A program made the translations under genes and the position numbers. The notes below the pieces were generated by a model. That model was given only the letters and a program-made list of their open reading frames with translations. It did no database searches and had not been told where the DNA came from. Below, one piece after another: positions 1 through 64,000 of a DNA stretch of 64,000 bases. How positions within the stretch are numbered: position 1 is the stretch's first letter; every line of letters begins with the position of its first letter. Origin of the DNA: an uncultured Verrucomicrobiae bacterium (GTDB taxonomy: Bacteria > Verrucomicrobiota > Verrucomicrobiia > Chthoniobacterales > Chthoniobacteraceae); contig CAVYKI010000012.1 in the NCBI GenBank assembly GCA_963769025.1, forward strand, positions 384,001 through 448,000, in the 5' to 3' direction.

Positions 1-1347
1 CGTGCTGGATCGGCAGGAAGTCGAGATGCTCGCCCGCGGCGGCCAGCACGTTCACGCGATAGACGATGGCTGCTTCGAGCGCGCCGGCGCGCATCTGGGT
101 GACGAGCAGGTCGGCGGTCGGCGTCTCGACGACGACGTTTTTGCGCACGCTGTCGTTGAGGCCAGAGGACTTGAGCATGCCGCGCGTCATGTAGCCGAGC
201 GTGCTCTGCTCTGCGTTGCACAGGCCCACTTTCAGGCTCGGCTGCGCGAGATCGGCGAGCGTCTTCACGCCGCGCGGATTGCCCTTTTTCACGACGATGC
301 CGATGTCCGTCTGCGGTGAGGATGACGGCTTCGGGAAACATGTCGGCGACCGGCGGGACGAAGCACAGGTCGCACGCAAAGTAGGCGTCGGGAAATTTCG
401 GATTGTCGCTGCCGCCCATCGTTTTCATCGAGGCGCAGAGGATGCCGCAGCCGTTGAAGACGGTGGTGACGGTCACGCCTTCGCGATCCGCGAACTGCTT
501 CAGCAACCCCTCGATCGCGGGGCGGTTCACGCCGCCGCTGTAGAGGATCAGCTCGGGCTTGTCGGCCCACGTGTCGCCGCCTGCGGGCGTGAAGCCGTTC
601 GCCTTGAAAATCGCGCCGCCCTTTTCCGGCGCGGCGAGATAGCGGGCGAAATGCAGCGCGGCCGCGGGCTGCGTGCGAAAAATTCGAGCACGGTCGCCGA
701 GGCATTTTCGCTGCGCGCGGAAAGTTCCGGCACTTCGATGGCCTCGACCTTGAACTGTCCGACGATCGAGTCCCAGACGATCGCCGCATCCACGGTGCCG
801 AGCGCAAGGTCGGCGGCGATCTCCGTGACGGTCGGCTTCATCACGGCGGCGTGCGCGGCGAGCTTCGTCCACGTCTCGCCGAGCACCGTGCGCGCGACGC
901 GCGAGATGCTGGCCGCCTCGGGATTCGCGAGCGCGACTTTCACGTCGTCGCGCAGGAGATCGGCGACGGTGCGGATGTTCTTCGGATTGCCGGCGCGCAC
1001 GCCGATGACCGGCTTCTGCTTGGCGAGCGGGAGGACTTCGCGAATCACGCCGGACTTTTGCGCGTCCGCCACCGATGCCATCGTCGGCGGCGATGAAGAG
1101 GTCGCCCTGCTTCGCCACGCGGAGCTGGCTGAGCAGCGTGCCGCTGCCGCCGTATTGCAGGCGCACTTCGACGCCCGATCTCGCGCTGGTATTGCTGCGC
1201 AACCGCCTCGACGGGCTTCTTCAACCCGGCGGCGCAATACACCGTGAGCGTCGCCGCGCCTTGGCGCGACGCCGAGCGATGCTGGTAAAGCGCAACGCCA
1301 CCGAGCAGCAGGGCGAGCAGAATCAAAATGGCGGCGAGCTTCCTCAT
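1..1347 (-). CDS. Molybdate/tungstate (ModA-like) ABC substrate-binding protein with two tandem SBP domains; frameshifted, runs off window
   Basis: Start MRKLAAILILLALLLGG (signal/TM), then LTVYCAAGLKKPVEAVAQQY; PVIGVRAGNPKNIRTVADLLRDDVKVALANPEAASI and LGTVDAAIVWD are ModA-like. A second copy begins LILYSGGVNRPAIE and includes IVVKKGNPRGVKTLADL. Reading frame changes several times. Confidence 0.75.
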
Positions 1348-2413
1348 GGCTTCGGGCGGAGTGTGCGCCATGCCAGCCCGCTGCCAAGCACAAGCAGGAC
1401 AGCGGCGGCGATGGCAGCGGGGGAAAGTCCGTTTTCCTGAACAGGAACCGGCGTAGCGACCGCGCGCGATGGATACTGCCTCAGGCGTCGGCACCTCGGG
1501 CTTCGGAGCGTCCGGCATTGGTGTTTCCAGATCCGGCACGGCACCCGCCGGCTTTTGCAATGTGACGGATGGTGACGGCGGGAAAGCCCATCGCGCGCAG
1601 CGATTCGTTCCAGTCCGCGTTCACCACCAGATCCCAGCCGGGATTCATCCGCTTCACCTCGCACGAGCATGCGCCGAGGAGGAAGAGGCACGCCTCGTCG
1701 ATCTGCTCGTCGCCAAAACCCTCCGCCGGCCACGCACCGAGCGCGCGGCCGCGGCCGAAAACCAGCGCGAGCCACGGGCCGTTCGCGTTTTCACATGCCG
1801 TGGTTCGGCCCGGCGAGCATCGACGATGAAAGATCTGCTCGGCCACGTCGTCGCGCTTGATTCGCAGCAGGGAGAATTTGACGCGCGAGCGCGGGACCGG
1901 GACCGAGTTTGCTCGTCGGGTCGTTGGGATCGATTTGCGGAATCTGCGCGACCTGTTCGAGATAGCGCAGCCGCTTTTCCAGCGCGGACGCCGCAGCGAT
2001 CATCAGCCTCGCGCTGGCCGCTCTCGACGAGCACCCACACGCCGCATTCGCCCGCGAGGATGCGCGGCACGATCTCCGCACGCGCCGGGGAATCGGTGAT
2101 CGTGCGAGAGCGCCGCGCCATCGAGCTTGCCTGACCACGCAGGCGTGGCGTCGGGCGCGGCGTGCGGGAATGTGAGGCGCGAGAGCCCTTCCGCATCCGA
2201 GCGCGACGGCGCGAGATTTAGCGGCGTGGAGTCGGTGAGATTGCGCAGGAATCGCGCGACCGCCTCGTCCTTCGCGTCGGTCGCGGAGATCTCCAGCGCG
2301 AACGGATCCGCCTGCCAGCGGTCGAGCGCGTAGCGGAAGACCGGGATCGAGCATGCACGCGCCGGGATGGCGGAAAGGGCCGCTGCGAGGAGAAGCAGTG
2401 CGCGGAGGAGCAT
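1344..2413 (-). CDS. Conserved exported hypothetical protein with C-terminal TM anchor; frameshifted
   Basis: Signal peptide then ACSIPVFRYALDRW; later pieces LVFGRGRALGAW, DEACLFLLGACSCEVKRMNPGWDL and a C-terminal TM (AAIAAAVLLVLGSGLAW). Stop overlaps the next start (ATGA at 1344-1347). Confidence 0.65.
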
Positions 2414-2417
2414 CAGG

Positions 2418-5400
2418 CTACTTTCGCCCGTAACACGTCACTTTGCCATCGACACTTGCGACGTAGAGGCGGCCTTGCGCGACGGCCATGCCGTCCCACA
2501 CGGGCGGGCTTTCGAGCTTCACCTCGGCGCCGATGTCGCCCTTCGCGGTGTTCATCGCGAGCACGCTGCCGCCGCTCTTTCCCTCGAGCGCGTCGTCCTG
2601 CGCGGCGAGTTCCTTGTACACGGCGGGATCCTTTTTCGACATGCGCTCGAAGGCGTATTCCTCGTCGATCATGTCGGGCGGGCCGCTCACGAAAATCGTG
2701 TCCTTCGCCATGCACATCGCGCGGGCGAAGACGGGCGACTGCTGGTTCCACTGGTGTTCGACGAAGCTGCCCTTTGCCGGACCCGCGGGCCTGGCGGCGC
2801 CCGGAGCGGCGGGCTTCGCGGACGCGCCGGCGAGGATGCTCGGTGCGCCGCCCGCTTTGCGGAACCACAGCGCCGCGCCGAGCTTGCCCTTGCCGGTCTC
2901 GACTCCGCTCATCGCGCCGAGGAGCACGCCGCCCGCGTCGTCTTTCGCGTTGCCGTTGTCGAAGCTGCACGCGAGGAGCGCGCCGTTGCCGCGCTGCGAT
3001 GAAATTCGCGCCGTTCGCGTGCTCGATGATTTCGCCGACGGTGAGCGCGCTTGCCGCCAGATCGCGAACTGATCGAGCATGCCGGTGTAGGGCGCGTCCT
3101 TGCCGTATTCGCTCACGAGCGATCCGCCTGCCGTGCCGATGGAGAGACCCTGCTTCGGTGCGCCCGGGATGAAGCCGGGCGCCTTCGCCTCGGCGGCGAG
3201 CTGGCCGTCCACGTAGAGCTGCACTTTTTTCTCCGCGGTGAGCACGCCCGCGATGTGATGCCAGCCCTGATCGAGCGCGCGCGCGGATTGCGCGGTGCCG
3301 GTCTGCTGGTTCGCGCGTACGGAAAATGCCGGGCGTCCTCCTTCGAGCGCGAGCGCGTAGCCCATGAGTCCGCCGCCCTGCTGGCAGATGACGCCATCCG
3401 GGCCATCGGGCAGAATCCACGCCTCGACGGTGATCGGTTTGCCCGCGATCGCGATTTTCTCACCGTCGAACTTCACACTCGGATCGCCTGCCTTGCCTGC
3501 GGGCGCGGCGTTTCTTCCGGCCTGCTTTTTCTTCCCGCCGCCGGCGCTCGCGGCATCCACCTCCACATCCGGCGCCTCCTTCGACGCCGAGAAGAGCTGA
3601 TGCTCCATCGTGGTCGTCCACTTGTAATACTGCGGCATGCGCGCGTAGCCGTACACGTTCTTGTCGTCGTGGACGAGGATGCGGCCCTCGGGCGTGTACT
3701 TGCCGGCCTGGAAATAGCCGTTGTGTCCGCCCGCGAAATTCTTGCCGTAGACCCAGTAGCTGCGGTGGAACCACGAGTCGTCGAGGAATCCCATCGGCGC
3801 GAACAGATGCCGCCCGTCGCCCTTCTGCGCGCCGCCCTGCTCGGCGGCATTCGCGCTGATCGGGCCGATCTCGATGCGGTTGCCGTCGGCGCAGGATTTT
3901 CTGCGAGCGCAGATACATCACCTTGCCGTCGCTGGAGAGAATGTCGTTCAGGCCCACGGGCATCTGCAGCGTCTTGTGCCGGTCCTGGAAGTCGCCGCCC
4001 GTCTCGGGATCCTTGTCGTCGTAGACGACCTCGACGAGTTTCTTCCCGGTCGCCGCGTCGAGGCGGAGGAAACGGAGGCCGCCATCGAGAAACACGGAGC
4101 GTCCCGCGACGCAGCTCACGGTGTCATTTTCCACGAGCACGCTGCCGTGGACGGGCCACGCGCTCTCGATCTGCTCGAAGGCGCCGTGCCGGCGTGAATT
4201 CGGCGCGCCCTGGAAACGCCAGATGAGCGCGCCGTCGGTCGCGCGCAGGCAATACACCCAGCCGTCCTTGCCGCCGAAGAGGACGCGGCCCTTCCACATC
4301 GTCGGCGGCGAATCAATGCGCGCGCCGGCGATGAAATGCCACAGCGGCTTTGCCGGTCGCCGCGTCGAGCGCGTGGAGCGTGTGCGCATCGACCTGCGAG
4401 ACGTAGGCGCGGCCGTCCGCGATGGTCATCGCGCTGAGCGGCCGCCGAGATTTGTCTCCCACGCCTTGCCGAGATCCTTCGACGAGCGGCTGGTCGCTCG
4501 CGCCGCTGCGCGCGGCGTCGTGGCGATACGTCGGCCAGTCGCCGGCATCGGCGGCTTTCTCCTCGATCGGCTGGCCCCACGCGGGGCCGTGTTCGAGGCG
4601 CTGCTCGTCGCGGCGCGGTCTTCGGAAATGGCGAAGTCGCCGCGGAGAGCGCGTTGAGTCCGTCGAGCTTCGCCTCGGGGTAGCACGCGCAATTGTGCGG
4701 ACCGGCGTAGGTGAGGCCGTTCGCCGGAAGCACGCCGTAGAGGCACGCGCCGCGCACCCAGTGGTTGAGGTCCCAGTGCTTCTTCTCGATGTCCACGTAC
4801 TCGATGCCGGTGCGCGACGGGATGATGAATTTCTCCGTCGCCTTCGCGATGTAGCAGCGGTGATGGAACCAATAGGTGCCGTCCGGCACATCCGGGCGTG
4901 AACTGCTTCTTCACCTCGCCGGTGCGCGGATCGCGGCCGATGAATTCGCCGGTCTGATTGCCCTGCGTCGTGCCCGCATTCCACACGAGCCCGCCGGCGA
5001 CGATGAGATCCTCCGGCGAACGGTAGCCGGATTTTTCATGCGGCGCCTTCCACAGCTCCTTGCCGGTCTCCGCGTCGAGGCCCTTCTCGGAGCCGTCGCC
5101 GCCCGCGTAGAGCACCGTCTCGCCGGTGAGGAGCACGCGCGGACCGAAGTTGTATTCGAGCAGCGTGCGCTTCGCCGCGGGACCGCTGGCCCACTTCTGC
5201 GCGCCGGTCTTCGGGTCGAGGCAGACGAGCTGCTCGCCATCGTAAAAGACCACGCGCTTGCCGTCGGTCGGAGAGCGTGATCGGCGTGACTTTCGTCTGC
5301 TCCTTTTTCCAGAGCACCGCGCCGGTGTTCGCATCCACGGCCATGAGCGTGCGCGGCTTTTTGTCCCACTCGTACTCCTGCGCGACGCGCTCCTGATCGC

Positions 5401-6378
5401 TCTGGAGCTTCGGCGCGAAATCCTTCAGCGCCCAGTCCGCGGGATTCACGAGCGCGTAGATGACGCCGCCCACGTGCAGGATTTCCTCCGCGCCCTTTGT
5501 CTCCGGAAAAGTGCGGATCACCTTGCCGGTCGCGCCGTCGATCACGCTGATCGGCTCGCCGATGCCCATCGTGACGAAGATGCGATCGCCGTCCGCGACG
5601 AGCCGGCGCGTGAGCTGCGTCGGGCCGGACTTCAGCGGCCACATGTGCTCGCTCCACTTCTCGATGGGCTTCTTCCACAGCACGATGCCGTTGAAGGCAT
5701 CGCGCGCGATCAGGTTCCACTTCGACGGCAGCAGGATCGAGATGCGCGAGCCTTCATCCATGATGTAGTAAAGCCGCCCGCCGCTCGTGACCTGCGCGCT
5801 CAGCGACGACATGCGGTCGTGATGCCGCGACCAGCGCGGACTGCCGACCCACTGCAGCCGCTCCGGCGGCCCGACCTGCGTGTCCTTCGAGACCGCGTTG
5901 CCCTTCGCGTCGTAGTAATAGTGCGTCCACTCATCGAGCGCTGCGGACTTCGTCTTGATCGTCTTCTTCCCGCCGCGATGAGCGCCACGCCATTCGGCAC
6001 GAGCACGCGCTCCACTTCCGCCATCGGCACGCCGCCGAGATCGTCGGCGACGATGAGGTTCACGAGGTTGTCGATGTAGGGCAGCAGCTTGCCGTCGAAC
6101 GTATCCACGCTCACCGGCCCGTACGCGCCCTTCGCAAAAATCGCCTCGCGCGCCTTCGCCACGCGCGCCGCGTCCGTGTCGAGGCCCTGCACCTGGTAGC
6201 TGTCGTTCGCCCGCAGCGCCGCCGTGAGCGAGCCGTCGCCGATGCCGAGCTGCACGACGATGCCGCCTTTCACCCCGGAGTCCGCGAGGATTTTCGCGGC
6301 GGCGGGATCCGGCGCAGCGTGCGCGGACAGGGTGGCGAGACAGAGGAACGCAGCGAGGGGGAAGCGCGGGGTTTTCAC
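2418..6378 (-). CDS. Large exported protein: SAM-methyltransferase-like N-terminal domain, PQQ-like beta-propellers and a LamG-like domain; multiple frameshifts
   Basis: Signal peptide; GGIVVQLGIGDGSLT...LPYIDNLVNLIV...EVERVLVPNGV (class I MTase-like fold); DEWTHYYYD and DWPTYRHDAARSG propeller starts; repeated xDAxTGKxLW blades; GWHHIAGV...QLYVDG (LamG); ends DGKVTCYGRK. Pieced together from ORFs in three frames. Confidence 0.75.
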
Positions 6379-6432
6379 AGTGGTGGAAATAGCACCGCAC
6401 CGCGGGATTGCCCGCGCAAAATGCGTGCGGCC

Positions 6433-7473
6433 CTACTTCACCTGCACCGTCTTGCCCGTCTTCGCGGCCTCGTAGATTGCGCAGATGGTCGCGACGGCGT
6501 TGCGGGCGTCGCTGCCGGGGACGGCGGGCTGGCGTTTCTCGCGGATGGCGTTGCAGAGGTCCTCGAGCTGAAGGCGGTGGCCCTCGGTGCTGATGGCCAT
6601 CGGGTTCGCGACTCCGCCGCCGATGGCGGAAGTGCTGCTCCCTTTGCGGATCTCCTCGTCGCCGGGCTCGGGTTTCTCGAATTCCCAAAACTTGATGGCG
6701 TCGTCCTCGATGATGATGGAGCCCTTGTCGCCGCTCAGCTCGATGCGCTTGTTCCAGCCGGGGTAGGTGCTCGTCGCGCCCTCGACCACGCCGAGCGCGC
6801 CATTCGCAAAGCGCAGCGTGGCGACCGCGGTGTCCTCGACGGCGATGCGCTCGTGGGCGAGCGTGGCGATGTTCGCCTTCACCTCGACAGGGACGCCGAC
6901 GAACCACGTGAGCAAATCAATCGCATGGACGCCCTGGTTCATCAGCGCGCCGCCGCCGTCCATCTCCCAAGTGCCGCGCCAGCCTGCGCTGTCGTAGTAG
7001 GCCTGCGTGCGCCACCACTTCACATACGCGCTCGCCATGGTGAGGCGGCCGAGGCGGCCGGCGTCCACGGCGCGCTTCACCGTGCGCGCGCCTTCGCCGA
7101 AGCGGCTCTGGAAAACGGCCGCGAGGATCGTGCCGCTCGCCTTCGACGCGGCGATGATGGCGTCAATCTTCTCCACCGTGATCTCCATCGGCTTCTCGCA
7201 GAGCACGTGCTTGCCGGCCTTCAGCGCGGCGATGGCGGGCTCGCCGTGCGAACCGCTCGGCGTGGTGATGCACACCGCGTCCACGTCCTTGCGCGCAAAA
7301 AGCTCATCGAGCGATGCGGCAGCGGCGATGCCCCACTTTGCGCAAAAGGGCTCAAGGCCTGCGACGGAGTACGCGGCGGTGAGCTGCGCGCCGGGGATTT
7401 CGCTGATGGCCTGCGCGTGAATGCCGGAGATGTTGCCGGTGCCGACGAGTGCGAAGCGGACTGTTGCTGACAT
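6433..7473 (-). CDS. Gfo/Idh/MocA family oxidoreductase
   Basis: FALVGTGNIS Rossmann start, GKHVLCEKPM, GGGALMNQGVHAID motifs; start taken at MSATVRF. Confidence 0.92.
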   Translation of the reverse strand: MSATVRFALVGTGNISGIHAQAISEIPGAQLTAAYSVAGLEPFCAKWGIAAAASLDELFARKDVDAVCITTPSGSHGEPAIAALKAGKHVLCEKPMEITVEKIDAIIAASKASGTILAAVFQSRFGEGARTVKRAVDAGRLGRLTMASAYVKWWRTQAYYDSAGWRGTWEMDGGGALMNQGVHAIDLLTWFVGVPVEVKANIATLAHERIAVEDTAVATLRFANGALGVVEGATSTYPGWNKRIELSGDKGSIIIEDDAIKFWEFEKPEPGDEEIRKGSSTSAIGGGVANPMAISTEGHRLQLEDLCNAIREKRQPAVPGSDARNAVATICAIYEAAKTGKTVQVK

Positions 7474-7526
7474 GATTTGAGTGAAAGGGTGAGGGTTGCG
7501 TGCTCTGCGGATCTGACTGGCGGCTA

Positions 7527-7626
7527 GTGAATGGTGAATGGTGACTTCGTTGCGAGCGCAAATCGCGAGACCGCGCGCGGAGCAGCGGCACGGCAACCGG
7601 TCGCTCTCCACCAGTCACCAGCCACC
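7527..7626. repeat. Short heptamer tandem repeats in inverted arrangement
   Basis: gtgaatg-gtgaatg-gtga at about 7527-7543 and ccaccag-tcaccag-ccacc at about 7608-7626, intergenic. Confidence 0.4.
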
Positions 7627-7647
7627 GTTCCGACCCACACCGCCCGC

Positions 7648-8529
7648 TCACGCCTCCGCGACCCAGCGCTGCAGCGTCGCCATGCAGATGCGGCTCGCGG
7701 GCTCGGCATTTGCGGAAAAGGAATAGCCGGCGGGGAGGTGCTGGATGTCATCATCGAGCGGGATGCTGCGCCAGTGGGTTTCGAGCGAGATCCAGCCGTT
7801 GTAACCGCGCTTCTTGAGATCGCGGATGTGGCCGGGGAAATCGATCGACCCCTTGCCGAGTTCGCAGCATTTCAGCGCGGGCTTCGCGCCGTCGCGCGCG
7901 GCGTCCTTGATGTGGACATGCATGACGTGCTCCGCGACCGCGGGGAAGTCGTCGCGGATGGGATCGTTCGTGCCTTCGAGATAGATGCAGTTGCACGGAT
8001 CCCACACGACTCCGAACTGCGGCGACGCGGGCAGGTGCTTCCAGAATTCCGCGGTCTCCGCGCCGTTGCCGACGATGCAGCTCGACTCGTTTTCGATCCC
8101 GATGCGGATGTTCGTGCCGCGCACGATGTCGAGCAGCTTGGGAAAATGCGACGCGGCGCGCTTCAGGTCGTCGCTCGTCGCGGGGTGCGAGCGGCGGAGA
8201 AATGCGAACACCCGCACGATGTCCGTGCCGAGCACGTGCGCGGCCTCGACGGAATGCTTGAACAGCTCCACGTGCGCCGCGATTTCATCCGGCGCGTCCA
8301 GGTTGCACTTGAAGACCGGCGAAGCGGCGCCCGCGATCGCGAGCCCGGCGTCGCGCGCCGTCTTCGCGATGGTCGTGAGGTCTTCAAAGGTGAGATCCTT
8401 GAACGCGCGGCCGAAGAGGCTGCGGACTTCGATGCCGTCGAGCTTGAACTCCTTGGCGAAGCGAAGCACTTCGTCGAGTTCCTGTGAGACTTCGTCGGTG
8501 AGGATGGCGAGTTTGCACCAGTGGGACAT
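7648..8529 (-). CDS. Sugar phosphate isomerase/epimerase (xylose isomerase-like TIM barrel)
   Basis: GIEVRS, IGIENE, VVWDPCN, HVHIKD and GWISLETHW metal-binding motifs. Confidence 0.9.
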   Translation of the reverse strand: MSHWCKLAILTDEVSQELDEVLRFAKEFKLDGIEVRSLFGRAFKDLTFEDLTTIAKTARDAGLAIAGAASPVFKCNLDAPDEIAAHVELFKHSVEAAHVLGTDIVRVFAFLRRSHPATSDDLKRAASHFPKLLDIVRGTNIRIGIENESSCIVGNGAETAEFWKHLPASPQFGVVWDPCNCIYLEGTNDPIRDDFPAVAEHVMHVHIKDAARDGAKPALKCCELGKGSIDFPGHIRDLKKRGYNGWISLETHWRSIPLDDDIQHLPAGYSFSANAEPASRICMATLQRWVAEA

Positions 8530-8724
8530 GGATGGCAGGGGTGTGGCGTGGGAATGTCGCGGGACGGAGGCGCGCAGTGTTCACATCCCCCTGCCCACTT
8601 CAAGCCCCGCCCCGCTTTTCATCCCGCCGGCGATCGCGGCCCGGACCGCCACGCAGGCACCGCTGCCACAAAATCCTTGGCATCGGGGGGCGGAAAGCGA
8701 CGCTCAGCCGCTACGCGAGAAAAC

Positions 8725-9429
8725 ATGAAACGCCTGTTTCTACACATGCCAAAATGCGCCGGGTCCTCCGTGCGCGAGATGCTGATGAAGGACTCACCGG
8801 ATCTCTTTCATCAGGATTACGGCGATTCGTTTTTCAAGATTCCCCGCCCGCAGAGGAATGACGCGCTGCTGCAAAGCCTGCTCCATCCCGCGCAGGCGCC
8901 GGAGGACAAGATCGTGATCGGCCATTTCTTCCCCGTCAAATACCTCGGCGCGGCCGGCGCCGGCGACACCCGCCTCGTCACCATCCTGCGGGAGCCGCTC
9001 GAACGGCTTCGCTCCCACTACCGCTACTTGTGCGCGGGCGACCATTCGCATCATTACGTCTGGAGGAAGATGCAGGCGGAGAATTGGTCCTTCGAGGATT
9101 TCGCCTTCAGCGCCGAGATGCGGAATTTCTATTCCCAATATTTTTTCGGGCTCTCCCCGGGCGCCTTCACCTTCATCGGGCTGCAGGAAAATCTCGCGCT
9201 CTCCGTCCGCGGATGCTGCGCCGCACTTGGGCTCCCCCTCCCGACGGATCCGGAGGTTCCGCGGATCAATGTGAGCACCGCGGAGGTCCCCGTGAAGCTC
9301 AGCGACGCGACCGCGGGCGAGCTGCGCGACTTCCACGCGGACGACTGCGTGCTCTACCGCTACGCCCAGGAGAAATTTTCCCGGAGCCCCTTCCTCGCCG
9401 ACCCCGCTCCCGCCGGCGCGAAGGCCTGA
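8725..9429 (+). CDS. Sulfotransferase family protein
   Basis: FLHMPKCAGSS 5'-PSB loop; TILREPLERLRSHY 3'-PB motif; FIGLQE. Confidence 0.85.
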   Translation: MKRLFLHMPKCAGSSVREMLMKDSPDLFHQDYGDSFFKIPRPQRNDALLQSLLHPAQAPEDKIVIGHFFPVKYLGAAGAGDTRLVTILREPLERLRSHYRYLCAGDHSHHYVWRKMQAENWSFEDFAFSAEMRNFYSQYFFGLSPGAFTFIGLQENLALSVRGCCAALGLPLPTDPEVPRINVSTAEVPVKLSDATAGELRDFHADDCVLYRYAQEKFSRSPFLADPAPAGAKA

Positions 9430-9435
9430 GCGCGA

Positions 9436-10689
9436 TCACTTCCCGATGCACCACAGGTGCCGGTGCGTGCGGAGGAAAAGCTGGCCGTCGCTCACGGCGA
9501 GCGAGCTGTTGGTGAGGCCGTCGCCGACGGAGTTCACGGCGAGCTGCTCGTATTTTTCGGGCGACGCCCGAAAGACCACCACGTCGGAATTCTGCGTGAC
9601 GGCGTAGATGCGGTCGCCGCTGCGCACGAGCGAACTCCACGTGTTTGCGCGGCCCGCGGGCGTCTCCATGCGCTCCTTCCAGAGATCCTTTCCGGTCGCC
9701 AGCTCGATGCACTGGATGATGCCCGGCTCGCCGACGAGCCACGCGTGTTTGCCATCGGTGATGTGGCTGCCGATGCGCTGCGGGTTTTTCCTTTCCTGCC
9801 AGAGCCGGTTCTTTTCGGTGATGTCCCCGCTGCCGCCGACCTTGAGCCCGATGCTGATGCCGCTGAAGCCGCCGAAGCCCGCGATCACGCCACTGCCGGT
9901 CACCGGCTCGCAATACGCCAGCGGGTTCAGCCCGTTGCAGTGCCACAGTGCCTTGCCCGTCTTCGGATCGATGCTGAAGACCGCACCGGGCAGCGAGAGG
10001 ATGAACTCCTCGCGGTCGCCGATCTTCACGATGCTCCCCGTATTCCACGATCCGCCGTAGCCCGGCTGCTGGCCGGGCCCTTCCATCACCGCGGGCGGCG
10101 GCACATTGAAGCGCCACACTTCCTTCCCCGTCTTCTTGTCCACGGCGACGATGAAGCTCCGCTCGCCGGGGCCGAAATTCAGGATGCACAGGTCGCCGTG
10201 CAGCACGGGCGAGGCGGCGTAGCCCCAGATGTGTTTCTGCGGGCCGAGATCAATGTGCCACTGCTCCTTGCCATCGAGCGACCAGCACCACAGCCCCGCG
10301 CTGCCGAACCACGCCACCACGCGCTCCCCATCCGTCGCGGGCGAACTGCTGCAGTACGGGTTCGTCTTGTGCGTCACGTCCTCGCCGGTCCACTCGGGGC
10401 CGGCCTGCCAGAGCGTCCTGCCGTCCTTGCGGTCGAGGCACATCAGCGTGCGCTTCGTGCCGACGGCCTGGGTGAGGAAAATCTTCCCGTCCCACACGAT
10501 CGGCGTGCTGTTCCCGCGCTCGGGCAGTTCCACCTTCCACTTCACGCCCTCGGTCGCGCTGAATTTCAGCGGCAGATCCGTCTCCGGCGTCGTGCCGTCC
10601 GCATTCGGGCCGCGCCACGCGGGCCAGTTCCCGGCGAAAGTGGATGCTGCGAGTGCGAGGAACGCGGAGGCGAGGAGGGAGGTGCGCAT
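9436..10689 (-). CDS. PQQ-binding-like (BamB-like) beta-propeller exported protein
   Basis: Signal peptide, NWPAWRGPNADG, GNSTPIVWDGKIF, VAVDKKTGKEVW, ending LFLRTHRHLWCIG, typical of PVC-superphylum propellers. Confidence 0.88.
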   Translation of the reverse strand: MRTSLLASAFLALAASTFAGNWPAWRGPNADGTTPETDLPLKFSATEGVKWKVELPERGNSTPIVWDGKIFLTQAVGTKRTLMCLDRKDGRTLWQAGPEWTGEDVTHKTNPYCSSSPATDGERVVAWFGSAGLWCWSLDGKEQWHIDLGPQKHIWGYAASPVLHGDLCILNFGPGERSFIVAVDKKTGKEVWRFNVPPPAVMEGPGQQPGYGGSWNTGSIVKIGDREEFILSLPGAVFSIDPKTGKALWHCNGLNPLAYCEPVTGSGVIAGFGGFSGISIGLKVGGSGDITEKNRLWQERKNPQRIGSHITDGKHAWLVGEPGIIQCIELATGKDLWKERMETPAGRANTWSSLVRSGDRIYAVTQNSDVVVFRASPEKYEQLAVNSVGDGLTNSSLAVSDGQLFLRTHRHLWCIGK

Positions 10690-10831
10690 GGCGAAGGTGA
10701 TAACCCCGCCGCCCCGCGGATCGCGAGCGCGGAATGCGGCTTCCGCCGAGCAAATGCAAACGCGGGCGGGGCCGACAGATTTGCGAAGGGACATCCCGGC
10801 GAGTCGGGAGCAGGCTGCGAATTTTGAAAGA

Positions 10832-11282
10832 GTTTCCGTGGCGAAAAGGGGGCGGTCTGCGGGTCTGCAGAGGGCTTCCGGGGCGGGAGCGGGGTCATCT
10901 GCGGAGTTGCCAAGGTCATCCTGTGAGCCGATGGTAGCGCTTTCGCTTTAAATAGCGCATTCGGTGCCGCAATGGTAGCGCATTCAGAACGGAATGCATC
11001 GTGGTGTGCCGCAATGGTAGCGCTTTCAGCTCTGCATACATTGTGCGCTTCACTGGATCGGGGATTTCTCGCAGGTCCGAATCATCGTACGCTGCCGCAG
11101 ACGGTAGCGCTTTCAGCTCTGCATAGATCGTGAGCCATTTGCGCGACAGTCTTGCAAACCCATCCGCTCTGCATCATAATCTGTGAGCCAATCGTGGCGT
11201 ATCCAATCCTGCAAACCCCCGTCCGCTCCAGCCGGGAGCCCCTTGCAGGTCTGCGAAATGCGGCCCTTTCGCCCACGGAAAC
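10832..11282. repeat. Element bounded by long imperfect inverted repeats with an internal direct-repeat array (MITE-like or regulatory)
   Basis: Left arm 10832-10895 (gtttccgtggcgaaaaggg...ctgcagagggcttccggggcgggagcggggt) is complementary to right arm 11215-11282 (accccc gtccgctccagccgggagccccttgcag...ccctttcgcccacggaaac). Core YGGTAGCGCWTTCR occurs at 10932, 10973, 11015 and 11102. Confidence 0.7.
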
Positions 11283-11333
11283 GTTGCCTTTTGCCCTGAA
11301 AATGGCACTTTCCCCGGCGTTTTCCTTCTCTGC

Positions 11334-11707
11334 ATGAATCCCGACCCCTCTCGCCTGACCCGGACGCCGCCACGCAGGGCGCGACTGACGCACCCGGCCC
11401 GCTGCGCCCGCGTTTCACCCCGGACCAGTTGCTCCCCGTCATCGGCGAACCGGCGCGGTTCCGCATGCTCGGCATCCTCATCGATGGGGGGCCGCATTCG
11501 GCGACGGAACTCGGCAAGGTGGTCGGAAAATCGCGCATGGCCGCGAGCAAGCATCTCGTGTGGCTGCGCACCGCGGGGCTCATCGAGCCGTGCGCCAACA
11601 AGCAGGACCGGCGGACGACGTGCTTCCGGCTCGTGCCGGAATTCTTGCCCGCGCCCGGCGCGCCGCGCGTGCTGGATTTCGGCTGGTGCGTGCTGCGCTT
11701 CGAATAG
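11334..11707 (+). CDS. ArsR/SmtB-like winged HTH protein; probable frameshift near 11400
   Basis: LLPVIGEPARFRMLGILIDGGPHSATELGKVVGKSRMAASKHLVWLRTAGLIE is an ArsR-type wHTH. The ATG at 11334 lies in another frame; the minimal ORF is 11429-11707. Confidence 0.75.
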
Positions 11708-11729
11708 GCCGCGATTGCAGGCGCCCGCT

Positions 11730-11802
11730 TTTGGACCGCGGCAGTCCCCTGCCGCTTTGGGCACGCGGATGGAAAAGCGCCGGAGGACTGGCGCAGTCCA
11801 AA
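11730..11802. repeat. REP-like palindromic doublet (TGGA-type ends)
   Basis: tttggaccgcggcagtcccctgccgcttt ... aaagcgccggaggactggcgcagtccaaa: two inverted hairpin units. Confidence 0.65.
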
Positions 11803-11899
11803 GGCACCCCCGGGACCCGGCCGACCGTGCGCGCGAGGGCGGCGCGCGGTTGACTTTTTCGCGCGGCCCCGCACGGTGCGCGCTGAAATTTCCAAGAGC

Positions 11900-12835
11900 A
11901 TGGCCACTTCAGCAAAAGCGATAGGGATCGATTTCGGCGGGACCACCATCAAGTCGGCGGTCGTGCGCGACGGCGCGGTCCTGGAGCGCGGCGAAGTCAT
12001 CGACACGACGAAGCACAACACGAGCGACGCCATCATCGCCGAGCTGCTGCGCGTCATCGCGGCGATGCGGAAGGCGCACCCGGAGATCGAGGCGATCGGG
12101 ATCGGGCTGCCGGGCTTTGTGGACAGCGTCAAGGGCATCGTCCATGAGCTCACGAATGTGGAGGGCTGGCACGAGGTGCCGCTCGTCGCGCTGCTGCGCG
12201 AAAAGACGGGCCTGCGCTCGGCCATCGAGAACGATGCGAATGCGATGGCGTACGGGGAATTCATCCACGGCGCGGCAAAGGGCGCGCGCAACGCCATCTG
12301 CGTGACACTCGGCACGGGCGTCGGCGGCGGGCTGATCCTCGACGGCCGGCTCTACCGCGGCTCGCGGCTGGCCGCGGGGGAGATCGGGCACATGAGCATC
12401 GATTCGCACGGGCCGCGCGGCGTCTATGGCACGCCCGGCGACCTCGAGACCTACGTGGGCAACCGCCAGATCGCCGAGCGCGCCGAACGCCTCTACACGG
12501 CTTCCGGCCAGCAGCGGCCCTTGGAAAAATGCACGCCCGCCGACCTCGCCGCACTGGCCGGCAAAGGCGACCACATCGCCATCGCCCTCTGGGATGCCAT
12601 CGGCACGGACATCGGTGCGGGACTCGCGGACGGCGTCTGGCTGCTGAACCCGGACACGATCGTCATCGGCGGCGGAATCGCAGCAGCGGGGGAGACGATC
12701 ATCGCGCCGATCCGGCGGACGATTTGCGAGCGGACGAGCGGGATTTTCCACGAGGAATTGCGCGTGGTCCCGGCCAAGCTGGGGAACGACGCGGGGATCA
12801 TCGGCGCCGCGGAATTGGCGCTCGAAACGAAGTAG
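11900..12835 (+). CDS. ROK family sugar kinase (glucokinase-like)
   Basis: IGIDFGGTTIK, IENDANAMAYGE, TLGTGVGGG, AGEIGH, LGNDAGIIGAA. Confidence 0.92.
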   Translation: MATSAKAIGIDFGGTTIKSAVVRDGAVLERGEVIDTTKHNTSDAIIAELLRVIAAMRKAHPEIEAIGIGLPGFVDSVKGIVHELTNVEGWHEVPLVALLREKTGLRSAIENDANAMAYGEFIHGAAKGARNAICVTLGTGVGGGLILDGRLYRGSRLAAGEIGHMSIDSHGPRGVYGTPGDLETYVGNRQIAERAERLYTASGQQRPLEKCTPADLAALAGKGDHIAIALWDAIGTDIGAGLADGVWLLNPDTIVIGGGIAAAGETIIAPIRRTICERTSGIFHEELRVVPAKLGNDAGIIGAAELALETK

Positions 12836-12909
12836 AAAGAATTTTGGAAATCTTTTGAACGTCGGGCGCGGGCCGTGGTCATACCTACCGTTACAGTGTT
12901 AGGGTGGTT

Positions 12910-12962
12910 CGGGCCGCTCGACGGAACTCCGGTGGGAGTCCGCGGGCGGCCCGGCATTTTTT
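12910..12962 (+). terminator. Long GC hairpin followed by T6 (terminator or leader structure)
   Basis: cgggccgctcg (12910-12920) pairs with cgggcggcccg (12943-12953), inner stem actcc/ggagt, then tttttt at 12957-12962. Confidence 0.5.
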
Positions 12963-13060
12963 AGGGGGAAACGGGCGTGGCGCCCGGCGGTCCATTTCCA
13001 TCGCTTTCAATTTTGAACTTTGAGCTTTTGCCCTCCCGCCGCTAGCGTCCACGCCCCCTG

Positions 13061-14406
13061 ATGAATTCCCAAACCCCGCTGCTCGGCCTCCGCGGCTGCG
13101 TCATCGACGCGCCGGAATACGGCAAACTGCGGTCGTGGCGGGACGGGGCGGTGGTCATCGCGGAAGGGCGGATCCTCGAGGTGGGCAGCTACCAGTTCAT
13201 CGGCCGGAAGCACCGCCCGCAGCCCATCCACTGGCAGCAGTCCGACCGCGCCGTCATTTTTCCCGGGCTCATCGATCTGCATACGCACCTGCCGCAATAC
13301 CCCGTGGTCGCGCGCGGCCGCGGGCAGCTGCTCGAATGGCTGCACCAGCAGATTTTCCCGAGGGAGCGCGGCTTCACCGGCGCGGTCGCCGACCGCGAGG
13401 CGAAGGCGTTTTTCGGCGAGCTGGCCCGCCACGGCACGACGACCGCGGCGGTCTATACGGCGATTTACGAGGACTCGTGCGACGCGGCATTCCACGCGGC
13501 AGCCGGGTCCGGGCTGCGCGTCATCATGGGCCAGACGATGATGGACGTGGGCACCTACGGGACGCTCCAGGCGCGCAAAATCCTCAGCGTCACGCTGCAG
13601 GAGAGCGAGCGGCTCTGCCGCAAATGGCACGGCGAGGCGGACGGGCTGCTGGAATACGCATTCAGCCCGCGCTTTGCCCTCGCGTGCAGCGAGCGGCTCA
13701 TGCGCGCGGCCGGCGAGATGGCGCGGGAATTCGGCTGCCACATCCAGACGCACCTCGCCGAGAACCGCGAGGAATGCGAACGCGTGCGGCATCTGTTTCC
13801 GAAGTCGGCGGACTACACCGACGTCTATGAAAAGGCCGGCCTGCTCGGGCCGCGGACGATCCTCGGGCACTGCATCCACCTTTCCCCGCGCGAACGCGCC
13901 GCGCATCGCGGAGACCGGCACTTCCATCGCGCATTGCCCGACGGCGAACCTTTACCTCTCCAGCGGAATCATGCCGCTCGGCGAGCATCTGGCGGCGGAC
14001 ATCCGGATCGGCCTCGGCACCGACGTGGCCGCCGGGCCGGAGCTGAACCTCTGGCAGGTGATGCGCAGCGCCATCGAGAGCCAGAAGGCGCGCAGCTTTT
14101 ACGAGCCGGATGTCGCCGTCCCCACGCCCGCGCAGGCCCTGCACCTCGCCACGCAGGGCGCGGCGGAGGCGCTCGGAAAAGGGGGGGTCATCGGCAGCCT
14201 CGAAGTCGGGAAAGGAAGCGGACCTGACCGTGATGGACATCTCCGCGCTGCTCCCCTATGGAGGAGCCGAAACGAAGCTCGAAGACCTCACGCCGGACGA
14301 CATGCTCGCGCTTTGCATCTACCGCGGAGGACCGCATGCCATGCTCGAGACATTCGTCCGCGGTCACAGCGTGTGGCGGGCCGGAGAACACGCGGAACAC
14401 CCATAG
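13061..14406 (+). CDS. guaD: Guanine deaminase (amidohydrolase); frameshifted
   Basis: PGLIDLHTHLPQY, FSPRFALACS, IQTHLAEN, ILGHCIHL, HCPTANLYLSSG, GLGTDVAAG, GKEADL; two frame changes. Confidence 0.85.
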
Positions 14407-14412
14407 CACCCC

Positions 14413-15292
14413 ATGCCCGACCCCATCCCGACCCCGACATTCAAGACCCAGACCGGGCCCGATCCGATCGCGTTCGCGCTGGCGGAGGACATCGGCGCCG
14501 GCGACCTCACGTGCGCGTTTTTCGTCGATGCCGCGAGGGAGGGAAGGGCGCGCATTTTTGCAAAGGAGGCGTGCGTGCTCGCCGGGGTCGACACCGCGGT
14601 GCGCGCATTCGCGCTGGTGGATGTCTCGCTCGACATCGGCGCCCTGCGCAAGGACGGCGACGCACTGCAGGCCGGCGACACCGCGTTCGAGATCAGCGGC
14701 CCGCTGCGCAGCATCCTCACGGCGGAACGCACCGCGCTGAATTTCCTCCAGCACCTCAGCGGCGTCGCCACGCTCACGCGGCAATTTGTGGACGCCGTGA
14801 AGCCGCACCGCGCCGGGATCCTCGACACGCGCAAGACCACTCCCGGCCTGCGCGCGCTGGAAAAGGCCGCGGTCCGTCGCGGGCGGCGGCACGAACCACC
14901 GCTTCGGGCTTTTCGACATGGTGATGGTGAAGGACAACCACCTCGCCGCCGCAGGCAAGGCGCCCGGCGAATTGCAGGCGAACGTGAGCCTTTTCCGCCG
15001 CCAGCAGCCCGGCGTCCGCGTCGAACTCGAAGCCGACCGGCTCGACCAGGTGCGCGATTTTCTGAAGCTGGAAGGCGTCGATGTCATCCTGCTCGACAAC
15101 ATGACCACCGCGCAGCTCGCCGAGGCCGTGGCGCTCCGCGGCGACCGCCCGGTAAAGCTCGAGGCGAGCGGCGGCGTGACGCTCGAAACCGTCAACGCCA
15201 TCGCGGCGACCGGCGTGGATTTCATCAGCGTCGGCGCGCTCACCCACTCCGCGCCCGCGGCGGATTTTTCGCTCGAACTCCTCGGGGCATGA
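14413..15292 (+). CDS. nadC: Quinolinate phosphoribosyltransferase; frameshifted
   Basis: ALAEDIGAGDLT, ILTAERTALNFLQHLSGVAT, DTRKTTPGLR, KDNH, ILLDNM, EASGG, ISVGALTHS. Confidence 0.93.
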
Positions 15293-15317
15293 ACCGTCCT
15301 CGAACCGGAGGCTCCGC

Positions 15318-16311
15318 GTGCTGACGCTCGACGCACGCCTCCTCCGCGAACTCCGCGGCACCGCGGTGCATCTGCCCGCGGGCGACTTCGCGGACGCGCT
15401 CGGCGTGCCGCGCGGGGAAATCGAGACGGCCCTCGGCAGGCTGCGCGGCGCGGGCTTTGACATCGAGGAAAGGCCCGGCATCGGCTGCCGCCTGCTGGCT
15501 TCACCAGACCGGCTCATCGCCGACGATCTCCTCGCGCGCATCGGAGACTGCCCGATGGCCCGGGAGATTCTCACCTTCGAGGAAACCGCCTCGACGAACG
15601 ACGTCGCCTCGCGCCTCGGCCGCGAAGGCCACGCGGGCGGGCTTGCTCGTCTTCGCCGAACGGCAGACCGCCGGGCGCGGGCGCTTCGGCCGCCGCTGGG
15701 AATCCGCGCCGCACGCCGGGCTGTGGTTTTCGCTGCTGCTGCGGCCCGCGTTCGCCACGCCGCTGTGGGTGCGGCTCACGACATGGGCCGGCGTCTGCGT
15801 TGCCGCCGCGATCGAGCGCGCCACCGGCCTGACTGCGCAGGTGAAATGGCCGAACGACGTGCTCGTCGGCGGCAAAAAGGTCGCCGGCATTCTCACGGAA
15901 TGCTCCAGCGACATGGCGCAAGGCATGTTCGCCGTCGTCGGCATCGGGGTGAATGTGAACCAGGAAGCACTGCCCGCGGAACTCGCCGACCGCGCCGCCT
16001 CGCTCCGCCAGAGCACGGGCCGCACGCTGGACCGGAGCGCGCTCGCCGCGGGGATCGTCACGGAACTCGCCGCACGCATGCCCGCCTTGGAGACCGCCTT
16101 TGACTCCATCCTCGCCGAGGCCGCGCGCCGCAGCTCGATCCTCGGGAAATGGATCCGCCTCGACGCGCCGGCCGCCACCTTCGAGGGCCGCGCCGAGAGC
16201 CTCGATGCAGACGGAAACCTCCTGCTCCGCCTCCCGGACGGCATCCTCCGCACCATGACGGCGGGTGAGGTCACTTCCCAGATGCGAACATCCGTGCCAT
16301 CCGAAGATTAA
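15318..16311 (+). CDS. birA: Bifunctional biotin-protein ligase/repressor; frameshifted
   Basis: N-terminal HTH-like segment, ASTND, AERQTAGRGRFGRRW, KWPNDVLVGGKKVAGILTE, GIGVNVN. Confidence 0.92.
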
Positions 16312-16367
16312 TTTTACGCGCGCGGAACGAAAGTCCCCGCAGAGCCAGACCGCGCACAGGGGCTGCT

Positions 16368-17129
16368 ATGAACGGCATCCAGCTCAACCCGATGACACTC
16401 GTTTTCTCCGAATTCCAAGACCAACTCGTGCGTGGTCTGGCTCACCGAATGAACAACATCCTTTCCCTGTTCCATGGGTATCTCGGCCTGCTCATGGACG
16501 AGCAGAAGCTCGACCCGGTGATGCAGGATGGGCTCACCCGGATCCGCGCGGGGGCCCGCGAAGCGACGGACCTGATGGAGCGCATCAATGCCATCACCCG
16601 TCCGGCTTCCTCCAATCCCCGCGATACCGACCCCGATGATTTTTTCCGCCAGCTCGCGCCCTCACTCGATCGCCTGCGCACGCCGGAGATCGCGATCGCC
16701 GTGGAATGTCCGCCCACCCTGCCGCACGTGCGGGTCGATTCCTCGCGCCTGAAGCTCGCCATCCTGGAGCTCGTCCGCAACGCGTGCGAGGCGGCGAAGA
16801 CACGCGTCCTCATCCGCGTGTCCGCCAACGACGGCCCCGCACAGCCCGAACTCTTCCCGATCGCCGGCCAACCGCAGGCCGGGCAGTGGCTGAAAATCGA
16901 GATTATCGACGACGGCCGGGGCATCCCGGCGGCAGAAGCAGGGCGGATTTTTGAGCCGTTTTACTCGACCAAGAAAAAGTCCCAGGTCGCCGGGCTCGGG
17001 CTCTCGGTTGCGCTCGGATGCGCGCAGCAATTCGGCGGCACGGTCCAGCATCGCGGCCGCGCGGGCGAGACCACCTTCGAGATCTCGCTGCCGGCACGGA
17101 TGGAGCAGCGCCTCAGCGCGGTGGCCTAG
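16368..17129 (+). CDS. Sensor-less histidine kinase-like protein (HisKA + HATPase)
   Basis: GLAHRMNNILS H-box, ELVRNACEA N-box, DDGRGI G1, IFEPFYSTK F-box, GLGLS G2. Confidence 0.85.
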   Translation: MNGIQLNPMTLVFSEFQDQLVRGLAHRMNNILSLFHGYLGLLMDEQKLDPVMQDGLTRIRAGAREATDLMERINAITRPASSNPRDTDPDDFFRQLAPSLDRLRTPEIAIAVECPPTLPHVRVDSSRLKLAILELVRNACEAAKTRVLIRVSANDGPAQPELFPIAGQPQAGQWLKIEIIDDGRGIPAAEAGRIFEPFYSTKKKSQVAGLGLSVALGCAQQFGGTVQHRGRAGETTFEISLPARMEQRLSAVA

Positions 17130-17169
17130 GCGCCTGCGAAAGGCGCGCGGTTCCTTCTTCGGAAGGTGA

Positions 17170-20100
17170 TCAGTTCTTCGAAAGCGTGGGTGCCGCTGCG
17201 CTGGCCGCTTTCTTGGCCGCGTCGTATTGCGCGCGGAGCCGCTCCGCCTCGGCTTTCGCCGCCTGCAGTTCCTTCGCACTGCCGATCGCAGCCTTCTCCG
17301 CCGCGGCCTTCGTCTTCGCGGCATCCTTCTCCAGTTGCGCGATGCGGCCCTTGAGTTCGACGGCCTGCTTCTTCGCGTCCTCGACTTCCTTTTTCGCGGC
17401 GGCGACAGCCTTTTCGGCGGCCGGGAGTTTTCGGGAGGCAAGCTTGGCGTCCACGTCGGCCTTCTTGACCGCTTCGGTCAGTTCCTCCGGCACGGTGTTT
17501 TCAGCAGGCTTCGCAATTTGCTTCGCCTTCGCGGCGCTGAGCGCGTTCTGCGCCTTTTCGATCTCGGCTTTGATGGCCTGGTAGGGCGCATCCGCCTTCG
17601 CAAACTCCGGAGTCCCTTTCACGACCTTATCGCGCTCAAGTTTCAACTTCACCCGCTGCGCCTCGACCGCCTCTACTTTCTTCGCCGCCGCCGCGACTTC
17701 CGCAGCGACCGCATTCATCGCCTCGGCAGTCTTCGCGTCAGGCGGACCCGCCTTGCGATCCGCGACCGCCTTCTCCGCTGCGGCCAGCGCCGCCGCGGCG
17801 GCATCGGCCTCCTGCTTCAGCTTTTGAAATTGCGCCTCTTTTTCCGCAATCACCTTCGGGCCGTCGGCAACGGTCTTCTGCGCGTTCACGATTCCCTGCT
17901 TCGCAAGCTCGACCTGCCGGAATGCGTCCTTCGCCGTGGCGAGAAGGTCGTCGTGCTGCGCCTGCTTGGAAGCGACCGTCTGGCGCGCATTGAATACCGT
18001 CTGGTAAAACTGCGCACGTTTCCACCGGGCGACGCCGCCCTGTGAAGCCGTGAGCCTTCCGTTCGCCGCCTCGAGCGCGGTCTTCGCTGCTGCGACGGCC
18101 TTCTCGGCCTCGGTCGGTTGCGGAGCGGTCAACGCCGCCTTTGCCGCGTTCAGATCCGTCTCGATTTTCGTCGCTTCATCCTTCTTCGCCTGCACAGCCG
18201 TGCTCGCCCTTGCGAATTCCGGCGTGCCGTCCTTGAGCTTCGCGCGCGCCGCGCGGAGCGGCTCGACCTGTGCGTTCGCTGCATCGAACGCCTTCTGCAA
18301 CGTCGCGACCTTCGCCACCGCCTCGGGCGACGGCGTATACTTTCCGGGCTGAAGTTTCGCGATGTCGGCGTCGATCGCCTCCACGGCCTTCTGCGCATCC
18401 GCGATCGCCTTCGGTGCGGCGTTCCTCGAGGTGCTCACGGCGGCGATCGCCTTCTGATGCTGCTGGCGCAAGTCCTCGATCGCCTTCTGCGCGGTGGCGA
18501 CCGCGGCCTTTGCCGCCTCCACCTTTTCGCGGGCCGGCGGGACCGGGGCGGCTTCCACGGCGCGCTTTGCGTCGGCGAGTGCCTTCTCGGCATTTGCGAC
18601 CTGCGGTTCGAATTCCTTCACTGCCTGCTCGGCCTTCGCAAATTCCGGCGTGCCGGCTGCGGCTTTCGTGCGCGCCTCGGTGCGCTTTGCGAGTTCGGCC
18701 TTTGCACGGTCATGCGCCTCTTGCGAAGTCTTCGCCGCGGCCTCTGCATTGGCGCGCTGCCGGGATGCCGCTGCGGTCTCGAGATCCGTCGCCGTCTTGC
18801 GCGTGGCCGCGAGCGCATCCTGCGCCTTCGCAATCTGCGCCTTCAGCGCCTCGGCGGCCTTCTCGGCATTTGCCGGCGCCGCCTTGGCGGCTTCGACGGC
18901 CTGCGCTGCCGCGATCTTGCGCTGCTCCGCGGCGGCAAGGTCCGCCTTTCGCTTCGCCTCGGCAGCCTCGCGTTCGGCCTTCACCCGCGCCTCAGCGTCG
19001 GCCACGGCCTTTTGCAGGCCGGGCAGCGCTGCCTGCGTCTCGGCGAGCGTCTTCTCCGCCTCCGCGAGCTGCTCGGCGATGCCCTGGGGATTCGCACTCA
19101 GGCTGCCGATCTTCTTCCCGTCGATCGCATACACGCGAACGTCGCCCGTCCAATCCGCCGCGATGACGCGGTCGCTGTTCAAGGCGCAGCGCAACGCGAG
19201 ATCCCCGAGCGCCTCGGTGGCGATGATCTGTTTTCCAGCCGCGTCCCAGACCTTCGCGATCTTGTCGCGTCCGCAGCTCACGATGCGGCCGTCGGGCGTG
19301 AAATCCACCCACAGCACGCCGCCGGCGTGCGCGGCCCAGTTCCGGATTTCCGTGCCTTCCTTCACATTCCAAAGCGCGATCTTTCCATCCTCACTCGCAC
19401 TCGCGAGCACGCCGGGCATGAATGCCAGGGCGGTGCAGGCGACCTTGTGGCCGGCCAGCGTGTTGAACGGCTTCGGGTCCGCGCCTGCCTCCCACACTTC
19501 CACGCCGCCATTTCGATCCGCCGTCGCGAGGAATTTCCCATCCGGGCTGTATGCGACAGCCGTGACCCACTCGGTGTGCTTTTTGATCAGCCCCGTCTGC
19601 CGGCCGTCCTTCGTGTTGTAAATTTTCACCTGCTTGTTCGGCCCGCCGAGCGCCACGAACTGCTGGTCCGGGCTGATGTCCGCCGCGAGCACCGCGTCCG
19701 CCTCGTTGCCGACCACGCCGATGCGCTCGCCGGTCGTGACGTCCCACATCACCACCTGGCCGGTCTTCCCGCCGAGCCCGCCGCCGGCGATCAGGAGCTT
19801 CGCGTTGCGCGAAAAGCGCAGCACATTCGGAAAGCCCTCGGGGTAAGAGAGGATGCCGAGCCGCTCGAGCGTCTCCGTGTTGTAAAGGAGCACCTGCTTT
19901 TGTCCGCCGATGGCGACCAGCGGCGCCCAGGGGCTCGCGGCCATCGCGATGATGGCGTTGCTCGTGCGCGAACGCACAAACGGCTCCTGCGGCAAATCGC
20001 CCGGCATCGGTGCGGGACCCTCGGGCTTCGTGAGCGAGACGACGGCGGCCTCCACCTTGTTCGCCGTCACCTGCGCGGGCTTGCTGTTCGCATTCTCCAG

Positions 20101-20460
20101 CGCGAAACCGGCGATCCAGCCCTTCAGCAGCGCCATGTCGGCCTCGGAAAGCGAGTCGCCTTTGGGCGGCATCTTCGGGTCGCCGTCCGGCTTGCAGACC
20201 TTGTAGATCAGACTGCCGTCGGCATTGCCCGGCTTGACGACCGGACCATTTTCGCTGCCCGCCATCGTCGCCTGGTACGTCGTCACGTCGAGACCCGCCT
20301 TCTTCTTGTCGGGGTTATGGCAGGTCGTGCACGCGTTGCGGAAAATCGGGAGGATGTGATCCGTGTAGTTCACCTTCGCCGGAGCCTGCGCGAATGCGGC
20401 AAAGCTCAGGCCGAGGAATGCGGCGACGGTCGTGGCGGATTGGGAGAGATTCGGGGTCAT
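17170..20460 (-). CDS. Exported protein: planctomycete-type cytochrome c domain + WD40 propeller + long Ala/Lys-rich coiled coil
   Basis: Signal peptide, ILPIFRNACTTCHN (CxxCH), MPPKG...WI; WD40 blades (HTEWVTAVAYSPDGKFLATADRNGGVEVW); more than 600 aa of heptad-rich helix. Confidence 0.85.
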   Translation of the reverse strand: MTPNLSQSATTVAAFLGLSFAAFAQAPAKVNYTDHILPIFRNACTTCHNPDKKKAGLDVTTYQATMAGSENGPVVKPGNADGSLIYKVCKPDGDPKMPPKGDSLSEADMALLKGWIAGFALENANSKPAQVTANKVEAAVVSLTKPEGPAPMPGDLPQEPFVRSRTSNAIIAMAASPWAPLVAIGGQKQVLLYNTETLERLGILSYPEGFPNVLRFSRNAKLLIAGGGLGGKTGQVVMWDVTTGERIGVVGNEADAVLAADISPDQQFVALGGPNKQVKIYNTKDGRQTGLIKKHTEWVTAVAYSPDGKFLATADRNGGVEVWEAGADPKPFNTLAGHKVACTALAFMPGVLASASEDGKIALWNVKEGTEIRNWAAHAGGVLWVDFTPDGRIVSCGRDKIAKVWDAAGKQIIATEALGDLALRCALNSDRVIAADWTGDVRVYAIDGKKIGSLSANPQGIAEQLAEAEKTLAETQAALPGLQKAVADAEARVKAEREAAEAKRKADLAAAEQRKIAAAQAVEAAKAAPANAEKAAEALKAQIAKAQDALAATRKTATDLETAAASRQRANAEAAAKTSQEAHDRAKAELAKRTEARTKAAAGTPEFAKAEQAVKEFEPQVANAEKALADAKRAVEAAPVPPAREKVEAAKAAVATAQKAIEDLRQQHQKAIAAVSTSRNAAPKAIADAQKAVEAIDADIAKLQPGKYTPSPEAVAKVATLQKAFDAANAQVEPLRAARAKLKDGTPEFARASTAVQAKKDEATKIETDLNAAKAALTAPQPTEAEKAVAAAKTALEAANGRLTASQGGVARWKRAQFYQTVFNARQTVASKQAQHDDLLATAKDAFRQVELAKQGIVNAQKTVADGPKVIAEKEAQFQKLKQEADAAAAALAAAEKAVADRKAGPPDAKTAEAMNAVAAEVAAAAKKVEAVEAQRVKLKLERDKVVKGTPEFAKADAPYQAIKAEIEKAQNALSAAKAKQIAKPAENTVPEELTEAVKKADVDAKLASRKLPAAEKAVAAAKKEVEDAKKQAVELKGRIAQLEKDAAKTKAAAEKAAIGSAKELQAAKAEAERLRAQYDAAKKAASAAAPTLSKN

Positions 20461-20663
20461 GGTTCGCGGAGAAGGAAAGCGGTGAAGGTGGAGGAAATTA
20501 GACAACGAATTAACACCTACGCTCGCTGATTATCGTTTCGAACATTCTCCTCCCAATCTCAATGGAAATCTGGCGCTCGCACTTCAGTTTGGATTGGCGA
20601 CAACGGTTGGACTAACCCCGCCGGCATCCCTTTCGCGGGGAGCCCAGCATGGCCCCGTTATTT

Positions 20664-21578
20664 TTAGAGTGGCGGCGGGCTGCTGCCGCTCGATCCCCAG
20701 ATGAGTTTCCTTCCGGCCCTCACCACTTCAATTCCAAACTCGAATTGCGATTCGATGGCCAATTCCTTTGCGGCACGGAAAACCTCGTAGCTGTCGGGAT
20801 ACACGTAGAAGGCCAAATACATGTTTTCCGCCTTCATCGCGCGCAAAAGGTCGCGCCAACCGCCCCCATTGGCAGGCAGTTGGAGGCCTCGCTCCGGCAA
20901 CGGCGTGCTTTCCTCCGCATCGGCGCCTGCGCTCCGCCACTGGATGTTCACGCGATCGAGACTACGGGAGGAGGTATAAATTGGGTAGATGCGACCATTT
21001 TGGCAGATGACAGGCAGTGATGAGCGGGTCCGTGCGCGCTCCTTGGGAAAACGGAGCTTCACGGTCTGCGCCTCGCGTTGCTGTTTCACTTGTGCGTTCA
21101 ATGCGGCCTCGCGTCCACGCAGTCGCGCGGTTTCGGCCTCGGTGGCGGCGATGAGGTTGTGCAGTTCCGCTTCGCACCGCGCGAGCGAACGAAGTTCCTC
21201 CGCGAGCGCAGCCCACGCGGCACCACCCCCTGCCGCGATGGCATCCGCGCGCTGCGCCGCATCAGTGGTCGCGGCCACGGCATCGGCCCGTGCAGCGGCG
21301 AGGGCTTCCGCTGCGAGGGCGACCTCGTCAAGCGGCGCAGCGTTGTCCGAAGCCGGCCAGGCCCCGGCTTGTTTGCGGAGGGCCTCGAGTTCGGCTTCGG
21401 CGAGTGCGATGCGCTGGGAATAGAGCGCATGGGAGGCGGGTGCCTCCGGCGACGCGCCGCCGGTGCGGGACAACAGCGCGACAAGCAGGGCGATCAGGAT
21501 GATTCCGCCGAAAGTGTTGCACATCGTGTCGAGCAGGAGCTCGAGACTATCCGCGGGGACGAGTGCGCGCCTTTTCAT
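20664..21578 (-). CDS. ExbD/MotB-like single-TM subunit B (coiled coil + C-terminal alpha/beta domain)
   Basis: MKRR...SLELLLDTMCNTFGGIILIALLVALL: Asp-containing N-terminal TM as in ExbD/TolR/MotB; coiled coil; C-terminal YLAFYVYPDSYEVFRAAKELA. Confidence 0.6.
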   Translation of the reverse strand: MKRRALVPADSLELLLDTMCNTFGGIILIALLVALLSRTGGASPEAPASHALYSQRIALAEAELEALRKQAGAWPASDNAAPLDEVALAAEALAAARADAVAATTDAAQRADAIAAGGGAAWAALAEELRSLARCEAELHNLIAATEAETARLRGREAALNAQVKQQREAQTVKLRFPKERARTRSSLPVICQNGRIYPIYTSSRSLDRVNIQWRSAGADAEESTPLPERGLQLPANGGGWRDLLRAMKAENMYLAFYVYPDSYEVFRAAKELAIESQFEFGIEVVRAGRKLIWGSSGSSPPPL

Positions 21579-22420
21579 TTTGTGTGAAGTTCGATTTCCG
21601 TCTCCTCGGGGACCAAATCGTAGCCCACCCCGAAGCCTGCACTACGCGCCGCATCCACGTAAGCCTCGAACTCATCCGTCGCGGATGGCTTGCCATAAAA
21701 TACGACGTACTGCTTCTGCGCGCTCAGCCCGCCGAGGGCGGTGCGAAACTCGGCAAGGGTGCTTCCACCTGATTTGTCCTGCGTGTCGAACCGCTGGAGT
21801 GTCCAGCGCCGCGCAGCCAATTGCGCGATGACCGGTTCGCGGTTGGTGGCTGATGGCTCCGGGATGAGACGCAGCACATTCTGCCGCTGCTGTTCTGTGA
21901 GGACGGCGGCCTGCGCCTGTTCCGCTGCGCGTGCGGCGGCTTGCGCTGCCGCGGCGCGCTCTGCGGCAGCGGCTTCCAATTTTTTGATTTCAGCACGGCA
22001 CGGCTCCATGCCTGCGCTGAGCCGGGCAAAAACCTCCGCACGCTGTCCCGCACCAGCGTCGGGACGGATGTCGGCCGTCTCAGCACGGATGCGGGCATTA
22101 CGTCCAGCGAGCGCATTGGCATCGGCGCGCAACCCCGCCGCGCGCGAGGCGAGTTCGGCAGGGGTTGCCTGCCCGCCGCGCACAGCGGCGGCACGCTCAG
22201 CCATGCGACGGGCGGTGGAGAGTTCATCGAGCAAGGCCGCCAGGCGGGCTTCTTGGGCGACGGTTGCGCGCTCTTGCTCAAGCATCGGATTCGCGGAGCC
22301 AAGATTGAGGGACAGCAATAGCGTGACGATGATCAGGATGCCGCTCACAGCCGTAATGATGTCCTGAAAAGCAAAGAAGCTGATCGGCGATCCCGTCTGA
22401 CGCAGTTTCCGGCGGAGCAT
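21575..22420 (-). CDS. ExbD/MotB-like single-TM subunit A (coiled coil + C-terminal alpha/beta domain)
   Basis: MLRRK...ISFFAFQDIITAVSGILIIVTLLLSL: Asp-containing TM; coiled coil; C-terminal YVVFYGKPSATDEF...AGFGVGYDLV; lies directly after the MotA/TolQ/ExbB gene. Confidence 0.6.
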   Translation of the reverse strand: MLRRKLRQTGSPISFFAFQDIITAVSGILIIVTLLLSLNLGSANPMLEQERATVAQEARLAALLDELSTARRMAERAAAVRGGQATPAELASRAAGLRADANALAGRNARIRAETADIRPDAGAGQRAEVFARLSAGMEPCRAEIKKLEAAAAERAAAAQAAARAAEQAQAAVLTEQQRQNVLRLIPEPSATNREPVIAQLAARRWTLQRFDTQDKSGGSTLAEFRTALGGLSAQKQYVVFYGKPSATDEFEAYVDAARSAGFGVGYDLVPEETEIELHTK

Positions 22421-22423
22421 GAC

Positions 22424-23311
22424 TCAGGAGGGATCGCGCAGCCTCAACTTTGAGGCAACGTGCGCGTGGCAGTAGTCGTTGCACCCATCCAGAAACTCGC
22501 TTTCGCGCGCTTGCAGCATCGTCGAACGCAGTTGGATAATCAGTGCGGCGACAAGCGCGATGAGGGTTGTCTCAAACGCCGTGGCCAGACCGGCGGTCAC
22601 GTTGCCGAGCGATTCCTTCACCAGTGAAAAGTCGTTCCCGGCCTGAAGTGTGCCGCTGAACGCCGCGATCGCCTGGCTCAAGCCGAGGACCGTTCCAATG
22701 AAACCGAGCACCGGAATCGCCCAAGTCAGCCCCTGAACGAGTGTGTAGCTCGACGCGACCTGCTCCTCATCGTGCTCGGATTGCGTTTTCAATATCTGCG
22801 CAACGTCGCCGACCTGGCCGATGTTGTGGAGGTTCGAGAGCGCGCGTTCGATCCGGTTCAGCAGGATAAAATGGGACGTGCTGTCCACGAGCGTGTGGAT
22901 GCGGTCGAGCACGATGCGCGCAGTGGTGGGAGTGAGGACAAATTCGGGCTGCTGGGGCAGCGCAGCGACATCGAGCGCCGACATTTGGAGACCCAGCTTG
23001 CGCTTTTTCAAAAACAGGATCGAAAGCGCCCAAAAGAAAAAGAGCATGGTCGGATAAGGGCAGATCCCCCGCTCCAGAAACATGGCGGTAAGCCAGCGCG
23101 CCTGCGGCCATTGCCGGGCGACGAGCACGATCATGCCGTAAAATGCGACCGTCAGCAGCGCGCCGATGAGGAACGCGAGCGTCTTGTTGGCCGTGGTGAA
23201 GCGACCTCCGCGAAAGCCGAGGCGCTGCTCGAAATCGCGGCGCGTCCAGTGCAGTTGAAATCGCTCGGGAGCGAGAGGATTTGCTTCAGCGGTTGAAGGG
23301 TCGGTAGTCAT
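22424..23311 (-). CDS. MotA/TolQ/ExbB proton channel family protein
   Basis: WAIPVLGFIGTVLGLSQAI and GLATAFETTLIALVAAL signature helices; two additional N-terminal TMs. Confidence 0.9.
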   Translation of the reverse strand: MTTDPSTAEANPLAPERFQLHWTRRDFEQRLGFRGGRFTTANKTLAFLIGALLTVAFYGMIVLVARQWPQARWLTAMFLERGICPYPTMLFFFWALSILFLKKRKLGLQMSALDVAALPQQPEFVLTPTTARIVLDRIHTLVDSTSHFILLNRIERALSNLHNIGQVGDVAQILKTQSEHDEEQVASSYTLVQGLTWAIPVLGFIGTVLGLSQAIAAFSGTLQAGNDFSLVKESLGNVTAGLATAFETTLIALVAALIIQLRSTMLQARESEFLDGCNDYCHAHVASKLRLRDPS

Positions 23312-23957
23312 CGAGGGTGGCGTAGATTATGCAAAAGGTCGTCACCGCGAGGATCGCGTACGCGATGAGAATCCCGGCAAGCGCAAGGCCTCGCCCCCCG
23401 ATGGCGTCATCCCTTTTCATCGCACTCAGCGCGATGTGGCCATAGAGCAGGGCGAGAGCCGTGGAGAGGCTGATCCCCCAGCCGCACAGGCTCAGCCAGC
23501 GCGGCATCCGCTCCGAGATGAGCACGACGGAGGCGCAAAAAAGGACGGCGCTCAAAATGCCGAACACCAGCGCGGCGACGGCAAGTCCGCTCATCTGCGG
23601 AAGCTCCCCGTGATGAAAAGGCGGCGGGACGGCGCTGGGTGCAACGCCATAAGCCGGTGGCGCAGGCATCGGTTCAGCCCGGCGCTCCGCGAGCTGAAGC
23701 CTGTCCTCCAGCGCGGCATTGCGGTTCCGCTGGGCGCTGAGTTCTCGCTCCAGCTGCGCCTGTTCGTTTGCGCGAGCGCCGCGCTGGTTCGATTCGAGTT
23801 GATCGATCCATTCTCCGACCGGACGCCAGCCGTCCCCGGCCTGGACGCGGTGGAGACGGCTGATCTCGCCCGCGGCGAGACGCGCCCGGATATCCGTCAG
23901 GGTAAAGCTCCCCAGCACACGCCCTTTCCATTCGATTTCAAACGTCTGAAGGTTCAT
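23286..23957 (-). CDS. GYF_2-like + coiled coil + Pro-rich + DUF4190-like membrane protein
   Basis: WKGRVLGSFTLTDIRARLAAGEIS...GWRPVGEW (GYF_2-like); SGLAVAALVFGILS...YGHIALSAMKR...GGRGLALAGILIAY (DUF4190-like). Start overlaps the upstream stop (ATGA). Confidence 0.75.
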   Translation of the reverse strand: MNLQTFEIEWKGRVLGSFTLTDIRARLAAGEISRLHRVQAGDGWRPVGEWIDQLESNQRGARANEQAQLERELSAQRNRNAALEDRLQLAERRAEPMPAPPAYGVAPSAVPPPFHHGELPQMSGLAVAALVFGILSAVLFCASVVLISERMPRWLSLCGWGISLSTALALLYGHIALSAMKRDDAIGGRGLALAGILIAYAILAVTTFCIIYATLDDYRPFNR

Positions 23958-26932
23958 CGCTTTGGTGCCACGAGCGGGATTTTTTCCATCATTTCCGCGG
24001 GCAATTCTCCGAGGTAAAACCCGCGCGCAATGGCGAGAAGGTCGGCGGTTTTCACAGGGACGAAAACCACGGGTGCGAGCGGATGCGCCGGTTTCGCATC
24101 GAGGGCGACGAGCTGCGCATTTGCGTCGAGCGTCCACAGCGCAAACCCCGCGCGCGCCTCGCCGCGCAGGACGGGCTTTCCGGTCGCATCGATGTAGCCG
24201 CCGAGCGTAAGCCCGGCCTTCATCACCCCGGAGATGATGGAATGCGCGGCGCGCGCCTCGGCGTAATATTTTCGGGTCGCGCAGCGCTCCATGAGAGGTT
24301 TGAGCGCCGCATCGCGGGCGGACAGAATCCAGTCCGAACTGCGAGGCGCGGAGTCTGCGACGAGGGAGCGGAGTTCCGCGATATCGGTGCGGAGACTGCG
24401 ACAATAGTGAAGCCCCCACGCGTTGGGACGAAAATCGGCGACATACGCGAGCTTCGCCAGGAGGTAGGCGCGGAAGGACGGCGGCGTCTTCGTGAGCGAT
24501 GCGACGCGCTCGAATTGCCGGAGCAGCGGCAATTCGTACTTCGCGCCGTCGGCATCCGTCATCCGATCGAGATCCAGTGATCGAAACGCCGCCGTCGCGG
24601 GGCTTTCGCGGATATCCGTCAGTTCGTCGCCCGCACGGCCTGCCGGCAAAATGCGGAGCGTGAAAGTCGTGTTGTGGAAATTCACCCCCGGCAGCTTGTC
24701 CTTCGGATCGAAAAACTTTCCGCTCCACGAACGGTTCTGAACGCCGGCATCGCCCGTCCCGGAAGGCTCGCCGATTTTCCCCTGGGTGAAAACTTTCCGC
24801 CGCCCGCCGGCGGCGCTCACGACCGTCGCTTCGTGGACCGAATTCAGCAACGGATCGTCCCGGAGCGCAAAAAAACCGTTCAGCTCCGCCTCCAGAACAT
24901 TCTTCGGCTTCCACGGGTCCGCCCCATCCTTTTTCACCGCCTGCCAGGCCACCGCGTCATCCGGGATCAAGAGCGCGGCCAGCAGCGCATCCGTCGTTGG
25001 GAATTCCGCCGCGAGCTTGCCCGCAGCCTGGACCTCGGGTGAGGCGGAAAGCTGCGAGGCCTTGAAGGCATCGAGCGCCGCACGATACGCCGCAAGATCC
25101 GCGGCCTTCAGCAGCCCTTCGCGATACTGCGCCAGGGTGTCGAGTTCGCCGCGGATGAGATTTGCCCGCTGGCGGACTGCGGTGAAGCGCGCCGCGAGCG
25201 CAGCAGGAAGAGCCAGGGCTTTGAGCGGAGGATTCACCCGGGCCTCGAAGGCGCGCAGTGCCGGTTCCATCTCTGCCATCGTTGCCGTCAGCGCGTCCGC
25301 CGGGGCATCCAGCCGCAGCTTTTCCTGCACCTCGGATTCAAAATGCGCCAGCTCGGCATCCGCCGTGCGCGCCAGGCTCTCGCGCTCCACTGCCACCCAC
25401 GCCTCGAACAACGTGCGCGCGGCATCCAGCCGTGTCTGCAACCCCAGGCGCAAACTCTTCGGAAGCGACCCGATCTGGCCTGCGGTGATGTCGAGTTGCG
25501 ACGACACAGCGGATGGATCCACGGATACAAATTTGGCCGCGCTCTGCTTTTCGATTCCGGCGAGCAGGCCGTCCGCATCGGCCGCCATGCGGCGAGAGTC
25601 GCGGGTCCAGGCTGTTGTTTTTTCGATCTGCGCGTGGAGCTGCGGCCGCGCCGCCAGCCCGGGCCGGTCTGCGCGCAGCGATGCGGCCAGCCGCTCCGCC
25701 GGCTCGATTTCACCAGCGGCCTGGAGATGCGCGAGCTGCTGTTGAAAATCGCCGGCGCTCTGCGCACGCCACCACCACCACCCGGCTCCGCTCACCACGA
25801 TCAGCCCCACGGCCGCAAGCAGGGTTATTTTCACAACGCGCGCACGCTGGAGGCGCTGCCGTTCCGCGCGCACCGCCGCAGCGGAGGTGCGCGCCGCGTT
25901 CAGGATTTCGTCCCTCACGGGACGCCCAAACGCTTCGACTTCCTTCCATGCCCGTTCGAGCCCCAGAAGCATCTCCGCGGAGTCTGCCGCGGTGAGCGGC
26001 TGCCGCGCGCGGAGCCGCGCCCCGGCTTCCGCAGAGAGACCACTCAGGCGGGATGCGGCACTTGCAAAACGCGCTTCCTCCTCGGCCGCAGCCCTCTCGC
26101 GGTCCACCCAGCTTTTCGTGCTCTGAAAAACATCGCCACTTTCGCCGCTGAGCACAAACCCATGCTCCTCCGCGAGTGCCGCCATCCGCCCGAGGATCGC
26201 AGCCGCCCCGCGCCAGTCCCCGGCTTCCCGCAAACCCGCCAATCCCCCCGCCGCCTCGCGAGCCTCCGCAGCGGCAGCCCGCGCAAGCGCCTCGCGGCGG
26301 AGACCGAGGGCACGGTCGTAATCCGCGGTCCCCTCCAGTTCGCGCGCCGCGGGGATGCGCTCCAATGCGTCGAGCGTGGCAAGCGTGCCCGCCTCATCCC
26401 CGGCTTGCAGGCAGCCTTGCAGCCGCGTCTTGAGCCCTTGGAACGCCTTGTTCTCCAGCCGCGCGAGTTCCAGCTTCGCATTCGCATCCGTGGGATTCAG
26501 CCGCGCGATGGTGCGGATGATGCCGAGCGCCCGTGTGTCGTCGCGCGCCGTGACCGCCGCGCGATAGTCGCGATACAGCAGATGATTCGCCGAAACGCCG
26601 CGCCGGTAAAGCGCATCGAGCGCATCCACGGCCCGCGAATCAAACGGCGGCGCAAACGGAAGCCCGAGCTGCGCGCACACATCCGCCCACTTCCGCGCAT
26701 CGGCAAAGCTGAGCGCCGCCAGCAGGTCGAGCAACGGCGGCTCCGCCTCGGCAAGTTGCAGCGTCTGGTACTCGCTCCCCTTCGCCAGCATCGCCGCGCA
26801 AGTATCCAGCCGCGCCACCGCATCCGCGCACGCCCCGCTATAATCCGCCGCCAGCGTCTCCACCGCGACCCCCGGCGGATTCCCCGCGAGGTAATCTCGG
26901 ATGTGACGGATGAGTTTGTGGACGTTGTTCAT
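23954..26932 (-). CDS. Large (about 990 aa) helical single-TM hypothetical protein
   Basis: Uninterrupted ORF with coupled start/stop at both ends; helical TPR-like N-terminal part, central TM (ITLLAAVGLIVVSGAGWWWW), long helical C-terminal part. Confidence 0.8.
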   Translation of the reverse strand: MNNVHKLIRHIRDYLAGNPPGVAVETLAADYSGACADAVARLDTCAAMLAKGSEYQTLQLAEAEPPLLDLLAALSFADARKWADVCAQLGLPFAPPFDSRAVDALDALYRRGVSANHLLYRDYRAAVTARDDTRALGIIRTIARLNPTDANAKLELARLENKAFQGLKTRLQGCLQAGDEAGTLATLDALERIPAARELEGTADYDRALGLRREALARAAAAEAREAAGGLAGLREAGDWRGAAAILGRMAALAEEHGFVLSGESGDVFQSTKSWVDRERAAAEEEARFASAASRLSGLSAEAGARLRARQPLTAADSAEMLLGLERAWKEVEAFGRPVRDEILNAARTSAAAVRAERQRLQRARVVKITLLAAVGLIVVSGAGWWWWRAQSAGDFQQQLAHLQAAGEIEPAERLAASLRADRPGLAARPQLHAQIEKTTAWTRDSRRMAADADGLLAGIEKQSAAKFVSVDPSAVSSQLDITAGQIGSLPKSLRLGLQTRLDAARTLFEAWVAVERESLARTADAELAHFESEVQEKLRLDAPADALTATMAEMEPALRAFEARVNPPLKALALPAALAARFTAVRQRANLIRGELDTLAQYREGLLKAADLAAYRAALDAFKASQLSASPEVQAAGKLAAEFPTTDALLAALLIPDDAVAWQAVKKDGADPWKPKNVLEAELNGFFALRDDPLLNSVHEATVVSAAGGRRKVFTQGKIGEPSGTGDAGVQNRSWSGKFFDPKDKLPGVNFHNTTFTLRILPAGRAGDELTDIRESPATAAFRSLDLDRMTDADGAKYELPLLRQFERVASLTKTPPSFRAYLLAKLAYVADFRPNAWGLHYCRSLRTDIAELRSLVADSAPRSSDWILSARDAALKPLMERCATRKYYAEARAAHSIISGVMKAGLTLGGYIDATGKPVLRGEARAGFALWTLDANAQLVALDAKPAHPLAPVVFVPVKTADLLAIARGFYLGELPAEMMEKIPLVAPKR

Positions 26933-29917
26933 TGAATCTTGAAAAGAACGAGTGTCAGCCAAGGTGCGTTGCCTGACGGCTGAATCAGGAGGCGATATTC
27001 ACCCGCCGGCAAAACATCCTTCATGTGCAGCGGATGATCCCTGAGTGCGGCTAAAATCTTTTGCGACTCAGCGGCCTTCTTGGCTGCTGTCTTGCCCAGC
27101 TCCGCCTCGTTCTGTAACGCAACGAGAAGATTCTGGAGTTCTTTCAGCCGGTCAATTTTTTGGTCACGGATTCTTTTTAGGCTCTTCTTCTCATCATCAT
27201 TTTTTCCCTCTCCCATGCGCGACTTCCAACGTGCTATTGCTTTATCCACCGCTTCGACGGCACCGGGAATAACACTTGGTAGTGGCTCGTTCGCTTTCAG
27301 ATTCAAGAGACTCGTCCCGACGTTGAACAGCGCCTCGTACTCGCCAGAACTTCCGTAGGATTGCAGATGGCGTCCAAAGGTGTCGGGTTTGATCGGATGC
27401 GAAAGCAGCGGGATCTCCGAAACTTGGGCGTCAGGTTGCTTTTTCTGTCTGGCTTCTTTCTCCGCCGCTTCGCGCCTCTGCTTATTTTCCTGTTCGATGA
27501 CTTTGTTGATCGGCTCCAAAGTCGCAACAAGGTGCTCGGACGGTTTTCCATCAACAATTGCCTGCTGGTCCTGATAGCTTTTCTTCTCGGTAACGATGCG
27601 GTTGTTCAGTGCGGTCACAATCCCTTCAAGCGAGGCCGAACCAGATGCTTCGACCGGGATGCGATGCTTTTCAGTTGGGATCTGCGGCGAGCAGGAACTC
27701 GGTAATTCCAAGACTAGCATTGGCGCTAGAGTTCTCGCCTTTTCGCACAGATCGAGCGCTTCGCTGCTCATGATGCGCAAGCGGTCGTTTTCGCGCTGCA
27801 AGCCGCCTTTTTCCACCACACGCAGCGGCGCAGGATTGTCAGCGAGAGTGACCCAAGCGGTAAGCAAGCACTTACCGCCCATCTGCAGTCGCAATTCGTA
27901 TGGTGGGGCCAGTGATGCCTGGCCTGCGGAGAACTCACCGCTTTTCTCATTCCAAACAAACGCCTTCTTTTGGTCGGTAACCTTGAACAAAAAACCGTCC
28001 CCTTGCCGTTTGAGTACCATTTCCATTGCCTTCGGCACCTGGTGTTTTCAGCCACGGCTCGGCTCCGGACTTTTTCAGTTCAGCGGCGAACACTTTCCAC
28101 TCTTCAGATTTCTCCGGGTTGAGGACGATCATCAAATCTCCCTCGAAGCGCTTCTTCTCTTCGGAGCTTTTCTTCTCTTTGGAGCTGTCCGGTTCCTGTT
28201 TTTTTGGGTCGTCCGCTGCAATTGCTCGCTTTGGTGGAGGCTTGCCAGCGTTTGCAAGCGTCACCAGCCAAGCCGGCCACAGGTGGCGGCGCTCTTTGAG
28301 CAGAGCTTCCATTTTTTCGTTATTTCCGTGCGCCGCAACAACAGCTTCCCAATCCTCAATTAGTTTTTCAACTTTCGGCCCGCCTTCCTCATTTCGGAGG
28401 TCGCTCGGCAATGCTTCGAAGTGCTTGCGGAACCAGCCGGGCGTGCGTTCACCCGGCGGGAGTTCAATCGCCGCGAACAGGCGGTCCGCCCACAGCTTTT
28501 CCACGGCATTACGCGTATCCTCAAAAAGATGCGGGGCTAGCCGCTTCAGGAGCTTGGAGTCCGCTTTTTCGATCTGGTCGCGTAGAGCGTGAAGCGCGTC
28601 GAGTTGCGCCGCCTTCACAGGGGACTGTTCTATTTTCAACAACTCCTGCTGGTGGGCGTGGAATTTCCCGTGAAGAGAAAACAACTCGCTCACAGTTTCA
28701 GGAACCGGAAGACCCGTGCCGCCGGCGTTGAACAGGGTAATCGGTTGCTCGGCCTGCGGCAGCGGTGGCGAAAGCTTAGACTTTTGCGTTTTCAACGCTG
28801 CGGCGGTGTCTTCGGTGGCTCTGGCAAGGGCGATGGACGCATCGAGTTTTGCGGCTGGCACCTCGGCGAGTTCCGCCCCGGTCTCATCGCTGAAAACACT
28901 GCGGAATGTGTCCCGGATTTGTTGGCGCTGGTTTTTGACTCCGTCACTCTCCCGCATGATGAAAAACATCCCGCCCGCCACCACTGCGACGATCGCGGCA
29001 GCAAGGCCGATCCAGATCGCGGTGCGGCTTCCGCGTTCACGGCGCGGGCGGGTGGCGAGGGCCAGTTTTTCGTCGAAGAGATTGCCGATTTTCGCGGGCG
29101 CGGCGCCCATCGGGGAGGACATCGGGAAACTCGCGTCATCGGGCACGCGCGAAGTGGAATGGGCACCGGCGGTCTCGAAGGTCTGCGCAGGCGGAATCGG
29201 GAGTGTATGCGGCGCAGTGAGGTCCAGGATGGCACGCCCATTCTCCGCATTTGCACGCAGGGGTGAATCGGCCGGGAGGGCGAGCCAGCGAAAGTCTGCC
29301 AGTTCATCTCCGGTCTGAAGGAAAGTGGTGAATGTCGCCTGCCACGATTGCGCCAAAGAGCGCCCCAGCGATTCGGCGAAGATCGCGAGCACATCGGCAC
29401 CACGCGGGAGGATGAGGCAGGCGGCGCGCGCGGGCTGGAGCAGTTCGGCGTGACGGGATTCGCCCGTGGCAGCCTGCCATGCGGAAGCACGCCCCGGCTG
29501 GCGACGGAAGCGCCCGAGCGCGACTTCGTCTCCGCCATCCAGCCACCGCGGAGCATCGCTCCACACGGGACGCCATTCCATTTGCGCAAGCACATCGGCT
29601 GGCGACGGCGCAGCGGAGCCGAGTGCGGCGATCTCACGCGGTTCGACGATGAGGTGGTGAGCGATGTGGTTCGTGCGGCCGGTGTAGTCGGCTCCGGCAT
29701 CGCGGATGCACGTGAGGACGTGATAGCGCGAGCCTCCGGCGGTGAGGATGCGATGCGCCAGAACCACGCCGCCAGCAACGCGGTCGAACTGGCTGTCGCG
29801 CTCGATGGCGGTGACGAGCAACGGATGAATGGCACGGTGCCGGGCGACCGTTCCGAAGCCGGAGCGGCCTGCTTCGAGCAGGCGCGGCGCGCTGGTGTAG
29901 ATGAGTTGCCAGGCCAT
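26929..29917 (-). CDS. GAP1-N2-like GTPase-associated protein with TM and a variable C-terminal region; one frameshift near 28040
   Basis: MAWQLIYTSAPRLLEAGRSGFGTVA...DAGADYTGRTNHIAHHLIV matches my recollection of the GAP1-N2 domain; ...SWQATFTT...FRW middle domain; TM (IWIGLAAAIVAVVAGGMFF); Lys/Glu-rich lower-GC tail continuing in ORF 26929-28038. Confidence 0.7.
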
Positions 29918-29925
29918 TTTTTCGG

Positions 29926-31701
29926 TCAGGTCGTCGCGGGAACCATCGCGGGTGCGATGCGGGAGAGCACCCAGAGAGTCGGGATTTCCACCCATCGCGG
30001 AGCGAGCCGGGCGGGATCGGGACCGATATGCTGTTCGCCCTTGGCATCGAGGAAAGTCACGGGCGACGCGCCGAGCGGGCTGGCGGCAAAGAACATCACG
30101 TCGCTGGAAATCGCCTCGGCGTTGGCCACGATTTCGGGCGCCAATTCGAGGAGCAGCGTGCGGATGCGGGCGGAGTTCGCGCGGATGGCGACAATGTCGA
30201 GCCCGCCGGGGCGGACCGGCTCGGCCAACGGCTCGGCCCCGAGCAGGTGGAGCCACGTATCACACTTGCCGATGATGACCGCGAACGGGGTGGCGATGCG
30301 CTGGCCGCTCTGGATGCCGAGGATGCTCTTGAGCCGCGCCTCGGACTCGGCGAGGATGATTTCCTGCTGGTCGGCGCGGCGCTGGAGGAGCTGCGGATCG
30401 TCCGCTTCGCCGATGCGACGGCGAAAGGCGACATTTGTGAGCGGATCGAACAGGAAAAAGAGTCCCGCGGCGGTGGCGATGTGCTGCGCGCCAGGCGAGT
30501 CAGCGCTGTTGCGCGTCGGCTCGAAGTGCTCGCCCGCATTGTCGTAAAATACGAGTGAGAACCCCGGCTCCCCCGTGCGGCTGAGCTGGAAAACGAATGG
30601 CCGGGGGAGCGCCACCTTGCGGCCAAATCGCGGGAGGCGTTCGTACATCGCACCTTCGAGCTGCGTCTTGGCGAGCGCCGCGTCCTGCGGTGTGGCCGCG
30701 GAAAAGAGCTGCGTCTTCATCTCGTTGAGCATCACGTTTTCCGAAGGATCGGCGTCGCGGAAACTGAGGCCGAAGTTCTGGTAAAGCGAGGTGCCGAGCA
30801 TTTTCACGAGCACACTGAGGTAGTAGCTCTTTCCGGCCGACGGCGCGCCGATGATGGAAAAAATGTGATGCGGCAGGTCGAGGAAACCGGGGGGCAATTT
30901 GCGCCGGCAATGCGGACAGGCGAGGTCTCCCGCAGGGATGCCCATGGGATCGAGCGCCTGCCCGCGGTCGTTGAAGCGCGTCGCCTGGAACCTCTGCATC
31001 GCAGCATCCCCCAGCAGCGGATCGCCTCTCAGCGAGTCGTGGACTGCGATGTGCATGACATCGCCGCGATCAAACCTCAGCCAGCAAACCGGGCAGGTAA
31101 ATTCCCCGTACTCCGTGTTGATTTGAGCCGGAGACGCCATCGGTTCGGCGGGTGCCGGAGCGGATTGACCATTCCCCGCCCGAACCGGAGGCGGCAGTAT
31201 GTGCATGATGTCGCGTGCCCGAAACCCCATCGTCTCAAGCCCCGTGGGAAAGACGACTTTGCCCGACGTTCCACCGAGCTGATTCAGGAAATAGGCGAGT
31301 TCCGCAAACCGACACGGGCCATGTTTGGTCTGTGTGTCGGAATCGAAAATGTTCCAGCGCGTGAGATCCAAGCCTGCCAGCCAATCCTTCGGCTTCCTGG
31401 TGGCCCTCAACGCAAGCAGCGAATCGCCGGCGACAATCGTGAAGTCCAATTCTGACTCGATTGGCAGGAATCCCTCGGTGGTGTCCCCGTTCAAACGAAT
31501 CGCGCCGGAAGGGGAAACAGCCATGATCTGGCACCCCTTCTCCCCCCGATGCACCGCGCACCCTTCGCCCTGCGGGGCCGAGGCAAGCGGCCAATCCGCG
31601 CCCTCGCCCGCGGTGATTCGGAAGGGGAAATTCTCGATTTGCTGATGCCGCCCCGTGATGCAATCGAACACCACCACTACCTGTTTGCCGAAGAGATTCA
31701 T
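29926..31701 (-). CDS. TRAFAC-type GTPase with FHA-like and GYF-like N-terminus and split Zn ribbon
   Basis: G1 GAPSAGKS, candidate G2 Thr in AKT, G3 FYDNAGE, FLFDP, G4 IGKCD; CPVC and CPHC pairs; WNIFDSDTQTKHGPCRFAELAYFL (GYF_2-like); beta-rich FHA-like first 100 aa. Confidence 0.8.
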   Translation of the reverse strand: MNLFGKQVVVVFDCITGRHQQIENFPFRITAGEGADWPLASAPQGEGCAVHRGEKGCQIMAVSPSGAIRLNGDTTEGFLPIESELDFTIVAGDSLLALRATRKPKDWLAGLDLTRWNIFDSDTQTKHGPCRFAELAYFLNQLGGTSGKVVFPTGLETMGFRARDIMHILPPPVRAGNGQSAPAPAEPMASPAQINTEYGEFTCPVCWLRFDRGDVMHIAVHDSLRGDPLLGDAAMQRFQATRFNDRGQALDPMGIPAGDLACPHCRRKLPPGFLDLPHHIFSIIGAPSAGKSYYLSVLVKMLGTSLYQNFGLSFRDADPSENVMLNEMKTQLFSAATPQDAALAKTQLEGAMYERLPRFGRKVALPRPFVFQLSRTGEPGFSLVFYDNAGEHFEPTRNSADSPGAQHIATAAGLFFLFDPLTNVAFRRRIGEADDPQLLQRRADQQEIILAESEARLKSILGIQSGQRIATPFAVIIGKCDTWLHLLGAEPLAEPVRPGGLDIVAIRANSARIRTLLLELAPEIVANAEAISSDVMFFAASPLGASPVTFLDAKGEQHIGPDPARLAPRWVEIPTLWVLSRIAPAMVPATT

Positions 31702-31858
31702 CCCGTAGGCTGGTTGTTGACCATCAGGCTTACTTCACGCAACCCAAAACTATGGGCTCATGGAAACAATGCGGCTGCGTAACTGCAGCTCACGCAGCGA
31801 AGCGAGCCGGGTGGAATCCGCATTTGGCAATCGCCCACCGTCCCGGCATCGTGCGTCG

Positions 31859-32806
31859 GTGAACAGCGTACCGCGCACAGCATTTGTCCTCGGCGCCGGT
31901 CTCGGCACGCGGCTCCGTCCGCTGACGAACCGGCGGCCAAAGCCGCTCATCCCGGTCGCCAACCGGCCGCTGATCACGCACGCATTCGACCACCTCATCG
32001 CCGCGGGCATCGGGCGGTTCGTCGTGAACACCCACTGGCGCGCGGAGCGGTATGCGGAATTTTTTCCCGATGGAAAATGGCGCGGCAGGCCGGTCACGTT
32101 CGTCCACGAGTCGCCCGAGGTGCTCGAGACCGCCGGCGGGATCTGGAACGCCCGCACGCAGCTCAGCGAAGGCCCGTTCATCGTGTATAATGGTGACATC
32201 CTCAGCGACCTCCCGCTCGCACCGGCGCTCGATGCACACCGCGCCGCGGGCAACGAAGTCACGCTCATCCTCCGTTCGCACGGCGGCAACACGAACGTCG
32301 CCTTCGACGCCGCGAGCGGCCGCATCCTCGATCTGCGCCGCGCACTGCGTCCGGAAATCGAGCCGCGGCACCTTTTCACCGGCATCTACATCGTCGAGCC
32401 GGGATTCATCGCGCGCATCCCTGCAGAGCAGAAACTGTCGGTCGTCCCCGTCTTTCACGACATGATCCGCGCCGGCGCAAGGCTGGGCGGCATCGTGCTC
32501 GACGAGGGCGCGTGGTGGGACCTCGGCTCGCGCTCCGAATACCTCGCCGTCCATGCCGCGCTCGCAGGAAGGGGCGCGCCGTGGATTTCCCCGACGGCGT
32601 CAGTTTCTCCGGACGCTTCGATCACCGGTGCAACCGCCATTGCCGCGGGCGCGAGCATCGGCGCGGGCGCGGTGCTGCGCGACTGCATCATCTGGGAAAA
32701 TGCCAACATCGCGCCCGGCGCTCACCTCACGCGCTGCATCGTCGCGGATGGCATGCACGCCGATGGCGAGCACACGGATGTCGATTTCGCACCGGGCGAG
32801 CCGTGA
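31859..32806 (+). CDS. Sugar-phosphate nucleotidyltransferase (MurU-like) with hexapeptide tail
   Basis: AFVLGAGLGTRLRPLTNRRPKPLIPV, LETAGGI, VYNGDI, WWDLGS; GTG start. Confidence 0.88.
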   Translation: MNSVPRTAFVLGAGLGTRLRPLTNRRPKPLIPVANRPLITHAFDHLIAAGIGRFVVNTHWRAERYAEFFPDGKWRGRPVTFVHESPEVLETAGGIWNARTQLSEGPFIVYNGDILSDLPLAPALDAHRAAGNEVTLILRSHGGNTNVAFDAASGRILDLRRALRPEIEPRHLFTGIYIVEPGFIARIPAEQKLSVVPVFHDMIRAGARLGGIVLDEGAWWDLGSRSEYLAVHAALAGRGAPWISPTASVSPDASITGATAIAAGASIGAGAVLRDCIIWENANIAPGAHLTRCIVADGMHADGEHTDVDFAPGEP

Positions 32807-32812
32807 CTGCGC

Positions 32813-33220
32813 TCAGGATTGCAACGGCCGGAGTTTCTGCTCACGGCCGCAGAGGTCCATGATGGTCGGGACGAGCAGCTTGAAATCGAACGGCTTCCTG
32901 AGGACAACATCGGTCCCGACAGACTTGAATTCCTGCTCTTCATTCACCGAAACGCTGCCGGAATACATGATGACCTTGCCCTGGAATCCCGCCTTTCGCG
33001 CCTGATCGATCAATTCCTTTCCGGTGAGACGCGGCATGCTGTTGTCCGACACCAGCACGTCGAAACATTCGGGATCCGCCGTGATCCGGTTGAGCGCCTG
33101 ATGGCTGTCCGTGAGCGCAGAAACCGCGTAGCCGGCATCCAAAAGGAACAACGACACGCACTCGGCAACAGCATCATCGTCGTCCACGACCAGTATCCTC
33201 GGGTTCTCCTGCGGTTTCAT
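32813..33220 (-). CDS. Single-domain response regulator (receiver only)
   Basis: ILVVDDD, VLVSDNSMPRLTG, IMYSG, LRKPF. Confidence 0.9.
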   Translation of the reverse strand: MKPQENPRILVVDDDDAVAECVSLFLLDAGYAVSALTDSHQALNRITADPECFDVLVSDNSMPRLTGKELIDQARKAGFQGKVIMYSGSVSVNEEQEFKSVGTDVVLRKPFDFKLLVPTIMDLCGREQKLRPLQS

Positions 33221-33317
33221 CCTTCCTATTTCTACACCGAAAGACATATCCAGCAAAGGCAAATTTAAAATCCACACACCCGGAAAAACCGCCGCACGCA
33301 GCTCAAGTCCGCCCTAA

Positions 33318-34268
33318 ATGCCCTTTTCAGTCGAACCCATCGAAAAAGGCGGCTCCGGCCGCAAGTTCTGGCGCGTCCGGACGGGCAGCGGTGCGTGCAT
33401 CCTCATCCACTACAAGCTCGATCGCGCCGACAACGCCGGCTACGCCGACATCGCGCGCTTTCTCACGGGCATCGGCGTCCGCGTGCCCGCCGTGTTCCTG
33501 CACGACCCGGTCGAAGGTGTCATGGTCATGGAAGACGTCGGCACCGACGACCTTTTCGCCTTTCGCGACGCCCCGGAGCCCGAACGCCGCCGCCTCTACA
33601 AGCTCACGCTCGAGCAAATCGCGCTCCTGCACACGAAGGCGCACCTCGCCAACGGCTGCCCGCCGCTCCAGCCGCCCTTCGACGCCTCGCTCTACGAATG
33701 GGAGCAGGATTACTTCATCGAGCACTGCCTGGGCAGGCATTTCAAAATGCGCGCCAGCGACATCTCCGCGCATGTGGACCGCACGCGCCTCCGAGAAATC
33801 GCCGCCCAGCTCGCCGCCGAGCCGCGCTGCCTCGTGCACCGCGATTTTCAGAGCCAGAACGTCATGATCCGCGACGGCCAGCCCGCCTTCATCGATTTCC
33901 AAGGCCTCCGCCCCGGCCTCGCGCAATACGACCTCGCCTCCCTCCTGCTCGACCCCTACGCGCACCTCCCCGCCTCCGAGCGCGACGCCCTCTTCGCCCA
34001 CTACCTCTCAGTCGCCCGCCCGGAAAACCCCGCCCACTTCCGCGCCCTCTACGACCTCTGCGCCATGCAACGCCTCATGCAAGCCCTCGGCGCCTACGGC
34101 AAACTCGGCCACGCCGACGGCCGCACCCATTTCCTCGATCACATCCCCACCGCCCTCGCCTCCCTCCGCGACGTGCTCGCGAAAATCCCGGGGCTTGAGA
34201 GGCTGGCTTCGCTGCTCGCCGACTTGCGGTCCCCTCGAGAAATGGCGGAGCGCGAAAATCATCCGTAA
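33318..34268 (+). CDS. Aminoglycoside-phosphotransferase family kinase (AmgK-like anomeric MurNAc/GlcNAc kinase)
   Basis: KGGSGRKFWR, MEDVG, LVHRDFQSQNVM, FIDFQG, YDLASLLLDPY, QRLMQALGAYG; near a MurU-like gene. Confidence 0.85.
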   Translation: MPFSVEPIEKGGSGRKFWRVRTGSGACILIHYKLDRADNAGYADIARFLTGIGVRVPAVFLHDPVEGVMVMEDVGTDDLFAFRDAPEPERRRLYKLTLEQIALLHTKAHLANGCPPLQPPFDASLYEWEQDYFIEHCLGRHFKMRASDISAHVDRTRLREIAAQLAAEPRCLVHRDFQSQNVMIRDGQPAFIDFQGLRPGLAQYDLASLLLDPYAHLPASERDALFAHYLSVARPENPAHFRALYDLCAMQRLMQALGAYGKLGHADGRTHFLDHIPTALASLRDVLAKIPGLERLASLLADLRSPREMAERENHP

Positions 34269-35041
34269 TGTCGCTCGCAGAATTGCTCGGGCTCACCGCG
34301 GCGGCGGCAGCCGCGGGGGCCATCAATGCCGTCGCGGGCGGCGGGACGCTGCTCACTTTTCCGGTGCTGATTTTCTACGGCACCGGCGCGGTCATCGCGA
34401 ACGCCACGAGCACGGTCGCGCTCGTCGTCGGCACGGCGGGGAGCATCTTCGGATTCCGCCGGCAGATCGGCGCGGTGCGGGCCTGGCTCGTGCGCTTTGT
34501 GCCCGTGAGCGTGCTCGGCGGGTGGCTCGGCAGCATGCTGCTCACACGCACGGACGAGAAAATCTTCGCGCAGCTCGTGCCGTTCCTCATCCTTTTCGCA
34601 ACGATCCTTTTTCTCGCGCAGGGCGCGTTCCGGCGGTTTGCGGGATTCGGAGAAAAGGGAGCCGCGGAGCCGCATCACCACGCGGTATGGGTCGCCGTGG
34701 TTTTCCAATTCGCGGTGTCCGTGTACGGCGGGTATTTCGGCGCGGGCATCGGCATCCTCATGCTCGCGTCGCTCGGCTTTCTCGGTCTCCGCGACATCCA
34801 CGAGATGAATGCCCTCAAGAACATCCTGAGCTGCCTCATCAATGTCGTCGCCGCGCTGTGGTTCATCCGGTCCGGAATCGTGGACTGGCCGAAGGCCGGC
34901 GTGATGAGCGTCGGCGCGCTGGGCGGCTACTACCTCGGCGCGCACTTTTCCCAGCGCCTCCCGCAGCTCGCGGTGCGCAGGCTCGTGACGGTGATCGGGC
35001 TCACGATCTCCGCCATCATGTTCTACCGGCAATTCCGGTGA
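34268..35041 (+). CDS. Sulfite exporter TauE/SafE family membrane protein
   Basis: AGAINAVAGGGTLLTFP and YGGYFGAGIGILML motifs; about 8 TMs. Confidence 0.9.
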   Translation: MSLAELLGLTAAAAAAGAINAVAGGGTLLTFPVLIFYGTGAVIANATSTVALVVGTAGSIFGFRRQIGAVRAWLVRFVPVSVLGGWLGSMLLTRTDEKIFAQLVPFLILFATILFLAQGAFRRFAGFGEKGAAEPHHHAVWVAVVFQFAVSVYGGYFGAGIGILMLASLGFLGLRDIHEMNALKNILSCLINVVAALWFIRSGIVDWPKAGVMSVGALGGYYLGAHFSQRLPQLAVRRLVTVIGLTISAIMFYRQFR

Positions 35042-35069
35042 CAAAACCGGGCGGCACCGATGCAATGCG

Positions 35070-35204
35070 ATCCGCAGATTTCGCAGATTTGCGCAGATTA
35101 TTGGAGAGGGAAGCGCACTCCGATCCGGGTGAATGGAAAATGTTCCCAAGAGTGAACCCGTGCCATTCTCCAAGCCCATGCTCCCCTCTGCGAAAATCTG
35201 CGGA
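35070..35204. repeat. Intergenic palindromic element of the (cgcagatt)n type
   Basis: atccgcagatttcgcagatttgcgcagatt ... tctgcgaaaatctgcgga, between convergent genes. Confidence 0.6.
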
Positions 35205-35223
35205 CCCCTCCGGTCCGTTCCGC

Positions 35224-36285
35224 CTACTGGCCGAGGTTGATTCCGCTTCCGTCGCCTGACGAGCCGAGGATCGTCGGCGGCTGGCGCTCGATGGTGGGCA
35301 TCGTGCCATCCGGCGGATCGAGCGGGGTGATGGTGAACTTCATCTCCTTGCCGCCGCGCGAGACGCGCATGGCGATCGGTTCGGTGGAGGTCACGAAGAA
35401 CGCCGCGTTGAGCACGTCCTCGGGGTTGGTGATCTTGTTTGCGCCGACCTGCAGCAGGATGTCGCCCGCGCGGACGCCGCCGGCGAATGCGGGGCCGTCT
35501 TCGCGCAACGTGAGGATGCGCGCGGAACTGCCGTGCTCAGGCGCATTCGTCGGGCGTACATCCACGCCGACCCAGCCCTGCCGGACACGGCGATGGGTTC
35601 GGAAGTCGTGCAACACCTTCTCCGCCGCCTCGGACGGAAGGGCGAAAATGCCGCTGCCTTCCTCGACCATGCTGATGAGGACGCCGACGACTTCGCCGCG
35701 AAGATTCATCACGGGCGAGCCGCCCTGGCCGCGTTGCACGGTGATGTTCGCGCGGATGTGCCGCGTTGCAAAAAAGCGGCCATCGCATCCCAGTTCGATG
35801 CCGGCGACAAAGCCCAGGCTGGGCGAAAGCGGAAGGTCGAGCGGGTAGCCGAGCGTGACGATGGGCGACGCAACGGCGAGGTCCGCGGACTTCCCGAATT
35901 TCAAAAACCGCACGGGGCGCTCGGCGACGATTTTCAACACGGCGATGCCGGCCCTGGCGTCTGCGACCAGGCGCGTGGCCGGATAGCGCTGCTCGCCGAC
36001 GGCGACGACGATATCCTGCGATGCGCCGCCGATGCTGTAGCTCGTGAGAAGCGTGCCGTCCGCATCGATGAAAAATCCCGTTCCGCGGAGATGCCCATGC
36101 TCGTCGTCCGCCTCGATGCGACAGATCGCGTCGCCGGTCTTGCGCATGACCTCGCGCATTTCGCTCGCGAGCGCCTCCGCCGGGGATGGCGACGGCTTTG
36201 CCACAGCCGGCTCGGCCCCGCGGATTTGCGGGACGACGCCGAGCACGACGGCGGCGAGGCTAGAAGCGAATCTGAGTCGCCTCAT
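35224..36285 (-). CDS. HtrA/DegP-like S1C protease with PDZ domain; catalytic triad appears degenerate
   Basis: GTGFFIDADGTLLT, LGYPL, GQGGSPVMNLRGEVVGV, GWVGV...AGDILLQVG PDZ. Confidence 0.8.
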   Translation of the reverse strand: MRRLRFASSLAAVVLGVVPQIRGAEPAVAKPSPSPAEALASEMREVMRKTGDAICRIEADDEHGHLRGTGFFIDADGTLLTSYSIGGASQDIVVAVGEQRYPATRLVADARAGIAVLKIVAERPVRFLKFGKSADLAVASPIVTLGYPLDLPLSPSLGFVAGIELGCDGRFFATRHIRANITVQRGQGGSPVMNLRGEVVGVLISMVEEGSGIFALPSEAAEKVLHDFRTHRRVRQGWVGVDVRPTNAPEHGSSARILTLREDGPAFAGGVRAGDILLQVGANKITNPEDVLNAAFFVTSTEPIAMRVSRGGKEMKFTITPLDPPDGTMPTIERQPPTILGSSGDGSGINLGQ

Positions 36286-36739
36286 AACTGACGGGCTGCG
36301 TGTCGATGATGAACCGGACGGGGGCATCCGGGTCGCGTGGGGCGCGATGCTCTTCCTGCGTCGCGATGGAAGGCGCGCTGGCCGGCTGGAGGGTGAGCAC
36401 GGGGCCGGCGGCTGCGGCGAGCGGGGAACCGGCGTACGCCACTGCGGAGTGCACCGGGCCGGGCGCACGCTCTGGGATGGCGACGCGGATGGCGAGAATG
36501 CCGGCGACGAGCAGTGCGGCCATCGCGGTCGCATGCCTCAGGTCCAGATGCAACGGCGCGAAGAACGCGCGGATGCGCTCCAAGGCGATGTGCCACGCGG
36601 GACGGCGGAGCAGTTCCTCGCGCTGGCGGCGCTGGACACGATCCAGCAATCCGCTGAAGTATCCTGGTGGCGGCTGCTCGAATCGCTTGATGCGAAGAAG
36701 CGCCTGAAGTTGGGATTCGCTGAGCGGTTGGTCTGACAT
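36260..36739 (-). CDS. Putative membrane anti-sigma factor
   Basis: Lies directly downstream of an ECF sigma gene; LLRIKRFEQPPPGYF N-terminus and one TM. Confidence 0.6.
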   Translation of the reverse strand: MSDQPLSESQLQALLRIKRFEQPPPGYFSGLLDRVQRRQREELLRRPAWHIALERIRAFFAPLHLDLRHATAMAALLVAGILAIRVAIPERAPGPVHSAVAYAGSPLAAAAGPVLTLQPASAPSIATQEEHRAPRDPDAPVRFIIDTQPVSYEATQIRF

Positions 36740-36741
36740 GG

Positions 36742-37452
36742 CTAGTGGGATGTGGAGTGACTGGCGGGCGCGAACTCGGAGAGCCACGCCTGAAGTTGCT
36801 TGTGTGCGTAGAAAAGCCGCGAACGGACGGTTCCTTCGCTGGTGTTCAAAATTTTCGCGATCTCCGCGTGCGGCATCCCCTGGATGTCGAACATCGTCAC
36901 CACCGCGCGGTGCTCGGGCGTGAGCTGCATGATGGCCTGGTTGATTTTCTGCTGCATCTCGCCGAGGTCGGCCTCCCGCACCGGCGTGCTCGCCGTCTGG
37001 AGTTCGACGAATTCCTTGTCCTGCAAAATCCCGCTGTCCACGTCATCGAGGCTCATCGTCCACCGGCGGCCGCGCCGCTTGAGGAAGTTGATCGTCATGT
37101 TCGCCGCGATGGAATGCATCCAAGTGGAAAACTGCGACTGACCGCGGAAACCGCCGATGCTGCGGTAGGCCTTCGCCCAGATATCCTGCAGAAGGTCGTC
37201 CGTGTCGTCGTGGTTCGACGTCATCGTGTACACGAGCGCGTAAAGCCGGGGGCTGTGCTTCACGAGCAGGGCATCAAACGCCGTCGAGTCGCCCGTCTGT
37301 GCACGGGCGACAAGTTCCTCGTCTTCGCGGCGGCTCTTGTCCTGCTCATCCATTTCGCGCGTCCTTCTACCGGCCAGCGCCGCAGCGGGGAAGGCTGATT
37401 CGGCTGGAAGATGCGAGGACACCAAGGTGAGCAGTGGGAGTGAAGCGGTCAT
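36742..37452 (-). CDS. ECF sigma-70 factor (alternative start at 37353)
   Basis: DEELVARAQTGDSTAFDAL, FRGQSQFSTWMHSIA, HAEIAKILNTSEGTVRSRLFYAHKQL. Confidence 0.92.
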   Translation of the reverse strand: MTASLPLLTLVSSHLPAESAFPAAALAGRRTREMDEQDKSRREDEELVARAQTGDSTAFDALLVKHSPRLYALVYTMTSNHDDTDDLLQDIWAKAYRSIGGFRGQSQFSTWMHSIAANMTINFLKRRGRRWTMSLDDVDSGILQDKEFVELQTASTPVREADLGEMQQKINQAIMQLTPEHRAVVTMFDIQGMPHAEIAKILNTSEGTVRSRLFYAHKQLQAWLSEFAPASHSTSH

Positions 37453-37746
37453 TTAGTCGCGGCCGCGTCCCGACTGGGGGACGGGCCAAAACCGGAGGCG
37501 TGGAGAAAACGCACGTTCAGAACGAAGGCGGCGATGGGAAAAAGGCGTCATAATCTCCCCGAAGGAAGCTCTGTGTGGTTCTCTCTGACACCCCTCCGCC
37601 ACGAATGTTCAAACAAAATGCCGCCACGGACGGCGTGAAGCCGCACGCACTGCGTAATTTGCGCAGCCCGCGACGCCGAAGATGTTTTGCCGCGCCCTTC
37701 AATCGCACTAGCCAACGCACCCCATCGCCTCCACCTTCCCCGTCCA

Positions 37747-39111
37747 ATGTCCCGCACTGTCGCAATCGTAGGCCGCCCGAATGTCGGCAAGTCCGCTCTT
37801 TTCAACCGCCTCGCCGGCAAAAAAATCGCGATCGTGCATGACCAACCCGGCGTCACGCGCGACCGCATCTCCGCGAAGTGCAAGCTGGGCCGCGCCCCGT
37901 TCACCATCTTCGACACTGGCGGCATCGGGGCGGATGTGGACATGTCCTTTACCGAGCAAGTCCGCACCGAGGCGGAAATCGCCATCGAGACGAGCGACGT
38001 GATCCTCTTCGTCGTGGACGGCCATGAAGGCCTCACGGGGGTGGACGACGATCTCGCCCGCAGGCTGCGGCGCGCGCGCAAGCCGATCATTTTGGTCGTG
38101 AACAAAATCGATCACGCGAAGCACGGGCCGAACGCGAACGAGTTCACCAAGCTCGGCTTCGATCGACTGCTCACCATCAGCGCCGAGCACGACCTCGGCA
38201 CGAAGCGGCTCGTCGAGGAAATCGAGAGCCTGCTCCCGCCGCCGGAGGAGGAAACCGAGTCCGGCGAAAAGAAGGAGCTGCCGCTGCGCATCGCGATCGT
38301 CGGCAGGCCGAATGTCGGCAAGTCCTCGCTCACCAACGCCATTCTCGGCGACGAGCGCACGCTCGTCTCGCCCATCAGCGGCACCACGCGCGACGCGGTC
38401 GACATCCTCTACGCGCTGGGCAAGCACGACTACATGCTCATCGACACCGCCGGCATCCGCCCGCGCGGGAAGCGCGACAACTCGGTGGAGATTTTCAGCG
38501 TCATGCGCAGCGAATCGAGCATCGGCCGCGCGGACCTCTGCTGCCTCGTCATCGACGCCACGGAAGGCGTGACCGCGCAGGACAAAAAAATCGCCGGCCT
38601 CATCCAGGAGGCGAAAAAACCGTGTGTCGTCGCGGTGAACAAGTGGGACCTCATCAAGGAAAAGACCGACGACAAGGAGAAGCTCAAGGCCGTGCTCGCG
38701 GGCATCGAGGCCGAGCTTTTCTTCATCAGCTACGCGCCGCTCGTGCTGCTCAGCGCGAAGACCGGCGAGGCGCTGGATCGGCTTTTCAAAATGATCGAGA
38801 AAGTGCGCACCGGTGCGAAACAGCGCATCACGACCGGGAAGCTGAACCGCATCATCGCCGAGGCCATGACCGCGCATCCGCCCGCAGCGCGCAGCGGCAA
38901 GCGGCTCAAGATCCTCTACGGCACGCAGCCCGAGCCCAAGCGCTTCTGCTCCATCTCCATCCCGGAGGTCGTCTTCTTCGCGAACGACGGAAGCCTGATC
39001 GACGACACCTACCACCGGTATCTCGAAAACCAGGTCCGCCAACTCGTGCCCTACGTCGGCCTGCCGATGAAGTTCCATTTCCGCAGCCGGGAAAAACGCG
39101 CGGGCAAATGA
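37747..39111 (+). CDS. der: Ribosome biogenesis GTPase Der/EngA
   Basis: Two GRPNVGKS P-loops, PGVTRD and GTTRD, DTGG/DTAG, NKID/NKWD, KH-like C-terminus. Confidence 0.97.
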   Translation: MSRTVAIVGRPNVGKSALFNRLAGKKIAIVHDQPGVTRDRISAKCKLGRAPFTIFDTGGIGADVDMSFTEQVRTEAEIAIETSDVILFVVDGHEGLTGVDDDLARRLRRARKPIILVVNKIDHAKHGPNANEFTKLGFDRLLTISAEHDLGTKRLVEEIESLLPPPEEETESGEKKELPLRIAIVGRPNVGKSSLTNAILGDERTLVSPISGTTRDAVDILYALGKHDYMLIDTAGIRPRGKRDNSVEIFSVMRSESSIGRADLCCLVIDATEGVTAQDKKIAGLIQEAKKPCVVAVNKWDLIKEKTDDKEKLKAVLAGIEAELFFISYAPLVLLSAKTGEALDRLFKMIEKVRTGAKQRITTGKLNRIIAEAMTAHPPAARSGKRLKILYGTQPEPKRFCSISIPEVVFFANDGSLIDDTYHRYLENQVRQLVPYVGLPMKFHFRSREKRAGK

Positions 39112-41643
39112 CCGACGCGCTCCTGAAGCTCTGCGGCCTCAGGGTGGAAAATGCGGCGCACGTGAGCGGCGCGGAGTTTGTCCTCCGCAACAAGCAGTGG
39201 CTCGGCTGGATCATCGGCATCGGCCTCGTGCTCGCGGTGCTCACGTGGGCTTCGTATCGGCGCGATGCGGCGGAGATGCTCAGCAAGGGAAAACGCCGCG
39301 TGCTCACGACGCTGCGCATCGTTCTCCTCGCGCTGCTCGGGCTCGTGCTGTTGCGGCCCGTCGTCGCATTCACCGTCGAGTCGGCGATCCGGCGCACACT
39401 GCTCACGCTCGTGGATACGAGCGGCAGCATGAAAATCCAGGACCCGCGCGTGGACTCTGCTGACCTCAAGCGCGCCGCCATCGCGAAGGGCATCCTCGAT
39501 CCGGGCAAGGGCCTCGACCAGCCACTCGACGCCACGCTCGCCGCAAATGTGAAGCTCGTCCCGCGCGTGGAAATCATGCGCGGCATGCTCGGCAACGAAC
39601 ATCTCCAGCTCTGGCCGCAGCTCGCGAAGGAACTCGATCTCGCCGCGTTCAGCTTCGGCGCGAACGCTCGGTGATGCCGGCGAGATCGGCGATTCCGCCG
39701 AATGGCTCGCGCACCTCGATCCCGTCGCCACGTCCACCGCCATCGGCGACGCCGTGCGCGACCTCATCCAGCGCAAGCGCGGCCAGCCGCTCGCGGGCAT
39801 CTTCCTCGTCACCGACGGCGCGAACAACCACGGCTCAGCGCCGCTCGACGCCGCGCGCCTCGCGAAGCAGGAGGGCATCCCGCTTTACATCTACGGCGTC
39901 GGCATCACGTCGCCGCGCGACATCATTGTCGGCAGCCTGCTCACGCAGGAGGTCGCGTTTGTAAAAGACGAATTGCCCGTGACCGTCCGCGTGCGCGGCC
40001 AGGGACTGAAAGGCGAGAGCGCGAAGCTCGTGGTGCGTCTCGTCCCCGTGAACTCGACCGGCGAAGGCGAGGTCGTCGCGACAAAGGAGATCACATTTGG
40101 TAGGACGCTTTCGCCGAAAGCGCCCACGCTTGAAAACGACACCTCCGGGAAAGACGGAGCGGCAAAACATGGGGCGGGTTCGGCGACCCCGCCCTACCTT
40201 GGCGACGATGAGGATCTCGTGGTCGCCGTGCCGTTCACGCCAAAGGCGACCGGCGACTTCGAGCTGCGCGCCAGCATCGCGCCGCGCGCCGACGAGGCGT
40301 CGAAGGACAACAACGCCGTCGCGCAACGGCTGCGCGTGATCGATTCCAAGGTGAAAATCCTCTACGTCGAGACCACGCCGCGCTGGGAATTCCGCTACCT
40401 GCAAAGCGTGCTCCTGCGCGACCGGCGCGTGGATTTGAAATGCGTGCTGCTCGAAGGCGACGAGAGCATCGCCGCGGGTGACGCGTCGCCATTCCTCGCG
40501 AAGGTGCCCGCGAAAAAGGACGACCTGTTCAAGTTCGACCTCATCATCATCGGCGACGTCGAGCCGCGGAATTTCACGCCCGAGCAGTTCGCCGCGTTCG
40601 AGGAATTCGTGCAGAAATTCGGCGGCTCGATGCTCTTCATCGCCGGCCCGCGCGCGAACCCCGCCGCGTATCGCACCACCACGCTGGAAAAGCTTTTGCC
40701 CGTCGAACTCGACCCCGCCGCCGCCACGCAGCAGCCCGCGCCTTCGCAGGGCGTCACCGTCGAACTCACCCCGCAAGGCCGCGCCAACCCGATGCTCAAG
40801 CTCGCCGCCACCGACGACGAGAGCGCCGCGATTTGGAAACGCTTCGGCAAACTCTACTCGGTCGCGCGCGTCCTCCGCGCCAAACCCGCCGCGCAAGTCC
40901 TCCTCGTGGACGCCGACCAATCCCGCGCGAATCGCCACGGCAAGCAGGTCCTCGCCGCCTTTCACCAATACGGCCTCGGCCAGGTGCTCTACATGGGCAC
41001 CGACAACACGTGGCGCTGGCGGCGCAACGCAGGCGATCAATTTTACCCGCTGCTCTGGGGTCAGATTGCGCAGAAACTCGGCCTGCACCACCTCCTCGGC
41101 GGCTCGAAGCGCACGCAGCTCACCGTGAATCGGCAGAACTACACCACCGGCGAGCGCGTCACCGTCTATGCACGCCTCTACGCGTCCGATTTTTCCCCCG
41201 TGAAAGAGCAGATCGTCGCCGCGGGCTACACCATTCGTGTGGCAGGCGCACCCGGCCCCGTGCGCGAAGTCCCGCTCCGCGCCGTGCCCGAACAGGCCGG
41301 CATGTATCGCGGCGATTTCGTCGCGCTCGAGCCGGGCGCGCACCAGTTCAGCGTGAAAAACGATCCCGCCACCGTGCTGGAGTTCAACGTCGCCGAGCCG
41401 AAATTCGAAACCGGCGAAACCGCGATGAACGAAGTCCTGCTCAGGCAAATGGCCGAAGCCAGCGGCGGCGCCTACTTCCGCGAAGAAACGCTCGCGCAAT
41501 TCCCCAAAGCCATCTCCGCCAAAGCCGAGCGAATCCAAGGCACCCTCGACGGCGAACTCTGGTCCTCCCCCCTCGCCTTCATCCTGCTGCTCACCGTCGC
41601 GACGATCGAGTGGGCGCTGCGGAAAAAGTGGCAGCTCAAGTGA
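39108..41643 (+). CDS. Membrane protein with vWA and glutamine-amidotransferase-like domains; frameshift near 39670
   Basis: N-terminal TMs, LVDTSGSM MIDAS motif, LVTDGANN, PRWEFRYL, DLIIIGDV, TWRWRR, C-terminal TIEWALRKKW. Confidence 0.82.
40099..40198. repeat. GTAG-type REP doublet embedded in frame in the vWA gene
   Basis: ggtaggacgctttcgccgaaagcgccc, and on the opposite strand ggtagggcggggtcgccgaacccgcccc. Confidence 0.7.
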
Positions 41644-41683
41644 GGCGCACGACTCGCGACGCGCTTGGTAATGGCTCCATTTG

Positions 41684-41775
41684 CACCGCCAAGGCACCAA
41701 GACGCCGAGGTCGGAAAGTGGCAAGACAAGCCGCCCCGAGGTCCTGCGGCTTCCTTCCCTTGGCGCCTTGGCGGT
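41684..41775. repeat. Intergenic palindromic element of the cgccaag type
   Basis: caccgccaaggcaccaagacgcc ... cttggcgccttggcggt. Confidence 0.6.
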
Positions 41776-41839
41776 CTCTTCAAGCTGAGCCACTACCAAG
41801 TGCTTGCGTGCTTCGCGCGGAGCGCGTCGTATGCGGGGC

Positions 41840-42634
41840 ATGATCCGCCCCCTCGTTTTCCTGTGCGCCCTCCTTTTTGCAAACATCGCTGCTGCGCAGG
41901 AGGCGAAGCTGCCGCCGCGGGAAAAGTTCCATCTCTTCCTGCTCGTCGGACAGTCGAACATGGCGGGGCGTGGGACGGTGGAGGCTCAGGACAAGACGCC
42001 GCATCCGCGCGTGCTCATGCTGAACAAGGCGGAGACGTGGGTGCCCGCGGTCGATCCGCTGCACTTCGACAAGGCGGCTGCGGGCGTGGGGATCGGGAAG
42101 ACGTTCGCCACGCTCTACGCGGAGGCGCATCCGGGCATCACCGTGGGGCTGATTCCGTGCGCGGTCGGCGGGTCGCCGATTGATTCCTGGAGGCCGGGCG
42201 AATTTTACAAGCCGACGAACAGTCACCCGTGGGACGATGCGATTCGCCGCGCGCACGTGGCGCAGAAATCCGGCACGCTCACCGGCATCCTGTGGCATCA
42301 GGGCGAATCGGATTCCAACGAGAAGCTCGCGCCGGGCTACGAGGCGAAGCTGCACGATCTCATCGCGCGGATGCGCAAGGAACTCGAGGTGCCCGACGCG
42401 CCGTTCATCGTCGGGCAGATGGGGAAATTCGCCGAATCGCCTTGGAATGAAGCGAAGCTGCAGGTGGACAAGGCGCATCAGGATCTGCCGAAGAAGGTGC
42501 AGCGCACGGCATTCGCCAGCGCGGAGGGGCTGAAGCATCGCGGCGACAAGGTCCACTTCGACTCGCCGTCGTTCCGCGAGTTCGGAAAACGCTACTTCGC
42601 CGCATTCCAATCGCTGGCGAAGTCGGGACAGTGA
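41840..42634 (+). CDS. Sialate O-acetylesterase / CE6-like SGNH esterase (SASA domain)
   Basis: Signal peptide, LLVGQSNMAGRG, CAVGGS, LWHQGESD, DKVHF. Confidence 0.9.
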   Translation: MIRPLVFLCALLFANIAAAQEAKLPPREKFHLFLLVGQSNMAGRGTVEAQDKTPHPRVLMLNKAETWVPAVDPLHFDKAAAGVGIGKTFATLYAEAHPGITVGLIPCAVGGSPIDSWRPGEFYKPTNSHPWDDAIRRAHVAQKSGTLTGILWHQGESDSNEKLAPGYEAKLHDLIARMRKELEVPDAPFIVGQMGKFAESPWNEAKLQVDKAHQDLPKKVQRTAFASAEGLKHRGDKVHFDSPSFREFGKRYFAAFQSLAKSGQ

Positions 42635-42779
42635 TCTCCATTTGCCCATCGCCGCAATCCAAGGACAAGAGTGTCCATCGGCGAAAAAAGCATTGCTCCT
42701 TCATCGGCGAACGCAGGGCCGCTTTTTCACGCCGATGTATGAACTTCCCCGTCGATGAGACATTTTGCGCGACGCTGCG

Positions 42780-43230
42780 GGAGGTCCGGCGGCTGGCATT
42801 GATGAAATCCATCTGGGCAAGAAGGCGAAGTTCCTCACGCTGGTCATCGATCTGGACACCGGTCGCATCCTCTGGGTGGCCAAGGGGCGCGGCGGGGATG
42901 CACTGCGCAAGTTCTGGCGGCGGCTGCGGCTGGCCAGGGCACGCGTGGAGGCGGTGGCCTGCGACATGAGTGCCGCCTACTGGAGCGCATCCTCGAACAC
43001 CTGCCAGGGGCGGCCATCGTCTTCGACCACTTCCACATCATCAAACTGGCCAATGAAGATCGACGACCTGCGGCGCGCCTCCAGCGCGAGGCCGAGGTGC
43101 TCGGCTACCAGACCTCAAAGGCTCCCGCTACCTGCTGCTCACGGCAGCGAGAAGCTCACCGAGGACAAACGCGACAGACTCGCCGAGGCCCTGCGCTTCA
43201 ACAACCGCTCTCCACCGCCTACTATCTCAA
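42780..43230 (+). mobile_element. ISL3-family transposase remnant (internal fragment)
   Basis: GIDEIHLGKKAKFLTLVIDLDTGRILWV...VACDMSAAY, then IVFDHFHIIK and RYLLL in shifted frames; both ends missing. Confidence 0.8.
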
Positions 43231-43234
43231 GAGC

Positions 43235-43711
43235 TGTCATTACTAGAGGGTTCTGGGCTTGAGTTGGTTGGCTCTGGTTTGGGTTCCAGCCGGTGAGCCG
43301 GCAGATACGGCGTTGCGAAAGCCCGAAGCGCGAGATGACCTCATTCATGGGGAATGGCGTGCTTTGGGCTTCAGGATCCTTTTTGGAGCCACTCCTTGAG
43401 GACCATCGCGTCCAGGGCCTGATCCGCCACAAGCTTCTCGAGCTTGCGGTTCTCCTCTTCGAGCAGGCGCACCCGCCGGGTGTCGTTGACCTGCAGCCCG
43501 CCAAACTTCTGCCTCCACTCGTAATAAGGTGGCCTTGCTGATGCCGTGGCGGCGGCAGAAATCCTCAACAGCGGCGCCGGCTTGCGCTTCATTGAGAACC
43601 TAAAAGATCTGTTCTTCGATGTATCGTTGTCGTTTCATGGATCGAGGATGTTGCGCCGCTTTCACGGCACTCCCTCAACCCAGCTCCGGCCAAATCTACG
43701 GGAGAAGCTCA
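43235..43711 (-). mobile_element. IS3-family remnant (left end, orfA and start of orfB)
   Basis: MKRQRYIEEQIF*VLNEAQAG...CRRHGISKAT/YYEWRQKFGGLQVNDTRRVRLLEEENRKLEKLVAD, with an internal stop and frameshift; LSQRRICRLTG follows; candidate left end TGAGCTTCTCCCG at 43711. Confidence 0.8.
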
Positions 43712-43777
43712 GGTGCACTCAAAAACCATTGCTTTTCGGATGACCCATACTCTTCAACGGCACTACAGATGAGAGCT

Positions 43778-43817
43778 AAAAAAAAGAGCCCGTTTCAGCT
43801 TTCGCTGAAACGGGCTC
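43778..43817 (-). terminator. Intrinsic terminator of the rRNA operon
   Basis: Perfect stem gagcccgtttcagc/gctgaaacgggctc followed by T8 on the minus strand, just after 5S. Confidence 0.9.
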
Positions 43818-43821
43818 GTAA

Positions 43822-43938
<117 letters not shown>

Positions 43939-44127
43939 GACCGGATTTTCCGAATTAAATCCGGACCTCTAGCGATTAAAGTCCGAGCTGCCGGACATTT
44001 TCACGTCACTGTATTCCTAAAGAACGGCTGGTTCCCTGACATCTGCATACATGTAGTTTGTGCAACTTCGCACTGAGTTTTTTCAGATCGCAAGATCCTT
44101 CTTCCTCGCGAATGTGAGGAAAGAGAA

Positions 44128-46979
<2,852 letters not shown>

Positions 46980-47230
46980 AATCTGTTCCTCAAACGGGCT
47001 TGCGCCCGTATTGGAAATTTGTGATAACTGAATTCCCTGTGACTGCATTTGACTGCGGCCACGTCAGATATTCAGACTCAGCATTTTGAAGTTGCATTTA
47101 TTACTACCATGTATGCAGATGTCAAAGAACCAGCAAGGCCATCTAGTGCAGCCTGCTGCGGTTTGGTTTCCGGGGTCTCCCCCTTTGTCGCCAATCTCAA
47201 AAAAGTCCATTTTGCTTGCCTTCCCTAGGC

Positions 47231-47307
47231 TGGTGGGCGTGGCAGGATTCGAACCTGCGACCCTGCGCTTATCAAGCGCATGCTCTAACCAACTGAGCTA
47301 CACGCCC
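47231..47307 (-). tRNA. tRNA-Ile(GAT)
   Basis: gggcgtgtagctcagttggttagagca...cttGATaag...ggttcgaatcc...cca. Confidence 0.96.
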
Positions 47308-47354
47308 GGATTGCAGTTCCGGCACTCCCGGATGGGAGGTGGATGCGAGCCCGT

Positions 47355-47430
47355 TGGTGGAGGTAAGGGGACTCGAACCCCTGACCTATAGCTTGCAAAG
47401 CTACCGCTCTACCAACTGAGCTATACCCCC
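47355..47430 (-). tRNA. tRNA-Ala(TGC)
   Basis: gggggtatagctcagttggtagagcg...ttTGCaa...ggttcgagtccc...cca. Confidence 0.96.
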
Positions 47431-47614
47431 AATTGTGTGTGATTCGATGTCCATCTTACGCCCGCTTGTGCGGGAAGTGAAGCAAAAACTGAATTGTGCG
47501 CTGCCGTTTCAAATTGTTTGAACCATGTCTTCTTTCGTCAACGTGGGTTTCAACGCATGACCATTGCTGGTTTTAGCGTTCGACCTATGCCGCCCCGTGA
47601 GGGGCGATGCATTA

Positions 47615-49178
<1,564 letters not shown>

Positions 49179-49496
49179 AAAGTTAGTGCTGAGGCAGCAA
49201 GCCCCAGCGTCTGGCCGTTTTGGCCCGCCGTTTTACGGGCAGGCCTCGGCACTTTTCTTAAAATCAAAAATTTGACGTGCAACGCACAATTCAATTTTTG
49301 CTGTATGGACTGTTTTGAGTTTGTGTCCGCCACCGCTTCCACGAGGGATGCGGCGACGGGCGACTCGAAACCAAACTGTCAAAAAACTTGCAGCGCTTGC
49401 GAGCCTGCCGGCAACCAGACTTTCGTCTGCGCCAGCCGCTCTCGCGAGCAACTGTCCCGCACCTTTCGGCGCGTCCCTTGTTTCAGCGGGAGGGAC

Positions 49497-49631
49497 ACCC
49501 TATTCAGGTCTTCGTCATCGTCAACAGCTTTTTGCAAATTTCTTTGCTCGCTGCAACTTTGCCGAAGACCGCTTTGGACGGCCTCCGCACTTGCGGGGCG
49601 GTGTAGATAGCGGGTTCGTTTTTTGGGTCAA
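49497..49631 (-). promoter_or_regulatory. Tandem sigma70-type rrn promoters
   Basis: Proximal TTGACG-16nt-TAGGGT followed by a GC-rich discriminator (49524-49497); distal TTGACC at 49631-49626 preceded by A-tracts, with a weaker -10. Confidence 0.55.
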
Positions 49632-49879
49632 CAATCTTTTTGAAAAAACTTTCGTCCCCCACAGTGAAACCCCTGCGCCACGAGTGAAAACAGCATGCCC
49701 GCAAAATTCGTTTCCCCTTGTGAGAGCACGTGCAGCACGGGACTGCCCCGCCCTCTCTTTCAGCCGATCAAGAGCGCCTCGTGCACGCCACAGATCGCTG
49801 CGGTAGCAGCGAGTGCCGACTGCGCTTACGTCGCCCTTCACTCTCGCCACGCCCGCCCATTCCCGCTACGCCAGTCGCC

Positions 49880-52128
49880 ATGACTTCCCCGCAGACCGAG
49901 GTCCTCATCACCGTGGATGGACTTGAGCAAGGGCGCTTCGTCGTCGAGCCGGGCGAATTCGTCATCGGGCGCAATGCCGACTGCCACCTCCGCGTGGACG
50001 CCGAACTCGTCTCTCGTGAGCACGCGAAGCTCATCCTCAACTACGACCACGCGCTCATCGAGGATCTCGGCTCCGCGAACGGCACCTTCGTGAACGACAA
50101 GCCGGTCACCGAGCGCACGCGGCTCTGGCCGGGCCAGAAAATCTGCATCGGCGAGGCGACCATCACGCTCCGGCGGCTTGCAAGGTGAAGCGCCCACGGA
50201 CATGTCGCTCGCCCCTGCGCAGCGGGCACGTGCGCCGGCATGCTGCCCGCGGAGATGCTGCGGGAGAAAAAGTATGACATCGGCGCAGTCGTCGCGCGCG
50301 GCGGCATGGGCGCGATCCTCGATGCGCGCGAGGCGGCCATCGAGCGCAAGGTGGCGATGAAGGTGATGCTCGACACGAACGACGCGGACGACGATCGCGC
50401 GCTTCGTCGCCGAGGCGCAGATCACCGGCCAGCTCGAGCACCCGAACATCGTGCCCGTCCACGAGCTGGGCGTGGATGAAAACGGGCAGCCTTTTTACAC
50501 GATGAAGATGGTGCGCGGCATCACGCTGAAGAAGGTGCTCGAGCTGCTCGCGCAGGGCGTCGCCGAGACGGTGAAAAAGTATCCGCTCGCCGCGCTGCTC
50601 ACCATCTTCCAAAAGGTCTGCGACGCCATCGCCTTCGCGCACAGCAAGGGCGTCATCCACCGCGACCTGAAGCCGGAGAACATCATGCTCGGCGACTTCG
50701 GCGAGGTGCTCGTCATGGATTGGGGGCTCGCGAAAGTGCTCGGATCGCCGGCGCGGATGCCGCCGCGAGCGTCGCACTCGGGCAGGACCTGCGTTCCGTC
50801 GTCCACAGCGCGCGCTCCGGCGATGCGAGCATCCGGCATCGATGACGCTCGCCGGCACGATCATGGGCACGCCGCAGTACATGACCCCCGAGCAGGCGCG
50901 CGGCGAGGTCGAGACGCTCGACGCGCGCACGGACATCTACGCGCTCGGCGCGATCCTCTACCACATCCTCGCCCTGCGCCCGCCGGTGAGCGGCACGGAC
51001 GCGATGGAGATCGTCGGCAAGGTCGGGCGCGGGGAGATCGAGCCGTTGGATTCACCGCGGCCAAGACGGCGCAGGACGCCAAGGACGCCGGGCAGCCATC
51101 GGACTCGGCTTGGCGCCTTCGCCGTCTTGGCGGTCATCTCCCCGGAGGCACGCATCCCCGAGAGCCTCGCCGCCGTGGTGAACAAGGCCATGGCCCTCGA
51201 CCCCGCGGCAGCGCTACGCCGCGCGTCGAGGACCTGCAGGCCGACGAATCCTCGCCTACCAGAACGGCTTCGCCACCGGCGCGGAACGGGCCGGCTGGGG
51301 CAAGCGCGCCCTGCTCGCCATCAAGCGCAACAAGGCCGCCTCCATCGGCGCCGCCGTCGGTGCTGCTCATCGGCGGCGGCTTCGGCACGAAGGCGTCGTC
51401 GAAGGCCGCCGGGCCGAGCGGGCGCTGACGGAATTGAAAAGCACCGCGCCGGTGTTTTTTGCTGAATCGAAGCGCCTCATGCTCGATCTGAAGTTCGACG
51501 AGGCGTTCGCCCGGCTGGATATCGCTGTCGCCCTGCAGCCGGATAACGGCGACTACCTCCTCGGACGCGCACACATGAGGCAAGGAAGCGAGCGCCTAAG
51601 CGAGGCGATTGCCGACTACGCTCGCGTTCTCCGACTGAGACCGTCCGATGATCTGGCCAAACAAAACCTCGCTCTTTCACAGCGCATTCTCGCACAAAGC
51701 GGCGGTCAGACTCCGCTCGACCCCGAGGCACGGGCCGAACTTTACGCAGCGATAAAGAAGCTAGGTCGTGAAATGGACATTCTCCCGCTGGCGCTCCTGC
51801 TCGGCAAGGAAGGCGACGCAGCAATGGAATTGCTGAATGCGCGCATCGCACCGTTGATGACGCATCCCAAGTGGAATGCTGCACGTGTGCAGCGTTTCGC
51901 CGACGGCACGCTGCAAGTGTATCTGGACGGCCTCCCGGTTCCCGACCTCTCGCCGCTCGAAGGGCTGCCCATCTCCAATCTCAATATCTCAGGTACCGGC
52001 GCAGCCGACCTTGCGCCGGCTTTCCAATCGTGGAGTCGGCTTGCTGGATTCCGACTGGGCAAAAGCTCCCACCGTAGCCGAATTCTGGCGCGCCTATGAC
52101 GCCCAACGTGCGGTTCAGCAAAAAGTAA
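49880..52128 (+). CDS. FHA domain + Hanks Ser/Thr kinase + TM + TPR + short LRR protein; multiple frameshifts
   Basis: IGRN...VSREHA...[12 protein letters not shown] (FHA); [50 protein letters not shown] and [18 protein letters not shown]. End is approximate. Confidence 0.85.
51053..51135. repeat. cgccaag-type palindrome inside the kinase gene
   Basis: caccgcggccaagacggcgcaggacgccaag ... cttggcgccttcgccgtcttggcggt; same family as the intergenic copy at 41684-41775. Confidence 0.6.
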
Positions 52129-52144
52129 GCCGCAACGGAAGTGG

Positions 52145-53953
52145 CTACACCGCCGCGACGGGCACTGGCTCGACCCATTTGCCGTGTTCGCGGATGAGGT
52201 CCTTCAGACGGTCCACGGCCTCGGCCTCGGGGATGTTGAACTTCACGGCCTGCTTGCCCACGTAGAGGTTCACTTTTCCCGGCGCGCCGCCGACGTAGCC
52301 GAAGTCGGCATCGGCCATTTCGCCGGGGCCGTTCACGATGCAGCCCATGATGGCGATTTTCACGCCCTTGAGGTGCAGCGTGGAGGCTTTGATTTTCGCC
52401 GTCGTGCTCTGCAGGTCGAACAGCGTGCGCCCGCAGCTCGGGCAGGCCACGTAGTCGGTCTTGAAGATGCGGGCGCCGGCGGCCTGCAGGATGTTGAAAG
52501 CGAGGCGCAGCGACTGGCCGGGCGCTTCCTCGCCCTGCACGAGGATGGCGTCGCCGATGCCGTCGCAGAGCAGCGAGCCGATGTTCACGGAGCTTTCGAG
52601 CAGCGTGTCGAGGAAGGGGCGCTGCGCGTCCTGCGAGGGCGTGAGCGTGTCTTTCAGCAAAATCGGGTGCGGAGCGGTGATCCGCGCGGCGAGGAGGCGG
52701 AAGGCGGCGATGACGGGCATCCCGAGGCCGTCCTTCACGGTGATGAGGTGCGGCTCGTCCGCGGCGTTCAGCTCGGCGATGCCCTTGGTGTCGCGCGGGT
52801 CCACCTCGATGACGCCGGAACGCTCGAAAACAAAATCGGGCTGAAAATCGCCGAGCGAACGGACCTTGTGCGCGATCTGGTCGAACTTCGCCTGGCGGAT
52901 CGCGACGCGCGGGACTTCCTCGCCGCCAATGTGGGACGGGCTTCCAGCCTGTCCATCCGCAGCCGGGACTGCGGACGGCACTTCGATGCGGGAAGTGACC
53001 CTGCGGGCGTAGCTGAACGGATCGAATGACACTGCAGGAAGATTTTCCCCGAGCGCGTCGCCGCCACGCTTCAGGCCAGCGAGCGCCTTTGCCACCGGGA
53101 TCTCGTGGACGCTGTCCTCGGTGAGCGAGACGCGGATGGTGTCGCCGACGCCGTCGTTCAGCAGCGCTGCCGATGCCGATGGCGCTCTTGATGCGGCCAT
53201 CCTCGCCGTCGCCGGCCTCGGTGACGCCGAGGTGGATGCGGGTAATTCCAATCCGGCCCCTCCTCCGCGAGCCGCGCGACGAGCAGGCGGTAGGCCTCGA
53301 TCATCACCTTCGGGTTCGACGACTTCATCGAGAAGATGAAGTCGTGGTAGTCGAGGTCGCGGGCGATGCGGACGAATTCCAGCGCGCTCTCGACCATGCC
53401 GAGCGGCGTGTCGCCGTAGCGGTTCATGATGCGGTCGCTGACAGCGAGCCGTGGTTCGTGCCGATGCGCATCGCGACGCCCGAGCTCCTTGCAAAGCTCG
53501 CACGAGCGGCGAGAAACGCTCGTGGATGCGCTCGCAGTTCGGCGGCGTACTGCTCGTCGGTGTATTCCTTGACCGCGAATTTTTTCGAGTCGGCGTAGTT
53601 GCCGGGATTGATGCGCACTTTCTCCACCCACTTCGCGGCCTCCATCGCGGCGCTCGGGCTTGAAATGGATGTCCGCGACAATCGGCACGTCGCAGCCCGC
53701 GCGCGCGCAGGCCGGCGACGATGTACTGCAGATTCGCCGCGTCCTTCACCGTCGGCGCGGTGATGCGCACGATCTCGCAGCCGACCGCGGCGAGGTCGAT
53801 CGTCTGTTTGATGGACGCCTCGGTGTCCATCGTGTCGCAGGTGATCATGGACTGCACGCGCACCGGATTGACCCCGCCGACTGCGACTTTTCCGATTTGG
53901 ACGACACGTGTTTTCCGCCGCCGGTATTCGTAGAAGGATTCGCAGTAGGTCAT
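52145..53953 (-). CDS. ispG: (E)-4-hydroxy-3-methylbut-2-enyl-diphosphate synthase, long type; frameshifted
   Basis: [63 protein letters not shown]. Confidence 0.95.
52930..52981. repeat. GTGG-type REP-like palindrome in frame within ispG
   Basis: gtgggacgggcttccagcctgtcc followed by a tccgcag/ctgcgga hairpin. Confidence 0.6.
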
Positions 53954-54029
53954 GCTTTGGAAGTGCTCCGTGCCCGTCGCACAGTCAAGATTTCAGCCGC
54001 GGAATGCGGCGCACCGCACGCCGACGCGG

Positions 54030-55682
54030 CTACTTCTGCTCGGCCGCAGGGGTCGTGTAGCGGAACTTGTTGCTTCGGTCCTTGCTGCCGAAAAGATCCT
54101 GCACGTCGAAGAACGTCACAAACAGCATGAAGCCGATGATGAGCAAAGCGCACGCGGTCTGTATCCACTCGACGACCTTGAGATTCGCAGGCTTGCGGCG
54201 GATCGCCTCGATGATGGCGAGCGTGATGTGGCCGCCGTCGAGCACGGGCAGCGGGAGCATGTTGAGCAACGCGAGATTCACATTCAGCAGCACGCTGAAC
54301 CACAGCGCCATCTTCCAGCCCTCGGGCTGCTCGAAGAGCATGTAGTAAATGCGCATCATCATGACCGGGCCGCCCATGTGCTGCACGCTCACGTCGCTCT
54401 TCGAGGAAGTGACCGCCCCGAGCGTGTTCACGATGGCGCCGACGCTGAGCTTGATCTGCTCCGCGACGGGCGGGTGGCGCGTCTGGCCGCGTCCGTAGGA
54501 ATCGAAGGTGATGCCGGCCTGCTCGTCGAACGCCAGGCCGATCATCGGGCGGCGCTCGTCGGCATTGAGCGCGGGCGTCACGGAAATGGGATCGAGTTTC
54601 TTGCCGTCGCGCTCGACGACGAACTCGATGGGTTCGCTCACTTTCCCGCGGATGTGCCCGATGAGGGCGCTCGCGGAAATGAAGGACTTCCCGTCCACCG
54701 AGATGATCTTGTCCCCGCCTTTCAGCCCGGCGCGCTCGGCGGGGCCGTCCTTGATCGGCGTGCCGGTGACCAGCGTCCGCGGCTTGAATGGCAGTTCGAC
54801 CGTGCCGGTCTTGCGCTCGACGGTGAGCGTGTATTCCTGGCCGGGATGCGCCTGCGCGAAATCCCACATGCCCCCGATGCTGTAGAGCTGCTGGCCGTTG
54901 ATCTTCGCGATGAAGTCGCCCTTTTGCAGCCCGGAGTCGGCGCCCACGCCTTTCGGCGCGACGCTGTCCACCAATGGCGTGAGGCTTGGCGCGATGCCGA
55001 TCTGCCGCGTGCCGCGTCGCTCCCAGGCGTTCGTCGTGGGAATGTTCGGCTTTACGTCGAAAGGCTCCAGCAGCTTGCCATCGCGCTCGACCACGAGACG
55101 GATCGTTTCTCCCTCGCTGCGGACGACACGCCAGATGATGGCGTCGTCGCTCTGGCCCACAAAACGGCTGACTTTTTGCCCGTCGATTTCGACAATCTTG
55201 TCCCCTGCCTTCAGTCCCGCCCTTTGAGCCGGGCCCGCGGGATCCAGCGCGCCGATGTGGACGCTGCTTTCCTGCTCGCCCATCGGCCGCCCGATCTGGT
55301 GGACCAGCACCGCAAACACGATCGCCAGCAAAAAGCTGAACAGCGGCCCCGCGAAAGCGACGATGATTTTGTCGAGCGCCGAAATGGGCTTGAGCTGGTC
55401 CTTCGGAGCCTCGGTCTGCCCCTCGATGGCCTCCATCGGCGCGAGTTGCGGGAGTTTCACAAAGCCGCCCGCCGGGATGCACCCGAGGCTGTAAGTCACG
55501 CCCCCGATCTTCTTTTTCCAGATCGGCTTCCCGAACCAGATGCCGAAGCCCTCGATGTAGAGCCCGCGCCATTTTGCCGCGAGGAAGTGGCCCAGCTCGT
55601 GGACGATGATGAGCAGATTGAAAATGAGGACGACCTCGAGGAGGATGCCGATGAATTTCAGGACGGCGAAAAGTGTATCCAT
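54030..55682 (-). CDS. rseP: RIP metalloprotease RseP with three PDZ domains
   Basis: HELGHF, AFAGP, NLALLNMLPLPVLDGGH; three GLxxGDxIxxIxG PDZ repeats. Confidence 0.93.
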   Translation of the reverse strand: MDTLFAVLKFIGILLEVVLIFNLLIIVHELGHFLAAKWRGLYIEGFGIWFGKPIWKKKIGGVTYSLGCIPAGGFVKLPQLAPMEAIEGQTEAPKDQLKPISALDKIIVAFAGPLFSFLLAIVFAVLVHQIGRPMGEQESSVHIGALDPAGPAQRAGLKAGDKIVEIDGQKVSRFVGQSDDAIIWRVVRSEGETIRLVVERDGKLLEPFDVKPNIPTTNAWERRGTRQIGIAPSLTPLVDSVAPKGVGADSGLQKGDFIAKINGQQLYSIGGMWDFAQAHPGQEYTLTVERKTGTVELPFKPRTLVTGTPIKDGPAERAGLKGGDKIISVDGKSFISASALIGHIRGKVSEPIEFVVERDGKKLDPISVTPALNADERRPMIGLAFDEQAGITFDSYGRGQTRHPPVAEQIKLSVGAIVNTLGAVTSSKSDVSVQHMGGPVMMMRIYYMLFEQPEGWKMALWFSVLLNVNLALLNMLPLPVLDGGHITLAIIEAIRRKPANLKVVEWIQTACALLIIGFMLFVTFFDVQDLFGSKDRSNKFRYTTPAAEQK

Positions 55683-55739
55683 GTGATTTGGGGTTGGGAC
55701 AGTAGGCGGCGCGGCGCGTTCAGCAACACGAACCTGCGG

Positions 55740-56142
55740 CTATCGCAGTTCCTCGAGCGAGTGCACCACGCGCAGGCCGGGGATGGCGTCGAAGTGGCGG
55801 TCGTACGTGAGCACCGCGGCGTCCGCACGGATGGCGCACGCCGCGATGATGATATCCTGCGCAGGCATGCTGTGGCCTTTCCGGGTGACCTGCCAGCCGA
55901 GTTCGCAAGCCGCGTCCCATAGCTGCGTTGTCCGTGGGCACGTTTTGCATCACGTCGAAGAAGGCGTCCACGTGTGCGCGCACTTTCGGCAGGGCGATCC
56001 CTCGGGTGACTTCCAAACGCACCATCCCGCAAGTCGCGATGTCCACCAGTTCGAGCCGCCCCATCAACTCCCGGGAGGGATCGAGGCCGCGCTTCGAAAG
56101 CGTGATGTAAATGCAGCTATCAACGAGAACGGGGCGGTCCAT
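55740..56142 (-). CDS. vapC: VapC-type PIN domain toxin; one frameshift
   Basis: VLVDSCIYI, VRLEV, then in the corrected frame AQDIIIAACA...VLTYDRHFDAIPGL. Confidence 0.85.
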
Positions 56143-56380
56143 CAGGAGTTGGAGGCGGCGGTTCGGCCACGCACAAAGCCAACGGATCGTAATCCGGGTA
56201 AAACGCATTCGCCAATTCGTCGGGCGTGAGGCCGAGGCCGGTCTTGCCAAACTCGCGGAGCTTCCTCTTGCGCACCAATTCGCGCAGGGCAAAGTCCACG
56301 GCTTCAGTCTTGGTGACGCAGCCAAATGTTTCCATCACCTCTTCGAGGATCTTCTCGTCAATGTGCATGGTCATCTTCAT
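56120..56380 (-). CDS. vapB: VapB-type antitoxin
   Basis: MKMTMHIDEKILEEVMETFGCVTKTEAVDFALRELVR; directly upstream of the PIN gene. Confidence 0.85.
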   Translation of the reverse strand: MKMTMHIDEKILEEVMETFGCVTKTEAVDFALRELVRKRKLREFGKTGLGLTPDELANAFYPDYDPLALCVAEPPPPTPDGPPRSR

Positions 56381-56419
56381 GCCATACCGTGTATGGCAAG
56401 CTCCGTGCCGCGTCAAATC

Positions 56420-57578
56420 CTATTTCCCGCCGGCCCCGATTTTCTCCGCCGCAATCGCTCTGGCCCATGAGTCGGCGGCGATGATTTCCTCGAGCGAAGC
56501 GTGCGGCTTTGCGGTGTGCGCGCGCATGACGCTCTCGACCGTCCGCCAGATCGCGGGAAAGCCGCATCGTCCATCGAGGAAGGCGGCGACGGCGACTTCG
56601 TTCGCGGCGTTCAGCACGGAAGGCAGTGTGCCGCCGTCGGTGCCGGCCCAGCGCGCGAGATCGAGCGCGGGGAAATCGGCAGTGCGCGGCGCTTCGAATT
56701 CGAGCTTGGTCAGCTTGGTGAAATCGAGCGGCGGGAGGCGGTTCGGCACGCGCTCGGGCCACGTGACTGCGAACTGGATCGGGAAGCACATGTCCGTCGC
56801 GCTGAGCTGCGCGAGCACGGAGTTGTCCACGAATTCGACCATCGAGTGGATGATGCTCTGCGGATGCACGACCACGTCCACGCGCGCCATCTCCACATCG
56901 AACAGCCAGCGCGCCTCGATCATTTCCAGGCCCTTGTTGAAGAGCGTCGCGGAATCGATCGTGATCTTCGCGCCCATGACCCAGGTCGGGTGCTTCAGCG
57001 CCTGCGCCTTCGTCACTTTCTCCAAATCCGCCGCCGGCAAAGTGCGGAATGGTCCGCCGCTCGCGGTGAGGATGATGCGCCGCACCTGCTCCGGGCTGCG
57101 ACCTTCGATGCACTGGAAAATCGCGTTGTGCTCGCTGTCCACGGGCAGCACTTGCACGCCCTTTTTGCGCGCGGCGGTCATCACGGCTTCGCCGGCCATC
57201 ACGAGGATTTCCTTGCTCGCGACGGCGATATCCTTGCCCGCCTCGATCGCCGCGAGCGCAGGCCGCAGGCCTGCGGTGCCGACGATGGCGATGAGCACCA
57301 GATCGGCCTCGGGCAGCGTGGCGAGTTCGCAGAGGCCTTCATCGCCGGCAAAAACCGGCAGGCCCGTCGCCGACGCCACGTCCTTGACCGCGCCGGCGTC
57401 CGCGACTGAGACGGCCTTCGGGCGAAATTCCCGCGCCTGCTCGATGAGGCGAGCCGCATTTTTCCCGGCGGCGAGGCGCGACGACTTCCATCCGTTCGGG
57501 GATGTCGCGCGCGACTTTCAGCGCGCTTTCGCCGATGCTCCCGGTGGAGCCGAGGATGACCACGCGGCGCTTTCTCAT
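56420..57578 (-). CDS. dxr: 1-deoxy-D-xylulose-5-phosphate reductoisomerase; frameshifted
   Basis: ILGSTGSIG, PVDSEHNAIFQ, LTASGGPF, HPTWVMGAKITIDSATLFNKGLE, NAANEVAV. Confidence 0.96.
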
Positions 57579-58462
57579 CGGGGCAGGACGAAGCGCAGGT
57601 AGAAAAACATCATCGGCGCAGTGAAGAGGATGCTGTCGATGAGGTCGAGCGCACCGCCGATGCCGGGGAGAAAGCGCCCGCTGTCCTTCGCCCCGCAGCT
57701 TCGCTTCAGCAGCGACTCCGCGAGGTCGCCGACGATCGCTGCAAAGCCAAGAATCAGCCCGAGAATCACCGCATCCGACTGCTGGAGGTAGTGCAATTTT
57801 TCCGGCATCAGCGCGAGCAGCCCGCACCCGCCGCCGACGCTGAAGACGAGCGCTCCGAAAAATCCCTCCCACGTTTTCTTCGGCGAGATGTGCGGCACGA
57901 GCGGATGCTTGCCGATGAGCGAGCCGGTGAGGTAGGCGCCCATGTCGCTGAATTTCGTCACCAGCACGAGGAACAGCACGTACCAGTGCCCCGTCACGTG
58001 CCCGTCGATCCGCGGCGTGAGATACACGATCTTCGCCACAAAGCTGAACGGCCACGGCACGTAGAACAGTCCGAAAAGCGTCAGCGCCATCGTCTCCAGC
58101 GGCACGAGTTCCACCACGCGCACGAACATCTGCCGCGCGAAAACCACGAGCAGGAAGAGCAGCAGCGTGCCGATTTCAAAGTCGTAGATCGCCTCCGGCC
58201 GCGCCCCGCGTCCCCAGAGCCAGTAGAAGCTCCCGCCGAGCATCAGCGCCCCGCAGAACATGCCGAACATTTTGAAGTTCGGCAGCTTCTTCACATCGAG
58301 CATCGAGTAGTACTCCCACAGCCCCACGAGCCCGAGCCCGGAAACCAGCAGCACAAAGCCCGGCTCCGAGCCGGTGAAGATCGTCCACAGCGCGACCGTC
58401 CACAGCACGGCCGTGCTCGCGAAGCGGCGGAGAAAAGTGAGCTTCCTGTCAGTCATTGGCAT
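57575..58462 (-). CDS. cdsA: Phosphatidate cytidylyltransferase
   Basis: SDMGAY, ISPKKTWEG, GDLAESLLKR...KDSGRFLPGIGGALDLIDS. Confidence 0.95.
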   Translation of the reverse strand: MPMTDRKLTFLRRFASTAVLWTVALWTIFTGSEPGFVLLVSGLGLVGLWEYYSMLDVKKLPNFKMFGMFCGALMLGGSFYWLWGRGARPEAIYDFEIGTLLLFLLVVFARQMFVRVVELVPLETMALTLFGLFYVPWPFSFVAKIVYLTPRIDGHVTGHWYVLFLVLVTKFSDMGAYLTGSLIGKHPLVPHISPKKTWEGFFGALVFSVGGGCGLLALMPEKLHYLQQSDAVILGLILGFAAIVGDLAESLLKRSCGAKDSGRFLPGIGGALDLIDSILFTAPMMFFYLRFVLPR

Positions 58463-58561
58463 CGGCAGCCGCGGAAGGTGGCGGGCACGGGGACATGTGT
58501 CGAGTTCGGAGCGAGGGCTTGCTACCCGCGCGCCGGAATCGGTAGCGTCAGTGTTTACGCA

Positions 58562-60868
58562 ATGAATATCCGCAGCACCGTCCTCGCTTTCGCCGCGCTG
58601 TGCATCAGCGCGCACGGGGAACCGATGCGGCCGCTGACCGGCGGCGATCCGGTGGGCAGGTTCAGCGACATCCCGATCGATATCGCGGCGGAAAACCTCG
58701 ATGCCTCCGGGATTCTCGCCACGGCCTCCGGCAACGTGCAGATCTCCTACGGCTCGACGACGATCTTCGCGGACGAAGCGCAATACGACCCCACGACGCG
58801 CGACGTCATCGCGACGGGAAATGTGCGCATCTACCGCGACGGCCAGCTCGTCACCGCCGAGCGCGCGGTGTACAATCTCGAGACCAAGGACATCATGAGC
58901 GCCTCGGTGAACGGCGAGACGTTTCCCTACCTCTATTCCGGCAATTCGTTCCAGAACATCGTCGGCAGCAATGGCTACCTCGTCAAAGGCGGGGTCTTCA
59001 CCACGGACGACTCCATTCAGCCGGGCTGGTCGCTCCGCGCACGCCGCGCACGCATTTATCCCCAATGACAGCGTCATCCTCTACGACGTGGATTTCTACG
59101 TCGGCGAGACGGCGGTGATGCGCCTGCCGTACCTCTACCAGTCGTTGAACCGGGAGAACTCGTTCAGCCTCACGCCCGGCTATCGCTCCGTGTGGGGCGG
59201 CTACCTGCTGACCACCACCACCTTTCCGCTCACCGACAAGCTCGGCGCGACGCTCCGGCTGGATTACTACTCGAATCGCGGCGCGGCCGTGGGATTGGGC
59301 CTCCAGTGGCCGTCCAAGCGCGACAGCAAGAGCTGGGGACGCTTCACCGCCTACGGGCTCCACGACGCCAACCCGGACGAGAACGAAACCGCCCTGGCAC
59401 GCGAGGCGATCTCGTCGGAACGCTACCGCGTCTCGCTGCAGGCACGCCAGTACATCACCGACGACATCTACGCCTCGGTGAACATCAACAAACTCAGCGA
59501 CACGCGCTTCCTGCAGGACTTTTTCGTGTCGGAGTTCGTCAAGAATCCGCATCCGGACAATTCGCTCAGCGTCACGAAATTTGCCGACGATTACACGGTG
59601 ACGCTGCTCGCGCGAAAGCAGGCCAACGAGTTCTTCGACGGCACCGAGCGGCTGCCCGAGGGCGCGCTGGACATCACGCGGCAGTCCGTGTTTGGCAGCA
59701 AGGTCTTCTACGAAGGCGAGACCACCGGGGGCACCTACCGGAAGAATTTCTCCAAGGGCTCCGCGTTCCCGGACTACGGCTACTCCCGGCTCGATACGTT
59801 CCACCAGTTCCTCTTCCCGCGCACCTACATGGGCTGGCTCAGCGTCGTTCCGCGCGTCGGCTTCCGCGGCACGTGGTATTCGGAAACGGGGAACACGATG
59901 GCGTTCCCCGCGACCACCGCCGAGACGCTGAACACCGAGGTCGCGAAGAACGCGGACGGGACCATCAACCGGCTGATGAAAACCGGCTCGGTCTTCCGTC
60001 CCGTGTTCAACACCGGCGTCGAGACGTCCTTCAAAATCTCGAAAGCCTACGAGACCGTCCAGAGCCGTGCATTGGGCCTCGACGGCCTGCGCCACATCAT
60101 CCAGCCGTACGCCAACCTCAGCTACGTGACCACCGACTCGAATGGCAAGGAGCTCTTCCAAATCGACAGCCTCCAGAACTCCTCCCAGCTCCCGGCGATC
60201 GACTTTCCCGTCCTTCAACGGCATCGACTCGATCACCAACTGGAACATCCTCCGCGTCGGCGCTCGCAACCGCCTCCAGACGCGCCGCGACGACTCCACC
60301 TTCAACTGGCTGGAGATGGACAGCTTCTTCGACATCCGCCTGGAGGAGCCAAACTTCGGCTCCCTCAACCCCGACACCGGCAGCTACTCGAACATCGTCA
60401 ACCGCATCCGCTTCGCGCCCGTCCCGTGGGTGAACCTGTCGCTCGACTCGCAATTGCCCCTGCTCGACACCGGTTTCTCGGAGGTGAACACGAACCTCAC
60501 CTTCCTGCCGAACGACCACATGAGCTTCACCGTCGGCCACCGCTATCTGCAGACCAATTCGCTCATCCAGGACAGCTCGCTGCTCACGCTCGGCACGCAT
60601 CTCCGGTTCAACGAAAACTGGGCCTTTTCCGCGACCGGGCAGCTACGAATTCCACGATCGCGTCCTGCAGTCGCAGACCTTCCAACTGCATCGCGACCTC
60701 ACGAGTTGGATCGCCAGCGTGGGCTTCACCGCGCTCGACAACGGAACCGCCACCACCGCGCAAAAAAGCTACGGCGTGTCGCTCACCTTCACGCTCAAGG
60801 ATCTCCCGAACGTCCGCCTCCCCGTCAGCGTGAACCCCGGCCTCGGCGGCGACAGCACCAGTCGCTGA
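58562..60868 (+). CDS. lptD: LPS-assembly protein LptD; frameshifted
   Basis: Signal peptide, OstA-like N-domain (ATASGNVQISY, ATGNVRIY), beta-barrel motifs (LSDTRFLQDF, TERLPE, LRHIIQP, GARNRLQTRR). Confidence 0.85.
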
Positions 60869-62218
<1,350 letters not shown>

Positions 62219-62229
62219 CCTGAGCTGCG

Positions 62230-62460
62230 CTAAAAGAGATCCTCTGGGTTATCGAATTTGAAGAACTCAAGGTCGATATCGATCAGATGAATCGGCTGTC
62301 GTCGAATGCCGATGCCATTGCGGATCATGTTCTCCACGATCGCGTCGCCATCGAGAAGGAGGATCGTAATTGCCCCCTTCTTTATCGAAGCAGCCTCAGC
62401 GTCCGACGTAAATCGACCGGTCGTGAGAAAGACACCGTGGTCGTAGTCGCCGCCGCGAAG
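62230..62460 (-). pseudogene. C-terminal fragment of an Mrr-type restriction endonuclease
   Basis: DHGVFLTTGRFTSDAEAAS...ITILLLDGDAIVENMIRNGIGI...IDIDLEFF; N-terminus absent. Confidence 0.65.
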
Positions 62461-62647
62461 ACGAGCTGATGAAGCAGACCACCGAAGCAACAACAAGGCG
62501 TTCTTCAAGCGGATGCCGCGAGCTGACCATCGCCGGCTATTTCACCTCCGAGATGGCTCGACGAAGGCGCTCGAATATCTGCCGATCTCTGGCCGCTTTG
62601 AAGGCGATGTCCCGATGCAGCCGGGCCAGAAGGCGTGGGCCACGTAA
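62460..62647 (+). pseudogene. C-terminal fragment of a gluconate 2-dehydrogenase subunit 3 family protein
   Basis: FFKRM/RELTIAGYFTSE...LEYLPISGRFEGDVPMQPGQKAWAT across frameshifts; precedes a GMC gene. Confidence 0.65.
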
Positions 62648-62700
62648 GCATCGACCGGCAAACTCACGATCCGACTTGGCGAACACCAATCCACACGCTC

Positions 62701-64000
62701 ATGGCACGTCTGACCATCGATTCCATCAAGGAACTGACCTACGACGCGATCGTCATCGGCTCGGGAGTTTCCGGCGGATGGGCGGCGAAGGAACTGACCG
62801 AAAAAGGCCTGCGCGTGCTGATGCTGGAGCGCGGCAAGCAGCTCGAGCACGTGACCGACTACGAGAACGCGCTGAAGGCGCCGTGGGAGCTGCAAATACA
62901 ACGCGACGCTGACCACCGCGCAGATCGAGTCGCACCCGAAGCTGGCGCGCGACTATCCGTACAACGAGATGACGGAGAAGTACTGGTTCAAGGACTCCGA
63001 TTCGCTCTACCGCGAGGTGCAGCGCTTCGACTGGTTCCGGCCGAACATCGTCGGCGGAAAATCGATCATGTGGGGCCGGCAGTCGTATCGGCTGAGCGAT
63101 CATCGATTTCGAGGCGAACCTCCGCGACGGCATCGCCGTGGACTGGCCGATCCGCTACGCGGACATCGCGCCGTGGTATTCCTACGTCGAGAAAGTTCGC
63201 GGGGATTTCGGGCGAGAAGCTCGGCCTGCCGCAGTTGCCGGACGGCGAGTTCCTGCCGCCGATGGAGATGTATTTCGTCGAGAAGGAAGTGCGGAAGCGG
63301 ATCGAGAAAACTTCCCCGGCCGCGTGATGACGATCGGCCGCGTGGCAAATCTCTCGAAGGCCGCGGAGGAGCAGCTCGGCGTCGGCCGCGCGCCGTGCCA
63401 TGTACCGCAACCGCTGCTCGCTGGGGCTGTCCGTTCGGCGCCTACTTCAGCACGCAGTCTTCCACCCTTCCGCGGCGGCGAAGACGGGCCGGCTCACACT
63501 GCGGCCGGATTCCGTCGTCACGAGATCACGTACGACGACAGCACCCAGCGCGCGACCGGCGTGCGCGTGCGCGACGCGTGACGCATGCAGGATCGCGAGT
63601 ACTTCGCGAAGATCGTCTTCGTCTGCGCGAGCTCGATCAGCTCCACGGCGCTGCTTGATGAATTCCACCTCGGCGCGTTTCCCGAATGGCCTCGGCAACG
63701 ACTCCGGCCAACTCGGATCGAAATCTCATGGATCACCACTTCCGCGCCGGCGCCACCGGGCGTCTGGGAAGGCGGCCTCGATCGCTACTACTACGGGCGC
63801 CGGCGCGCAACGGCATCTACATTCCCGCGCTACCGCAATCGTCAACGGCGACAAGCGCGACTACGTGCGCGGCTTCGGCTACCAGGGCAGCGCGAGCCGC
63901 GGCAAGGCTGGCAGCGCGACGTGGCCGAGCTCTCCTTCGGCGAAGAGCTCAAGAACGAGCTCACCGACGCCCGGCGAGTGGACGATGGGCCTCGGCGGTT
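62701..64000 (+). CDS. GMC family oxidoreductase; many frameshifts, runs off window
   Basis: YDAIVIGSGVSGGWAAKELTEKGLRVLMLERG, VGGKSIMWGRQSYR, DWPIRYADIAPWY, GCPFGAYFSTQSSTLP. Confidence 0.88.

Follow-up and report, generated by a model that had tools for sequence, protein, structure and literature searches.

The window, a stretch of 64 kb, harbors eight co-directional ORFs (G1 to G8) on the minus strand, which occupy positions 20664-31701 and comprise the following features:

29926..31701, minus strand: G1, cytoplasmic TRAFAC GTPase of the DO-GTPase2 type (591 aa)
27947..29917, minus strand: G2, N-terminal part of GAP1 (656 aa), assigned by Pfam GAP1-N2 and the relative P0121
~28019..28024, minus strand: one-base frame change of GAP1 at a short A run, read from the DNA
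26929..28038, minus strand: G3, C-terminal part of GAP1 (369 aa) in the other frame, 76% identical to residues 625-984 of P0121
23954..26932, minus strand: G4, single-pass membrane protein (992 aa) without known family
23286..23957, minus strand: G5, GYF/DUF4190 protein (223 aa), Pfam matches below cut-off
22424..23311, minus strand: G6, channel subunit of the MotA/TolQ/ExbB family (295 aa) with four predicted membrane helices
21575..22420, minus strand: G7, TolR/ExbD-like subunit A (281 aa), membrane helix with Asp20
20664..21578, minus strand: G8, TolR/ExbD-like subunit B (304 aa), membrane helix with Asp17

A sequence check confirmed every junction described in a sequence-only reading of this DNA, namely the ATGA overlaps at 26929-26932, 23954-23957 and 21575-21578, the gaps of 8 nt (29918-29925) and 3 nt (22421-22423), and the 26-nt overlap at 23286-23311. 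The same reading counted seven genes. The window contains eight ORFs, as GAP1 is split, but the number is correct for the relatives: two loci (L006, L016) consist of exactly seven abutting genes, with a single GAP1 ORF of 960 and 890 aa, respectively, in the space of G2 and G3. Because relatives have one GAP1 gene (890-986 aa), seven genes represent the ancestral design. The reported location in visibly lower-GC DNA could not be reproduced; the GC content of the cluster is 0.631 versus 0.640 in the rest of the window, and a dip to 0.53-0.59 is confined to 26.5-29 kb, where the C-terminal half of GAP1, rich in Lys and Glu, is encoded. The implied character of an island or of foreign DNA is unsupported, because the GC is normal, the cluster lies in the chromosome at a distance of 12 kb from an rRNA operon, and the gene trees track taxonomy.

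The GTPase G1 consists of a variable N-terminal region (FHA-like in some orthologues), a zinc ribbon and the GTPase domain, and no membrane segment is predicted. Its match to Pfam DO-GTPase2 (E 8.5e-5, 22.8 bits) lies under the cut-off of 27, and all 28 of 28 orthologues match this family at E<=0.01. Invariant sites among 20 sequences are the zinc-ribbon cysteines C203/C206 and C262/C265, the Walker A motif G285-S292, the Walker B motif Y386-F393 with Glu391, and G478-K479; D481 is found in at least 90%. The domain content proposed earlier mostly holds, with two exceptions: the support for a GYF domain within the GTPase is insufficient (34% probability in hhalign, 17 columns), and profile support for ExbD is lacking in the two small motor subunits (see below).

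GAP1 starts in G2 with a cytoplasmic GAP1-N2 domain (residues 1-123) and a region of weak likeness to GAP1-M; a single membrane helix (303-321) and an outer helical part follow. The GAP1-N2 match passes the Pfam cut-off of 24 in the window (E 1e-16, 61.7 bits) and is shared by 30 of 30 orthologues; GAP1-M is barely detectable and GAP1-C undetectable in profile scans of the family. G2 is 56% identical to residues 1-643 of P0121, a relative of 986 aa that bears PF20013. The G2 and G3 ORFs overlap out of frame, and P0121 is tracked by the G2 frame to residue ~623 and by the G3 frame from residue 625. Complete GAP1 ORFs range from 504 to 1147 aa, and four orthologues carry Ig-like domains. A tblastn search with G3 at E<=1e-5 gave no match in any of 80 loci. 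G3, which had no separate entry in the sequence-only reading, is Lys/Glu-rich with a GC of 0.53.

G4 comprises a cytoplasmic helical domain (1-365), a membrane helix (366-389), an outer helical part (390-690) and a beta/alpha end domain (699-960). It has no match in Pfam, NCBIfam or PADLOC, and its relatives are named just "hypothetical protein". The AlphaFold2 model (mean pLDDT 87.8) has no real match among PDB folds (TM-scores <=0.15), and the sequence retrieves only helical noise from the PDB. At its N-terminus G5 has a GYF-type domain, from which a coiled coil and a proline-rich stretch lead to a DUF4190 membrane region; in the window both DUF4190 (E 1.4e-6) and GYF_2 (E 0.026) stay under cut-off. 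DUF4190 is matched by 24 of 26 G5 orthologues and GYF_2 by 7 of the 84 proteins scanned. Detected by tblastn in 36 of 80 loci and nearly missing from those of the Limisphaerales type, G5 is a gene of only part of the family.

Among the motor genes, G6 matches Pfam MotA_ExbB (E 3.3e-10, 40.2 bits) above the cut-off of 22.9, and models of tolQ and ZorA weakly (best E for ZorA 1e-5). Its identity across loci is 53-71%, and P200, G203, G206 and T207 in helix 3 as well as T244, T248 and T249 in helix 4 are invariant in 18 sequences. The G6 sequence has no match among PDB chains including MotA, ExbB and TolQ, which counts against the motor reading favored below. In G7, a membrane helix that bears Asp20 precedes a coiled coil of ~140 residues and a TolR-like end domain (183-281); F15 and F16 are invariant among 36 sequences, and Q19 and D20 are present in at least 90%. 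The end-domain model (pLDDT 93.2) finds TolR 5by4 (E 3.5e-3, TM 0.53) and ExbD 8pek (E 9.2e-3, TM 0.52) as its best, weak PDB folds. In G8, the membrane helix bears Asp17, which 90% or more of 39 sequences share; a coiled coil and a larger end domain follow, and the proline-rich C-terminus is conserved. The G7 and G8 families align over their full length (hhalign probability 99.5%, E 2.5e-23) and are paralogues. Their earlier label "ExbD-like" is based on the membrane-helix aspartate, the gene position and the weak fold match; Pfam ExbD itself is matched by none of 36 G7 and none of 39 G8 members. Two loci (L077, L080) encode G7 fused to a trypsin-like peptidase.

Our comparison across genomes is based on 80 loci, the best among at least 522 relatives, fetched with the G6 motor protein; 71 are labelled Verrucomicrobiota, and the distribution probably extends to Planctomycetota. 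GTPase and GAP1 genes co-occur with the MotA/ExbD-like trio in 47 of the 48 loci whose upstream flank measures 8.5 kb or more, 46 of them with the same orientation and order. Of 56 loci with an upstream flank of 4 kb or more, 55 encode G4, and G7 and G8 are jointly encoded in 60 of 63 loci whose downstream flank measures 2.8 kb or more. The six core genes show correlated pairwise identities (Spearman 0.66-0.86; 38 clusters), 18-23 of the 24 splits with good support in the GTPase tree reappear in the trees of G6, G8 and G4, and the G6 tree roughly matches the order labels. Mean identity is 0.73 in the zinc ribbon, 0.70 in G6 helices 3-4, 0.58 in the GTPase domain, 0.54 in GAP1-N2, and 0.65 and 0.70 in the membrane helices of G7 and G8; regions outside the membrane reach just 0.18-0.29. 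Constraint is concentrated in the core of cytoplasmic and membrane regions. Two copies (L038, L059) come from a single MAG. Fast evolution of outer parts, a spread of GAP1 length, trypsin fusions and duplicate copies are also seen in defence systems.

The interpretation that we favor, at about an even chance of being right, is a single machine that spans the envelope and whose proton-driven motor is controlled, or read, by a GTPase switch, and we hold with the same balanced confidence that it is encoded by a chromosomal, vertically inherited seven-gene cluster of Verrucomicrobiota. It is based on linkage, co-inheritance, core constraint, intact GTPase motifs and the ordinary chromosomal setting, and on precedents in the available text of PMC11135422 and PMC12204202. 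The motor is suggested by the MotA_ExbB match, the invariant Pro/Thr positions of helices 3 and 4, the aspartates of G7 and G8, and the TolR/ExbD-like end fold. The failure of G7 and G8 to match the ExbD profile, the weakness of that fold match, and the placing of the GTPase/GAP1 pair in a family proposed as a conflict system (PMC7159879) speak against this interpretation, as do the traits shared with defence systems. That these genes act as one machine had been proposed before; the proposal stands as far as a conserved genetic unit is concerned, because the GTPase/GAP1 genes travel with the trio, GAP1-N2 matches its profile, and searches of PADLOC, NCBIfam and the literature did not retrieve this gene set, in line with the earlier statement that it fits none of the named systems. 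By its family, G6 would form the ring of a MotA/ExbB-type proton channel, presumably in a 5:2 assembly with a G7/G8 heterodimer that places its aspartate-bearing helices inside the ring; each partner would carry its TolR-like end domain beyond the inner membrane at the end of a long stalk of coiled coil. The GAP1-N2 protein and G4, both single-pass with large parts on either side of the membrane, would surround this motor core, with G5 as an adaptor around it in many lineages. The zinc-ribbon GTPase, probably bound to the GAP1-N2 domain, could serve as a nucleotide-dependent cytoplasmic switch that gates the motor by licensing its assembly or activity, or that is set by the motor, so that proton flow would be coupled to mechanical work or trans-envelope signalling. 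We infer a housekeeping role in the cell envelope rather than a role in defence.

A clearly less probable alternative is an anti-phage or conflict system of the GAP1-N2 type, whose GTPase/GAP1 pair sets a threshold; in this tentative scenario the fast-evolving outer GAP1 part might, together with G4, sense a breach of the envelope, and the MotA/ExbD-like channel might, just as doubtfully, act as sensor, as has been proposed for the Zorya channel, or as effector, with a regulated leak of protons putting the infected cell into arrest. The DO-GTPase2 and GAP1-N2 families, to which G1 and G2 show matches, were defined in PMC7159879, whose main text takes their systems for conflict systems, and the GYF-membrane gene G5, the trypsin fusions, the poorly conserved outer parts with their variable GAP1 length and Ig-like domains, the duplicated copy and the weak ZorA match of G6 fit this scenario. 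In one locus (L045), an SNF2 helicase of DpdE/ZorD-like type lies 3.8 kb downstream. However, profile scans of the window cluster revealed no nuclease, protease or other classic effector and no match to ZorB, ZorC or ZorD; the gene set is near-fixed across orders without effector swapping, the gene trees are congruent and roughly taxonomic, GC and chromosomal setting are normal, and whole-protein mean identities of G6 (0.58) and G1 (0.53) are unusually high. An association with defence islands is not supported: the flanks consist of diverse metabolic genes that differ by lineage, and of 134 flanking ORFs from 20 loci just 5, located in 4 loci, have a PADLOC match at E<=1e-10, mostly via generic helicase domains, none of them conserved.

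Very improbable is the co-travelling of two uncoupled systems, i.e. GTPase/GAP1 (with G4) and a Tol-like motor (G6-G8). One locus (L008) retains G4-G8 without adjacent GTPase and GAP1 genes, which also counts against the GTPase-controlled motor, and in L015 and L038 the G1-G2 block runs in the opposite direction to G6-G8, so that a single transcript is not obligatory. Yet the inverted blocks are still adjacent, the modules stay together in 47 of 48 loci over several orders while other neighbours change, the junctions of the window cluster are translationally coupled throughout, and the gene histories are congruent. Decay of this genome's copy is possible but rather unlikely. The frame change may be a true mutation or an assembly error; a mutation would strip the C-terminal third from the membrane-anchored GAP1 and, in an equally doubtful further step, leave the cluster as a relic. 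The change from one frame to the other takes up just a few bases at the A run, and GAP1 of close relatives is one protein (986 and 1034 aa) that covers both ORFs; with GAP1 frame-shifted, the window copy may therefore not work. On the other hand, the other seven reading frames are intact with their conserved motifs, G3 retains its high identity to the relative without further stops, and one-base homopolymer errors are common in assemblies. Two polypeptides could still form, because G3 has possible start codons of its own. Decay would be a matter of the window copy alone and fits any interpretation of the gene family.

The GTPase-controlled motor can be compared with several known systems. Pairs of GTPase and GAP1 had been named as the core of predicted conflict systems, and this is indeed proposed for GAP1-N2-type DO-GTPase systems in PMC7159879 (Kaur, Burroughs, Iyer, Aravind, eLife 2020). 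According to its main text, these systems share with our cluster a TRAFAC GTPase with Walker-B glutamate and N-terminal zinc ribbon, a following GAP1 gene with GAP1-N2 domain and C-terminal membrane helix, the occurrence in Verrucomicrobia and Planctomycetes and, in planctomycete versions, a GYF gene fused to trypsin or a membrane-rich region. In contrast, their defining third component, an FNIII-repeat protein, and the themes tubulin, HSP70 and kinase described there are absent from the cluster, GAP1-M and GAP1-C are hardly or not detectable, and the accessory set is fixed instead of variable. MotA, ExbB, TolQ, proton, stator and TonB do not occur in the main text and legends of PMC7159879; motor genes may be listed in the neighbourhood tables of its Figure 1-source data 1. 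PMC12204202 (Mol Biol Evol 2025) describes tolQ-like genes that go with heterologous pairs of pore helices bearing an aspartate. Its PVC systems likewise have an atypical tolQ-like gene, two different aspartate-bearing single-pass partners and a large helical or TPR-like gene upstream, occur in Verrucomicrobia and Planctomycetes and lack a known function, a likeness to G6-G8 at the level of description. They are defined by vWA-domain transducers, whereas a Pfam scan found no vWA domain in the cluster, and the available text of PMC12204202 does not mention a GTPase, which is part of the cluster here. The literature searched contained no paper that joins GTPase/GAP1 with proton-motor modules, and we found no description of a GTPase switch combined with a membrane partner and a motor of the flagella/Tol/Ton kind.

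Tol-Pal and ExbB-ExbD-TonB share the MotA/ExbB/TolQ-family channel beside single-pass subunits whose helix bears an aspartate close to its cytoplasmic end and which have the TolR/ExbD-like end-domain fold; single-pass partners with long outer helical parts recall TolA. The cluster differs by including a GTPase and by the absence of matches to TolA, TonB, TolB and Pal profiles, in agreement with the earlier statement that TonB and TolB/Pal are missing. Unlike Tol and ExbD proteins, G7 and G8 contain the coiled-coil insertion of ~140 residues and fail the ExbD profile, and G6 has four predicted helices, as in MotA, versus three in ExbB and TolQ. Zorya (ZorA-D) likewise pairs a MotA-family subunit with a single-pass aspartate partner outside motility and transport, but the ZorA matches of G6 are limited to the shared channel region, G6 is far shorter than the matched models (420-780 positions), and ZorB, ZorC and ZorD have no counterpart by profile.

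In Myxococcus, AglR, AglQ and AglS represent a TolQ/MotA-type subunit with two different TolR-type subunits, the same set as in our cluster. The cluster logic resembles by analogy the MglA/GltJ-AglRQS gliding machine, in which the motor is under the control of MglA-GTP and of GltJ, a protein with a zinc ribbon and a GYF domain; the GTPase and scaffold families are presumably unrelated. Gliding is, to our knowledge, not known in these bacteria. Agl-Glt uses the small Ras-like MglA with a separate GAP, MglB, whereas the cluster encodes a DO-GTPase2-type protein with its own zinc ribbon, and homologues of the outer-membrane and periplasmic Glt proteins are not evident in it. Further common traits, according to the available text of PMC11135422, are single-pass proteins with cytoplasmic zinc-ribbon and GYF modules, long envelope-spanning parts, and a GTPase, whose GTP state governs assembly and disassembly in Agl-Glt. 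A zinc ribbon-linker-GYF module there reads MglA-GTP in a TolQ/TolR-type machine, and the PVC clade has GYF followed by the zinc ribbon.

The cluster occupies positions 20664-31701 of the window on the reverse strand, where the ORFs all run in one direction and are closely packed:

29926-31701 (-): G1, GTPase
27947-29917 (-): G2, first piece of the GAP1 gene
26929-28038 (-): G3, second piece of the GAP1 gene
23954-26932 (-): G4, 992-aa protein
23286-23957 (-): G5, GYF/DUF4190 protein
22424-23311 (-): G6, MotA/TolQ/ExbB-type protein
21575-22420 (-): G7, TolR/ExbD-like subunit A
20664-21578 (-): G8, TolR/ExbD-like subunit B

The junctions described in the sequence-only reading were all recovered, namely the ATGA start/stop overlaps at 26929-26932, 23954-23957 and 21575-21578, the gaps of 8 nt between G1 and G2 and of 3 nt after G6, and the 26-nt overlap just before the MotA-like G6. 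A scan for promoters and terminators returned sites no more frequently than in shuffled sequence. The count of seven genes is correct for the design of the cluster, but not for the window, in which eight ORFs are read. G3 (369 aa) is located in another frame than G2 (656 aa), and the two overlap by 92 nt. Longer relatives of the G3 ORF are P0121, a protein of 986 aa (76% identity, 98% of the ORF), and one protein of 1034 aa, both of which carry the GAP1-N2 family. P0121 can be aligned to G2 up to about residue 623 and to G3 from residue 625, which shows a split GAP1 and led us to reject G3 as an eighth component. A single GAP1 gene is found in the same space of clean loci among the best 80 loci fetched with G6 (890 aa in L016, 960 aa in L006), and the design comprises seven genes because GAP1 is one gene in relatives and clean loci. 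The DNA of the window reads as a one-base frame change in a short A run near 28019-28024, which is either a true mutation or an assembly error. Owing to the strong divergence of the outer part of GAP1, tblastn with the G3 sequence matches nothing in the 80 loci (E≤1e-5).

G1 has 591 aa and is predicted to lack a membrane segment. Its match to the Pfam family DO-GTPase2 (E 8.5e-5, 22.8 bits) is below the curated cut-off of 27, and the same family is matched by all 28 G1 orthologues scanned (E≤0.01). In the alignment of 20 G1 sequences the zinc ribbon Cys pairs 203/206 and 262/265, the Walker A motif, the Walker B motif Y386-D-N-A-G-E391-H-F including its Glu, and the guanine-specificity Gly-Lys are invariant, and the Asp of the latter is present in at least 90% of the sequences. 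The proposed zinc-ribbon GTPase is confirmed by these invariant residues and by the DO-GTPase2 matches. G1 thus combines the features of DO-GTPases (TRAFAC GTPase, Walker B Glu and, in many cases, an N-terminal zinc ribbon; PMC7159879), and its zinc ribbon is the most conserved of the set. The first ~190 residues are variable, with FHA-type profiles matched by four of the 84 orthologous proteins scanned, and this region is missing in the Limisphaerales-type orthologues. The GYF domain proposed inside G1 is at most tentative, as hhalign against the GYF region of G5 gave a probability of 34% over 17 columns.

The GAP1 gene follows directly downstream of G1, as in GAP1-N2 systems, and has one predicted membrane helix (G2 residues 303-321). 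G2 matches GAP1-N2 above the Pfam cut-off (E 1e-16) and the family was found in 30/30 orthologues, so that the assignment proposed earlier for this protein passes the profile check. GAP1-M was matched by a single protein among the 84 scanned (30 GAP1 orthologues included) and by P0121 below the cut-off (E 0.0014); GAP1-C is absent among the matched families in the Pfam scans of the window proteins, the 84 orthologous proteins and P0121. The eight window proteins have no FNIII match (Pfam), and the sole matches of such a kind are Ig_3/I-set in 4/84 orthologous proteins. The cluster accordingly lacks the FNIII-repeat protein and the variable effector genes of GAP1-N2 systems, its accessory genes being the same across loci.

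The affiliation of G6 with the MotA/TolQ/ExbB family is corroborated by a match to PF01618 (MotA_ExbB; residues 164-271, E 3.3e-10) with 40.2 bits versus a cut-off of 22.9, and PF01618 is annotated on all of the best 120 G6 relatives. Four helices are predicted. Thr, Pro and Gly residues of the last two membrane helices line the pore in this family, and residues of this type are invariant in helices 3 and 4 of G6 (P200, G203, G206, T207, G210 and T244, T248, T249; n=18), which have a mean identity of 0.70. No solved chain was matched by the G6 profile or the single G6 sequence, which are too divergent. The C-terminal tail (residues 270-295; window 22424-22510) contains the invariant residues E270, F273, L274, D275, C277, N278 and C281, followed by H282 in at least 90% of the sequences. 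The resulting cytoplasmic pattern Cys-x3-Cys-His is a candidate for metal or partner binding and could serve either.

The designation of G7 and G8 as ExbD-like stands in part. It fails at the profile level, as none of the 36 G7-type and none of the 39 G8-type proteins match Pfam ExbD (PF02472) at E≤1, but it agrees with the Asp of the membrane helix and with the gene order. Along their entire length the two proteins are paralogues (hhalign probability 99.5%, E 2.5e-23), and each consists of one N-terminal membrane helix, a coiled coil of ~140 residues and a globular end domain. The Asp is located near the cytoplasmic start of the helix (D20 in G7, D17 in G8; at least 90% of the 36 and 39 sequences), and the helix itself is the best-conserved part of both proteins (mean identity 0.65 and 0.70). 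Both genes come straight after G6, G7 being separated from it by 3 nt and joined to G8 by an ATGA overlap, an order found in 60 of 63 loci. For the end domain of G7 (model pLDDT 93.2), TolR 5by4 (E 3.5e-3) and the periplasmic domain of ExbD 8pek (E 9.2e-3) rank first among at least 500 PDB fold matches; these matches are weak (TM 0.52-0.53), and none of the fold matches reaches E≤1e-3. Profiles of G7 and G8 searched against PDB sequences returned coiled-coil proteins alone. A search with the G7 end-domain profile against 1.84 billion representatives gave 985 hits at E≤1e-3, the best 150 of which are all G7-like in length and match position and provide no bridge to ExbD. Given their position directly after a MotA-family gene, the Asp helix of both products and the weak fold match of the G7 end domain, we read G7 and G8 as divergent, stalked TolR/ExbD-type subunits that are not formal members of the ExbD family.

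Two further features were observed in these subunits. The C-terminus of the G8 type (window 20664-20700) carries a conserved proline-rich tail, the very end of which is Pro-x-Pro-Leu/Gln in most of the 39 aligned sequences (alignment A3); proline-rich peptides are ligands of GYF domains, but the predicted location of the tail is outside the membrane. L077 (10849-12636) and L080 (10849-12615) encode a G7-type subunit with an added trypsin-like peptidase domain (Trypsin_2, E ~1e-27), which in this clade would place a protease on the stalk of the inner subunit of the motor.

G4 (992 aa) is without a known family match in Pfam, NCBIfam and PADLOC. Its AlphaFold2 model (mean pLDDT 87.8) has four parts, i.e. 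a cytoplasmic helical domain, a membrane helix (366-389), a long helical region and a mixed end domain. The whole model compared with PDB folds gave generic helical-repeat matches alone (TM≤0.15), none of which is real, and the profile search against sequences of solved structures returned helical noise. In the Protein Atlas the clusters nearest to G4 and G7 are unnamed and stem from Verrucomicrobiota and Planctomycetota; we regard them as leads only. G5 matches GYF_2 and DUF4190 (Pfam), both weakly, and DUF4190 is found in 24 of 26 orthologues. A clear GYF_2 protein (E 3e-9) of 425 aa is encoded directly downstream of the cluster in L006, on the other strand (12725-13999, -).

Conservation was assessed in the best 80 loci, all chosen through G6, so that the counts cover its best 80 relatives. 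Of the 8000 candidates scored in the G6 search, 2965 are relatives at E≤0.001, the best 120 being at least 58% identical, and scanning a single genome for each species gave at least 599 pattern matches, at least 522 of them confirmed. By record titles, 71 of the 80 loci are labelled Verrucomicrobiota (Verrucomicrobiales, Limisphaerales, Chthoniobacterales, Methylacidiphilales) and the remaining nine are labelled as MAG bins from other phyla; many loci lie on MAG contigs with uncertain labels, and start codons were set by rule. Culturable carriers of the cluster include Brevifollis gellanilyticus (L032) and Prosthecobacter. The conserved order that the sequence-only reading had put up for a neighbourhood survey is evident, with G1 and G2 beside the motor genes in 47/48 loci and G7 and G8 in 60/63.

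Presence of cluster genes in G6-selected loci (tblastn with window proteins, E≤1e-5)
Genes; loci considered; result
G7 and G8; at least 2.8 kb downstream (n=63); present in 60
G4; at least 4 kb upstream (n=56); present in 55
G1 and G2; at least 8.5 kb upstream (n=48); present in 47, 46 of them in the same orientation

G5 was detected in 36 of the 80 loci (tblastn). In L008 (1-6033), a Chthoniobacter MAG, G4 to G8 are without adjoining G1 and G2, and a proton pyrophosphatase and a GT4 glycosyltransferase take their place. The G1-G2 block of L038 and L015 is inverted and diverges from the motor genes, still adjacent to them; in the G6 tree this second cluster type is a clade by itself, and one Verrucomicrobiaceae MAG has two copies of the cluster on two contigs (L038 and L059). 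Limisphaerales-type loci have a shorter G1 and GAP1 and a longer G7. An extra gene without Pfam match (375-418 aa) follows directly after G8 on the same strand in L022, L028 (2618-3742), L039 and L073, and it may be an added component of one clade.

The core genes share much of their history. Their pairwise identities correlate in 38 complete clusters (six core genes; Spearman 0.66-0.86), a descriptive result given that pairs are non-independent. The GTPase tree has 24 well-supported splits, and quick trees of the other genes reproduce 18 of them for G6, 20 for G8 and 23 for G4, with one to four conflicting splits per tree. The G6 tree (FastTree) roughly follows the order labels and places the window among Chthoniobacterales. 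The core of cytoplasmic and membrane parts is conserved most strongly, the parts outside the membrane least.

The genomic setting is ordinary. The visibly lower GC content claimed previously is not apparent in the cluster (0.631 versus 0.640 for the remaining window); values of 0.53-0.59 are confined to 26.5-29 kb, the Lys/Glu-rich C-terminal half of GAP1, and we rejected a foreign island on the ground that the GC content is close to that of the surroundings. A complete rRNA operon (5S, 23S, 16S; 43822-49179, -) with tRNA-Ile(GAT) and tRNA-Ala(TGC) in its spacer accounts for the other low-GC region of the window (0.52-0.57) and documents that the window is chromosomal; the contig recorded for the window's G4 protein measures 601 kb. 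The genes on either side of the cluster serve metabolism or housekeeping and vary from lineage to lineage. Synteny of the flanks is confined to close relatives, such as the sulfatase upstream in nine Verrucomicrobiaceae loci, and no flanking gene is conserved across lineages in the loci examined.

Three neighbouring genes deserve mention. A nucleotidyl transferase (31760-32806, +) and an APH-type kinase (33318-34268, +) lie side by side and diverge from the cluster, with 58 nt between the start codons; the pair may resemble the MurU/AmgK pair of cell-wall sugar recycling. On the other side, 158 nt downstream of G8 and on the same strand, a protein of 1111 aa with PSCyt1 (planctomycete cytochrome c) and WD40 repeats is encoded (17170-20505, -), which is no conserved neighbour of the cluster in the other loci.

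Two explanations for the cluster were weighed. We give about an even chance to a housekeeping-type, vertically inherited cellular machine, and favour it because of the ordinary setting, the few flanking PADLOC matches, the weak ZorA matches and the high conservation of G6 and G1. A conflict system of the GAP1-N2 type would account for a GTPase/GAP1 pair from families proposed as conflict systems, for the fast evolution of the outer parts and for the existence of trypsin fusions and second copies, but appears less likely than the cellular machine on an ordinary chromosome with changing metabolic flanks and a strongly conserved G6 and G1. The association with defence islands that had been put up for survey finds little support: at E≤1e-10 PADLOC matches 5/134 flanking ORFs in four of 20 loci, mostly generic helicase domains. 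One flanking protein is a SNF2 helicase of 1134 aa (L045, 16889-20290, -; DpdE E 9e-140, ZorD E 2.4e-121), 3.8 kb downstream of the cluster, which we consider a coincidence because its family is absent from the 15 largest groups of flanking ORFs (each in at least three loci).

The cluster fits neither Zorya, in which a ZorA with a long C-terminal tail is joined by ZorB and the effectors ZorC and ZorD, nor Tol-Pal or Ton. In PADLOC the matches of the eight window proteins are weak ones of ZorA models to G6 alone. These matches cover residues 170-275 only (best E 1e-5), and G6 has 295 aa compared with 420-780 positions of the ZorA models; ZorB, ZorC and ZorD are without a match among the eight window proteins, and the cluster is not classified as Zorya. 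Pfam and NCBIfam matches to TolA, TonB, TolB, Pal or a TonB-dependent receptor are absent from the cluster, in agreement with the earlier statement on TonB and TolB/Pal, and it does not qualify as a Tol-Pal or Ton system.

To our knowledge, a handful of machines powered by proton-driven MotA/ExbB-type motors are known, and their cytoplasmic on/off control is understood in few cases. Literature searches on GAP1-N2, ExbB/ExbD, Verrucomicrobia/Planctomycetes and Akkermansia revealed no work linking the GAP1/DO-GTPase module to such a motor, as the sequence-only reading had presumed for this combination. The text and legends of PMC7159879 do not mention MotA, ExbB, TolQ, proton, stator or TonB, and such genes may stand unremarked in its tables or figures; two later papers citing DO-GTPases contain no such motor link. 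We rate as new the GTPase-bearing accessory set on a MotA/ExbB-type motor or, equally, a GAP1-N2 system in which a motor replaces the usual variable partners; both kinds of module are known. Our tentative proposal, which we put forward as a possibility, is that Mot, Ton, Tol, Agl, Gld and Zor are joined by another class of proton-driven 5:2 motor that has no name so far, and that would be the first with a P-loop GTPase and its partner fixed in the operon. A stalked TolR-like heteromer and two large single-pass scaffolds would tie proton flow to a nucleotide switch in a system that would be ancestral and vertically inherited in Verrucomicrobiota and probably Planctomycetota, and that may act in envelope mechanics or surface movement. 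The cluster genetically wires a GTPase switch to a motor in hundreds of species, which offers a direct way to test the coupling of nucleotide state and proton flow, and its carrier phylum has little genetics and several unusual envelope traits. It also bears on the published proposal that every GAP1/DO-GTPase system is a conflict system; the present branch has the look of conserved cellular machinery. For G4, the G7-type and G8-type proteins and GYF-DUF4190, four functionally uncharacterised families, it provides a framework to work from.

For the proposed machine, the contacts, the control direction and the output are all inferred. By family membership G6 would form the ring of a proton-driven motor, with G7 and G8 as the two Asp-bearing helices within it. 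The retention of both paralogues in nearly all loci is indicative of a heterodimer, and heterologous pairs of Asp-bearing helices with tolQ-like genes are described for other PVC systems (PMC12204202). On their coiled coils, the TolR-like domains would stand well off the inner membrane. G1 would bind the GAP1-N2 domain and serve as the switch; binding between the GTPase and this domain has been predicted from co-evolution (PMC7159879). GAP1 and G4 each combine a single helix and a large part outside the membrane, as TolA and TonB do, with a conserved domain on the cytoplasmic side, a handle by which they differ from TolA and TonB. By analogy, the closest worked example is gliding in Myxococcus, the motor of which consists of AglR with AglQ and AglS. 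In the single-pass protein GltJ the zinc ribbon-linker-GYF region is the binding site of MglA-GTP, which governs assembly and turnover of the gliding machine, and a GYF domain followed by a zinc ribbon occurs in the PVC clade as well (PMC11135422). The likeness of Agl-Glt/MglA to the cluster is only architectural, and G1 belongs to a different GTPase family by Pfam assignment.
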